Shown: positions 1 to 64,000 of the stretch, one piece after another
Layout of the letters: the number at the start of each line of letters is the position of its first letter
Position numbering within the stretch: position 1 is the first letter of the stretch
Assembly (NCBI GenBank): GCA_950097015.1
Contig: CATNEN010000029.1
Location: 2,232,001 to 2,296,000, forward strand
DNA: 64,000 nucleotides
Direction: 5' to 3'
DNA from: Macrostomum hystrix
Lineage: Eukaryota > Animalia > Platyhelminthes
The notes under the pieces: generated by a model
Databases searched by the model: none
What the model was told of the DNA's origin: nothing
Seen by the model: only the letters and a program-made list of their open reading frames with translations
Translations under genes and position numbers: made by a program

Positions 1-226
1 AGCCGACAGCACAGTCGAAACTACTGCACGGTGCATCTGATTGGCTGCGTACAGCTGTTCAGTCCATGGACTTAGGGGTTGCCACACCCACCATCAATTG
101 CCCTAGCTGATGCTGGCACCCATCTGAAGCATTGCAGAGTTGAGAGTCTAGAGTCTAAGAGTTCCAGTGGAGTTAGGAATCGAACCCCCGACCTTGAAGT
201 CGCCAGTCTGAAGCTCTAAACACTAG
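1..226 (-). mobile_element. SINE family 1 (tRNA-head, CORE-like), diverged copy cut by the window edge
   Basis: Reverse complement matches the SINE at 55658: B box GGTTCGATTCC (ggaatcgaacc at about 176-186) and the shared 3' body (agccgacagcacag...gcatctga...cagtccatggact). Confidence 0.85.
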
Positions 227-355
227 TGCGTCCTTCTACCTTTAGTCTGTACTTAAGCTAAATGTTTTGGTTTCATTATGCAGGAATCGACTTAAAACTG
301 TGGACTCCACATATTCAGTGCTTTTTACGTACAGCCAAAATTCTGAATCTCACAG

Positions 356-2217
356 ACGTGTCCTGGCTGATCATCGCTCTGTCCATGCTAGGCAAGCTCT
401 TCAACACTGCAGCCTTCGGCGTGATCTACCTGTGGACGGCTGAGCTCTATCCGACTAGCATTCGCAACATCGGCGTCTCAGCCAGCTCCATGTGGGCCAG
501 AATTGGTACACTGTTCGCACCGGCTCTGGCAGATATTGTAAGTAGCGAACTTCAGAATGTGAAGCTAATTTGTTTTTCTACAGATATTGTTCACGGAAAC
601 ATTCAGAAAGCTTTGGTTTCCAAAACTGTCGCTGCTCACAGTGTCAGTCCAGATTGAAGCCAGCAACAAGAAAGATGCCATTCTTCCGCACTCTCAATTT
701 TCGAACACATTTTTAGCAAAACTTTGTCCCAGGCCAGGCAGGCACGGTGCTGGCGTATACCATTTTCGTCGCCATTTCCACAGCGGCCGTCTTGCTGGCG
801 CTGTTCGTGCCAGAGACTGGGAGTAGAAAGCTGCCAGACTCACTGGAGCAAATGATCTCCATCAGGTGCCTTTCACTTTGAAGCTAGGAGACGTCTGCAA
901 AATGCTAGAGTTAATTAGAGCGTGAACAGGTCCGCTAGCGTAATCCACAGATACTAGAATACTATAACAGTGTGTTATAATATCTATGGCCTAATCCGAA
1001 CCAAATTCATAATTTATTACATTCATGACTTTTGTTTCCTAAGTTATTCATGTTCTAAAAACTATTTTCAAAAAATAGGCATACTGTTCATGCTCTAAAA
1101 GTTTTGAAAACCTAGCGGGTGCTTTAAAACAGATATTAGAAATTACCTCCTAGAATAATTTGCTAGCATATCTCGTCCCTTTCGTAGAGATTCTCTCACT
1201 CTGGTATCAGAGATGCTCTCACTCTGGTATCAGAGATGCTCTCACTCTGGTATCAGAGATGCTCTCACTCTGGTATCAGAGATGCTCTCACTCTGGTATC
1301 ATAGATGCTCTCACTCTGGTATCAGAGATGCTCTCACTCTGGTATCAGAGATGCTCTCACTCTGGTATCAGAGATGCTCTCACTCTGGTATCAGAGATGC
1401 TCTCACTCTGGTATCATAGATGCTCTCACTCTGGTATCAGAGATGCTCTCACTCTGGTATCAGAGATGCTCTCACTCTGGTATCAGAGATGCTCTCACTC
1501 TGGTATCATAGATGCTCTCACTCTGGTATCATAGATGCTCTCACTCTGGTATCAGAGATGCTCTCACTCTGGTATCAGAGATGCTCTCACTCTGGTATCA
1601 GAGATGCTCTCACTCTGGTATCAGAGATGCTCTCACTCTGGTATCAGAGATGCTCTCACTCTGGTATCATAGATGCTCTCACTCTGGTATCAGAGATGCT
1701 CTCACTCTGGTATCAGAGATGCTCTCACTCTGGTATCAGAGATGCTCTCACTCTGGTATCATAGATGCTCTCACTCTGGTATCATAGATGCTCTCACTCT
1801 GGTATCAGAGATGCTCTCACTCTGGTATCAGAGATGCTCTCACTCTGGTATCAGAGATGCTCTCACTCTGGTATCAGAGATGCTCTCACTCTGGTATCAG
1901 AGATGCTCTCACTCTGGTATCAGAGATGCTCTCAGAGACAATTTCAAATTTGTAGTTTACGCGCTAGTACAAGTTATTAGAGAAGTTTCTACAAAAATGT
2001 ACAGTTTTGAAGCACCCGCTTTCGTCAGGAAAAATTTAGATAAAAAACGAGTTCTGGGAAGCTATGGGAATTTTTTAAGTACTTGATTTCCTGCTATATA
2101 AAATATTTCTTGCAATCTTTCAGGTTCAACTCTTCAGTCGGCAACGAACTTGGAAAAGAGGAGGAAAGCGGCGAGGAGAAGGATCAGGAGTCAGTGGACT
2201 TCAACACAAAACTTTGA
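356..2217 (+). CDS. SLC22 / organic cation transporter family protein, 3' exons only: 356-537, about 738-865, 2124-2217
   Basis: Exon 356-537 encodes LSMLGKLFNTAAFGVIYLWTAELYPTSIRNIG (ELYPT..R signature), donor GTAAGT at 538. Next exon gives ...LALFVPETGSRKLPDSLEQ (PET..LP motif); its acceptor is uncertain and a small exon may lie between. Last exon after TTTCAG joins in phase 2 and ends ...DFNTKL* (PDZ-type tail). The 5' part of the gene is outside the window. Confidence 0.85.
1186..1933. repeat. 23-bp minisatellite (agagatgctctcactctggtatc), about 32 copies, in the last SLC22 intron
   Basis: Directly visible tandem unit with a g/t variant (cagag/catag). Confidence 0.97.
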
Positions 2218-3164
2218 CCTGGACCTCAACTCAAAACAGTCTCATCTTAAGTCTAAGGCTAACTGCTGATGTACATCATATCAGAAACTGTAATTTAAGT
2301 GTACTTTTTGTCGAATGTAGCTTTATTGTAGCAGAATGATATCATAACTTTCCTAGAAACGAAAATACCTTGAAACCAAATTTTGTGCTTGAAATACCCA
2401 TATTTCATCTCTGATGTTTGACTATACCTTTTAGTTACGTTTTACGAATTGCAGAATGTTTTTATATAATTACTAATTTACATCCGATCAAAGTAATATT
2501 TGTGTCCTACAAATAAACGGATCATGTAAAATGTCAACATGTTGAATTTCATTTTTAACAGGTTTTAACACGAGCTTGCACTGCCTAAGCCTACACACAC
2601 ATTGCACTTTCACGTAAAGCTTACTCTACAAAAAACCAATATGTTTTATTCGATTCGAACACAAAGAATACAAAACTCGTAGCAAAAAGAACCTAAAACT
2701 AACTCAGAGCACTGTTCACAAACAGTCGAAATTGCTGTGTTTCAATTTTTATATAATTCAAGTCTTTTTATTTGTGTTTTCGATTTTTGTTTTACTTCTA
2801 CTTATTTTATTTTTCAATACGAACACGAAGCTTGTAGTGCGGTGATACGCCAAATCTTCATGTTGGACCACTGACTTTAGAATGTAGAGACCTAAGTCAT
2901 TTTCTCTTAACATGCTACTATATGAAAAGTTATTTTGTAACATAATTTAGAGAGAAGCAATTACAAGGACTTTGATTTAAAAAGAGGACGTTAGACACTA
3001 GTTTTCGTTAGTATCTCTCGCGGAATGATAATATAAATAGGCTAACGGTTAGACTTATGCTTAAGTGTACAGCTTAAATTAGAGGTTTCCTTACAAGCTT
3101 TGCTAAAAAATATAAATTGCACCCTTTGTGGCCACCTCATCGGACGTCGTCTGATTGGGATTGG

Positions 3165-3868
3165 GTGCAAGATTGGGAGGGGGTGCAATATAGGGAGGGG
3201 TGCAAGATAGGTAGGGGGTGCAAGATAGGCAAGGGTGCAAGATAGGGACGGGGTGCAAGATAGGCAGGGGGTGCAAGATAGGCAGGGGTGCAAGATAGGG
3301 ACGGGGTGCAAGATAGGCAGGGAGTGCAAGATAGGCAGGGGTGCAAGATAGGGACGGGGTGCAAGATAGGCAGGGGGTGCAAGATAGGCAGGAATGCAAG
3401 ATAGGCAGGGGTGCAAGATAGGCAGGAATGCAAGATAGGGACGGGGTGCAAGATAGGCAGGGGGTGCAAGATAAGCAGGGGGTGCAAGATAGGCAGGGGG
3501 TGCAAGATAGGGACGGGGTGCAAGATAGGCAGGGGGTGCAAGATAGGCAGGGGTGCAAGATAGGGACGGGGTGCAAGATAGGCAGGGGGTGCAAGATAGG
3601 CAGGAATGCAAGATAGGCAGGGGTGCAAGATAGGCAGGGGGTCCAAGATTGGGAGGGGGTGCAATATAGGGAGTGGTGCAAGATAGGCAGGGGTGCAAGA
3701 TAGGGACGGGGTGCAAAATAGGGAGGCGGTCCAAGATAGGGACGGGGTGCAAGATAGGCAGGGGTGCAAGATAGGGACGGGGTGCAAGATAGGCAGGGGG
3801 TGCAAGATAGGCAGGGGGTCCAAGATAGGCAGGGGTGCAAGATAGGCAGGGGTCCAAGATAGGGAGGG
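3165..3868. repeat. G-rich 18-19-bp minisatellite (ggggtgcaagataggcag / ggggtgcaagatagggac)
   Basis: Tandem variants visible; source of the PAYLAP/CLSCTP pseudo-ORFs. Confidence 0.95.
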
Positions 3869-5455
3869 GCCCTGGTTTTGAATTTGGGTCCAGGAAGTCA
3901 GGGGGGTTGGTTTCTGTTAGGGATGGGTTTGGTGGTCGGTTTGGTTTGGGATCGGGGTCCGGGTGGGTGTGGGGTGGATGACCCTGCCAATCCGGTGCGA
4001 AGGCGGTAGAAGTGAAGGGACTTTCTTTACTGCGGCCCATAGAGCTCCTGAATCCAGCTCCTTAATTGGCCCCTTCCAACGATTATACTCTCTGCACCAA
4101 TCTCATCTTTCCCGTGCCAAATTAAAAAACTCTCGTATCAATATAAACATTTACAAAAGAACAGGTGACTATTTTAATAGCTAAAGTTGCTGTAATTATA
4201 TGTATTTAATTTAAGAAAACAAACTGAGCAACAAACGTGAACAATCAATGTTACAAAGCACATATAGCAGTAGATAGAGGACATTGCACTTCTCATTTTT
4301 TCACACCAGGAACGGTCAGTTTTACATGCTATACTTCCCTAACATAGCAACGAGGTGATTTTTTAGCAGTCATACAGTAGTGTGCAGTATACACAAGTTT
4401 ACACAGTACACATCTTAAAGAAAATTTATGTAGCACGATGTAAATATACGCTCGTAGTATATTACATATATGCCAACAAATCATCAGTAACTTATATACA
4501 CGCAAAAGACGCACATTAAAAGTATGTAGCAGACCTCTCAGCTCTCTCTAGATTTGGGATTGGTGAGCTGAGTATTTGGGGGGGATGGTAGCGTAAGTTA
4601 TAAGGGTAGAAGTAGGTATTTTCACGCTGTTCGGATTATACCTAAGGTAGCGCTAATGCCCGAGCGGCAAGACACTAGCTACTAACAAAGGGGGGAATAA
4701 TATTTTACTGCTGCTGGCACGAGGGCTAAATTCACTGATTTGAGGTACACAGTCCGTGGGGCGTATTAGGATGGATTGAAGTTGCCTGGTGATGCTTTCG
4801 CAGTTACCTTCTTCTATGGGATTGGAATTAATATAGTTTCATTAGGGTGGACAATTGCTGAGTTTAGGGACTTCAGGGGATATATTTAGAGAACTTCAGG
4901 CGGGCTTCAGATAGACTTCAGGTGGGTATTTAAATGGGATTTTAAGGCGGGATAATCGGGTTATAAAGGGGTTTATAATAGGGTGGATTTGGTTTTAAAG
5001 GGCCGACGAGGGATCTTTAGGTGGGAAGACCGGGAGGGTAAGGAAATTCAACTGCTTCTTCCTAGTAGAAATAACTAAGTAACTCAGTCTATTTATATCG
5101 TAACTGAGAAACAAGGAGGAAATAGGAGCGTTCGTGTTTATTCAGGCTGATTCACTGGGAACGGGGGAGACGCAAGTTGTAGGAGTGTTTTAAAATGGCA
5201 TGATATTTATACTCGTACAAAAAAATAGGGGTGGGTGCATGACCATCTGGGGCACATAAAACGAGCCGCGAGTGTTGCGTAAAAAAGACGACTACAGATA
5301 ATAGCGTAAAATTGGCGGGAGTTTAAAAAAGATCTGCCTCAAGTATTTTGTATTAATACGTACGCACGTGATGGCGACTCAGGAAGTTCTCAATTGCAGA
5401 AGAAAGTTTGCCTAATAAATGCCACATTAAAGACGGTAGTGTTAGTGAATCGGAT

Positions 5456-6277
5456 TCATTTCAGCGAACAAACAGGCGAGCTCGAGCGCAATTGCGCTGG
5501 AGTCTCTTCGTGTGGCTTCAAAATCCTGGGCTGCTGCAGACGACGATTATCATTGGTGCGAGGATAGCGGCACCAGCTCCGACAGGTTCGGGCGCGATCT
5601 GCATAGTACACATGAGCTCGACAGATAACCGGACGTTGTCCTGGCCAAAAGGGTGAAATAACACTCGAACTGGCTCGATAATTTTTGCAGCCATCTACAG
5701 TGGGCTGCTGTGACTTCAGACGATCAACTTCAACAGGTGGCGCAGGGCCAGAGACGTAAAGCAAAGAATCAGCAATTCTAGCCATGCGATTCAGTGGTTG
5801 ATCCTTAAACGCTGATAACGCTTCTCTACACTCTGGCGGAACGCAACGCAAGAGCATGGCTTTGATTTCATCGTCACTCACCTTTGCATCACACTGAGCT
5901 ATCTGACTCTTCACTCGGCGAACAAAAGCGGAGGGCTTATCGGCGCCTAAGCCAGTAGAGTTCATCAGCTCGACGAGTTTCCTCAGTTGATACGGATATA
6001 GATGGTCAAGAACAGCCTTTTTTAGGGTCGAATAGCTAGATAGGGCCTGTGATACCATTGATGCAATGTCTTCTGGTAGAAGACTAACCAGGTAGAAGTA
6101 GCGCGCTTCTTCCGAAACGATGCCACTCAAAGCGAATCGCGCCTCCAACACACAAAACCATGCAACTGGATTGTTTCGCAAAAGCTTGTAGCTCAAAGAA
6201 CCACCAATTTCATCGTTAAATTTCTCAAATCTACAATTCGAAGTCGATGATGCGTCAAATCTCAGATCTTCTGCCAT
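5456..6277 (-). CDS. Ty3/gypsy (CsRn1-lineage-like) Gag protein, 273 aa, intact and stand-alone
   Basis: NPVAWFCVLEARF...EEARYFYLVSLL...YSTLKKAVL...LGADKPSAFVRR is a typical Ty3/gypsy capsid N-terminal pattern. C-terminal CRAHVYYADRARTCRSWC is exactly C-X2-H-X9-C-X3-C (CHCC knuckle). No protease or RT ORF follows the TGA at 5456. Confidence 0.85.
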   Translation of the reverse strand: MAEDLRFDASSTSNCRFEKFNDEIGGSLSYKLLRNNPVAWFCVLEARFALSGIVSEEARYFYLVSLLPEDIASMVSQALSSYSTLKKAVLDHLYPYQLRKLVELMNSTGLGADKPSAFVRRVKSQIAQCDAKVSDDEIKAMLLRCVPPECREALSAFKDQPLNRMARIADSLLYVSGPAPPVEVDRLKSQQPTVDGCKNYRASSSVISPFWPGQRPVICRAHVYYADRARTCRSWCRYPRTNDNRRLQQPRILKPHEETPAQLRSSSPVCSLK

Positions 6278-6298
6278 AGTTTAAAATGGCTAATGGCT

Positions 6299-6312
6299 CT
6301 AAAAAATCAAGC
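6299..6312 (-). promoter_or_regulatory. Candidate splice / trans-splice acceptor 21 nt upstream of the Gag ATG
   Basis: Minus strand reads cttgattttttAG|agccattagccattttaaactATG; an in-frame TAG in the leader shows it is UTR. Confidence 0.5.
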
Positions 6313-8944
6313 ATGAGTCGGTGTACAAGAAAAATTCTAAGTACTATTTGAAGTACTAGTACTAATCAAAGCACGAAAAAGGCAACAAAAATTTGGTAAC
6401 TGCTATAAGTTTTGAGTACTGTCTATACCTACATCTACCGCAAAGCTTATATTAGAATGAATCTAGAAAATTCTGGAAATACATTTAAGGGCGGCAATAT
6501 AAATATTTTCTTATCAAAGCTTAATTTAATCTTATTCATACGCTTTTGTATGAACGTTTGTTTGAGTATAATTCGTTTTTAAATTTCATTTGTTTAAGCA
6601 GCAAGCAATTTTTTTTAATTTTAGTAGGGCGCTAAGAATTTAGAACACAATCACCGTGTCACAATTTATTATTATATGACCGTCACCGATTTTTCGGCAC
6701 AAGTTCCAGTTCCAGTTCCAGAGAATGCATACTGGGAAATATATTTTAAAAAAACAACTTTGTGCATTTGTAAACACAAAATGCTTTAAAATATCAAAAC
6801 TGCCAAAAGAAATCTATTCAAAAAAATTTCATCTAGATTCTCTGCCTAATCACTGAGTTATAGCCTTCTACTTTATTATAGAATGCATGTCCCGTTAAAC
6901 GCTATGCATTTTAAAAGTCAATTGTGACATTTTTGCAGAAAATCGAAAAATTTATCATTTCAACAGTCAGAGCCTATCGAGTTGATTTCAAATATCAGAA
7001 CTGCAAGAAGAAATCTACTCAAAAATAAAATTTCGATTTTATATCCTGTTGGCATGGATGCATTGGGGTTTACATAGCATAGGGCCTATTATTGACATGA
7101 TAGTATAGTATAGCATAAAAAGGCCTAGTTTTTTGTATAAAAGAATGGGCCTATAAATAATGTAGCCTAGCCTATACATGGTGTGCAGTTTACTCTGGCC
7201 TGGACTGCTTTACTTTTAGTTCATTATTAAATGTCTTCTGGGCTTAGATCTTGTCTCATTCAATACAATTTTGTACAAAAATGCAAAGATGCAAAAAGTT
7301 TTCCAAGAAATGTATTGATCTTTATTGCAACAAGTCAAATGTTTTTGACAATTGATTTGTCAAAAACACCATAGTAAAAATGTTCCATAACTGTAGGCTC
7401 ATATTCAGTGTGGCAGTGTGGCTAAAGTTTTTTAGTTAAGAATGTATGTAAAAATACTTTTATTTAAAGCTTTAAAATATAAATTAAAGTATTCTTAGGC
7501 CTACTTTTAATATTGAAACATTGTTCAAAGCTTGTGCAACAGTCAATCTCCAATAAACCATGAGTCTCCATGACTGTATAATGACAGTGACAATTTCCAA
7601 AAATCACTAGATATGGGCCTAAAAGGCTTAGAAAGTGATGGAGCATAGGTTGGAGTAGGCAACCATTTCTTGAGTTGTAAAAGTGGCACAACAAAGGGCT
7701 TTGTGTACTTTCCTACCAACTGAAGAACCATTCTGTCTGGCCTGATCTCAAATTAGACTAGGCATATAGGATTGCTGCTGTTGCTATGGGGCTTTAGCAA
7801 ATGTCACTGAAGAATGTAGACAAGGTGATGTAACATTGACAACTTTTAACTTAACTATTCTTAGTACTTCCAAATAGATGATGCAGTGTAAGAAATTAGG
7901 CTTGTATTTTTGTGGGTTTAAAAGTTTATTTGTAATTCCTGCTGTTTCTTTGCCACTAAAGGCAAATCTTATTTGCTAGTGCTCACCTGGGTAGGCATTG
8001 GAAAAGAGATCATAAGAATTAGAAAAAAAGATAATTGCTGATCTTTTGGCAATGTGTAACTATGGCAAATAAACAAATTTTATGCAGTCGTTCCAAAATA
8101 GAACCTGCCATATTAGTCACAACTAGTGGTGCTTGTTGAAAAATACATAGATTTAAGTTTTTTCTGTTAATCCAATTTGTAAACACAATGTCAATTTTCA
8201 GCCTTAGAGTTGGCTGTGAAGTGAAGCTTCCATGACAGTGAAGCTCTGTCACAACAATGGCTGACCATACAGCAATATCTTCACTAAGTCAAGAATCACA
8301 TCAGAAAATATGGATTTAGGTTGCAGTAAAGAAGTCTGCAAACCTGCATTGTTGCCAGTTAAAGCAGCGGCTACAGTATCAATCGGTTGCTTGGCAACAT
8401 CTAGTGCTATTGTTGCTTGCACTCCTCTACTGGCTGTGGCCCCTAAAAACATAGATAATCTGTCTAAACTAACTACTTCTGCATTACTGCACTGCATTAA
8501 AATGTCATCTGATTTGCCTGTGGAGACTTCTAAGCGGGTTTGTTTGTTGCGTAGGCCTCGAACTCTCGACCTACCAGGCATGGCAACTGTCTCCCAGACT
8601 CTTCCAGATGGGCCAGCACCATTGGCTGATTCGGAGGCCATTTAGCCTACATCAGTTTTTGCTGTCTTTCTTTTTTTGTCTCTTGCTTTGCTTCTCTAAT
8701 GCTAGTTTATTAGCTGTAAATATATTTATTTAAACCATACAGAATGCCTAAACTGCCTACAGAACTGATTCATTAAAGAGGAAGACATAGGTGGTCATGT
8801 GGCGTGCAAGCCTTCTAAGAGGAGGGCAATAGTGCTTACTAAAAATTATTTAGAAGTGGTCAATGAGGCCCACTAGAATATTCCTCACAAGGGTGGGCTC
8901 ATGGCTTCTAAAATGACCACCTGGGTAAAAATTAGCCTAAAAAT

Positions 8945-9285
8945 GACCCCCCAGAGGTGGGCAATGAGCCTACCAAAATGACCTCCCCAGAGTTGGGCAA
9001 TGAGCCTACCAAAATGACCCCCCAGAGTTGGGCAATGAGCCTACCAAAATGACCCCCCCAGAGTTGGGCAATGAGCCTACCAAAATGACCCCCCCAGAGT
9101 TGGGCAATGAGCCTACCAAAATGACCCCCCCAGAGTTGGGCAATGAGCCTACCAAAATGACCCCAGAGATGGGCAATGAGCCTACCAAAATGACCCCAGG
9201 GCAATGAGCCTACCAAAATGACCCCCAGGGCAATGAGCCTACCAAAATGACCCCAGGGCAATGAGCCTACCAAAATGACCATCCA
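8945..9285. repeat. About 25-32-bp minisatellite (gggcaatgagcctaccaaaatgaccccc[agagtt])
   Basis: Tandem units visible with variable C-run and loss of agagtt in the last copies. Confidence 0.93.
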
Positions 9286-10481
9286 AGAGCGGGTACTAGG
9301 GGCCAAAGGATCAGGGAAACTCCTGTTAGCTAGTCACAGAATATGCCGTAGTTGTACTCTGAATCTCTCGCTAAATGTTTGACTTTGTTTTTTTTTCCTA
9401 ATAATATTCTACCGCTTCCGCAGTTTAGATTGGATTGCTTTACTTATTCATTCTGAAAATGAAATTGCGACCTTCGCGCTATTGTCGTTCTGAGCTCAGT
9501 ACCTAATAATAAAAATAATTAAGCTCCACCATCTGCTTTACACATTCTGCTGTTCAAATTCTTCATCAAGCTGTACATATCTGTGCGTGTTGCCAATTAA
9601 AATCACGGACCATGTTCTATTAACTTTCTACGTTAATATTTTCAATGTATTTTTAACTACTGTAATTTGAAATGCAATGAGCATATTTGATGTTTAAAAT
9701 TCGAATAGGGCATTTCTCGTTATCCGAAACTATTTACATTGTTGAGATTCGTTTTAGAAGCATTATTATCATATCACTTCGTGTTTTTATAATTAAGCGC
9801 CCACCTATTTTAGATTTTTTTGCTTGTAATATATTTGTAACGAATTTCACTCTACTCATAGTAGGGGGAAATGTGAATTAGAGAATTAAATAATCTTACA
9901 ACGTATTGTCTTTCTCTTTAAAAAAATCGAAGCTAACGTCACTGACTATACACTCGTAGGTAACAAACAATAGACTATAATTAGAAAATCTGGATAGGAT
10001 ATAAAGGGTAAATCCTGGTTTCCCAAACGTCCCACCTCCTAGACTTCCCGATATTTCCGAATTCTCGACTCTATAAAACCGTGAGGAATTTTCCTGAATC
10101 CAAAGTCTTTGAATTCTTAAAGATTCCAGAATTACAGGTTTTTTTCCTAATTTCCGACTTTCTGCATTTTAGGTTTCCCAATTACAGATAAAAAATTTCA
10201 AATTCCGGTTTTTCGAAATTCCAAAGTTTTTTTATTCTAGATTTCCCAAAATTCCGAATTTCCGAAATCATTTTTTCGAAATTCCGAATTTCTTAATTCC
10301 CGTTTTCCGCTAAATTCCTGACTTGACAACTTTACGATTCTCAGAAATCCTAATTTAGCGGCTTTTTTAGAATCCGAGCGCAAAAGTACTCGTAGAATTT
10401 CATAGAATCTGCTAGGACTTCTCTAAAAAAACCTACGATCATTCACTTTGCAGCACCCAAAACTGGATCCATAACGCAGCC

Positions 10482-11027
10482 ATGTCTGGACAGGCGCCGT
10501 TTCCCGACTTCCGGCCCACTGAGCTGTCGCTACTATGCAGCGAGACCGAGTCCCAGATGCAGCGCACTTTGAAGGGCCTCCACCGGGCCCTACTAAATCG
10601 TCAGACCGAGCTGCGTCGGGCGGCTAGGCGCGCCGCCGCGGCAGCGCCAGACGCCGACAATCCAACAATACGCCGGCGCCGCCTCCTAGACGAACTGCGT
10701 CACGGCCGGACGATGGCCGAGCTGGCCGCCAGGCGGGGCGACGCTGAGGAGGCCGCCTACAGAGCCGAGCGAGAGCGTCAGCTGCTGGCCGAACTGGACG
10801 AAGTCGATCCTGGCGCCGATGTCGACAATCCGCAGCTGGCCTCCGAAACTGCATCAGCGGGGCTGAACAAAGTCGGCGACGTCAGCAGGAGCCTACTGTC
10901 GGCTGCGTTCGCCGAAGCCATTGACGAGTTTCAAGCGGAACTGCTGGCCGAGATGCGTGCCGTGGGCGCTCAGCTGGCCGAGCAGGAGGTTGGGGAGCTA
11001 GCCGCTGAGGATAATCTAGGCCTGTGA
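10482..11027 (+). CDS. Unidentified 181-aa helical/coiled-coil protein (single coding exon)
   Basis: GC-rich ORF standing out from AT-rich flanks, gcagccATG context, TTTGCAG acceptor about 30 nt upstream; no family recognised. Confidence 0.6.
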   Translation: MSGQAPFPDFRPTELSLLCSETESQMQRTLKGLHRALLNRQTELRRAARRAAAAAPDADNPTIRRRRLLDELRHGRTMAELAARRGDAEEAAYRAERERQLLAELDEVDPGADVDNPQLASETASAGLNKVGDVSRSLLSAAFAEAIDEFQAELLAEMRAVGAQLAEQEVGELAAEDNLGL

Positions 11028-11616
11028 GCCTCGCTGTGTCCCAATTTTTATTCCCAATGTACCTATCCACCCATTGTGCTTCCTTGAAAATTTACTTCTG
11101 TAGAATTTCAATTCTGAAGTTTGTTTATATCCTAGAATTCAAATCCTAGTGTGGAATTAAAACACAGAAAACACACAATGAAGTCGTTACATTTTTCCAA
11201 TATTTTCTTTCTTAGAATAGAATCCCACTAAAATAAAAAATAAAACCTAATAATCCCTAAAATTTCCCATTATACAATTAGAATCCCAAATTAAGTAAAA
11301 GCATTGTTGTTTTACCTAACAATATTCCGATGTACGCATCTCCTGTAAATATTTTGATCATGCTATTGTCACAGCGGGTGCTGATGTGTTTTTACGGCTA
11401 TTTCTCCCAGCTAATCATTGAACATAAATACGAGTATAATGTGTAAAAATGAAACTTGTTGATGTCTTTATTGATTAAACAAAAGTACAAAGAAGCACAT
11501 CTGCATTAAAAATGCAAATGTGTCCCACGCATTATTATAAATTTGTAAAGATAAGAAAATTCTAGCAAGTGTATCTAAGTCTTCGTCTGTATTTGCTCAT
11601 TTAATCATTGTTCAAG

Positions 11617-11917
11617 TAATAATAATAATAATAATTGATTATACCTGCCCCAATTGGGTCAGATGTACAGCCGACAGCACAGCCGCAGCTAATGCGCGGC
11701 GCATCTGAGGGCTGCGTACAGTCCATGGACTGGGGGGACGCCACACCCACCTTCAATTATCCCAGCTGAAGCTGGTACCCAATTAACAGCTGGGTGAACT
11801 GAAGCAATGCAGAGTTAAGTGTCTTGCTAAAGGACACAAATTGTTCCAGTGGAGTCGGGAATCGAACCCCCGACCTTAAAGTCGTGAGTCCGGCGCCCTA
11901 ACCACTAGGCTACAACC
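11617..11917 (-). mobile_element. SINE family 1, full length
   Basis: Minus strand: ggttgTAGCCTAGTGG (A box) ... GGTTCGATTCC (B box), gtgtcctttagcaagacacttaac...cagttcacccagctg (CORE/MIR-like), (ATT)n tail; candidate TSD gttcaag at 11610-11616 and 11924-11930. Confidence 0.92.
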
Positions 11918-12076
11918 TCAGTAGTTCAAGAGACAAGGCTGCGTGGGCAGTCACTGTTTGCTGTCTCATCCAATAGCCAGTGGCTCAAATCTGCCTTATT
12001 TGCAATGATAATGTGAGAACGCGGATAAGCCGAGGGTTTTCCCAACCTGGGAGTAAAAAGCGTTTGAGCAGCATCG

Positions 12077-13258
12077 ATGCCTTTGGTAATTTTCGTTCTA
12101 ATCTTACTGGTGTCGCCACCAGTGTTTGCCTCGGCTCTGCCAGTTGGAAGCGCGACTACTCTGTCCGAAGATGGAAGCTCTAAGTCCTCCTTTACCAGAT
12201 GTTTGCATATTTTTTGTTTAAAGCTCCCGCAGTTCATGTTGACCTGTGGATTCTGACACTTGAATCTCGAACCTCAGGCACAGCCGACACCTGATGCAGC
12301 AGTTGCTATCCGGCCTGTCCGCCTGTCTGTCCACCACTTCCTGCTTGAATCAGATTTTGGTGGCCTTGGAAACGGCCGTGGCCGCAGCTGCGGAAGCCGA
12401 CGGGCAATCGGTGGGGGGTCCGGCGGCCGTCCAACAGCTCACCGGAGCAGCCGCTGACGCCTTTCAGCACCGGGCCAATCGGCGACGCCTGCTGGTGCTG
12501 ATGTCGCTGGGCCTGGGCGTAGGCCTCGCCTGCCTGCTGGCCCGCTGCTGCTGCGTCTGGATCAAGCGCGACATCCGCATGCACGAAAACAAGATCAACC
12601 AGATCCTCAGCGACAGGTCTGCCTTACTCAGATCCCACTTACTCAGATTCCACCTTACTCAGATCCCACTTGCTCAGATCCCACTTACTCAGATCCCACT
12701 TACTCAGATCCCACTTACTCAGATCCCACCTTACTCAGATCCCACTTACTCAGATCCCACCTTACTCAGATCCCACTTACTCAGATCCCACCTTACTCAG
12801 ATCCCACTTACTCAGATCCCACCTTACTCAGATCCCATCTCATTTAGATCCCACATTACTCAGATTTACCCTGATAGCATATTACTGAAATTCCTAATTG
12901 TCGATTTTCCGTCGTTCCTGCCATTGCACTCGCCATTGCTATTGCCGTCTCTCTCTTTTTGCTCTCGCGTCTCGCCATTGCTCTAGCCTTTGCTCTCGCC
13001 GTGCTCTCGCCTTTGCTCTCTCTGTTGCTCTCGCCGTGGTCTCGCCGTGCTCTCGGTGTAGTCTCGCCGTTGCTCTCCCTGTTGCTATCGCCGTTGCTCT
13101 CCCTGTTGCTATCACCGTTGCTCTCGCCGTGCTCTCGCCGTGATCTCGCCGTGCTCTCGCGTTGCTTTCCCTGTTGCTATCGCCGTTGTTGCCGTTGCTG
13201 TCCTCATTTTGAATCCAGCCACCCAACTGCCCAGCGTATAATTAGCCGAACCTTGTAA
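12077..13258 (+). CDS. Putative small type I membrane protein (tentative exons 12077-12183, 12278-12616, 13219-13258)
   Basis: ATG 12077 opens a signal peptide (MPLVIFVLILLVSPPVFA). GC-rich exon encodes a TM helix followed by CCC (LLVLMSLGLGVGLACLLARCCC). Phases are compatible but both donors (GTCCTC, GTCTGC) are weak, so the model is tentative. Confidence 0.45.
12622..12870. repeat. 15-17-bp minisatellite (cttactcagatccca[c])
   Basis: Tandem units begin 5 nt after the putative donor at 12617. Confidence 0.92.
12915..13200. repeat. Degenerate 11-13-bp repeat (ctcgccgttgct-like)
   Basis: Low-complexity recurring ctcgcc(g/a)t(t/g)gct units. Confidence 0.8.
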
Positions 13259-13729
13259 TACACCTGAAAGTCTGCTAAGGTCGCACAAGGATAAAGTTGC
13301 AGCAAATGCCCCGTAATTTTGATCCTTTTAGTCACGAAAGCTCACAAACATTGTTCGGTCTTTTTCAACAATAAAGAGAGAAGAAAATTACTGAAAACGG
13401 ATTGTCCTAAAAACACCTGTCAGTTTTTCCATTTGTCGAATCGACTGGCCTACTTTGCCAGTAGACCCGGCATATCAACCGGCCTCTACAGAAGACAAAT
13501 TAGCTGGGTTTGCTTTGGGCGAGGCATTGTGCTGTTTTTTAAGTCAGTTTTCTAAATGAGTGTCTAGCGTCACTCTAGCCAGACTCAAGAGTCAAGAGCG
13601 GAAAATTGCTAGTTGCTACTCTGAAGAACTGCAATCACCATGCTTCAATTTTCCTTCTATGTATGCTCGCAAGTTTCTTGATTTCTCGAATCTTTTTATT
13701 GGTTTCTAGATTTATATTCTTCGATTTGT

Positions 13730-14125
13730 AAATGTTCGTCGATTTCCTGATGTTCGTCGATTTCCTGATATTCGTCGATTTCCTGATATTCGTCGATTTC
13801 CTGATATTCATGGATTTCCTAGTATTCGTCGATTTCCTTATATTCGTCGATTTCCAGACATTCGTTGATTTCCTAGTATTCGTCGATATCCTGATATTCG
13901 TCGATTTCCTGATATTCGTCGATTTCCTGATATTCATGGATTTCCAGATATTCGTCGATTTCCTGATATTCGTCGATTTCCTGATATTCTTCGATTTCCT
14001 GATATTCGTCGATTTCCTGATATTCGTCGATTTCCTGATATTCTTCGATTTCCTGATATTCGTCGATTTCCTGATATTCGTCGATTTCCTCTGATGTTCG
14101 TCGATTTCTACATTCGTCGATTTCC
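13730..14125. repeat. 18-bp minisatellite (ttcgtcgatttcctgata)
   Basis: About 21 tandem units; source of FVDFLI / RKSTNI / QEIDEY pseudo-ORFs. Confidence 0.96.
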
Positions 14126-14211
14126 ACCTAATCCCCCTTAATCCACGGACAGTACGCCGCGCAATAGCTGCGGCTGTGCCACTGACTGAACAAGTGCTCC
14201 AGCTAGCCCAG

Positions 14212-14825
14212 GTGTGATCTCCCAATATATCTATCTCATTCTTGCCTTCGAATTTGCCCGCAGCGTACTCAGGCTGGAGTACGTCGCTAAGCTAGACGCG
14301 CGCGAGCAGCGAACCCTCAGCAAGCTGCGCCTGGCATCCTCCTTCATCCTTCCTGACAGCTGCGGAATCGCCTGCATCCGTGGCGACGTCGCAGGCAGCG
14401 GCGATGAAATCGTAGCCGATCGGCATCGGCGATCGCGACGATCCAGGCGTCTGCGGCCGCTGCCGGCCCCGGCCAGCTGGGACCCCTCGGCGGCATCCAG
14501 CCCAGTCAGCGGCGCCGGCGATGCCGCCGATGCTCTGAGGTCGAAGTCTAGCCAGCAGTTGACGATGATGATTACTCCATTCGGCGTTCGTGCCGTGAAA
14601 GAAACTGTCGTCGACTCGCTAGCCTGCAGCGGCAGTCGGCTTCAGGTCTACGACGAGACGCCAGGCCGGAGGCAGCTTCGCCGGGCTTCAGCCAGCCGAT
14701 CGGCTGTCGCCCTATCGGTGACCGCCCCGACCGATGGCAGCAGCCGCTTCTGTCATTCGCTCGGCAACATTCCCTGTGCTGGCACAGCAACTGACGGAGC
14801 CACAGCCGCTTTGGCTTCAGCCTAG
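14212..14825 (+). CDS. Terminal coding exon of an unidentified (possibly membrane) protein
   Basis: GC-rich 203-codon ORF after a CCCAG acceptor (14211); hydrophobic start VISQYIYLILAFEFARSVL then low-complexity tail ending TAG; upstream exons not established. Confidence 0.55.
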
Positions 14826-15006
14826 TCGTCTGCCGATGAGTCGCCATCGTCAACGATCCTTTACTTTGAAGTGCCGCCGAAGCGTCTATCTTTTCAATCC
14901 GGCCCGGCGCTCGTCGATTGACGAGACGAACCTTTTTGACCTTTATTTCGTCAATTAAAAAAATCGTCTATTTTATTATACCTCAATTAATAGGTTTGAG
15001 TCCCTG

Positions 15007-15110
15007 ACATTCGTCAGTTTCCTGATATTCGTCAGTTTCCTGATATTCGTCAGTTTCCTGATATTCGTCAGTTTCCTGATATTCGTCAGTTTCCTGATAT
15101 TGTTCGATTT
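15007..15110. repeat. 18-bp minisatellite (ttcgtcagtttcctgata), sister of the 13730 array
   Basis: About 5 units differing from the upstream unit by a GA/AG swap. Confidence 0.92.
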
Positions 15111-17127
15111 CCAGATTTTCGTCGTTTTCCATTATATTCCTCGAACTTATCGATTTTCATGTGATTGGCATAATTTGTTGTTATTTTTAGGACTAGAATA
15201 TCTCGGAGTTGTACTTTCCATTACTTCTTGACTCGTGTGCTTCTGATGCATTTACTGAAGTAATTGTTTGATGGGCGAGCTGGGGAACTTTGAAAATGAT
15301 TTCTTTAACACTCAAATCCTCAGATTAGTGTCTGCTGAGCTGGCGCGACTAATATGGCCACTAAAAAGACTCAGAGCTACAATAAACATACTCAGGCCTA
15401 CTACTATAAGTAGCTTGATTGTATATTGTGGATTGTAAAACACAGTAAGACATGTATAGGTTAAGATTAGACATTATTCGTATCGTTTTCATCGAGAAAA
15501 GCTCGCTTGACAGATTAAAAAATAACTATTTTCTGACACTACACGTATTCGACGACAGCAACCCCCTGTCTGTCGATCAGTCATCTTTAGACAGCTGCTG
15601 AAACATGAAAATATAAAAATAACAAGTTGGAGCACACAAAACGACAACGTAGAGTTACTAAAAAGGCTAAGTCAAGTGTCCCAGAAATATCGTCTGTTGA
15701 AATCTCGTATTGAAGACAAACTCTGGGTTGCTATGCGACATTGATGCTGCTCTGCTATATTAAATTTTAATTGTTTAGTAGCATCCTTAGGTAACTTAGC
15801 GAAATGGGTGTTGCTAGGCGTTAGTAGATTTCCATTAGATAATTAGTAGATAAAAAATTATCTCAAGCGGAAACCTGTTTAGTGTTATTAAAATACTGCT
15901 ACGATTGCTAGCACAATGACAAGACAAAATATTTCTGAAGCTAAACAATTATCGATAACATATTTTTGTAAAAAATTTTCTATTATAACTCGAGAAACGA
16001 GTTTAAGTCAGTTGTTAAAATACTTGCAGTGTAAAAACATAAATATGAGCGTTCATCAAATTGTAAAAAAAAGAATAGAATATTTTATCACGAAAATTGT
16101 ATAGCTGGAATACAACAGCATTGAAGACATTTTTCTAATAGAGTATTTGAATGACTAGAGTCTAGACGAATGCTTGCAAAAAAACTGCTTCACTATTATG
16201 CATGAAATATTTCCCATGTCAAAAAAATTGACTAGGGCTGTCGGTAAGACTTTAGAAGAACGTAAAATAAACGACTAAAAATATATATAATCATGAACCG
16301 TCTTTGCTAAAGTAAATTCTATCGAAATGTGTCTTCAACCCGACACGGAAAAAGTACAACTTTAAGAAACTTTTGAGCCTTATTAACAAAATCACACAGC
16401 CGACATAATCTCTAGATTCGCGCTAAAATGACAACAATTTTAAACTCGCGCCAAATTATTCCATTTTTAACAAGCCTAAATTGGTTGTCCTAATATTCGA
16501 TTGTTTTCATTTTATAAGTAACTTTCTGTTTATTAGAGTACAGATGGCGCCAATTTAAAATACGAGTATCTGATTTTAACGACAAGATCTCGAATCTAGG
16601 GTTATGCCAAACAGCTTGTGAGAGTAACCGATAGTCGATAATAGTGAGTTTAACGACTGAAAAAGCACAGTTTTGCTTCTAGTTGAATATAAAACAACAA
16701 AGCAGAAGCTAATCTGCAGTAGAAAGAGGAAAACTAAAGTGACTCAATGGAGGTCGAGCGGTAAAAAGCAACTAACTAAAAAGTCATCGGATAAATTCGA
16801 TAAAAGCTAAAAATAGACAGATATTGCTGATAAGTTTATGAGCCGACTAATATTGTGAGAATAGCACAATAGTATTTTTCAGAAGTATAAAGCCGAGAAT
16901 TTATCACGAAACAATTACAATCTGCAATCTATTCCTCCGCTAGTTTTTTATCGATCCCGGGTTCTGTACCACCCATTGATTGGTTAGCCAACCAAAGGGA
17001 AAAAATCTGCTCTTTAATTTTAGCATGTTTATATATATATAATTATCGTTTGTTCTTCCCGATGTCAGACAAATTTTGCCATCACAACACTTAATTTTTG
17101 CAGACTGCAAATGTTCGTCCAAATTAA

Positions 17128-17182
17128 TTAGTAACCGCCCTGTTGATACTGACCGCCACTGCCAGCTGACAAGTCACCACCA

Positions 17183-17215
<33 letters not shown>

Positions 17216-20200
17216 GGCTGCTGGAAGGCACCACCGTCGGCAAACGGCTGCTGCGGCTGCTGCTGCTGCTGCCCGCCACCGATTTGGCTTTCAATCTTGA
17301 AATAAAAAATAAAGCTAATTAAATGATTAATTCTCGGGAAATGCTCATGCGTATTTGGCTGCGTTAGGGTGTGTCAGGGACAGCACTGAGGTGTCAGCAG
17401 TGAGGTGTCAGCAGTGAGGTGTCAGGGAGAGCAGTAAGATGTCAGCAGTGAGGTGTCAGCAGTGAGGTCAGTGAGATGTCAGGCTGAGCAGTGGTCAGCA
17501 GTGAGGTCAGTGAGATGTCAGGCTGAGCAGTGGTCAGCAGTGAGGTCAGTGAGATGTCAGGCTGAGCAGTGGTCAGCAGTGAGGTCAGTGAGATGTCAGG
17601 CTGAGCAGTGGTCAGCAGTGAGGTCAGTGAGATGTCAGGCTGAGCAGTGGTCAGCAGTGAGGTCAGTGAGATGTCAGGCTGAGCAGAGGTCAGCAGTGAG
17701 GTCAGTGAGATGTCAGGCTGAGCAGTGGTCAGCAGGGAGGTCAGTGAGATGTCAGGCTGAGCAGTGGTCAGCAGTGAGGTCAGTGAGATGTCAGGCTGAG
17801 CAGTGGTCAGCAGTGAGGTCAGTGAGATGTCAGGCTGAGCAGAGGTCAGCAGTGAGGTCAGTGAGATGTCAGGCTGAGCAGTGGTCAGCAGTGAGGTCAG
17901 TGAGATGTCAGGCTGAGCAGAGGTCAGCAGTGAGGTCAGTGAGATGTCAGGCTGAGCAGAGGTCAGCAGTGAGGTCAGTGAGATGTCAGGCTGAGCAGTG
18001 GTCAGCAGTGAGGTCAGTGAGATGTCAGGCTGAGCAGAGGTCAGCAGTGAGGTCAGTGAGATGTCAGGCTGAGCAGTGGTCAGCAGTGAGGTCAGTGAGA
18101 TGTCAGGCTGAGCAGAGGTCAGCAGTGAGGTCAGTAAGATGTCAGGCTGAGCAGTGGTCAGCAGTGAGGTCAGTGAGATGTCAGGCTGAGCGGAGGTCAG
18201 CAGTGAGGTCAGTGAGATGTCAGGCTGAGCAGTGGTCAGCAGGGAGGTCAGTGAGATGTCAGGCTGAGCAGTGGTCAGCAGTGAGGTCAGTGAGATGTCA
18301 GGCTGAGCAGTGGTCAGCAGTGAGGTCAGTGAGATGTCAGGCTGAGCAGTGGTCAGCAGTGAGGTCAGTGAGATGTCAGGCTGAGCAGAGGTCAGCAGTG
18401 AGGTCAGTGAGATGTCAGGCTGAGCAGTAGGTCAGCAGTGAGGTCAGTGAGATGTCAGGCTGAGCAGTGGTCAGCAGTGAGGTCAGTGAGATGTCAGGCT
18501 GAGCAGTGGTCAGCAGTGAGGTCAGTGAGATGTCAGGCTGAGCAGTGGTCAGCAGTGAGGTCAGTGAGATGTCAGGCTGAGCAGTGGTCAGCAGTGAGGT
18601 GTCAGAGAGAGCGGTGAGGTTGAGATAGCTTGGCCAGCTAACCCACCTGATCGGCCGTTTCGAAGGTACCCTCAGCGCCCTGTCGGTACTTGTTGAAGGC
18701 AAAGTAGGTCAGGCCGGCCATGGAGGCCACAGAGAAGAAGGCGAACGTGATGCTAGCCCGAACGTTTGACACCTGCCACGGCTCAACTCCGGCATTCTTC
18801 AGCCACTGGGCGGAGGTGTTGGACCACTTGTTGGCCATCAGGCAGAAGGATACGAAGTATAGGAAGGTCCAGGCAGCTGCAAGGCAAAGAGGGACGGCTG
18901 TTCTTTGGACTTTAGTGGTTATTTTATCTAATTTAACAAATTAAAGTTCCTTTTTTAAGTAGCATATAGCAATAAGACGCTTAAATGATATGAAGTCTTA
19001 GGGACTGTGTGATCTGAGGAATGTGAAGTCAAGGGAGTGTGGGATCTGATGAATGTGAAGTCTACGGAGTGTGGGATCTGAGGAATGTGAAGTCTAGGGA
19101 GTGTGGGATCTGAGGAATGTGAAGTCTAGGGAGTGTGGGATCTGAGGAATGTGAAGTCTAGGGAGTGTGGGATCTGAGGAATGTGAAGTCTAGGGAGTGT
19201 GGGATCTGAGGAATGGTAAGCCTAAGGAGTCTGGGATCTGAGGAATGTAAAGTCTAGGGAGTGTGGGATCTGAGGAATGTAAAGTCAAGGGAGTGTGGTA
19301 TCTGAGGAATGTAAAGTCAAAGGAGTGTGGGATCTGTTTTTAAAAAGCCTAGGGTGTATGGGACCTGAGGAATGTGAAGTCTAGGGTGTGTGGGACCTGA
19401 GGAATGGTAAGCCTAAGGAGTCTGGGATCTGAGGAATGTAAAGTCTAGGGAGTGTGGGATCTGAGGAATGTAAAGTCAAGGGAGTGTGGTATCTGAGGAA
19501 TGTAAAGTCAAAGGAGTGTGGGATCTGTTTTTAAAAAGCCTAGGGTGTATGGGACCTGAGGAATGTGAAGTCTAGGTAGTGTGGGATCTGAGGAATGTGA
19601 AGTCTTAGAGAATGTGTGATCTGAGGAATGTAAAGTCTAGGGAGTGTGGTATCTGAGGAATGTAAAGTCAAGGGAGTGTGGCATCTGAGGAATGTGAAGT
19701 CTAGGGAGTGTGGCATCTGAGGAATGTGAAGTCTAGGGAGTGTGGGATCTGTGATTGAAAAGCCTAGGGAGTGTGGCATCTGAGGAATGTGAAGTCAAGG
19801 GAGTGTGGCATCTGAGGAATGTGAAGTCTAGGGATTGTGGGAACTAATCTACTCGAATAGCACATTTTCGAGTTTCAATTATAGTACAATGTAAAATTCC
19901 TACTGAAATTTCTAAGCGAAAACTTAAATGTAGAATGAGATGAATCGGGAATTTTAACAATACCATGTTGGAGCATTTAGGCGAGAAAACCTAAAAAACT
20001 AATTTTACTAAAGAAACGGAAAAGGGAAAACACCAGTTCCGAAATGACTAGCACCCTTGAAGCAACTCCATTGGCCAGAAAATCGGCAATCGATATGTGG
20101 TGGGACTTTAGCCCAGGTTCCGCTGGAGGAAGTGCTCACCAGAAAAGCCCATGTCAGCAATGACCAGCAGCCTGCGGTGCTGCACTGAGGACATCTTTTC

Positions 20201-21094
20201 GAATAGGATGTCGCCAGCCAGGAACACCAGGCTGCCGAGGAAGGCGACAACGCCAACGAAGACGCCGAAGCTGCAGGCATTCTTTGTGGCCAGCATGATG
20301 CAAGTGTTTTCAACGTAGGCGCCAGAGCTGATGCATCCGAATACAATTATGCCAAAGAACTAAAAACAGGTTTCAAAATAATGTACAAAAAAAAACAATT
20401 TTATTTTTTAATTATAAAACATCCTAAAAATAAGTTAATTTCTCTTTTGGTTAAAATACCAAGTAATTTTATATTATTAATGATGACATTAAATTGGCCA
20501 TCAATATGTTAAATAATTTTCAACTAAAACTCATAAAACCTAAGAAAATATCAGTAACCAAAAGTTAAAGTACTTGTCTTGTATTCATTTATGAATGCCT
20601 ATATATATTTACATTACTGCTTAACATTTTCTTCTTGTACATTGAGCTAACTTTAGTTTCTGGCACGGCAAAACAAGAAAATTTACCCCCTACGAATACT
20701 AAGAACAGATTTAGAAAAAAACTGTGATGGAATCAAAACTAGCTTTCTATACAGTTTACGACTGCTGTTTATTAATTATTTCTTTGTAAATCACAGTTTC
20801 ATTAGACTTCATTATTCCTTAGTCAAGGAATTAAGCTATATGTATAAGTAGCTCCCTTATAAAAACATAAATATCTCTACACTCTTAATGAACTTATCAT
20901 TTCCTTTCGTATTTCATTTAGATTTCGTAAAAAATTAATGAAGCTTCGAATGCCCCTCAAGAGCTTGAATATGACAAACTTACCCATGTAAGGAGTCGCA
21001 GAATCGTGGTAGGACGTTTAAGAAACTCAATCGGGTTAAAGGAAAATCCAAAGCCTTGAGCCTTACCAGCACCATAAGCTCCGCCACCGTCCAT
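17128..21094 (-). CDS. SYNGR: Synaptogyrin; exons 21094-20984, 20359-20140, 18876-18647, 17295-17128 (242 aa)
   Basis: MDGGGAYGAGKA...RPTTILRLLTW | FFGIIVFGCIS...NACSFGVFVGVVAFL...DMGFS | AAWTFLYFVSFCLMANKW...RASITFAFFS | Q-rich tail ending YQQGGY*. All GT-AG, phases 0/1/0 consistent, total 729 nt; MARVEL-domain synaptogyrin motifs. Confidence 0.96.
17375..18610. repeat. 39-bp minisatellite (gtcagcagtgaggtcagtgagatgtcaggctgagcagtg), about 30 copies, synaptogyrin intron 3
   Basis: Direct observation; 13-aa periodic pseudo-ORF. Confidence 0.97.
19000..19845. repeat. 32-bp minisatellite (gaggaatgtgaagtctagggagtgtgggatct), synaptogyrin intron 2
   Basis: Direct observation, with variant units and a duplicated block (19201-19350 resembles 19381-19530). 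Confidence 0.96.
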
Positions 21095-21865
21095 ATTAAT
21101 CAGGTTTTGAATTTATATATATTTAGAGTCGCAGCACTCAGCAGTCTTCTTCATGGAATGTTATTGAATTAGGCAGTGGCGTTTAAAAAAGAACGTGTTT
21201 ATAATTTCACACCCAATATAACAAAGCTTTAGTGCTTAGTTATCGTAATATCAACAAACACTAATCTAAGTTATATAGTTATTATTAAAAATAAAAAACG
21301 CAGCAATTCATTTACTTTGTAGATGTTTCTTTTCAGTATACATTGTGTACCCTTGTTAGTTGCGACTCTTTTTAACATATACTTTTAAATGTATTTTACA
21401 AAAACGGCTTGCTGAACACGCCTAAATGTAATAAATGAGGTTCTTTTCAGAAGAAGAACACCTAAGCTTTTGGTGCCCTAAGTCTACTTAAAACTGGAGC
21501 CTTTTTCTTAAACGTATATTGTATCCCAATGCTGGACGTTATTCTTTATGATTTCACAATTTTGATGCGTGTTTTCTTTATTTGCGTTATGGAAAATACT
21601 AATTAAGAACTGTATGGTTTATGGAATATGGCACCTTATATTTAATCGAAACGTTTTAGAGTTTCTAACACGTTTCGAATCTTAGAAAAATCAATATCCA
21701 GCATCCATACATATGGACGCGTAATTTTTTTCTATTTTAGCCAAAAGAAAGCTATAGATTATTCACATAACTGATTAGCGTTTTTCGTTGGACCTTCCCT
21801 AAATTTTCTAACAAAAACGTTACAGACAAAAATGTTTATATAATATTGCACTTATTATTTAAGTA

Positions 21866-21965
21866 AGCGAAATGGGAAGAATTGCGTCCTCGCTGGCTGC
21901 GGGTCTACCATCACCAAATGATGTGCCGTTGCTCGCAGCCCTCCTGTAGTAATCATTATTTTTAT
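21866..21965 (+). mobile_element. SINE family 2, 5'-truncated 3' fragment in the synaptogyrin/PPIL6 divergent promoter
   Basis: gcgaaatggg...cctcgctggctgcgggtcta...caccaaatgatgtgccgttgc...ccctcctg+att tail matches the 3' end of the 47212-47550 copy. Confidence 0.8.
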
Positions 21966-22317
21966 TTTTTTGTTACATAATAGTATTAATATAGTTTTAT
22001 ATAAGGATCTAAAATAAAATGCTATCCAATGATATAAGCAGCTTATTCTATGCAAAGCTTGACAAGTTAAGTTTTAATTTATTGGTGGTATTCTCAAATT
22101 ACAAATGGTAAACTCTCTGATGAAATAACTTTTAACCACTTTATAAACTTTCACTATGAGGTCTAAAGCTATATATATAATTCAAGTCCTTTTAAGACAA
22201 ATTTTTTTTACTTTGCACTAACTTTTGTGTCGTTATATCGTTTCGGATGATTTTGGTGCCCATTAATAAGAAAGATTCTAACAAACTACCTAATTATCCG
22301 TCTTTCTGCCACAGACC

Positions 22318-24371
22318 ATGTCGACATCCCGCTCCCAATGCCCAATCCAAATGGAGCTTCGCATCGTTGGTCTCGTGTCCGACGTGAAGTTCCACGTTGC
22401 CCGCAACTGCGCCGCCGACCTCGAGAAGCTGGTCCAGCCGGAGCGACGCCTCGAGCTGACTGTCACGCCGCTGCTAGAATTCGAATGGGCTGAATTCATT
22501 CGGCGAACCGTGCGCGAAGCGGGAGGCGAGTTCTGGACCTACGATGACCAGGTCGTCGTCTTCCTCGACGGCCAACTGCGCGGGAGCGCCCAATGGCTGC
22601 TGCAGTGGGCGATGGACACGTACGGCTACGAGGACTTCCGACCGCTGCCGCTGTACAGGACGCTAACCGAGGACGCCTACGCCGACGAGTTTAAACAGCG
22701 CGGACACGACTTTGTCTACCTTGACATTTCCGTTGCTGGCGAACCAGCCGGTCGTCTGGTCATCGAGCTGTTCAAAAGTGTGGCGCCGCGAACCTGCGAG
22801 AACTTCCGTCAGCTATGCACCGGCGAGCGCGGCGTCTCAAAGCACAACCCGGTTGAGCAGTTCAACCTGTGCTATCGTAAATCCATCTTTCATCGCCTGG
22901 TACCCGAAGGCTGGATCCAAGGCGGAGGTGAGTAATGCTTGCCCATCATTATTTGATATTTATAGCCGTATTTAAATCTCTTCAAGCGTTTCTATAACCG
23001 GTTCGATCATCTATTTATTCGATGAGCTTAAGTGGTTGTGACTTTTCTTTGTTTAAGTTTGCTTTAATTGGTATTCCCTTTTGCTTATTTACTACTTATA
23101 GTAGCTTTGAAGTTCGGCTTTTTTAGAAATTGTATAGAACTATTTTTTATTACGAATTAGTAATTTAAATGCTATTTCATGTGTTACAACCATCGTCTCT
23201 ACAAGGGTCTCACTTATTTTTGCGTTTCTCCAAGATAGGGTTGCAGCCAGAGGGGGTTGCAGCCAGAGGGGGTTGCAGCCAGAGGGGGTTGCAGCCAGAG
23301 GGGGTTGCAGCCAGAGGGGTTTGCAGCCAGAGGGGTTTGCAGCCAGAGGGGTTTGCAGCCAGAGGGAGTTGTAGCCAGAGGGGGTTGCAGCCAGAGGGGG
23401 TTGCAGCCAGAGGGGATTGCAGCCAGAGAGGGTTGCAGCCAGAGGGGGTTGCAGCCAGAGGGGATTGCAGCCAGAGGGGGTTGCAGCCAGAGGGGGTTGC
23501 AGCCAGAGGGGATTGCAGCCAGAGGGGGTTGCAGCCAGAGGGGTTGCAGCCAGAGGGGGTTGCAGCCAGAGGGGATTGCAGCCAGAGAGGGTTGCAGCCA
23601 GAGGGGGTTGCAGCCAGAGGGGATTGCAGCCAGAGGGGGTTTAACCAGAGGGGTTGCAGCCAGAGGGGGTTGCAGCCAGAGGGGGTTTAACTAGAGGGGT
23701 TGCAGCTAGAGGGGGTTTAACCAGAGGGGTTGCAGCCAGAGGGTGTTGTAGCCTAGTAGTAGTTAGAGCATCGGACTGCAGGACTTGAAGGTCGGGGTTC
23801 GATTCCTGTCTCCACTAGAACAATTTATGCTTTTTAACAAAACACTTAGACACTTAACTCTGCATGCTTCTAATTCGCAGTAGCTGCGGCTGTGCTGTGC
23901 CATTCGCTGCACATCTGGCCCGACTGTGGCAGGTGTAATCAATTAAAATCATGGGTTTCCTCGAGGCCAAATAAAAAATGGTAATCGTGTGTTTCGCCCT
24001 CCTCCTAAATAAGTAAACGTCTTTGACTGGTCTTTATTCAACTTCCTGCAGACATTTGGTACGGCAAGGGCAACGGTGGCGAGTCAGTCTACGGCGAGAC
24101 TTTCGACGACGAAAACTTCATCCTGTCGCACGATCGCCGCGGGGTCGTTAGCATGGCCAACAGGGGCCGGCACACCAATGGCTCGCAATTCTTCATCACC
24201 CTGAAGTCCTCCTGCTGGATGGACACAAAATTTGTAGCATTCGGCCGCGTTGTCGAAGGCTCAATCGTTCTAGAGCGCATGGAATCTGTTGGCACCGTCA
24301 ACGAGCGACCGTTGGACGAGATTCAGGTGTCGGATTGCGGCGAGTATGTGCCGAATCTGGCGCGCGACTGA
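22318..24371 (+). CDS. PPIL6: Cyclophilin-like PPIL6; exons 22318-22927, 24052-24371 (309 aa)
   Basis: N-terminal IVGLVSDVKFHVARNCA...PLLEFEW extension typical of PPIL6, then cyclophilin domain FVYLDI...GRLVIELF...PRTCENFRQLCTG...FHRLVPEGWIQGG|DI...GESVYGETFDDENF...SMANRGRHTNGSQFFITL; donor GTGAGT, acceptor CTGCAG, phase 1. Confidence 0.93.
23238..23745. repeat. 16-bp minisatellite (agggggttgcagccag) in the PPIL6 intron
   Basis: About 31 units, running directly into a SINE head. Confidence 0.96.
23745..23945 (+). mobile_element. SINE family 1, internally deleted copy
   Basis: ttgtagcctag...ggttcgattcc...gacacttaactctgca then jumps to gctgcggctgtgctg...gcacatctg...gcaggtgtaatc. Confidence 0.85.
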
Positions 24372-25342
24372 CTGAAGCATCACTTGCATGTGAACACGGG
24401 GATCTTATGTGAAACTCTATGAAGGGGTGTAGTTATCATTGAAGAACGTTTAATACAAAATGCCCTCTATTTGGTATAGTACAAAGATAATAAGAAAGCC
24501 CTTGTTGGGACTCGATAAGTGCATTGCCTGTGGGAAATGCGGAGAAGCTATGTATTAGCACGCTACGTCTGAGGCACCAAAAAGTTTAGAGGAAATAACT
24601 TTTAATTTTATCTACGTGCCTCAGTTTCTTATCATAATATTTTGTTTGCTTTTTTTCTACTTGAAAGACTGCTTACTGTATTTGGACAAATTTAATAAAT
24701 AATAAATCACAAACTACTTTAATGCCAGTTTTTTTATATTCGCTTTTCAAAAGTACAAGCTTCTGAGCAGAAAAACATAAAATTTTGATTTATTGTTAAT
24801 TGACGTCGCCGACTTGTCCGATTGGATGCCGATCTGATTTTAGATTTCTCTTTGCTTCGTTGGCTTAGCCTTTGGCTATTAATAGTTTGAAATGATTTTA
24901 GCAGTCTAAAAGCCACGATTGCTCAGTAGAAGATTTATTGGTAAAAATCTGAAACCCGACCTGACATCTGTGATTTCTTTGTCTGTTTGCTCAGCTCGGT
25001 CAGTGTTTGGGTCTGGGAGCACAAAAAACTATTTGATGAGGCCTCTAACTTCTGAGTCCATAAGCCCCTTATAAGTTATAACATTGGCTCTTTAGCACGC
25101 TCTTTTGGTTCTCGAGTTTCTTAATAATTCCTTGTTTAATCCCGATTATAAGGTACCGCTTTTGAAAATAAGTTACGTAACATGATCTAAAGTGTGCTGA
25201 AGTACTAAGTACAAGTACTTACATCCGCGTAGAAGTCCAGTGCCAATTTTTCGATTCAAAACATCTGAACTTTACTCAATAAACAAACTTCGCACGCTAC
25301 ACATGCTAAATCGAAATATTTTGTCTTTCTCTCTCCCTATAC

Positions 25343-25615
25343 TCCTCGCTGATTGGCTGGGTCAAGTTGACCAATTTTTCTACCCCGCCTCCTCGCTGAT
25401 TGGCTGGGTCAAGTTGACCAATTTTTCTACCCCGCCTCCTCGCTGATTGGCTGGGTCAAGTTGACCAATTTTTCTACCCCGCCTCTCCGCCGATTGTCTG
25501 GGTCAAGTCGACCAACTTTTCTATCCCACCTCCTCGCTGATTGGCTGGGTCAAGTCGACCACCTTCCTTCCCCTCCTCCGCGCTTATGGCTTGTGTCAAG
25601 TCGACCGAATTCTTT
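25343..25615. repeat. 47-bp tandem repeat (3 perfect and about 3 decayed copies) containing CCAAT boxes, a GGTCAnnnTGACC palindrome and a GC box
   Basis: Unit cctcgctgattggctgggtcaagttgaccaatttttctaccccgcct. Confidence 0.9.
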
Positions 25616-26504
25616 CCAAATTCCTGCCACTGACCGACCTTTAAAGTCATTAACTTCAAGTCCAACCCAATTTTAATCGGTTTAAGGGTTTAAAACTAAT
25701 TTCAATATTTGTTTATTCATCGTCTCAATATATGTCAAATCGCTATTTAAAAGAAGGTCTTATCATGAAAAAGTACTTAGTCAAGATTTCTGGATATTTT
25801 CCGAAAAAATGCATCACAGAAATAACATGAAGTTTTTGCTAAAAAATACGAATTGTATGTATAAAAGTGCACAAACTTTTATTAGACACAAAACACAAAA
25901 GACGTATAGGTATTGAGATAAGAGTCACAAATAATGCTCAAACTGTAATTACAATCAGAGCAAGTCTAAGTCTATGACAGATTTATAGTTAGATATCTCA
26001 CGGTGCTTCAATCTAATCCAAGCAATGTAAGAATAATAAACATAAGAAATTTTGTTTGTGTGCAAATTATAAGCTATTTGATTTTACGTTGAAAAGTTTA
26101 TAGGCAATCCGTTTTAATGTAAGATAAATCATAGTGTTTATTGTTAAGCAAATTGTCGCTAAGCAGCATTAGGAAAGGACACAAAAGTCTAGACTGTACT
26201 TTAAGAGCTAGCTGTGCAACAGATTAGCAAAAAAATTAAGACAATTTTACTTAGCAAAAGTTCGCGCATTCAAAGAGTCTACTTCTGTATGAACAAAATA
26301 TTTGACAATAAAATAGCATATATTGTTTCACAAAAATTGCTGTGGCATCAAAATAAGTTGCGAGAAAATTCTTTATGAAATTCATAATTAGCTTGTATCT
26401 TCAGGTACACACTGATATATAGCTTTCATTACAGTCATTAAAGTTTTCATAGCCAGAATTTTCGTGCTCTTAAAACATTTACCTTATTTTTTAACAGTAG
26501 CGAT

Positions 26505-27230
26505 GTTGCAGCTGATGCCCTGAAGGGTTGGGGGAAGGTGACAGCTGATGCCCTGAATGATTGAGTGGAAGGTGACAGCTGATGCCTGAAGGGTTGGGGG
26601 GAAGGTGACAGCTGATGCCCTGAATGATTGAGTGGAAGGTGACAGCTGATGCCCTGAAGGGTTGGGGGAAGGTGACAGCTGATGCCCTGAATGATTGAGT
26701 GGAAGGTGACAGCTGATGCCCTGAAGGGTTGGGGGAAGGTGACAGCTGATGCCCTGAAGGGTTGGGGGAAGGTGACTGCTGATGCCCTGAAAGGTTGGGG
26801 GAAGGTGACAGCTGATGCCCTGAAGGGTTGGGGGAAGGTGACTGCTGATGCCCTGAAAGGTTGGGGGAAGGTGACAGCTGATGCCCTGAAGGGTTGGGGG
26901 AAGGTGTTAGCTGATGCCCTGAAGGGTTGGGGGAAGGTGACTGCTGATGCCCTGAAAGGTTGGGGGAAGGTGACAGCTGATGCCCTGAAGGGTTGGGGGA
27001 AGGTGACTGCTGATGCCCTGAAAGGTTGGGGGAAGGTGACAGCTGATGCCCTGAAGGGTTGGGGGAAGGTGTTAGCTGATGCCCTGAAGGGTTGGGGGAA
27101 GGTGACTGCTGATGCCCTGAAGGGTTGGGGGAAGGTGACAGCTGATGCCCTGAAGGGTTGGGGGAAGGTGTTAGCTGATAGTACAGCTGATGCCCTGAAG
27201 GACTACAGGATGGTAACAGCTGATGCCCTG
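26505..27230. repeat. 33-bp minisatellite (gctgatgccctgaagggttgggggaaggtgaca)
   Basis: Direct observation. Confidence 0.96.
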
Positions 27231-27770
27231 GAGGACTAGGGGGTGGTAGCAGCCAATGTCACCATCTGAAGGACTAGGGGGTGGTAGCAGCCAATGTCAC
27301 CACCTGAAGGACTAGGGGGTGGTAGCAGCCAATGTCACCATCTGAAGGACTAGGGGGTGGTAGCAGCCAATGTCACCACCTGAAGGACTAGGGGGTGGTA
27401 GCAGCCAATGTCACCACCTGAAGGACTAGGGGGTGGTAGCAGCCAATGTCACCATCTGAAGGACTAGGGGGTGGTAGCAGCCAATGTCACCATCTGAAGG
27501 ACTAGGGGGTGGTAGCAGCCAATGTCACCATCTGAAGGACTAGGGGGTGGTAGCAGCCAATGTCACCACCTGAAGGACTAGGGGGTGGTAGCAGCCAATG
27601 TCACCACCTGAAGGACTAGGGGGTGGTAGCAGCCAATGTCACCATCTGAAGGACTAGGGGGTGGTAGCAGCCAATGTCACCATCTGAAGGACTAGGGGGT
27701 GGTAGCAGCCAATGTCACCATCTGAAGGACTAGGGGGTGGTAGCAGCCAATGTCACCATCTGAAGGACAT
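27230..27770. repeat. 38-bp minisatellite (gaaggactagggggtggtagcagccaatgtcaccatct)
   Basis: About 14 units abutting the 33-bp array. Confidence 0.96.
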
Positions 27771-28404
27771 GTACTCAAAAAACTCTGGCGAGAAACAGGC
27801 TACTTCGGCAGAAAATCTGCGGAAAAAAACAATTTTTTATGGCGCTAGACGGTCGAAAATCGAGCAGGCAAACTATTTCGCAACGGTCGCATCTTCTACA
27901 GGAAAAAATGTCGCTGTTGAGTTTCTGCAGTTGGGCTCATTCAAATAAAATTGCCAAAATGTTGTCTATTGACATGAAACATTTTTATCAGACAGAGAAA
28001 TCATTTACGTATGTTCTAGCTATTGCAAAATTGTCTTAGAATTTTAAATGAAACAATGATTTAAACGTAAAATAGAAAACAAGGAAAACTTAGCTCAGTA
28101 ATTGAATGAGCTTGGGATAAGTACAGGTACAGATTGGATGAATCGGATGGATTAGCTGAGACGTGTAGATTAGACTTGGACTTTGTGTTTAATGATTCAA
28201 AATTATGATTGTGTGAGCCTATGGGGCCGAGGCTTTGAGAAGGGAGGTAGAACAGACACAGAGGGGACGCTGAGCAGACAGACATTGCCAGCGGAGGGCA
28301 CTGATATTCGACAAAGACGCTCGACCTTCCGAGCCTGCCGCGTCGCAGACTTATTAGCCGGAAGCAAGCCTCGGGTGAGTCAGGACAAAAATTGTCCTCG
28401 AGTG

Positions 28405-31400
28405 TCACACAAACTCGCCCGGATCATCGTCAACTGAGTTGAGCGGCTGCGTCTGCGGATGCGCGTTCCCGCCGCCGCTGCCGATGCCGATTCCGCCGCC
28501 ACCGCCACCGCCACCGACGCCGCCGCCTTTCCGCTTCGGTAGGAGGCCGCCGCTGATGCCGGCGCCGGCTTTTTTCTCTGCAATCTCCAACTGCCTGCCG
28601 GCCGAGTCATTGTGCCGCATCGGCCGGCTTTTGAACATCAGCCAGAGTGCCTCCGTCACTTCGGAGGCGACTAGCTCGCCGGCATTCTGTGAGATCAGCC
28701 GAATGATGAAGACGCCGTCGGGTCGAAGGTAGTCGTCGACGAATTGAAAGCTGCGCTTCTTATCGCCCGGGTCGATGGCGCTGCGGAGTTTGAGAAACTT
28801 GCGCACAAAGTGCATCCGGTTTGAGCGGAATGTCGACTTGTAGATCCAAAAGATGAAGCTGCTGATTGACAGCACCGAGACCAGGATCATCCAGAACCAC
28901 AGGAAGATGTAGATCTTCTCGTTAAACATGTTGATGGGCAGGACGCACTGCACAGTGTGGCGATGCATATTGGCGCCCATCTTGCGGATGTGGAAGTCGC
29001 ACATTGTTATCCTGGGGAAATTGCCGCTCTCCTCCCACTGCCGGCCCTCCGCCAGGTCACGCAGCAGCTCGAGGCCGTAGAATGTATAGTTAGTGCCCAG
29101 GTACTTGTTCATGAGGAAGAACTGCCCGATGACATTCGTGATGTAGAGCACTTTGCAGATGAGGTAGAGGCAGACTAGGAAATTTCCGTAGCGCTTGCCG
29201 AACCAGAAGAAGCAGCAGTTCCTGGCGATGCAGTGCTTGCAGTTCGTCAGGCAGCCGGCGCGGTACTCCCGCTGAGCCCCTAGCGAGTCCTCGATGTGCT
29301 TGGCCACGTAGCGCACGCTGGTCTGACGGCTCAGCGGGTCCTTGATCATCTCGACGTCGCCGGCGACCTCCATGATGTTCGATAGCTGCGGTGGACGGTA
29401 ATTGGTAGACTGGGCTGCTATGGGCATTTTTAGCATTGCACATGAAACTGTTTGTAAGACTGCAAACAAATTCGTTGAAATAATGTTACTCATGGGCTGT
29501 TAAAAAGGTTGCTTACAGACTGCTAAAGAGGATTGCTTACAGACTGCTGAAGAGGATTGCTTACAGACTGCTGAAGAAGATTGCTTACAGACTGCTGAAG
29601 AGGATTGCTTACAGACTGCTGAAGAAGATTGCTTACAGACTGCTGAAGAAGATTGCTTGCAGACTGCTGAAGAAGATTGCTTACAGACTGCTGAAGAGGA
29701 TTGCTTACAGACTGCTGAAGAGGATTGCTTACAGACTGCTGAAGAAGATTGCTTACAGACTGCTGAAGAGGATTGCTTGCAGACTGCTGAAGAGGATTGC
29801 TTACAGACTGCTGAAGAGGATTGCTTACAGACTGCTGAAGAGGATTGCTTACAGACTGCTGAAGAGGATTGCTTGCAGACTGCTGAAGAGGATTGCTTAC
29901 AGACTGCTGAAGAGGATTGCTTGCAGACTGCTGAAGAGGATTGCTTACAGACTGCTGAAGAGGATTGCTTACAGACTGCTGAAGAAGATTGCTTACAGAC
30001 TGCTGAAGAAGATTGCTTACAGACTGCTGAAGAAGATTGCTTACAGACTGCTGAAGAGGATTGCTTACAGACTGCTGAAGAAGATTGCTTACAGACTGCT
30101 AAAGAGGATTGCTTACAGACTGCTGAAGAGGATTACTTACAGACTGCTGAAGAAGATTGCTTACAGACTGCTGAAGAAGATTGCTTACAGACTGCTGAAG
30201 AAGATTGCTTACAGACTGCTGAAGAGGATTGCTTACAGACTGCTGAAGAGGATTACTTACAGACTGCTGAAGAAGATTGCTTACAGACTGCTGAAGAAGA
30301 TTGCTTACAGACTGCTGAAGAAGATTGCTTACAGACTGCTGAAGAGGATTGCTTACAGACTGCTGAAGAGGATTGCTTGCAGACTGCTGAAGAGGATTGC
30401 TTACAGACTGCTGAAGAAGATTGCTTACAGACTGCTGAAGAGGATTGCTTACAGACTGCTGAAGAGGATTGCTTACAGACTGCTGAAGAAGATTGCTTAC
30501 AGACTGCTGAAGAGGATTGCTTACAGACTGATGAAGAGGATTGCTTACAGACTGCTAAAGAGGATTGCTTACAGAATGCGTGAAGAAGATTCAAAGGAAG
30601 GTTATTTTAAGGCAGTTGCTGTTGACACATTCATCATGTGAGCGTTTCTGTAATTTTCAGAGTTTCTGTTAATGAAAAAAACTAGATTTGAGTGACAAGC
30701 ATCATCATTAAACAGGCAAGTCCAAGCTGACATTCAGCATTTAGAATCGGTTTTAATAGGGATTTTCTCTATTTGAAATCGCGTCCCAAATCAGAAGCAG
30801 AAGCGATCAATCAGTTCAGCACTCCGCCTACAATCTACAGTGCGTGTCATCAGCTAGCAGCGTGACTGTCAACAATGGCCAGTTACCCAGTCTAATGGCC
30901 CCTCATTGTCCTAGTCTTTGCAGCAGTACTGTCGCAGCTTATTGTGCTAATCCAACCAGACAAAATGCTATTATTCATTTTTATCCCATTGAATGTGATC
31001 ACGACTTCTTAGACTCACTGACTTTAATCCTATAAACAGTTGCTGAAATACGACAACTTTACTGAAGTTTTTTTAAGTGTACCCGAAGGCTTTCGTTGTC
31101 AAATAATGCTCGGGTGACTCGCAAACTCTGATTGTATTTGAGTCGGGGTAGTGGGCAGCCATCGCAGGGCAATCAGGCAGATCAAACACTTGGGTGGTAG
31201 CGAACAAACTCTCGGAAGCATTCTTGTAATTAAGAGACCGCTTCCACTATCAAGAGCGGGGCAAAAAAACACAACGGTAGTAAGCTTTGGCCCACATTTC
31301 AATACAATGCTATTTTTTAATAGTAGAAAGACTCCGAGGTATTCAAATACCCACTGCCTCTTTTACGATAGCTCCAAAACTGAATGACCGACTTTCACGA

Positions 31401-32406
31401 AAGTCCAACAAACGGATCAACACTTTCCCCTCTCGTCGGGGTGTCAGGTGTCAAAAGCCACCAAAAAGGCATGATTTTTCGACTCAAAAAAGTTCATCAT
31501 GTTACCATGTCGACTATTACTGTTGCTAATAATACAATATTAATAATTGCAGGAGGTCTGTGGGCAGTGCCACATCGTTTGGTGACACTGGACCAGCAGC
31601 CAGCGAGGAGGCAGTTCTGCCCATTTCGCTGACTCCTGAGCACACACGCACACAGATACCGTTAGCAGGCACACGCTCACACAGGTGTGTACATCTGCCC
31701 TGACTCTCTCATCGTCATGCAGTGTTACACTCTCAATGTGTCTTGGAGGTTGGCCCTCAAGGGCGTAAACTGCACGAAGAGCCCCCAAGCTTTCTCTCCG
31801 CGGCTGCGCCACAAATGAATGTGGCCTCGCCGCGGAATCGAGCTCAGGGACCTTGGTGCGAGAGGCAAACGCGTTAACCACTCTGCCACTCAACCCCCAT
31901 CATTGTTGATTGTATTGCATTGATTATATATTTACTTTTTTAGTATCGAACCAACATGGATCCGCCCATGAGGTAACTAAAAGTTTTCCAAGACCCACCT
32001 GTATGCCGGACTGCCAGTTGAACAGGCGCCAGATCAGCCGCGGCAAGTTGAACAGGAATGCCTGAATGAGCAGCACCAGAGGTACCCACTGGTAGTAGCC
32101 AATGCTCTGCCTGTACCTGTCCGAGCTGGTCACAGGAAAGCTCACAGAGGAAGTGTCCAGATAGTAGGTACTGGTGACCCAGCACACATTCTCCGTGTAT
32201 TCTTCCTGCGCCCGGGTGAACTCCGTTGGCACCCAGCAGGCAATGGGTTTGCCAATGTACTGCCTGCAGGAGATCACTAATGAGAATGCCACAATAATGG
32301 CCGTGCTGAACATGTGCGACATCCTGTCGGCGAAGTCGTCATCCCGCCTGTGCCTGGCTGAGTCCAGGCGGAACTTAGACAGGCCGGAGACAAATGCTGT
32401 GTCCAT
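28405..32406 (-). CDS. inx: Innexin (gap junction protein); exons 32406-31999 and 29385-28405 (462 aa)
   Basis: DDDFADRMSH...CRQYIGKPIACWVP...YTENVCW...YYQWVP (innexin signature) and FPRITMCDF...QCVLPINMFNEKIYIFLWFW; donor CAG|GTGGGT, acceptor CCGCAG, phase 0. True start is the ATG at 32406; the track's start is a GTG. Confidence 0.97.
29507..30578. repeat. 24-bp minisatellite (gattgcttacagactgctgaagag), about 45 copies, innexin intron
   Basis: Direct observation; stop-free on + strand (QTAEEDCL pseudo-ORF). Confidence 0.97.
31528..31890 (-). mobile_element. SINE family 2, full length, in the innexin intron
   Basis: Minus strand head gtggcagagtggttaacgcg...ctcgattcc (tRNA-like A/B boxes), body shared with 47212 and 57385 copies, ATT-rich tail. 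Confidence 0.9.
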
Positions 32407-32484
32407 GGGCAGGGCGCCGCTCACATGCTCGAAGTTTCTGTGCGAGGTGGGGTTTTTAGGAAAGGTTATGAATTTGGGATACTG

Positions 32485-33565
32485 TCAAGAAGGGGAGGTT
32501 GTCAAGCAGGGCTGTTTGTCAAGCAGGGCTGTTTGTCAAGCAGGGCTGTTTGTCAAGCAGGGCTGGTTGTCAAAAAGTGGAGGTTGTCAAAAATTGGAAG
32601 CTGCCAAAAAGGGGAGGTCGTCAAAAAGGGGAGGTTGTCAAAAAGGGGAGGTCGTCAAAAAGGGGAGGTTGTCAAAAACGGGAGGTTGTCAAAAAGGGGA
32701 GGTTGTCAAACAGGTCTGTTTGTCAAGCAGGGCTGGTTGTCAAAAAGTGGAGGTTTTCAAAAAGGGCTGGTTGTCAAAAAGTAGAGGTTTTCAAAAAGGG
32801 CTGGTTGTCAAAAAGGACTGGTAGTCAAAAAGGGCTGGTTGTCAAAAAGGGCTGGTTGTCAAGAAGGGGAAGTTGCCAAAAAGGTGAGGTTTTCAAAAAG
32901 TGGAGGTTGTCAAAAAGTGGAGGTTGTCAAACGTGGAGGTTGTCAAACAGGTCTGTTTGTCAAGCAGGGCTGGTTGTCAAAAAGGGCTGGTTATCAAAAA
33001 GGGCTGGTTGTCAAAAAGGGCGGCTGGTTGTCAAAAAGGGCGGCTGGTTGTCAAAAAGGGCTGGTTGTCAAAAAGGACTTGTAGTCAAAAAGGGCTGGTT
33101 GTCAAAAAGGGCGGCTGGTTGTCAAAAAGGGCGGCTGGTTGTCAAAAAGGACTTGTAGTCAAAAAGGGCTGGTTGTCAAGAAGGGGAAGTTGCCAAAAAG
33201 GTGAGGTTTTCAAAAAGTGGAGGTTGTCAATTAGGGCTGGTTGTCAAAAAGTGGAAGCTGTCAAAAAGGGGAGGTTGTCAAAAAGGGGAGTTTGTCAAAA
33301 AGGGGAGGTTGTCAAAAAGGACTGGTAGTCAAAAAGGGCTGGTTGTCAAGAAGGGGAAGTTGCCAAAAAGGTGAGGTTTTCAAAAAGTGGAGGTTGTCAA
33401 TTAGGGCTGGTTGTCAAAAAGTGGAAGCTGTCAAAAAGGGGAGGTTGTCAAAAAGGGGAGTTTGTCAAAAAGGGGAGGTTGTCAAAAAAGGGAGGTTGTC
33501 AAAAAAGGGAGTTTGTCAAAAAGGGGAGGTTGTCAAAAATGGGAGTTTGCTAAAGATGGGCAATT
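32485..33565. repeat. Degenerate 14-17-bp minisatellite (aaaagggctggttgtc / aaaaggggaggttgtc) just upstream of the innexin coding exon
   Basis: Recurring ttgtcaa core with block duplications. Confidence 0.93.
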
Positions 33566-34543
33566 CGTCAAGATAGGAAGGCTATCTACTTGTGAGGTTT
33601 GAGAGTTTATAAAATAAGGAGGTTGTCACCTAAGCAACCAAGTAGGTTACTGGCTGGTAGCTCTCTCTCTCAGCGCAGCTCTCGCTACATGTCAGTTTAA
33701 GCTGCGCAATCAGAACTATTATGCGCCAGATCTGGATCAGCTAAGCTAAATAGAGACTCAAGACTTCCCCCAACTCATACCGATAAGGACGGTTGGTGCA
33801 GGCAGCGAAACACTGGGGAAGGGAATCACTGTTTAATTACAATTCATTCAGCGACCAAGCAGCGAGTGAGTATGGAAGTTGAGCACAGTAGAGTAATAGG
33901 ATTCGAGCGGCAGATAACCAGGTCGTCTCCTAGCCGCCGAACTGGGAAGCCGTCAAATAGAGACCAATTAAGAATTCTTACCTAGAGCGTCGTGATCTCT
34001 GCATGACTCTGAGCAGTCATAGCAGCCTCAGAAACCAGCTGCTCAAGCCATGCCCAGCCGAGGCTAATTGCTAGGAAACTGACAAGAAATCAGAGAGACA
34101 ATCTTAACTGCTTTTGTAGGCCTTCGGAAACTGATTTCCTTCTATTTTAATCCAGTTGGCTTGAGCGAAAGTCTACGAGGCCTTTTGGGCTTTTCTACTT
34201 CCCACCCCCGTGAAAGGACAAACTGCCCATTTTCATCTCAACAACTTTGACCCAATCACAGAGTTGCCAGGGAAGCTCGGGACGGAAGAATCCCAGTTTT
34301 CAGAAGGAAAGATAAAGTGTCCGATTGTCAGATTTAGTTCTTACAGAGTCCCTCCTATTTGCCCACATCTCACTACAACTTTCCCAATGGCTCTGCCCGG
34401 AGGGGCTGAAAATCGTGAGCAATTCTCTGATTTATTTAGGTTGCAACCGGCTCGAGTTCTTTCTGAGTTCGAAAGTCACTGGGGACTTCAGGAGAGCGAA
34501 TGGAATGGCTTCTTCAGATGGCGGCTGATGCACTCGATGACTG

Positions 34544-34675
34544 GGGATGACAACAGACTCAATGACTGGGTATGACAACAGACTCAATGACTGGGTATGA
34601 CAACAGACTCAATGACTGGGGATGACAACACACTCAATGACTGGGGATGACAACAGACTCAATGACTGGGATGAG
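34544..34675. repeat. 25-bp tandem repeat (gatgacaacagactcaatgactggg), about 5 copies
   Basis: Direct observation. Confidence 0.92.
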
Positions 34676-36769
34676 GTTCTAGAGTCTGTTGGCTTTATAC
34701 TGCGGTCACGCCGCTTGTAGCAGGCAATTTCAGGCAAGAGTTACTTGAAATAAAAGACTTTCAAGTTAATCGGCTTTCATCATTAGCTTGATTGCGTCTG
34801 CCATTTTCAACATAGAATCAGCAAAAGTACAAAGAATTCGCAAGCAGACTCGATAAACACATTTAAGTCGGTGATTTTTTTGCCAAAAAGGCACACTGGA
34901 AGGGTATTGCCATAGGTTGAACCAGAGACAAACCTGGCAAATCGGAGCTTTTAAGGAAAATTACGAATGAGGATTTACCCCCGAGAGGATTTAAATTTTC
35001 TTAATCTTCTTTCGCCGAGTTGCCTTCTTTCACACCTAAGTCTTTGAAGCTGAATCGCGTCATACCGATTGACTAGAGATGGGAGAAAAATCCCTACCGT
35101 CTGTGGGGCAGTTGAATGGGGGTGGTTAGTAAGGAAGGAAAATTGGAAGACAGCCAAATCGCGGGTTGGAGCTGAGAGATGCGAATGAAGGGAAAATCAG
35201 TTTGCTCGGAGACTGCTTCTATAGCAGTTCAATAATGACGCCAGCACACACGCACACACACACACACAACTTTACCAAATCAATAAGGAGGATGAAGACT
35301 TGGCTACCGAGGGCCTCGAGGGGGGCGCTGGGTTGGGGAGGTAGCTCCTCCTCCCTTGTCCTCCAGCAATTCAAGAGTGTCAGAGCGACTATGGGAGATA
35401 AGCGTAGGGCTAACCCTTAGGCTATAGCTGACCCCCAAATTCTGACCAGTCTGCACCCCAGCCCAATCACTGCCTATCTAACCGCTGAGCACAGTTGAGC
35501 ACTGATTGAGAGGTGCATTGTTGGGGAGTGGGTGGTCAGCTGGGCCAAATAAATACTCCGAACTATCCACATTGCGATGGCCAGAAGAAAAAATGCGGCG
35601 AGTTATCCGGGTAGTAAACGTTCTAGCTGCATGCATTTAGACTTTTTTTCTATAAAAGAGAGACATACTAATGCTACTACTTTGCTGATTGTTACTTCCA
35701 GTAGTATGACATTTGAAAGCGAGAGAGAAAAAATGGAAGCCAAACGACAAGCGGGAACTCATTTGGGGGGGGGGTGGGGGCGCTAGTTCACCTCACTGAG
35801 CTCGGGCTAAACTGCTTCTACTTTAGCAAGTCATGGGGCCGGACTGCAGCCCACACCACTTAGGAAGATGAAGCTGAGAAGGCAGTAATGCAGCCTCATT
35901 CAAGCAAGAGAAGAAGTAGAATAGACCATTGCTTCTCGCTCTGCTGCTAGAGGAAGCGGATATCGGGAGTGTCGCTTGTCGATTGCCTTGATGATCAGCT
36001 CAGGATGTGTACAGCCAGAAGTGGACAGCGTTATGCGTTTCCTTTCCATAAGAAAGATAATTGCTGGGCTATCTATTCACCGAGATACGCACCTATTCAT
36101 TCGGCTGCTAAGGCGCTGGGCCCTAGGCTACAGTTTCAGAGGCTTAGGAAGATGCAGGGCGCAATCTAGGATGCATTGATGATCTGATTTCGAAGCATTG
36201 ATTTCACATCACCAGGTCGGCCTGCGTTGTCCGTAATCTGCCACAGCAAGTGGAATTTTGAACTCTGACGAGGCGTTGTTTGTTCGATAGAGACAGAGCC
36301 CAGTAGGCATTGACAGCGATGTCAACGTGCGTTGGGCCCTCAGGCCGTCAGACGGGAAACAGAGTTGTATAAGAGTATAGAAGTGTGATGACTCCCAGGC
36401 TTTGCGCGTGCGTGTGTGTCAGTAGGCTGATCGATGGCAAGAGTCGCTTGCTTAGCTATTCACAACAACGAACCCACACTGAGAAGGCTGAGAACTGACC
36501 GCTAACGCATCACTGAGTTCAACAAGCGACCTACGGGAAGAGAAGGGGCGGCCAACAGAATGAATAGAATTCTAGCGAGTGAGAATTAGCCGGGATTTTC
36601 TTAACGGCAGACCAACGAAAACTGACTGCAAATAGTCTCAACTTCCTAGGGTAGCTGGAGAACTATTTTTATTGAACTCTCGTAGTGCATCTGTGTGAGT
36701 AAATAATAGAATCACATGCACAAAGCCATTACCGAGGTAAAAGTTTGATGAAACCATGGATGACAAAAC

Positions 36770-37330
36770 TTAACTGACTAGCTGGTTGAACTGACCACCC
36801 AACACCAGCAATTAGCTGACTAGCTGGTTGAACTGACCACCCAACACCAGCAATTAGCTGACTAGCTGGTTGAACTGACCACCCAACACCAGCAACTAAC
36901 TGACTAGCTGGTTGAACTGACCACCCAACACCAGCAATTAGCTGACTAGCTGGTTGAACTGACCACCCAACACCAGCAATTAGCTGACTAGCTGGTTGAA
37001 CTGACCACCCAACACCAGCAATTAGCTGACTAGCTGGTTGAACTGACCACCCAACACCAGCAATTAGCTGACTAGCTGGTTGAACTGACCACCCAACACC
37101 AGCAACTAACTGACTAGCTGGTTGAACTGACCACCCAACACCAGCAACTAACTGACTAGTTGGTTGAACTGACCACCCAACACCAGCAACTAACTTACTA
37201 GTTGGTTGAACTGACCACCCAACACCAGCAACTAACTGACTAGCTGGTTGAACTGACCACCCAACACCAGCAACTAACTTACTAGCTGGTTGAACTGACC
37301 ACCCAACACCAGCAATTAGCTGACTAGCTG
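36770..37330. repeat. 42-bp minisatellite (gactagctggttgaactgaccacccaacaccagcaattagct), about 13 copies
   Basis: Direct observation. Confidence 0.96.
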
Positions 37331-38582
37331 AGTCATTTGAGCACTCACTGCTCACGCAATAGACGATCCGTTCGCAATGCAGCCGGCAGATTCTTTGTAG
37401 GCGCAGCTTCAGCAACTGCAGCAGACATCGCCATGATATTTGACGAGGTTGCAGCGGCGGGCGCAGTATTGACTGGTCCTGTTGATGCCGTTAACGCTGC
37501 TAGCGAGCATTTTGCACCGATTCACAATGTCTTGCGTATATCTGCCTCAGGCCTCGTATCCTACATCTAGTTAAATACCCACCTAGTGGCGCATATCTCA
37601 ACAGATTTTGCGCCTCCCCCACCCCAGCCGAGATGATGCGCTGTGATAATTCAGCATATAGTAGAATCTTCCCTGGCGTTACTAATCGACCTGACAAGCA
37701 AGCCCTGCTCCAAGCTCGGCGCCCCCCATCTTGATGGTGGTGCCGCAGTATGAAATAGCCCACCGTGCCTGCCCCTCCCCGAACCGGGGCCGCTTGGAAT
37801 GATCCCTGCTAGATAGGATAAGCAAACATCACTGCTGCCCTATTTGTCGATCGCGGGCAGAGAGAGTGAGAGTAAGCCGAGAGTGAGGCAGAGGTAGTTT
37901 AATCTCTCGGCCTCCTCCCACCCAATTTTTAAGCTCTTCAGCCATCGGACCATCATTTCTGTTACTCATGCTAAGCAAGTGAGCTGAGCTGAGCTCAATT
38001 CTCGGCGGGGAAGGCGGAAAGTTATGAATAGAAGGAAACGAGAACCGATCAACAGCAGAACCGAGTCGAGTTTTATTTTCCGATCGTAAAATTGTCCCCT
38101 TTTACCAAGATCCGCAGCAGCAGACCAAAACCAAGAATTCGGGGATAAAAATAATTTATAGCCTCGACTATAGGGGAGAAAGTTAGCTTGGTCAGGCACT
38201 GAGGAAGGGGTGAGACAGCGGACGAATCTATTTGGCAGAAATGTCGACAGGGGCTGGGAGAGCAGCCGGTGCCGGTGCAATTTTAATTGGACAGAAAACG
38301 GACAACAGGCTGCATGAAAAGACCTGATGGCGGCCTTGTTCCATTTCCAGCTCCTCCGAAGTCCAGACTACCTTTTCAGGTTTGGGAGAATGTGAGTGGG
38401 AGAGAGTCATCAATCACAGGTTGCGTAGTCCCGGGTGTGGCGGGTTCAGTTTGGGGAGCTGTGCGGGAGGATGGGCCCAGAACTGCTTCATCCGGTGGGG
38501 GCTCCCATGCCAATCTCCTACCTGGCCACATCTGAGGATGGGTGAAGTTTGTGGCCTAGACTATAAGACTAAGACTCTAGAC

Positions 38583-40297
38583 CAGGGCTCGGCAAACTCC
38601 GGCCATCGGGCCAGATGCGGCCCTCAAAGCTCCCAAATCCGGTCCGTTGCCCCTTCCGACACCCGCGGTATCTGTTTGATCTCTCCCGTGTCTCATCTCT
38701 CCCGTGTCTCATCTCTCCCATGTCTCATCTCTCCCGTGTCTCATCTCTCCCTGTGTCTCATCTCTCCGTGTCTCATCTCTCCGTGTCTCATCTCTCCCGT
38801 GTCTCATCTCTCCCGTGTCTCATCTCTCCCGTGTCTCATCTCTCCCATGTCTCATCTCTCCCATGTCTCATCTCTCCCATGTCTCATCTCTCCCGTGTCT
38901 CATCTCTCCTGTGTCTCATCTCTCCTGTGTCTCATCTCTTCTGTGTCTCATCTCTCCTGTGTCTCGTCTCTTCTGTGTCTCATCTCTCATGTTTCACAAT
39001 ATCTCCCGTGTCTCATCTCTCCCATGTCTCATCTCTCCCGTGTCTCATCTCTCCCGTGTCTCATCTCTCCGTGTCTCATCTCTCCCGTGTCTCATCTCTC
39101 CCGTGTCTCATCTCTCCCGTGTCTCATCTCTCCCGTGTCTCATCTCTCCCATGTCTCATCTCTCCCATGTCTCATCTCTCCCATGTCTCATCTCTCCCGT
39201 GTCTCATCTCTCCTGTGTCTCATCTCTCCTGTGTCTCATCTCTTCTGTGTCTCATCTCTCCTGTGTCTCGTCTCTTCTGTGTCTCATCTCTCATGTTTCA
39301 CAATATCTCCCGTGTCTCATCTCTCCTGTTTCTCATCTCTCCTGTTTCTAATCTCTCCAGTTTCTCATCTCTCCTGTGTCTCATCTCTCCCGTGTCTCAT
39401 CTCTCCCGTGTCTCATCTCTCCCATGTCTCATCTCTCCCATGTCTCATCTCTCCCATGTCTCATCTCTCCCGTGTCTCATCTCTCCCATGTCTCATCTCT
39501 CCCGTGTCTCATCTCTCCCATGTCTCATCTCTCCCGTGTCTCATCTCTCCCATGTCTCATCTCTCCCATGTCTCATCTCTCCCATGTCTCATCTCTCCCG
39601 TGTCTCATCTCTCCCGTGTCTCATCTCTCCCGTGTCTCATCTCTCCCATGTCTCATCTCTCCCATGTCTCATCTCTCCCATGTCTCATCTCTCCCATGTC
39701 TCATCTCTCCCGTGTCTCATCTCTCCTGTGTCTCATCTCTTCTGTGTCTCATCTCTCCTGTGTCTCGTCTCTTCTGTGTCTCATCTCTCATGTTTCACAA
39801 TATCTCCCGTGTCTCATCTCTCCTGTTTCTCATCTCTCCTGTTTCTCATCTCTCCAGTTTCTCATCTCTCCTGTGTCTCATCTCTCCTGTGTCTCATCTC
39901 TTCTGTGTCTCATCTCTCCTGTGTCTCGTCTCTTCTGTGTCTCATCTCTTCTGTGTCTCATCTCTCCTGTGTCTCATCTCTCCCGTGTCTCATCTCTCCT
40001 GTTTCTAATCTCTCCAGTTTCTCATCTCTCCTGTGTCTCATCTCTCCTGTGTCTCATCTCTTCTGTGTCTCATCTCTCCTGTGTCTCGTCTCTTCTGTGT
40101 CTCATCTCTTCTGTGTCTCATCTCTCCTGTGTCTCATCTCTTCTGTGTCTCATCTCTCCTGTGTCTCATCTCTCCTATGTCTCATCTCTCCTGTGTCTCA
40201 TCTCTCCCCTATCTCATATTTTTACAGTCAATGCGGCCTGCTGTCGTCATTTAGATTCTCGCTTAGGCCCGCTTGCCAATGAGTTTACCGACCCCTG
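38583..40297 (+). mobile_element. Non-autonomous hAT (Charlie/MER58-like) MITE with internal minisatellite
   Basis: TIRs CAGGGCTCGGCAAACTC (38583) and GAGTTTACCGACCCCTG (ends 40297); subterminal ggccagatgcggccc; left flank ctctagac fits the NTCTAGAN Charlie target, right flank tcttagac is an imperfect TSD. Confidence 0.85.
38681..40215. repeat. 16-bp minisatellite (tctcccgtgtctcatc), about 95 units, inside the MITE
   Basis: Direct observation; marker tttcacaatatc recurs at 38992, 39296 and 39793. Confidence 0.97.
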
Positions 40298-40307
40298 TCT
40301 TAGACCG

Positions 40308-40580
40308 TGACTGTTTCACCGTATGACTGTTTCACCGTATGACTGTTTCACCGGATGACTGTTTCACCGGATGACTGTTTCACCGTATGACTGTTTCACC
40401 GGATGACTGTTTCACCGGATGACTGTTTCACCGGATGACTGTTTCACCGGATGACTGTTTCACCGGATGACTGTTTCACCGGATGACTGTTTCACCGGAT
40501 GACTGTTTCACCGGATGACTGTTTCACCGGATGACTGTTTCACCGGATGACTGTTTCACCGGATGACTGTTTCACCGGAT
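40308..40580. repeat. 16-bp minisatellite (gactgtttcaccggat), about 17 copies
   Basis: Starts immediately after the MITE right flank. Confidence 0.96.
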
Positions 40581-41024
40581 TTGCAGCTCATTTCAACAAC
40601 AGGTCTCTGAACTGCCTTTTTGAATTTATTCAATTTGGTTTCCAAGTGCCATAGGACCAATGCCTGGAAATTATAGAGGCTAAATTATTATTTATTCTTT
40701 TTTTCCGAAGGCGGCTTTTAATTATTGATAATTAATCACTGGCGTTATTAAATCGCTTTCTAGGGCGGGCAAAGCGGGTGGTGCCGCTGCGGTGAAAGCC
40801 TTTGAGCACAGACTCAAAAATAGTTTTAAGCAACCACGAAACTAGGACTCATTTTACCTGGCTTTCTAGTTTTGCTTAGCTCGAGGCGAGGCTGATGTCA
40901 TTAAAAAAGGGACCAAATTATTTTCAGTCGTCCCCGAGGTGACAAAGCAAGGCTAATGGTCCCACCTGGCTTTGATGTCTAAATAGTTAATAGTGACGTT
41001 TGTGAGGCTTGGATGAGAGCGTGT

Positions 41025-41915
41025 GCTGTGCCTGATGCTAGCTGCGTCTGATGCTAGCTGTGTCTGATGCTAGCTGTGCCTGATGCTAGCTGTGCCTGAT
41101 GCTAGCTGTGCCTGATGCTAGCTGTGCCTGATGCTAGCTGTGCCTGATGCTAGCTGTGCCTGATGCTAGCTGTGCCTGATGCTAGCTGTGCCTGATGCTA
41201 GCTGTGTCTGATGCTAGCTGTGCCTGATGCTAGCTGTGCCTGATGCTAGCTGTGTCTGATGCTAGCTGTGCCTGATGCTAGCTGCGTCTGATGCTAGCTG
41301 TGTCTGATGCTAGCTGCGTCTGATGCTAGCTGTGCCTGATGCTAGCTGCGTCTGATGCTAGCTGTGCCTGATGCTAGCTGTGCCTGATGCTAGCTGTGTC
41401 TGATGCTAGCTGTGCCTGATGCTAGCTGTGCCTGATGCTAGCTGTGTCTGATGCTAGCTGTGCCTGATGCTAGCTGTGCCTGATGCTAGCTGTGTCTGAT
41501 GCTAGCTGTGTCTGATGCTAGCTGTGCCTGATGCTAGCTGTGCCTGATGCTAGCTGTGTCTGATGCTAGCTGTGCCTGATGCTAGCTGTGCCTGATGCTA
41601 GCTGTGCCTGATGCTAGCTGTGCCTGATGCTAGCTGTGCCTGATGCTAGCTGTGTCTGATGCTAGCTGTGCCTGATGCTAGCTGTGCCTGATGCTAGCTG
41701 TGTCTGATGCTAGCTGTGCCTGATGCTAGCTGTGCCTGATGCTAGCTGTGCCTGATGCTAGCTGTGTCTGATGCTAGCTGTGTCTGATGCTAGCTGTGCC
41801 TGATGCTAGCTGTGCCTGATGCTAGCTGTGTCTGATGCTAGCTGTGCCTGATGCTAGCTGTGCCTGATGCTAGCTGTGCCTGATGCTAGCTGTGCCTGAT
41901 GCTAGCTGTGTCTGA
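41025..41915. repeat. 16-bp minisatellite (tgatgctagctgtgcc), about 55 copies
   Basis: Direct observation. Confidence 0.97.
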
Positions 41916-42969
41916 TTATAGTTAGTTCTGCAAGCAGATTGGCCCCAGTTGAACTCAAACTGTCCTGTGCTCAGAGTGTCATAAAATTAGTTGACACTCC
42001 AGCGAAGCGCATCTTTTAGGGCCAGCCGGGTTTCCCAGTTTCTTCCGCCCTATTTTGCTGCTCTGAAAAGACGAATTGGGCCCGGTGAAAAAAAACTCAA
42101 CGGGAAGTAGTGTCAATGACTAGCCCGGTAGCCACTGAGGCAGCCAGTCAACAATCATTGGCTCAGTAATTGAGGATTGAATGAAAAATTTCACACAGCG
42201 GTAACTGGCAATTCTATGGCTGCATTGGAAGTGGCCGTCCCTGACTCATCTGGCTCAGCTGAAGGACCACAGCCAACCTCAGGATGGCGGATGATCGCAA
42301 ATAGATGAAATCACGGAGACTGAGTGGGGGTATTTGGCCAAACACACTGACGACTTCTCTTCTGAAATAGCAAATCATAATAGAAACTCTTCACCGGCTT
42401 CTGTGTGTGCACTAGCTTCAGGCCGCAACGGCCCGTGATTTTTTTGTAGCTTGACAAATTCTTATAGGCTGCGTAGACCCTGCTTGTAATTTCCACCGCC
42501 TTACAACCTCTCTGCCCTCTCTCTCTCTCTCGCTCTCTAGACTCTCAGAAGCGTGTTCAGTGAGTTGGTGTAACAGAATTATCGCCCTCTCATACCCAGC
42601 AAGTCGCCGCGAGTCCGTTGTCACTCGTCTCTGGGACTCCGTCTTTTGGTTGGCGACGAAGCTGACGATGCAACTCTTTGGGCCTATAATTCAAACACAT
42701 TCTTGGTGTGTGTGGTAGGAGTGGGGCTAACCTAGTTAGCAGTGGTATAGCGCACGCCCACTATTGAGTGGATGTGATGAGGATCCAACAAGCGGATGCT
42801 GCTCTCTCTCAGGCCCAACTCCTGGCCTCAGAACTCCGTCTTGCCCGACCCTCTGTCATAGAGTGTCTTCTTTGCGCTACTGGAAATCACTTTGCACTTT
42901 GCAATAAAAGCAGCGGCTACTTTACGCAGACCGTTAATTTAATTTTTCTAAGAAAAAATTGCCACCGCT

Positions 42970-45900
42970 TCGTCTGGCTTAGGTTGCGACACTTTCTTCC
43001 GTCGTTGGAAAAAGAAACTAGAAATTCGTGTCGTTTAGGTTGAGACACTTTTCTTCCGTCGTTGGAAAAAGGAACTATAAATAGAAATTCGTGTCGTTTA
43101 GGTTGCGACACTTTCTTCCGTCGTTGGAAAAAGGAACTATAAATAGAAATTCGTGTCGTTTAGGTTGAGACACTTTTCTTCCGTCGTTGGAAAAAGGAAC
43201 TATAAATAGAAATTCGTGTCGTTTAGGTTGAGACACTTTTCTTCCGTCGTTGGAAAAAGGAACTATAAATAGAAATTCGTGTCGTTTAGGTTGCGACACT
43301 TTCTTCCGTCCTTGGAAAGAGGAACTAGAAATTCGTGTGGTTTAGGTTGCGACACTTTCTTCCGTCGTTGGAAAAAGGAACTAGAAATTCGGCTGGTTTA
43401 GGTTGCGACACTTTCTTCCGTCGTTGGAAAAAGAAACTAGAAATTCGTGTGGTTTAGGTTGCGACACTTTCTTCTGTCGTTTGAAAAAGAAACTAGAAAT
43501 TCGTGTGGTTTAGGTTGCGACACTTTCTTCCGTCGTTGGAAAAAGAAACTAGAAATTCGTGTGGTTTAAGTTGCGACACTTTCTTCCGTCGTTGGAAAGA
43601 GGAACTAGAAATTCGTGTGGTTTAGGTTGCGACACTTTTCTTCCGTCGTTGGAAAGAGGAACTAGAAATTCGTGTGGTTTAGGTTGCGACACTTTCTTCC
43701 GTCGTTGGATAGAGGAACTAGAAATTCGTGTGGTTTAGGTTGCGACACTTTTCTTCCGTCGTTGGAAAAAGAAACTAGAAATTCGTGTGGTTTAGGTTGC
43801 GACACTTTCTTCCGTCGTTGGAAAGAGGAACTAGAAATTCGTGTGGTTTAGGTTGCGACACTTTTCTTCTGTCGTTGGAAAAAGAAACTAGAAATTCGTG
43901 TGGTTTAGGTTGCGACACTTTTCTTCCGTCGTTGGAAAAAGAAACTAGAAATTCGTGTGGTTTAGGTTGCGACACTTTTCTTCCGTCGTTGGAAAAAGAA
44001 ACTAGAAATTCGTGTGGTTTAGGTTGCGACACTTTTCTTCTGTCGTTTGAAAAAGAAACTAGAAATTCGTGTGGTTTAGGTTGCGACACTTTTCTTCCGT
44101 CGTTGGAAAAAGAAACTAGAAATTCGTGTGGTTTAGGTTGCGACACTTTTCTTCCGTCGTTGGAAAAAGAAACTAGAAATTCGTGTGGTTTAGGTTGCGA
44201 CACTTTTCTTCCGTCGTTGGAAAAAGAAACTAGAAATTCGTGTGGTTTAGGTTGCGACACTTTCTTCCGTAGTTGGAAAAAGGAACTAGAAATTCGGCTG
44301 GTTTAGGTTGCGACACTTTTCTTCCGTCGTTGGAAAGAGGAACTAGAAATTCGTGTGGTTTAGGTTGCGACACTTTTCTTCTGTCGTTGGAAAAAGAAAC
44401 TAGAAATTCGTGTGGTTTAGGTTGCGACACTTTTCTTCCGTCGTTGGAAAGAGGAACTAGAAATTCGTGTGGTTTAGGTTGCGACACTTTCTTCCGTCGT
44501 TGGATAGAGGAACTAGAAATTCGTGTGGTTTAGGTTGAGATACTTTTCTTCCGTCGTTGGAAAAAGAAACTAGAAATTCGTGTGGTTTAGGTTGCGACAC
44601 TTTCTTCTGTCGTTTGAAAAAGAAACTAGAAATTCGTGTGGTTTAGGTTGCGACACTTTTCTTCCGTCGTTGGAAAAAGAAACTAGAAATTCGTGTGGTT
44701 TAGGTTGCGACACTTTTCTTCCGTCGTTGGAAAAAGAAACTAGAAATTCGTGTGGTTTAGGTTGCGACACTTTTCTTCCGTCGTTGGAAAAAGAAACTAG
44801 AAATTCGTGTGGTTTAGGTTGCGACACTTTCTTCCGTAGTTGGAAAAAGGAACTAGAAATTCGGCTGGTTTAGGTTGCGACACTTTTCTTCCGTCGTTGG
44901 AAAGAGGAACTAGAAATTCGTGTGGTTTAGGTTGCGACACTTTTCTTCTGTCGTTGGAAAAAGAAACTAGAAATTCGTGTGGTTTAGGTTGCGACACTTT
45001 CTTCCGTAGTTGGAAAAAGGAACTAGAAATTCGGCTGGTTTAGGTTGCGACACTTTTCTTCCGTCGTTGGAAAGAGGAACTAGAAATTCGTGTGGTTTAG
45101 GTTGCGACACTTTTCTTCTGTCGTTGGAAAAAGAAACTAGAAATTCGTGTGGTTTAGGTTGCGACACTTTTCTTCCGTCGTTGGAAAGAGGAACTAGAAA
45201 TTCGTGTGGTTTAGGTTGCGACACTTTCTTCCGTCGTTGGATAGAGGAACTAGAAATTCGTGTGGTTTAGGTTGAGATACTTTTCTTCCGTCGTTGGAAA
45301 AAGAAACTAGAAATTCGTGTGGTTTAGGTTGCGACACTTTCTTCTGTCGTTTGAAAAAGAAACTAGAAATTCGTGTGGTTTAGGTTGCGACACTTTCTTC
45401 CGTCGTTGGAAAAAGAAACTAGAAATTCGTGTGGTTTAGGTTGCGACACTTTTCTTCCGTCGTTGGAAAAAGGAACTAGAAATTCGTGTGGTTTAGGTTG
45501 AGATACTTTCTTCCGTAGTTGGAAAAAGAAACTAGAAATTCGGCTGGTTTAGGTTGCGACACTTTCTTCCGTAGTTGGAAAAAGAAACTAGAAATTCGTG
45601 TGGTTTAGGTTGAGATACTTTTCTTCCGTAGTTGGAAAAAGAAACTAGAAATTCGTGTGGTTTAGGTTGAGACACTTTCTTCCGTCGTTGGAAAAAGGAC
45701 CTAGAAATTCGTGTGGTTTAGGTTGCGACACTTTTCTTCCGTCGTTGGAAAAAGGACCTAGAAATTCGTGTGGTTTAGGTTGCGACACTTTTCTTCTGTC
45801 GTTGGAAAAAGGAACTAGAAATTCGGCTGGTTTAGGTTGCGACACTTTCTTCCGTAGTTGGAAAAAGAAACTAGAAATTCGTGTGGTTTAGGTTGAGACA

Positions 45901-46046
45901 CTTTTCTTCTGTCGTTGGAAAAAGGAACTAGAAATTCGTGTCGTTTAGGTTGCGACACTTTTCTTCTGTCGTTGGAAAAAGGAACTAGAAATTCGGCTGG
46001 TTTAGGTTGCGACACTTTCTTCCGTAGTTGGAAAAAGAAACTAGAA
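42970..46046. repeat. 56-57-bp satellite (gaaactagaaattcgtgtggtttaggttgcgacacttttcttccgtcgttggaaaaa), about 54 copies
   Basis: Direct observation; early units carry an extra ataaatag; higher-order duplications present. Confidence 0.97.
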
Positions 46047-47211
46047 AAAGAATGAGCCAGTTTGCCATTTCTAGGGAGTTGTAAGTCATTGTAAATTTTG
46101 GGCATTGTTAACGGTCTATAAATGTGACAACTTATTCATTCAATTTCTAAGTGGGTCGTCTATTTATCAAATCAGTTGTGCACTGCCAACGTGTTTTCAA
46201 AAAAAATATTTCCCTCCTAGAAGCGATCTTTCATCAAGCCAGCAAAACTTGAATTGCTAAATCTGCTGTGTGTTTGGATGAATAGTCAAAGTGTATCCTT
46301 GCGTTTTTTTCTTCAGCTTTCGCAATGCACTGCGAGGTAAGCAATTCACCTAAGGTCTAAGTCAACCTCATCGCAGGCACATCCCCAACAGACTCCTAGC
46401 GGAAAGGGGCACGGGATGGTTTGGGAAGATAGACTATTTTTTTCTGCTGGTGATCGATAGACAGATCTGAGCGAGACTGTGATCGAGTCCGGCAGGCTTG
46501 GTGTTTGGCCTTCACTTCCGGTCCGGGATGGACTCAGCGGACCTGTGTACCCACATCCCCTACTGTTTTTTGTGTGGCTGCGTGGCTGTTTGAATCAGAG
46601 AATCTATGGAGTAGGGGCAGTTTTGCAGAGCCTGAAGACAGGAGAATAATTTGGAAGTCAAGCCGAGCCGAAAGCTAAGAATGAGAGAGAGGAGGGATTT
46701 AGAAGGACAAAATCGAGCCAGCTTGATGGCTGAGATTGGAACGCAGGAGAAATCTGAGGGCCTCCGGGGCGAGCTAATGGCGGAGGATTTCCAATTTCTA
46801 ACCGGAAGTTTCATTTCTCGGGGGCAAGGCGCAGCTCCCCGTCCAGCCCCCACTGGCCTGAGAGACTTTTCATCTTTCTCCCTATAGGAGGCCCTGCTTC
46901 GTCTCCACTGCCTGCTTGACGGGACTGGATAGCGCAGGTTCTACTCATCCCTAACCTCCTCCTGCTGCTGATGCTGCCTCCTGACTGACGGAATTTCCTG
47001 CCTATACTCCGTCTGCCCCGCCTAGAGGAATGCGTAGCTTTATCTTCTTCTCCAGGCTCTTGGCTGATCTGGAATTCGCGGCAGCACCATCGGGATGCGC
47101 CGCACCATCTCGCTGGCCTCTTTTCAAAAGAGAGAGAAAGAGAAGGAGAGGAGTGAAACTGTTTAAAGTGCACTATGTTCGCTGAAGAGAGTCAGTAACA
47201 ACCTGATGGCT

Positions 47212-47550
47212 TCTAATAATAATAATAATAATAATATTGCAGGAGGGCTGCGGGCAATGGCACATCATTTGGTGACACTAGACCCGCAGCCAGTGAGGAG
47301 GCAATTCTGCCCATTCCGCTAACTCCTGAGCACACACGCACACAGATACTGTACGCAGGCACACACACACAGGTGTGTACATCTGCCCTGACTTTCTCAT
47401 CGTCAGGCAGTGCAAACTCTCCACTGTGCCTTGTGCACGACAAGCCCCCAAGCCTTCTCCTCCGCGGCTGCGCCACAAATGAAAGTGGCCTCGCCGCTCA
47501 GGGACCTTGGTACGAGAGGAAAACGCGTTAGACCGCTCTGCCACCCACCC
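47212..47550 (-). mobile_element. SINE family 2, full length with 10-bp TSD
   Basis: TSD cctgatggct at 47202-47211 and 47551-47560; head gggtgggtggcagagcggtctaacgcg; (ATT)n tail. Confidence 0.93.
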
Positions 47551-48345
47551 CCTGATGGCTAATAACAAACGGTTGAATGAATGACTAGCTAATGGACTTC
47601 GCAAAATCGTTAATTGTACACAGGCACAAATAAAGAACAATGGGTTGGCTATTACCAGTATCTTTCACATTCTTCAAACATTAAAACTAGGCTTTCAATT
47701 TGCTTGAATCTTCTTTCAGTATCACAGCAAAAGCAATAGCCGATGTAGCCAGCATATTATGTGGAGCTTTCAGACGGAGAGTGTAGCAAAGCACAGGGAC
47801 CCCTATCTTCTGCTTCTGCAGCTTTTGATGTTTGAAAGAACCCGCAGAAAGATAGGGGAGGGCAGAGGAGAGAAGCCGACGCCAAGGGAAGTGATCGAGC
47901 TAATCTTTTCATCCTGTTCTTTTCTCCCGAAAAAGGCTGCTCAGGATTGAGCAGGTGTGGAAGCAGATAATTTATTGTATTCCTCAATACTCGCAGGAGT
48001 ATAATGCTGCATCGGGTGGAGAGGCGACGAGACCACAGCTCTGCGCACAGAGCGGGCGCACAGGGTTTAGACGGCGGTGTAGCGATTAAATTATTGGGGA
48101 ACGGAACAATTTTTGTCTGATTTTGCCCTTCTACCCATCGGGACGAAATCGGGAATTTTCCGATTGTTGGAAAAGATAATGCCGCATTATATGCCGCTAT
48201 TTAGATGCTTCTGCTATGGTCTGTTGACAATCTCGATTCTGACTCTTTGTTAAACTCTAGCTTTTGCAGATCACCCATTTTGATTTAGTAGGCAGTAGCC
48301 CCTCCTGATGTCACTGCAATCTCAGCGCAGTGACTATGGATTCCG

Positions 48346-48815
48346 TGACTGTCACAGTCACAGTCACAGTCACAGTCAGTCACTCAGTTGCAGTCACACA
48401 CAGTCACTCAGTCACAGTCACAGTCACAGTCACTCAGTTGCAGTCACAGTCACAGTCACAGTCACAGTCACAGTCATAGTCAGTCACTCAGTTGCAGTCA
48501 CACACAGTCACTCAGTCACAGTCACAGTCACAGTCACTCAGTTGCAGTCACAGTCACAGTCACAGTCACAGTCACAGTCACAGTCACAGTCACAGTCAGT
48601 CACTCAGTTGCAGTCACAGTCACAGTCAGTCACTCAGTTGCAGTCACAGTCACAGTCAGTCACTCAGTTGCAGTCACAGTCACAGTCACAGTCACAGTCA
48701 CAGTCAGTCACTCAGTTGCAGTCACAGTCACAGTCACAGTCACAGTCACAGTCACAGTCACAGTCACAGTCACGGCCACAGTCACAGTCACAGTCACAGT
48801 TACAGTCACAGTCAC
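48346..48815. repeat. (CAGTCA)n hexamer microsatellite with ctcagttg interruptions
   Basis: Direct observation. Confidence 0.97.
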
Positions 48816-49049
48816 TCGCATATCTGAATAATTTACCTGGAAAATGACCTTCTGGGACCTCTGGCTGTGCGGTGATCAATGTCGCGATAGTACGGTCCTT
48901 CTTCCATGCCAGTTAAGGTCGGGCAGGACTGGGTGGCTGGCTATGTTCTTTCATCTAACCGAGCCGCTGACTTTGCTTGTCTAAGACGGAATCTTAAGAA
49001 TTAGTGCACAGAACCTAATGGGAGAGTTGAATATAGAGTCTGTTCAATT

Positions 49050-49050
<1 letters not shown>

Positions 49051-49092
<42 letters not shown>
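49051..49092. repeat. (CAG)14 microsatellite
   Basis: Counted directly. Confidence 0.97.
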
Positions 49093-49095
<3 letters not shown>

Positions 49096-50114
49096 CTCAC
49101 CTATTTCAACTGGGGGTTAGGGTTCCGAGCGGTACGGGCGATTGCAATTGCCTTACTAGTCCAACCAATAGCGGAACAGACAGCTAAGCACATAGATGCC
49201 TATAGCAAGATGAAAGCTATAGTTCTGTGCACTGCAGAATTGATGCTAAAAAATAGCAAATTCAACTATGGGCATACTTTGAGATCCTTTGCAAACAAGC
49301 TTCATCAACTACGGCAGCATCCGAGCTGTTTCTCTATTGCATACGGCTGAAAAATACTAAAAAAACGGACTCTCTCCCCAGCAACTCTGCCTCATCTCTT
49401 TACCAATCTATCCTGTGTGAAATATGAAGCTTGGAAGGTTAGTACAGACTCTTAAGTGTGTGATAAAATGTTGTGAAAGTATAGTGTTAAAAAAGTTAGT
49501 AAAAAGACAGAACTGCGCTTCCCGTTATACACTTCGAAGAGAAGTGAATGAAATCTAAAATAGAGGCTTTAACAATTCTATTTCCTTCTCGCACTTCCAA
49601 ACCTTTTGTCTTCATCAATCTACCAATGCACATGAAAACTGCATCCTAATTCCATATATGGCTTGGGCCGACCGTCCCACAGAATTGCTGTAAAAAAGGG
49701 AACAGAGAGCAAACATGTTTCATCAGTGAGCAACGCCCACACATACTCTCCGAATGTATTGAATGCAGATAAATAGAGAATAACTGCCACTGCATAATTG
49801 CCGGGTTAGTCAAAGCCAACTGTTCTTGCCTCACCGTCCAAAACCCATGGTACTCTGAATGTCTTCCTTTGTAATTTAGTAGAAAAAATGCGCCAGATAG
49901 GTCCTTTTGAAAAAAAACAAGTAAAAATAAATCCGACTTGGAGACTAAAAATGTTATATACAGTTTTTAATCATACTAGTAATTGAAGAAAAAACACTGG
50001 CTTGTCTTTATGAAAGGCAACAGTGCTCGAATTCACCCTTCTTGGCTTGGGCTACAAAGTTTGCTAAGGATCCTGCTACAATTTTTCTAAGAATTTCAAA
50101 GAATCATGCAACGG

Positions 50115-50895
50115 TTCTTTCTAAGAATCCTCCAACGGTTCTTTCTAAGAATCCTCCAACGGTTCTTTCTAAGAATTCTCCAATGGTTTTTTAATTCTCC
50201 AATGATACTTTCTAAGAATCCTCCAACGGTTCTTTCTAAGAATTCTCCAATGGTTTTTTTTTTCTCCAATGATACTTTCTAAGAATCCTCCAACGGTTCT
50301 TTCTAAGAAACCTCCAACGGTTCTTTCTAAGAAACCTCCAACGGTTCTTTCTAAGAATTCTCCAATGGTTTTTTTTCTCCAATGATACTTTCTAAGAATC
50401 CTCCAACGGTTCTTTCTAAGAAACCTCCAACGGTTCTTTCTAAGAACCCTCCAACGGTTCTTTCTAAGAAACCTCCAACGGTTCTTTCTAAGAATTCTCC
50501 AATGGTTTTTTTTCTCCAATGATACTTTCTAAGAATCCTCCAACGGTTCTTTCTAAGAAACCTCCAACGGTTCTTTCTAAGAATCCTCCAACGGTTCTTT
50601 CTAAGAATCCTCCAACGGTTCTTTCTAAGAATCCTCCAACGGTTCTTTCTAAGAATTCTCCAATGGTTTTTTTAAATCCTCCAATGATACTTTCTAAGAA
50701 TCCTCCAACGGTTCTTTCTCAGAAACCTCCAACGGTTCCTTCTAAGAATCCTCCAACGGTTCTTTCTAAGAATCTTCTAACGGTTCTTTCTAAGAATATT
50801 CTAACGGTTCTTTCTAAGAATCATCCAACGATACTTTCTAAGAATATTCTAACGGTTCTTTCTAAGAAACCTCCAACGATTTTAAGAAACCTCCA
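50115..50895. repeat. 24-bp minisatellite (ttctttctaagaatcctccaacgg)
   Basis: Direct observation with variant units. Confidence 0.95.
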
Positions 50896-51613
50896 ATTAT
50901 TCTCGTATTCTTAGAATCCTGCTACTACTATTGCTATGGATCCTGCTACGATACTTTCTATGAACCCTCCTACGTCTATCTCTTAGAAAAAACGATTTCT
51001 TAATAATTAATAATTTAAGCAATAACTCTGTAGCAACTATTCTGATTACATACGTAGCTACTATTACAATTGAGAATGTTGGATTCGTAACTTCAGTAAA
51101 ACCCATTCAAGGCTAGCAGGCATTTAAAATCTGTAAGCCATTAACTTCTTCCTGCTCAATAAAAAACAATTAGCAAATACTGGCCAGACTAGCTCGCAGC
51201 ATTATTAATTCATATGTGGAGCGTTGCGCCCCAAGCAGATTTCATGGCGTGATTTTCAATCCTGATAAAATCAATACAAGGCTTCAGTCTCGCTTGAATT
51301 CACAGTCAAAATGGAGAGCTTGCTCGCGATCGAAATCAAATTTAATGCGATCGTTAAAGACTGTCGCTCAGTATAACAAATTAGAATTGATAGCCTGAAA
51401 TCAGGCGGGAATACTTAATGACTGCAGTTCAAAATTCTAATTATAATGCATTTCTGTTGGCAATAAAGTGCTAGATTTTTGGACAGCTGTCATCTATTAA
51501 GTAATCTTTCACTCTTAAAAGTAAAGTATTTTCAAGTACAACCACTAGTTACTCTATTGGTTCAAAATCAGTCTAAATGTCAATCGTATATCCTGTTAGC
51601 ATCAGACAGACAC

Positions 51614-51853
51614 TTGACACATCAATCACTAACCTGACACATCAATCACTAACCTGACACATCTATCACTAACCTGACACACCAATCACTAACCTGACAC
51701 ACCAATCACTAACCTGACACATCAATCACTAACCTGACACATCAATCACAAACCTGACACATCAATCACAAACCTGACACATCAATCACTACCCTGACAC
51801 ATCAATCACAAACCTGACACATCAATCACAAACCTGACACATCAATCACTAAC
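51614..51853. repeat. 20-bp minisatellite (ctgacacatcaatcactaac), about 12 copies
   Basis: Direct observation. Confidence 0.95.
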
Positions 51854-52559
51854 TTATCAGCCCTTATCATATAGAATTGTTTTGTTTTGCGTCCAAAAAA
51901 AGTTTTCTGCTACAAATCGCCTAGCCTTAGCCGGCCGTCAAATTCCTTCAAGTGAATTCTTGAGTTCAACGACTCCCAATGGGCTGAGATCAAGGAGGAG
52001 GAGGATGAGGAAGAGGAAAAAGATGAGAACGGCAGCGCGGCATCGCAATAAGTCAGTGGGAGCGTTAGCAACAAGTGAACACGCAGGCAGCATGCATAAT
52101 GCAATCCCATGCGTCACCGCCGCCTCTCTGCCTGCCTGACGCCTCCTCAGATTTCCCCCGACGCGTCGAAAGTGCCGCTGTCTTGTCGAACAAGACCTTC
52201 TTGGGCCGGATGAAACTGCTTGTCTGATTTTTTGAGGTTCGTGCCAATCTTCACAATGCGAGATTCTGCTACAGTCAGAGCGTTCGCTACTCCTATGAGA
52301 ATTTCAAGGACAAGGAACAGCGCAATTTAAGCATTTCGCTTCTTTTTTTCAATCTTCCAGGACATGCTTTGTTCTTTCCCTTAATTCTATGACGTACCAC
52401 TTAGCGTTTCTTCCTTACAGTTACTTATACCCACATCACACAGTTCCATTAACGATTCACTCTTCCCTCCATCCCCTTTCACTATCCCACTCCTCCTCAC
52501 AGCTTACTCACTGTTTGTTCCCATTCTGCTCATCCTCTCTTACTTCCCTTCATCTGCTA

Positions 52560-53155
52560 CTCCCCTTCCTTCCTCTCCAACTCCTCTCCTCTCCTACTCC
52601 TACTCCTCTCCTACTCCTCTCCTCTCCTACTCCTCTCCCCCTCCTACTCCTGTCCTCTCCAACTCCTCTCCTCTCCTACTCCTCTCCTCTCCTACTCCTC
52701 TCCCCCTCCTACTCCTGTCCTCTCCAACTCCTCTCCTCTCCTACTCCTCTCCTCTCCTACTCCTCTCCTCTCCTACTCCTCTCCTCTCCTAATCCTCTCC
52801 CTCTCCTACTCCTCTCGCTCTCCTCTCCTCTCCTCTCCTACTCCTCTTCCTCTCCTCTCCTCTTGCTCTCCTACTCCTCTTCCTCTCCTCTCCTCTCCTC
52901 TCCTACTCCTCTTCCTCTCCTGCTCCTCTCCCTCTCCTAATCCTCTCCCTCTCCTAATCCTCTCCCTCTCCTACTCCTCTCCCTCTCCTCTCCTCTCCTC
53001 TCCTACTCCTCTCCCTCTTCTAATCCTCTCCCTCTCCTACTCTTCTCACTCTCCTACTCTTATCACTCTCCTACTCCTCTCCTCTCCCACTCCTCTCCTC
53101 TCCTACTCTTCTCACTCTCCTACTCCTCTCCCTCTCCTACTCTCCCCTATCCTCT
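52560..53155. repeat. About 600-bp polypyrimidine/polypurine low-complexity tract (ctcctctcctctcctact)
   Basis: Almost only C/T on the + strand. Confidence 0.93.
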
Positions 53156-54248
53156 CAAAACGGCACAAACTTACCAGTAGAAGATTCCTATTCCTTCAAG
53201 CAGCAATCTGCTAATTTCTGTCCTCTCCCATTATGTTCGCACTGTTTGGGAGAAAATGATTTCTTGTATTATTATTTCTTCTCCGTCTCTTCCGCCATCC
53301 ATCTCGCTGTCCGCTATTTCTGTTCCTCATCTGCCTCACCCATCTCAATTAATTCTTTCCAACCTATGCGGCCCTTCAGCATCACCTATTAATAGATACA
53401 CAGCTTAGCTGATTGATTGGCAGTCGAGTATGCAAAGCCGTTTTCCCATTTATTCGGTTTAAGGCTAGTTCGAGCCAGCTCAGTCGCAGCTCTCACAAAT
53501 CTCTGTAGCCAACTGTCTTCGACTTATCCGCTTCTCTCCGGGGCTTAGCAAAACTGTACCGCTGCCTCAGATGAGAATTAAAAGTCCCCGGTCACGAGTC
53601 GGCTTGCCGCGGAAGCCCGGGCGGACACCTTCTCCTCTGTCTACCTCCGCGGCAGAGACGGCTGAGAGAGCGATAGATGGAAAACGACCACGAAAAAAGG
53701 CGATTGCTTCGTATATAGTGAAAGCTGAGAAGCACCTTTAGCGGCGCCGGATCAGCAGAAGCGAGCAAGTGAACCCGAAGGTGCAAAAAGTGCCGCCTCC
53801 TCCCCCAGCAGGTCTTCAGCGCTGCCTTCTCACTCTCTCCCTTTCTCTCTCTCACACTCTGGTTCTTTCTCTCCTACTCAAATTTATCGAATTACTCGAA
53901 GCGTGAAGAGCTCGAGTTGAGAAGACTCAAACGAGGCCGAGGCCTGCCAAAGCCGGTACGATGAAATCAGACGCCAAAGGGGGGGCTGGTTCGCCGATGA
54001 AAGCGGGTAGCGATCGCTTAGAATCACCTTTAGCATGCGCTCGTTGGCCTGGAAGTTTTATAAGCTCAGCGGCCCTCCAGTCGCTTGGGCGGGCAACCGC
54101 CTCCCTTCACCTGCCCGTAGCGGCCGGGGGGGGGGCAATCGGATTGAGTTGGCGAGGCTGACTGTTTTCGATCTGTTCCGTAATGGACTTGAGTCCGAAC
54201 TCGCCCTGTGCGGCCGGAGATTTATGGATCGAGCTGATGGATTGTGAA

Positions 54249-54260
54249 GCCGCCATCTTG
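54249..54260 (-). promoter_or_regulatory. YY1-type motif (CAAGATGGCGGC) at the edge of a GC/CpG-rich island (about 53500-54350)
   Basis: Exact GCCGCCATCTTG on +; motif match only, function untested. Confidence 0.35.
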
Positions 54261-54461
54261 CTCACAGTGTCTCTATTGCTCATCTCTATAGCAACAGTCA
54301 ATATGTTGCTAATAAAAATGTAGGCTAGAAGGGACACCAGCAACGCTTAGAGGTGCTTTGAGGGACAGCCAGAACTTAAAAGCCTGCTGCTATGAGCACA
54401 CATGACCAATTTACAGAGAGTATACAATAAGGCATGTATTTGTAGATCCTTCAAGTATTTG

Positions 54462-54736
54462 CACGACTTGAAGGTCGGGGGTTCGATTCCCGACTCCACT
54501 GGAATAACTTGTGTCCTTTAGCAAGACACTTAACTCTGCATTGCTTCAGTTCACCCAGCTGTTAAATGGGTACCAGCATCAGCTGGGATAATTGAGGGTG
54601 GGTTTGGCGTCCCCCCAGTCCATGGACTGAACAGCCGAACGCAGCCTTCAGATGCGTCGCTCAATAGCTGCGGCTATGCTGTCGGCTGCACATCTGACCT
54701 AATTGGGACAGGTGTAGTCAATTATTATTATTATTA
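54462..54736 (+). mobile_element. SINE family 1, 5'-truncated (A box missing)
   Basis: cacgacttgaaggtcgggggttcgattcccgactccactgg... through (ATT)n tail. Confidence 0.92.
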
Positions 54737-55657
54737 AAAAATTGTAGATAGGATCGGCTAGATTTCACAGCGCCTGCCTTGGACTCCATCAAAGAAGTGA
54801 AAAGCTTTAATGTCAGCTGGGGGGGGAGCTTTTCGCACAAAGCCCTCAGCTCAACTCAGACCAAAATCTTTCTGCCTATTTTTTAGTAGTTCAAAAGAAT
54901 ATTCATCTCTACATTTGCGCAGCTGCACTGCCCGGTGGGATAAAAGTGGAAGCTTTCTAAAAGTCTCCTTTCTCCCAAGACAGGTAAAAAAGCGCAGAGG
55001 ACAGAAATGTTCGATTTTGGTCGAAGCGGTGTAGCTGCGGCGAAAAAATCCCATCTTAACTGCGAGAAAATACTCAAGAGAAGTCCTGCATGACCCAAGC
55101 ACTCAAGCGTCCATTTTTGGGATGCCTAATCACTGAATAGGCTGCGTCCATTAGCTCACGAAATTATGGCAGAGATTTGCAGCAGAAAGAAGAAGCCAAA
55201 TAGTGAATTGCAACTCGGAAGCTCTTGAAATACCATCAACCAAAAACACGGAAACAATGAGTGAGTGAACGAATGCGACACGCGCACATGTGAGGAAAGT
55301 AATTAAACAACGATGTTTAGCTTCATGTTTCGCAGATAATTAGTCTCCGGTGTTATATGCCATGACCGAATGCAAGAAATGATCTCTTTTTTGGCAATCC
55401 ATCAAACGTCTAAAACGTGAAACGTCAGGACCATTTGTAAAACAAAATATGTTAACTAGTTGGTTAAAGAGAGATATAAAATGCATCTGCAAGTTCATAA
55501 AGAAAAAAAACTCGCATTTCATTTGTGCAGATTTCAGAAGCAACATTCTATAATTGAATTACTCCAATAGACTACTATGTAGATTTGTTTGGCACAAATA
55601 CGCACCAACCTACTATGGTAAGTAGCATTAAGTGAACTTTTTAGTAAGCTAGTAAAA

Positions 55658-55970
55658 GGTTGTAGCCTAGTGGTTAGGGCGTCGGACTCACGACTTGAAG
55701 ATCGGGGGTTCGATTCCCGACTCCACTGGAACAATTTGCGTCCTTTAGCAAGACATTTAACTCTGCATTGCTTCAGTTCACCCAGCTGTTAAATGGGTAC
55801 CAGCATCAGCTGGGATAATTGAAGGTGGGCGTGACGTCCCCCCAGTCCGTGGACTGAACAGCTGTACGCAGCCTTCAGATGCGCCGCGCATTAGCTGCGG
55901 CTGTGCTGTCGGCTGCACATCTGACCCAATTGGGGCAGGTGTAATAAATTATTATTATTATTAATTATTA
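55658..55970 (+). mobile_element. SINE family 1, full length
   Basis: A box, B box, CORE-like middle and (ATT)n tail; TSD ttagtaagcta at 55641-55651 and 55971-55981. Confidence 0.94.
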
Positions 55971-56789
55971 TTAGTAAGCTATCAAATTGTAGTAGACTCC
56001 TGGTAGACAGATAGTAATTGAATCCAAATGGTTCAATCATTTAATAATTAACAATGCCTATATTGGTGGTTTTTGCCACCAGAGACCGCGACGAGAGTCA
56101 TTGAATATTCCAGATCTTATGATCCGCTATTCGGATAGAGCGGAATCCTATAATGGTGTTTCTAAGAAACTTTTGCTTTGCAAAGAATTTTCGCACATCA
56201 TACTCGCAGTTGAAACTGTATCACTTACCTGATATTCCTTATTCGCAGCGCATAGCTGGTATCTCGAATATTGGATACCTGTTAGCTTTATGAGCCATTC
56301 TGTTGAGACCGACTGATATGCAAATTGACAATACTGCTCAATGTAGTGCAGGAGAGTGTGAATTGAATGGAGAATTTAGTGCCAGAATTATATTTTTGGC
56401 GTGCTCAAATAGCCATACCAGACCGGGCTGCAGAATCGCAGAGTGAACCCCGATGGACTCAATAAAAGCTATGGCGTTCGCTGATTAGCATATTTGACAC
56501 TGGGCACTGGCTCCGATAGGGCAGCGCACAACTGGTTTGGGAATAAATTTGGAGGGAGGGAATCCGCAAGTGACGGGCAGCTTGAGGACCGCAGCGGTGA
56601 TTAGAGGCTGCAGCGGCCAGCTCTCCGGGCCTCCGTAAGTGGCTTGAACTTTACCGGACCTGCTTGCAGCGAGGTCACAAGTGTTCAGATATTATTTCAA
56701 TTTTATAGGGGATTAAGAGATGCGGCTTTGTAAATCGTTGAATCTTCTTACGTTCAAAAATCGTCTCCCCATGCAAGTACTACCGATGT

Positions 56790-57385
56790 CAGAGGTTCGC
56801 AAACTTATTAGCTAACGGGCCAAAGACAGAATCTAAAAGACGAAAGCGGGCCACATTGACTGTATAAATATGAGATAGAAAAAAAGGCAAGAAAGAGATG
56901 AGATACAGGAAAATGCTACAGCGAGAGTTGAGACAGGGGAGGGATAAGACACGGGAGAGATGAGACACGGGAGAGATGAGACACGGGAGAGATGAGACAC
57001 GGGAGAGATGAGACACGGGAGAGATGAGACACGAGAGAGATGAGACACGAGAGAGATGAGACACGGGAGAGATAAGACACGAGAGAGATGAGACACGGGA
57101 GAGATGAGACACGGGAGAGATGAGACACGGGAGAGATGAGACACGAGAGAGATGAGACACGGGAGGGATGAGACACGGGAGAGATGAGACACGAGAGAGA
57201 TGAGACACGAGAGAGATGAGACACGGGAGGGATAAGACACGAGAGAGATGAGACACGAGAGAGATGAGACAGGGGAAAGATGAGACACGGGAGAGATGAG
57301 ACACGAGAGAGATGAGACACGGGAGGGATAAGACACGAGAGAGATGAGACACGAGAGAGATGAGACACGGGAGAGGTGAGACAGG
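56790..57385 (-). mobile_element. Second, inverted and truncated copy of the hAT MITE with the same 16-bp minisatellite (about 28 units)
   Basis: 56790-56878 is the reverse complement of 40209-40297 (TIR cagaggttcgcaaact plus subterminal region), followed by gagagatgagacacgg units; other TIR not found. Confidence 0.85.
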
Positions 57386-57637
57386 ACGCAGGTTTTTGCC
57401 TATTCCGCTGATCCCTGAGCACACACACACGCAATTAACGTTCGCAGGCACACACTCACCCAGGTGTGTACATCTGCTCTGGATTTCTCATCGTTAGGCA
57501 TTGTACAGTCTCACTGTGCCGTGGATGTGGGCCCAATGGGCGTAAATTGCATGACAAGCCCCCTAGCCAACTCTTTCCGTGGCTGCGCCGAGCAAATTAA
57601 TCGCCGCGGAATCGAGCTCAGGGACCTTGCTGCGAGG
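57385..57637 (-). mobile_element. SINE family 2, partial diverged copy abutting the MITE minisatellite
   Basis: ctgagcacac...caggtgtgtacatctgc...gccgcggaatcgagctcagggacctt matches 31630-31860; lacks A box and tail. Confidence 0.85.
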
Positions 57638-58351
57638 ACAACAAAGGACTTTATTTAACGGTTAGAAGACGCGGAGATAAACGACATCGTACCAATATTC
57701 GCTCGATGTAAAAATAATCTAGATAATTTACTTCTCAGCTGAGGTAGATAAACATTTTAGGGCCCAATTTTTTAACGCCTTTAAGCTCACGCTTACATAC
57801 GGCGCACGGATGTTAGTTAAAGTTAGTAAATAACTTATTTCGTTCTCACTTGTAATTCCACGGTTTTCATTCTTTATGCGAGTATTTCGTTGCCTTGCAT
57901 GTAGATATGGAGCTAGCGGGCGGTGTTTAGGGCTGCAAAACATTTTGCTCCAAAGTGCAGGCACAGAGCCGCAGGTGGGGTGTCAGGGCGCGGCGTAGAA
58001 GAGGCGAGGGGTGGTGAGAATTCCGATAGTCGCTGCACTTGGGTGCCAACTGTTTGCATATCAAATTCGACGGAAAAAATGAGGACAATTTTAATTAACA
58101 TTTAACCCACACCCTCGCCGTTGTAGCCAATTAATTCACCACAATGCATAAACAGTTTCTGTTGCCATTGGCTACAATCGGTATTTAGTATTGCTTATCT
58201 TATCCACGAGCAAAGAGAGCTTTAGTGCTGCAGAAAAAATATTTCTTTCCATAGCTAAGATTGGCAAATAGAAATTTCAGATACAAAGCCAAGCTTATTC
58301 AACTCCTGAGCCGCTAGCTTCAAGAACTCACTAATCAATAACCAAGAAGCC

Positions 58352-59014
58352 ATGCACACTAGCAGCGGCCTTGTTACTCTGCTGCTTAGCCTGACCATTG
58401 CAGGCTGCCTAGCCATCACCTGGGACCAGGAGAGGCTCCAGTGGCTTGTGGTCACGCCACCTAACCAGAGGAACGTCCAGCTGAACTGCACCTCCGAGCA
58501 CATCTATCCGTTCAGGCTGCTGAATGACAGCTCCGTCATTGGCGCTCTGGACAGCCCCGTGAAGCGAATCTGGTGGGTCCTGCAAGATGGCCGACTAGCC
58601 AACGCGACCTTCGACGATGGCAATAGACGCGCTGTGGACCGCGGCGTTGGCCTATTCTTTTCGGAAGTAACGGAGAATGTCTACGGATTGTATCACTGCG
58701 CTGTGGAGGCTAACTACGCCATCAACGACACGCTGCTGAACTTTACCAGCACTTCGGTGTACTATTATAAGCGCGGCCTGAACCTCTACGGCGCCGATCT
58801 ATACGGCGGCAACACCTGGGAGAGGTACAAGTGGAACACCCTGGTTGGCAGCCTGACCGCCGGCATCTTCCTGGCTTTTGTCGCCGGCTACGCCCTCCTT
58901 GATCGGCTGGGCATTCTGGCCAAGTGCAACAACTCAGTGGAGGCCGCGCCTGCTGGCAGCGAAGAGATCGGCGAAGGAAGCTCCCGCCGCGGCCGCCGCC
59001 AACGCTGCGTTTAA
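58352..59014 (+). CDS. Single-Ig-domain type I membrane glycoprotein (220 aa, intronless)
   Basis: Signal peptide MHTSSGLVTLLLSLTIAGCLA; Ig pattern VQLNC...IWW...LFFSEV....GLYHC; five N-glycosylation sequons; TM LVGSLTAGIFLAFVAGYALL. C-terminus uncertain (see findings). Confidence 0.8.
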   Translation: MHTSSGLVTLLLSLTIAGCLAITWDQERLQWLVVTPPNQRNVQLNCTSEHIYPFRLLNDSSVIGALDSPVKRIWWVLQDGRLANATFDDGNRRAVDRGVGLFFSEVTENVYGLYHCAVEANYAINDTLLNFTSTSVYYYKRGLNLYGADLYGGNTWERYKWNTLVGSLTAGIFLAFVAGYALLDRLGILAKCNNSVEAAPAGSEEIGEGSSRRGRRQRCV

Positions 59015-61705
59015 CAAACCTGCCTCGGCGGAGATGACGCCGGCGATTTCGGTGGCGTCAGTTCGATCAAGGAAGTCGGAGAAGCCGGCCCCTGAAACTG
59101 AGACGGCCGCTTTGTGAAACTCCAGTGAAGCCTGCATGGAATCGGGATAATAAGTAAATTGGACAGGTGGGATTAATAGTAATCATAGTATTTTATTCTT
59201 AAAGAGCTGTAAGAGTACTGTAAGAATTATGTAAGAGTACTACCGTTACTTCAAGCTCGGTTAATATTATTGACTATACTGACGAAAAATATCAAATTAC
59301 GAGCTAGAAGCAATCTGTGAAACTACGCTCGTAATATTGTGACAAAAATACTTTGATTTCTTAGCGTTCAAAATCGTCACAAAAACTTGTAAAATACGAA
59401 CGTACGTGTTATCTATTTATGTACTACGACTGGACAACGAACATGCATGAAAACGGAAATCTAATTAAAATTGAATAAAAATATCAATATCTATCTTTTT
59501 GGTGAAAAACGACACTAAATGAAATTATTTTGTTAAATTTTAATGCACTTAACTTGCTCTGAAATAATTATTTACGTTACTCTACTCGTATTAGTAGTCC
59601 CTGCTTTCACAATGCAATAATATTACAGATTTAGATTACTTAAATTAAGAATGTGGGTTTCAACTAGGTCCCATAATCTCAATTGGGATTACAAAGTAAT
59701 CTATGGTTCTGTTTTGAAACATGGAGAAGGTATAAGATACGTCGCAACTTGCACTCTATGTATCTTCGGAATTGATCCAAACTGTTTGGAGAACTTTAGA
59801 CGAGACCCCGTACGATTACAAGACAAAATCCGGAGATCTGTGGACTGGAGTTTCTGCAACGCGTCAAGCATGACTGTTCGTCCATTAGTTTAAACGACGC
59901 GATTACCAAAAGTAATGAATTGCGTCTAACCTATTTATGCTAACTCGCTGATAGTGCATGATGATACTTTTTATCTAACAACCAAGGAAAATGAGGTTTA
60001 AATTTCGACCTAACATGTGACAATGTGTCTTCACAATGTTTTTGTCTGTCACTAGTAAATTCTCACCTTTCAGCAGTTTACCGAATTGTTTATGCAACCG
60101 GTAACTGGTATCCAAGCTAGAAACTGCACTATGCTGTTGCCAAGCATAGTATAAAAAATTTGTTGTTTTTATTTTTTCCTACTTTCGCTTATCGATTGAT
60201 TTCTTTTAAAGTCCTGTCAATAATTCTATCAGATTCAGCAAAATTGATAATAGAACAAGCTATGCTACATCTTTGTTTTAATGAAGCTGGCTTTGTTTTG
60301 AATACAAAGCAAAGCAAATAAAAATAAAACCGATATAAAATTAAATAGCTGAACAAAGGAGAATACAGTGTGCACAACTGATAGTTGTATTGTAATTTTT
60401 ACAAGTTTGTAAAAAAAGGTATCGTGCTGCAATTTAACTTTGGGAAACTTAATATACAATCAATTTACTTTGAACAAAATGACTTGGAATAGCTTGGTCA
60501 CTTTGTCGACTGTCTAGTCACGACTAGGACAAATTAAACTTTTCGCTTTGTCAGCTGCCTGCCATATTGGGTACTGGGATATGTAGGGCCTATTACTTTA
60601 GAAGCAACTTATAACAATAAATATTGTGGTAAAAAGTTTATAGGCCTACAACGTCGCTATTCTCATTATATTTCGACGAGAAAAGACGTTAGGATAAATA
60701 CCTGAATTCTATGTTTGTTGGTGTGAATGATCAAAATCTGTGCTAAACTCAAGTTTGCAGTTAAGTAGGCCTACTAGGGCTAGGCCTATTTTGTATTTTT
60801 GTATGTATTTTAGTTATATTAAGCATTTCTAGAATTATGAGGCATATAGGCCCTACTTTTATGGCAGTGAGCTCTTTAATAATTTTAGGTTATATTATAA
60901 GTAATTACTAAATTAGTTAGGCCTATTTCTGACTAATTTTGTGTTGTCATGTGGACAGGGTAAAGTCAAGATATTCACAATTTTTGTTAAATTGTAGACT
61001 AATATTGTCATAATCAAATTTTCCTGCTCTATGTAGCTGTTGATGTTGTCATTGTTAGTTAGATATTATTCTATGTATCATAAATTTGTTAATATAAGTC
61101 TATTGACTAATGTAATTCATAGCTAGCTAGCCAGCAAATCAAAAAGTAAATAAAACTGTAATCCTCTACTTTTGCACATTCAACTCAAACAGATTTTATA
61201 ATCAGAGTTTCTGTGATTTCTTGAAAGTAAAAAATATAATCAATGACTAACCAATGACAAACCACAAGTGCACTCTGACAAAGTAGTAGTATACTACTAT
61301 GCTACCCAGAAAAGAATCTTGTTAAAGGTAACCAGGGCAAGGCAAGGCTAGCTATTAGCCAATAAGGCAAAAATCAAAAGGTGTCATAAGGTGGCTGTTG
61401 AGACTACACATTCAAGGATGAAAACTTGTCTGTCTCATCATGTATAGCGTTCTATAGCCTGACAAAATATTGAAACACACTTGACAACAGTTAAATAAAT
61501 GATCAGGCAATTTATTTGGAGTTGCTTATAGTCCTTTTTTGAGAGATGTTGTTACTGAGAGACTTTGTTGATGAAGAAAATCACATTTTCAGCAACCTTA
61601 TTGCTGGCAATCACGCCCTTAGTGCAAGGCAAGCACTCATATAAGCAGTCATCTTACATCAATTATTTAACTAAGTAAGCGAAATAACTTAAAGATTTTG
61701 TCACC

Positions 61706-63911
61706 ATGTCTGAGAATGACAATCAGCAGCCTTTGGCCACTGTGTTCTGCAAGAATGGCTGCGGCTTCTATGGCTCTAGCCAGTCTGACGGTCTGTGCAG
61801 CATCTGCTTTAAAAAGGCTTTAAAACAGCGCTCTCAGGAATCTGGCGTAGATAGCACCGGTGCTATGGGAACAATACCCAGCATTATAATGCACTCAACA
61901 GCATCATGTGAGCACTACTCATTGTTGCACTTTTTAAAGCTAGATACCAATGCTGGGTATCCATCATTCCATATTCTCATGCTGGGTATCCATCATTCCA
62001 TATTCTCATGCTGGGTATCCATCATTCCATATTCTCATGCTGGGTATCCATCATTCCATATTCTCATGCTGGGTATCCATCATTCCATATTCTCATGCTG
62101 GGTATCCATCATTCCATATTCTCATGCTGGGTATCCATCATTCCATATCCTCAGGCTGGGTATCCATCATTCCATATCCTCAGGCTGGGTATCCATCATT
62201 CCATATTCTCATGCTGGGTATCCATCATTCCATATTCTCATGCTGGGTATCCATCATTCCATATCCTCAGGCTGGGTATCCATCAGTCCATATCCTCAGG
62301 CTGCGTATCCATCATTCCATATCCTCAGGCTGGGTATCCATCATTCCATATCCTCAGGCTGGGTATCCATCATTCCATATCCTCAGGCTGGGTATCCATC
62401 ATTCCATATCCTCAGGCTGGGTATCCATCATTCCATATCCTGAGGCTGGGTATCCATCATTCCATATTCTCATGCTGGGTATCCATCATTCCATATCCTC
62501 AGGCTGGGTATCCATCATTCCATATCCTCAGGCTGGGTATCCATCATTCCATATCCTGAGGCTGGGTATCCATCATTCCATATCCTCAGGCTGCGTATCC
62601 ATCATTCCATATCCTCAGGCTGGGTATCCATCATTCCATATCCTCAGGCTGGGTATCCATCATTCCATATCCTCAGGCTGGGTATCCATCATTCCATATT
62701 CTCATGCTGGGTATCCATCATTCCATATTCTCATGCTGGGTATCCATCATTCCATATCCTCAGGCTGGGTATCCATCAGTCCATATCCTCAGGCTGGGTA
62801 TCCATCAGTCCATATCCTCAGGCTGGGTATCCATCAGTCCATATCCTCAGGCTGGATATCCATCATTCCATATCCTCAGGCTGGATATCCATCAGTCCAT
62901 ATCCTCAGGCTGGATATAATGATTATCCTTCTCTCTAATCTGTTCGCAGCCGCTTCTCTGCCAGCTGAGTCGACTTCCGCTGATGCCGCCGAAGCGGCTT
63001 CAGTGCCGGAGCCGCCTGCGCAGCTTTTGCCACCAACGGCAACGTTGGCCGCCGTAGCTTCCGAGGACAGCATCGCCAGCATGAACTCGTCGGGTAAGAA
63101 TAAGAAGCAGGATATGAGACAGTACTCTCACTACAGGTATTTAGGTCAGAACGTCAAACTCACTACAGGTGTTTAGGTCAGAACGTCAAACTCACTACAG
63201 GTATTTAGGTTAGAACGTCAAACTCACTACAGGTATTTAGGTCAGAACGTCAAACTCACTACAGGTATTTAGGTCAGAACGTCAAACTCACTACAGGTAT
63301 TTAGGTTAGAACGTCAAACTCACTACAGGTATTTAGGTCAGAACGTCAAACTCACTACAGGTATTTAGGTCAGAACGTCAAACTCACTACAGGTATTTAG
63401 GTCAGAACGTCAAACTTACTACAGGTATTTAGGTCAGAACGTCAACCTCACTACAGGTATTTAGGTCAGAACGTCAACCTCACTACAGGTATTTAGGTCA
63501 GAACGTCAACCTCACTAGGCAGGTGTTTAGGTCAGAACTTCAAACTCACTAGGCAGGTATCTATTATTCCTTCATTGCAGACGCCAGCGATTCTCAGCAA
63601 CCATCCGGCAGCAAGCGAAGAAATCGCTGCTATGTTTGTAAAAAGAAGGTCGGCCTCACTGGTTAGTTTATTAAGTTTCTGTGAACATTTATTTGATTTA
63701 CGTTCATTAAAATAGCATTATACTCTCAGTAGTACAAAATGTGTTTTGTCATTACATTTTAGGCTTCGAATGCCGGTGCGGTGGTGTCTACTGTTCTTTG
63801 CACAGATATAGTGACAAGCACGACTGCCAGTTTGACTACCAGGGCCACGGCCAGGCCGAAATTCGCCGGGCTAATCCGGTTGTGGTCAAGAGCAAGGTTG
63901 ACAAGCTCTGA
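61706..63911 (+). CDS. ZFAND5/6: A20/AN1 zinc finger protein (ZFAND5/6-like); exons 61706-61859, 62950-63093, 63581-63661, 63763-63911 (175 aa)
   Basis: A20 finger CKNGCGFYGSSQSDGLCSICF; AN1 finger RNRCYVCKKKVGLTG|FECRCGGVYCSLHRYSDKHDCQFDY...NPVVVKSKVDKL*; all three introns phase 1, GT-AG. Confidence 0.95.
61950..62915. repeat. 29-bp minisatellite (tgctgggtatccatcattccatattctca / ...atcctcag), ZFAND intron 1
   Basis: About 33 units. Confidence 0.97.
63126..63560. repeat. 32-bp minisatellite (ctcactacaggtatttaggtcagaacgtcaaa), ZFAND intron 2
   Basis: About 13 units. Confidence 0.97.
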
Positions 63912-64000
63912 GCTCGGCTGCTATCATCGTCTGCTGCCTCTGCCCTGATTCCAGACCCAGCTTATTTGATCATGAACACTTGCCCAGCCTTCCTCGATTG

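What the first reader, a model, noticed from the sequence alone, without database searches (positions are those of the whole stretch)
5137..6312. Stand-alone, intact CsRn1-type Gag with splice acceptor and poly(A) signal: candidate domesticated capsid gene
Seen: an uninterrupted 273-codon Gag ORF with ATG, an exact C-X2-H-X9-C-X3-C knuckle, a ttttttAG acceptor 21 nt before the ATG and AATAAA (minus strand, 5142-5137) about 315 nt after the stop. No protease/RT/integrase remnant follows, and I see no paired LTRs or PBS. Known: the CHCC knuckle characterises CsRn1-lineage Ty3/gypsy Gags, which are normally followed by pol, and gag-only genes derived from Ty3/gypsy have been domesticated repeatedly (Arc, PEG10/RTL, PNMA). 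Inference: this may be a host gene encoding an RNA-binding capsid-forming protein, potentially a lineage-specific RNA packaging or transfer system that keeps its nucleocapsid knuckle.
Basis: partly seen in the sequence, partly recalled or inferred. Interest (0 to 1): 0.8.

Follow-up and report, generated by a model that had tools for sequence, protein, structure and literature searches.

The report
Lone intact retrotransposon capsid gene, flatworm
A flatworm genome carries a complete capsid (Gag) gene of a gypsy-type retrotransposon that has lost all the other parts of its element; it is either a leftover or a gene the host has adopted, and the data at hand cannot decide between the two.

Summary
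Window 5456-6277 (-) is an uninterrupted 273-codon ORF with an exact C-X2-H-X9-C-X3-C knuckle (aa 219-236). It belongs to a very large Gag family (Pfam DUF7041; 2021 cluster representatives at E<=0.001). In all 11 related copies I inspected on 10 contigs, the gag ORF is followed closely by a pol ORF with PR/RT/RNaseH/IN domains. Two of those copies also show 99%-identical LTRs.

In the window there is no pol anywhere in 64 kb. The same probes hit a barnacle element at E about 1e-149. There is also no LTR pair and no primer-binding site. The closest relatives have a PBS 8-17 nt before the ATG.

The host is a flatworm; its innexin is 74% identical to that of Macrostomum lignano. The predicted fold is a helical retroviral-type capsid domain followed by the knuckle.

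Domestication itself is untested, because the host genome is not in any collection I could reach. Copy number, orthology, dN/dS and expression therefore remain open. The AATAAA is at chance level, and the TTTTTTAG is only mildly unusual.

I rate a solitary retrotransposon remnant at about 0.5, a host-adopted gag gene at about 0.3, and a non-autonomous gag-only element at about 0.15.

The parts
5456..6277 (-). Complete gag ORF, 273 codons plus stop
   Evidence: It aligns over aa 32-269 with the full-length Gag P0001 (43% identity). 2021 related cluster representatives.
5963..6181 (-). Pfam DUF7041 match (aa 33-105), the first part of the capsid-like domain
   Evidence: E = 4.6e-10, 40.2 bits against a cut-off of 28.
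5750..6181 (-). Helical capsid (CA)-like region, aa 33-176, with eight predicted helices
   Evidence: AlphaFold2 model, pLDDT 84-98 over aa 31-180. The best Foldseek matches are Arc, dArc1, HIV-1 and copia capsids and retroviral Gag, all weak (E 0.01-0.8).
5570..5623 (-). CHCC zinc knuckle C-x2-H-x9-C-x3-C (aa 219-236)
   Evidence: Read. C219, H222 and C236 are invariant and C232 is kept in at least 90% of 45 aligned Gags. pLDDT is 83-87 over aa 211-240.
5474..5488 (-). Conserved C-terminal R-x-x-S-P motif of the family (aa 264-268)
   Evidence: R264, S267 and P268 are nearly invariant in alignment A1.
6299..6306 (-). TTTTTTAG, a splice-acceptor-like motif; its AG lies 21 nt before the ATG
   Evidence: Motif match only; use as an acceptor was not tested.
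5137..5142 (-). AATAAA, 313 nt after the stop
   Evidence: At chance frequency.
4500..5455 (-). Unique, C-rich (on the - strand) 40-46% GC stretch after the stop. No coding similarity. Origin unknown: it could be element-derived or host 3' flank.
   Evidence: (all three frames are closed).

Best explanation
This is the gag gene of a CHCC-knuckle (CsRn1-like, Pfam DUF7041) Ty3/gypsy LTR retrotransposon lineage of flatworms, left on its own in an AT-rich, repeat-rich intergenic stretch. In the parent elements, ORF1 (Gag) builds the particle. A two-lobed helical capsid domain forms the shell, and the C-terminal CHCC knuckle with its basic tail holds the element's RNA. ORF2 (PR-RT-RNaseH-IN) copies and inserts that RNA, primed at a PBS next to the 5' LTR. 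At this locus the LTRs, PBS and pol are all gone, so it cannot move by itself. The most likely reading is a solitary remnant whose ORF is still open because little neutral time has passed since it left an active lineage. If transcribed, it would make only Gag. Shown here: the identity and completeness of the gene, and the absence of the other parts. Inferred: capsid assembly and nucleic-acid binding, from family membership and the model. Not shown: any transcription, or any use to the host.
For: In 11 of 11 related gag copies on 10 contigs, pol ORFs or pol homology begin 2-190 nt after gag. LTR pairs at 99% identity occur in L007 and L008, and a PBS follows the L008 LTR. The window lacks pol (positive control), LTRs and a PBS. 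The gag GC3 of 0.445 falls within the range of related element gags (0.45-0.80) and is unlike the window's innexin and cyclophilin ORFs (0.78 and 0.74). M. lignano, the nearest sequenced relative by innexin, is 21% LTR retrotransposon and 15% simple and tandem repeats (PMC5730564). This window is full of minisatellites and SINEs, so element debris is the common case. A simulation shows that an open ORF is still quite likely after a little neutral drift: 0.67 at 1% and 0.32 at 3% substitutions per site.
Against: Both ends are trimmed close to the ORF, which needs at least two events that each spared it. The two closest element relatives carry a conserved PBS 8-17 nt before the ATG, and the window has none. 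The protein is the most divergent of 53 in the tree. Its end branch is 1.73, against 0.23-0.70 for the rest of its clade. It keeps only 37 of 47 family-conserved columns, against a median of 91% for relatives. It also has a 3-residue deletion in a conserved N-terminal motif. Despite all this it has no stop or frameshift. If those extra changes were neutral decay, the ORF would probably be broken: P(open) is 0.16 at 10% amino-acid change, counting substitutions only.
Confidence: 0.5

Rival explanations
1. A host-adopted (domesticated) gag gene. The ORF is kept open by selection on the host and transcribed from host signals, possibly trans-spliced at the TTTTTTAG acceptor. It would make a capsid-like, nucleic-acid-binding protein. 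That protein could package and transfer RNA (Arc- or PEG10-like). At least as plausibly, it could interfere with particles of related active elements, as a gag-derived restriction factor does.
For: The ORF is stand-alone and complete, with every zinc ligand and the C-terminal motif. There is no pol, LTR or PBS, although 11 of 11 related copies have pol. It has the longest branch in the tree and a reduced match to family-conserved columns, yet no stop. That pattern fits a changed rather than an absent constraint. An acceptor-like motif sits just upstream with a closed 21-nt leader, and the start has A at -3 and G at +4. In M. lignano 38.8% of genes are trans-spliced (PMC5730564).
Against: No ortholog, expression or selection evidence exists. 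GC3 is unlike the neighbouring host genes. The poly(A) hexamer is at chance. The two M. lignano proteins in the same clade (P0018, P0024) match only the capsid half and sit inside long chimeric gene models, so they are not evident orthologs. The long branch may only reflect that this host's own elements are unsampled; its genome is not in the protein collection.
Confidence: 0.3
2. One copy of a non-autonomous, gag-only retroelement family that is moved in trans by related autonomous elements. Its terminal repeats would lie outside what could be recognised, or be too short or too diverged to detect.
For: The gag is intact and pol is missing. About 950 nt of unique sequence with a distinct composition follows the stop, with TATA-like and AATAAA motifs that could belong to a terminal repeat.
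Against: No direct repeat flanks the ORF, even with 7-nt words. There is no PBS. There is no second copy in 64 kb. The flanks show no similarity to the LTR and leader regions of relatives.
Confidence: 0.15

Closest known systems
Gag of CsRn1-clade Ty3/gypsy retrotransposons (CsRn1 of Clonorchis sinensis, PwRn1 of Paragonimus westermani, AgCR of Anopheles; PMC2582038)
   Same: It has the exact C-X2-H-X9-C-X3-C signature in the C-terminal region, an alpha-helix-rich body and a flatworm host. Its relatives are gag-then-pol elements with short LTRs, and some have a PBS that looks Trp-like.
   Different: This locus has no pol, LTR or PBS. I could not align it directly with CsRn1 Gag, because no CsRn1 sequence was reachable. 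The closest element relatives use a different PBS sequence (TGGTCCGG...).
Pfam PF23055, DUF7041
   Same: The match is significant and above the curated cut-off. The related Gags looked up here or listed with precomputed domains carry it almost without exception.
   Different: The Pfam model covers only about 85 residues and carries no stated function. This work places it at the start of a retrotransposon capsid domain.
Arc / dArc1 (domesticated Ty3/gypsy capsid genes)
   Same: They are gag-only genes without pol or LTRs, and their capsid domains are the best structural matches (6gse, 6s7y, 7r24).
   Different: The structural scores are weak (E 0.07-0.4, TM 0.40-0.47 on the target). There is no detectable sequence similarity. 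To my knowledge mammalian Arc has no zinc knuckle. Arc's orthology, expression and RNA transfer are established; nothing of that kind is known here.
PEG10 / RTL / PNMA and gag-derived restriction factors (Fv1, enJS56A1), from my own knowledge
   Same: These are retroelement gag genes retained by hosts, and some keep a zinc knuckle (PEG10). They give two models of function: RNA packaging, or interference with related particles.
   Different: Their knuckles are the CCHC type, they come from other lineages and they occur in vertebrates. No functional data exist for this ORF.

Membership tests
CHCC-knuckle (CsRn1-like) Ty3/gypsy Gag | C-X2-H-X9-C-X3-C signature in the C-terminal part of Gag (PMC2582038) | tested here: met
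   aa 219-236. The signature holds across the family in 45 aligned Gags. The definition was read.
CHCC-knuckle (CsRn1-like) Ty3/gypsy Gag | Sequence homology with Gags encoded as ORF1 of Ty3/gypsy elements (pol order PR-RT-RH-IN) | tested here: met
   E = 6e-51 to P0001. Relatives are followed by pol with those domains.
CHCC-knuckle (CsRn1-like) Ty3/gypsy Gag | Direct similarity to CsRn1 or PwRn1 Gag itself | not tested
   No CsRn1 or PwRn1 sequence could be fetched with these tools. Named hits were only 'hypothetical' or 'DUF7041' proteins.
Intact CsRn1-clade LTR retrotransposon (the whole element) | pol ORF downstream of gag | tested here: not met
   tblastn with seven pol pieces finds nothing in 64 kb. 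Positive control at E about 1e-149.
Intact CsRn1-clade LTR retrotransposon (the whole element) | Paired LTRs | tested here: not met
   The only flanking repeat is a dispersed tRNA-like SINE with five copies.
Intact CsRn1-clade LTR retrotransposon (the whole element) | Primer-binding site (tRNA-Trp in the clade) next to the 5' LTR | tested here: not met
   There is not one TGGT in the 1 kb upstream. The leader does not align with that of the closest relatives. Calling the relatives' PBS 'Trp' rests on my memory of the tRNA 3' end.
Domesticated gag gene (Arc/PEG10/PNMA kind) | gag-derived ORF without pol, LTRs or PBS | tested here: met
Domesticated gag gene (Arc/PEG10/PNMA kind) | Single-copy locus with orthologs at the syntenic site in related species | not testable with these tools
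   The host genome and its relatives are not in the reachable DNA collections. The exact protein is not on record. No relative closer than 44% identity was found.
Domesticated gag gene (Arc/PEG10/PNMA kind) | Purifying selection after loss of mobility (dN/dS below 1 among orthologs) | not testable with these tools
   The nearest sequences are 43-44% identical, so synonymous sites are saturated. The only evidence is an indirect simulation.
Domesticated gag gene (Arc/PEG10/PNMA kind) | Transcription and processing as a host mRNA | not testable with these tools
   Only motif matches are available.
Retroviral-type capsid fold | Two-lobed all-helical CA domain | tested here: inconclusive
   Eight confident helices over aa 37-176. 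Every top Foldseek match is a retroelement capsid or Gag, but none reaches E<=0.001.

The most novel reading that the evidence does not exclude
A flatworm has adopted a Ty3/gypsy capsid gene that still carries its CHCC nucleic-acid-binding knuckle. It would be expressed as a trans-spliced host mRNA and would either package RNA or block related retrotransposons. To my knowledge this would be the first domesticated gag gene described in Platyhelminthes; one literature search for all four terms (domesticated, gag, flatworm, capsid) returned one paper, on salamander genomes.
Probability: 0.28. Interest if true: 0.65.

Novelty: new member of a known kind. Interest (0 to 1): 0.38.

Why it matters
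If it is a remnant, it is ordinary genome debris, though it helps tie Pfam DUF7041 to the capsid domain of CHCC-knuckle gypsy elements. If it is a host gene, it would extend capsid-gene domestication to flatworms. That process is known from Arc, PEG10 and PNMA in vertebrates and from dArc in flies. A flatworm case would give a knuckle-bearing example in animals where RNAi and transgenesis are feasible.

Tried and rejected
These steps led nowhere or were set aside.

- The word-index protein search with the ORF found nothing. The full HMMER scan then showed a huge family, so the blank was a sensitivity limit.
- The exact-sequence look-up of the ORF found no record.
- PDB sequence searches with the protein and with the family profile gave only chance hits.
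- Rfam, tRNA and the bacterial-type promoter/terminator scans found nothing relevant. The last is not meaningful for a eukaryote.
- The direct repeat pair at 57-226 and 11716-11908, which brackets the ORF, was considered as LTRs. I rejected it: it is a tRNA-like SINE with five copies in both orientations.
- A PBS was sought with three patterns, one from memory and two taken from relatives. None matched near the gene.
- The window flanks show no similarity to relatives' LTR and leader regions or to each other.
- The two M. lignano proteins in the same clade were considered as orthologs. I did not accept them: only the capsid half matches, and they lie inside 750-residue chimeric models.
- Pairwise dN/dS against the nearest relatives was not attempted, because at 43% amino-acid identity the synonymous sites are saturated.

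The window is not human; its innexin is flatworm-like. The local HMM was used only to score existing sequences.

Full report
**Observation**

Window 5456-6277 on the minus strand is an open reading frame of 273 codons that starts with ATG.
- Residues 219-236 read C-x2-H-x9-C-x3-C exactly (window 5570-5623).
- TTTTTTAG lies at 6299-6306 (-), with 21 nt between its AG and the ATG.
- Those 21 nt contain in-frame TAG and TAA. An upstream exon could therefore add only untranslated leader, and the ATG at 6277 is the true start.
- AATAAA lies at 5137-5142 (-), 313 nt after the stop.

Two of the motifs carry little weight:
- AATAAA occurs 86 times on the two strands of the window. One within a few hundred bases on the right strand is expected about a quarter of the time.
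- TTTTTTAG occurs 14 times against 5.1 expected. It is enriched in the window as a whole, which fits real acceptors being among the matches, but says nothing firm about this one.

**What the protein is**

Pfam gives one match, DUF7041, at residues 33-105 (E = 4.6e-10, above the curated cut-off).

The word-index search found nothing, and the exact sequence is not on record. I therefore used the exhaustive HMMER scan.
- It returned 2021 cluster representatives at E<=0.001.
- The best was P0001, with E = 6e-51 and 43-44% identity across residues 32-269.
- Most hits are 250-340 residues long.

An alignment of 45 of them (A1) shows how the family is conserved:
- C219, H222 and C236 are invariant, and C232 is kept in at least 90%. 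The CHCC knuckle is therefore a property of the whole family.
- The family also shares a nearly invariant C-terminal R-x-x-S-P motif, which the window protein keeps.

The CX2HX9CX3C signature is the one described for Gag of the CsRn1 clade of Ty3/gypsy elements in flukes and mosquitoes (PMC2582038).

**Where relatives live**

I looked up the genomic places of ten relatives, which gave 11 gag copies on 10 contigs. In every one a pol ORF, or pol homology, begins 2-190 nt after gag:

| Locus | What follows gag |
|---|---|
| L001 (two copies in tandem) | pol complete after the first copy; the ORF after the second runs off the contig end |
| L003 / L005 | pol |
| L006 | pol |
| L007 | pol |
| L008, L009 | pol |
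| L010, L011 | pol |
| L013 | pol |
| L012 (barnacle genome) | pol not annotated, but tblastn finds it directly after gag at E about 1e-149 |

Other features of the relatives:
- L007 and L008 have LTR pairs that are 99% identical.
- In L008 a PBS follows the 5' LTR directly.
- The two closest element relatives (P0001 and P0151) share a conserved leader with a PBS-like TGGTCCGG... only 8-17 nt before the ATG.

So the family is the ORF1 of young, active-looking LTR retrotransposons of about 4.5-5.7 kb.

**What is missing in the window**

- **pol.** Seven pol pieces from these elements find nothing in the whole 64 kb. The barnacle hit shows that the probes work across phyla. All three frames after the stop are closed and show no protease motif.
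- **LTRs.** The flanks share no direct repeat, even with 7-nt words. The only repeat pair that brackets the gene is a tRNA-like SINE with five copies in both orientations.
- **PBS.** None was found with three patterns. There is not a single TGGT in the kilobase upstream. The leader does not align with those of the nearest relatives.
- **LTR-like flanks.** The flanks do not resemble the relatives' LTR regions.

Base composition changes sharply at the 5' end of the ORF, from about 30% GC upstream to 44-55% GC inside it. It stays at 40-46%, C-rich on the minus strand, for about 950 nt after the stop. No second copy of the gene lies in the window.

**Host and setting**

The window is not human.
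- An innexin ORF (28405-29493, -) is 74% identical to Macrostomum lignano innexins and about 70% identical to those of flukes and tapeworms. The host is therefore a flatworm whose own proteins are not in the collection.
- A cyclophilin exon (22318-22935 +) and an MFS-transporter exon (262-657 +) are also present.
- The gag lies on the opposite strand, in an intergenic stretch full of minisatellites.
- M. lignano is reported to be 21% LTR retrotransposon and 15% simple and tandem repeats, with 38.8% of genes trans-spliced (PMC5730564).

**Structure**

With alignment A1, AlphaFold2 gives a mean pLDDT of 79. It predicts eight confident helices between residues 37 and 176, a poorly predicted linker, and a confident knuckle region.

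The best PDB matches are the capsid domains of Arc, dArc1, HIV-1 and copia. The best viral matches are retroviral Gag proteins and a metavirus ORF1. All are weak, with E between 0.01 and 0.8. The direction of the evidence is consistent, but the fold test is formally inconclusive.

**Remnant or adopted gene**

The quick tree places the window protein in a well-supported clade (99% SH-aLRT). The clade also holds P0001, P0002, P0021 and two M. lignano proteins, so this is a flatworm-associated lineage.
- The window protein's end branch of 1.73 is the longest of 53 rows; its clade mates have 0.23-0.70.
- It keeps 37 of 47 family-conserved columns, the third lowest of 45, against a median of 91%.
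- It has a 3-residue deletion in a conserved N-terminal motif.
- It nevertheless has no stop and no frameshift.

A simulation gives the scale for neutral decay. Counting substitutions alone, the ORF stays open with probability 0.67 at 1% change per site, 0.32 at 3%, 0.16 at 5% (about 10% amino-acid change) and 0.03 at 10%. Nearly all of that long branch was therefore travelled under selection for an open frame. That selection could have acted on an unsampled active element lineage of this host, or on a host gene. I cannot separate the two, because the host genome is unreachable.

Evidence against long residence as a host gene: third-position GC is 0.445, against 0.78 and 0.74 for the two host ORFs checked, and it lies within the range of related element gags.

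Evidence for adoption: both ends are trimmed close to the ORF, which requires at least two events that each spared it.

The two M. lignano clade members match only the capsid half and sit inside about 750-residue chimeric models, so they are not evident orthologs.

**Verdict**

The gene is real, complete and truly alone.

| Reading | Probability |
|---|---|
| Solitary retrotransposon remnant | about 0.5 |
| Host-adopted gag gene | about 0.3 |
| Copy of a non-autonomous gag-only element | about 0.15 |

It is a reasonable candidate worth a copy-number, synteny and RNA-seq check, but it is not yet evidence of a new RNA-transfer system.

Noticed in passing
L010:137-1375, L011:43-2199 (relatives, not the window): A subgroup of the related elements encodes ubiquitin fused to the N-terminus of the DUF7041 Gag (P0023, P0033, P0015, P0085, P0130, P0035). 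In two cases pol ORFs follow directly, so this is a ubiquitin-Gag fusion carried by LTR retrotransposons and not a gene-model artefact. Some ORFs also carry host-gene fragments upstream (tubulin C-terminal domain, SelO plus a dynein AAA domain, a kinase piece).
   Followed up: partly
window 1-226, 11620-11918, 23745-23945, 54462-54736, 55657-55963: A tRNA-derived SINE-like repeat of about 250-300 nt occurs in five copies in both orientations, 72-93% identical to one another. ARAGORN calls no tRNA gene.
   Followed up: partly
window 1186-1934, 3163-3869, 8940-9280, 12614-12853, 13642-14180, 17299-18769, 18999-19877: There are many long minisatellite arrays with periods of 15-39 nt (23, 18, 36, 15-16, 18, 39 and 32 nt). 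The longest hold about 30-40 units, and some are 98% identical between units. Several create long spurious ORFs, for example 3042-4040 (-) and 17453-18430 (+). tblastn chance hits suggest another array at about 43000-46000.
   Followed up: no
window 28405-29493 (-): A large innexin exon (Pfam Innexin, E = 1.6e-62) is 74% identical to Macrostomum lignano innexins. This identifies the host as a flatworm that is not itself in the protein collection.
   Followed up: yes
window 22318-22935 (+) and 262-657 (+): There is a cyclophilin-type PPIase exon, and a weak major-facilitator transporter exon (below Pfam's cut-off). The cyclophilin and innexin ORFs have very high third-position GC (0.74 and 0.78), in a window averaging about 45% GC.
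   Followed up: partly
L008:12570-14855: A BEL/Pao-type Gag ORF (DUF1759) lies directly after the 3' LTR of the related gypsy element, so the two retrotransposons are neighbouring or nested.
   Followed up: no
L004:2480-2500, L006:255-272 versus L008:7858-7876, L001:4780-4800: The primer-binding sites differ among relatives. The two closest have TGGTCCGG..., while others have TGGTGAC...CGTGAT, which looks Trp-like from memory. The clade may therefore not be uniform in its primer tRNA.
   Followed up: no
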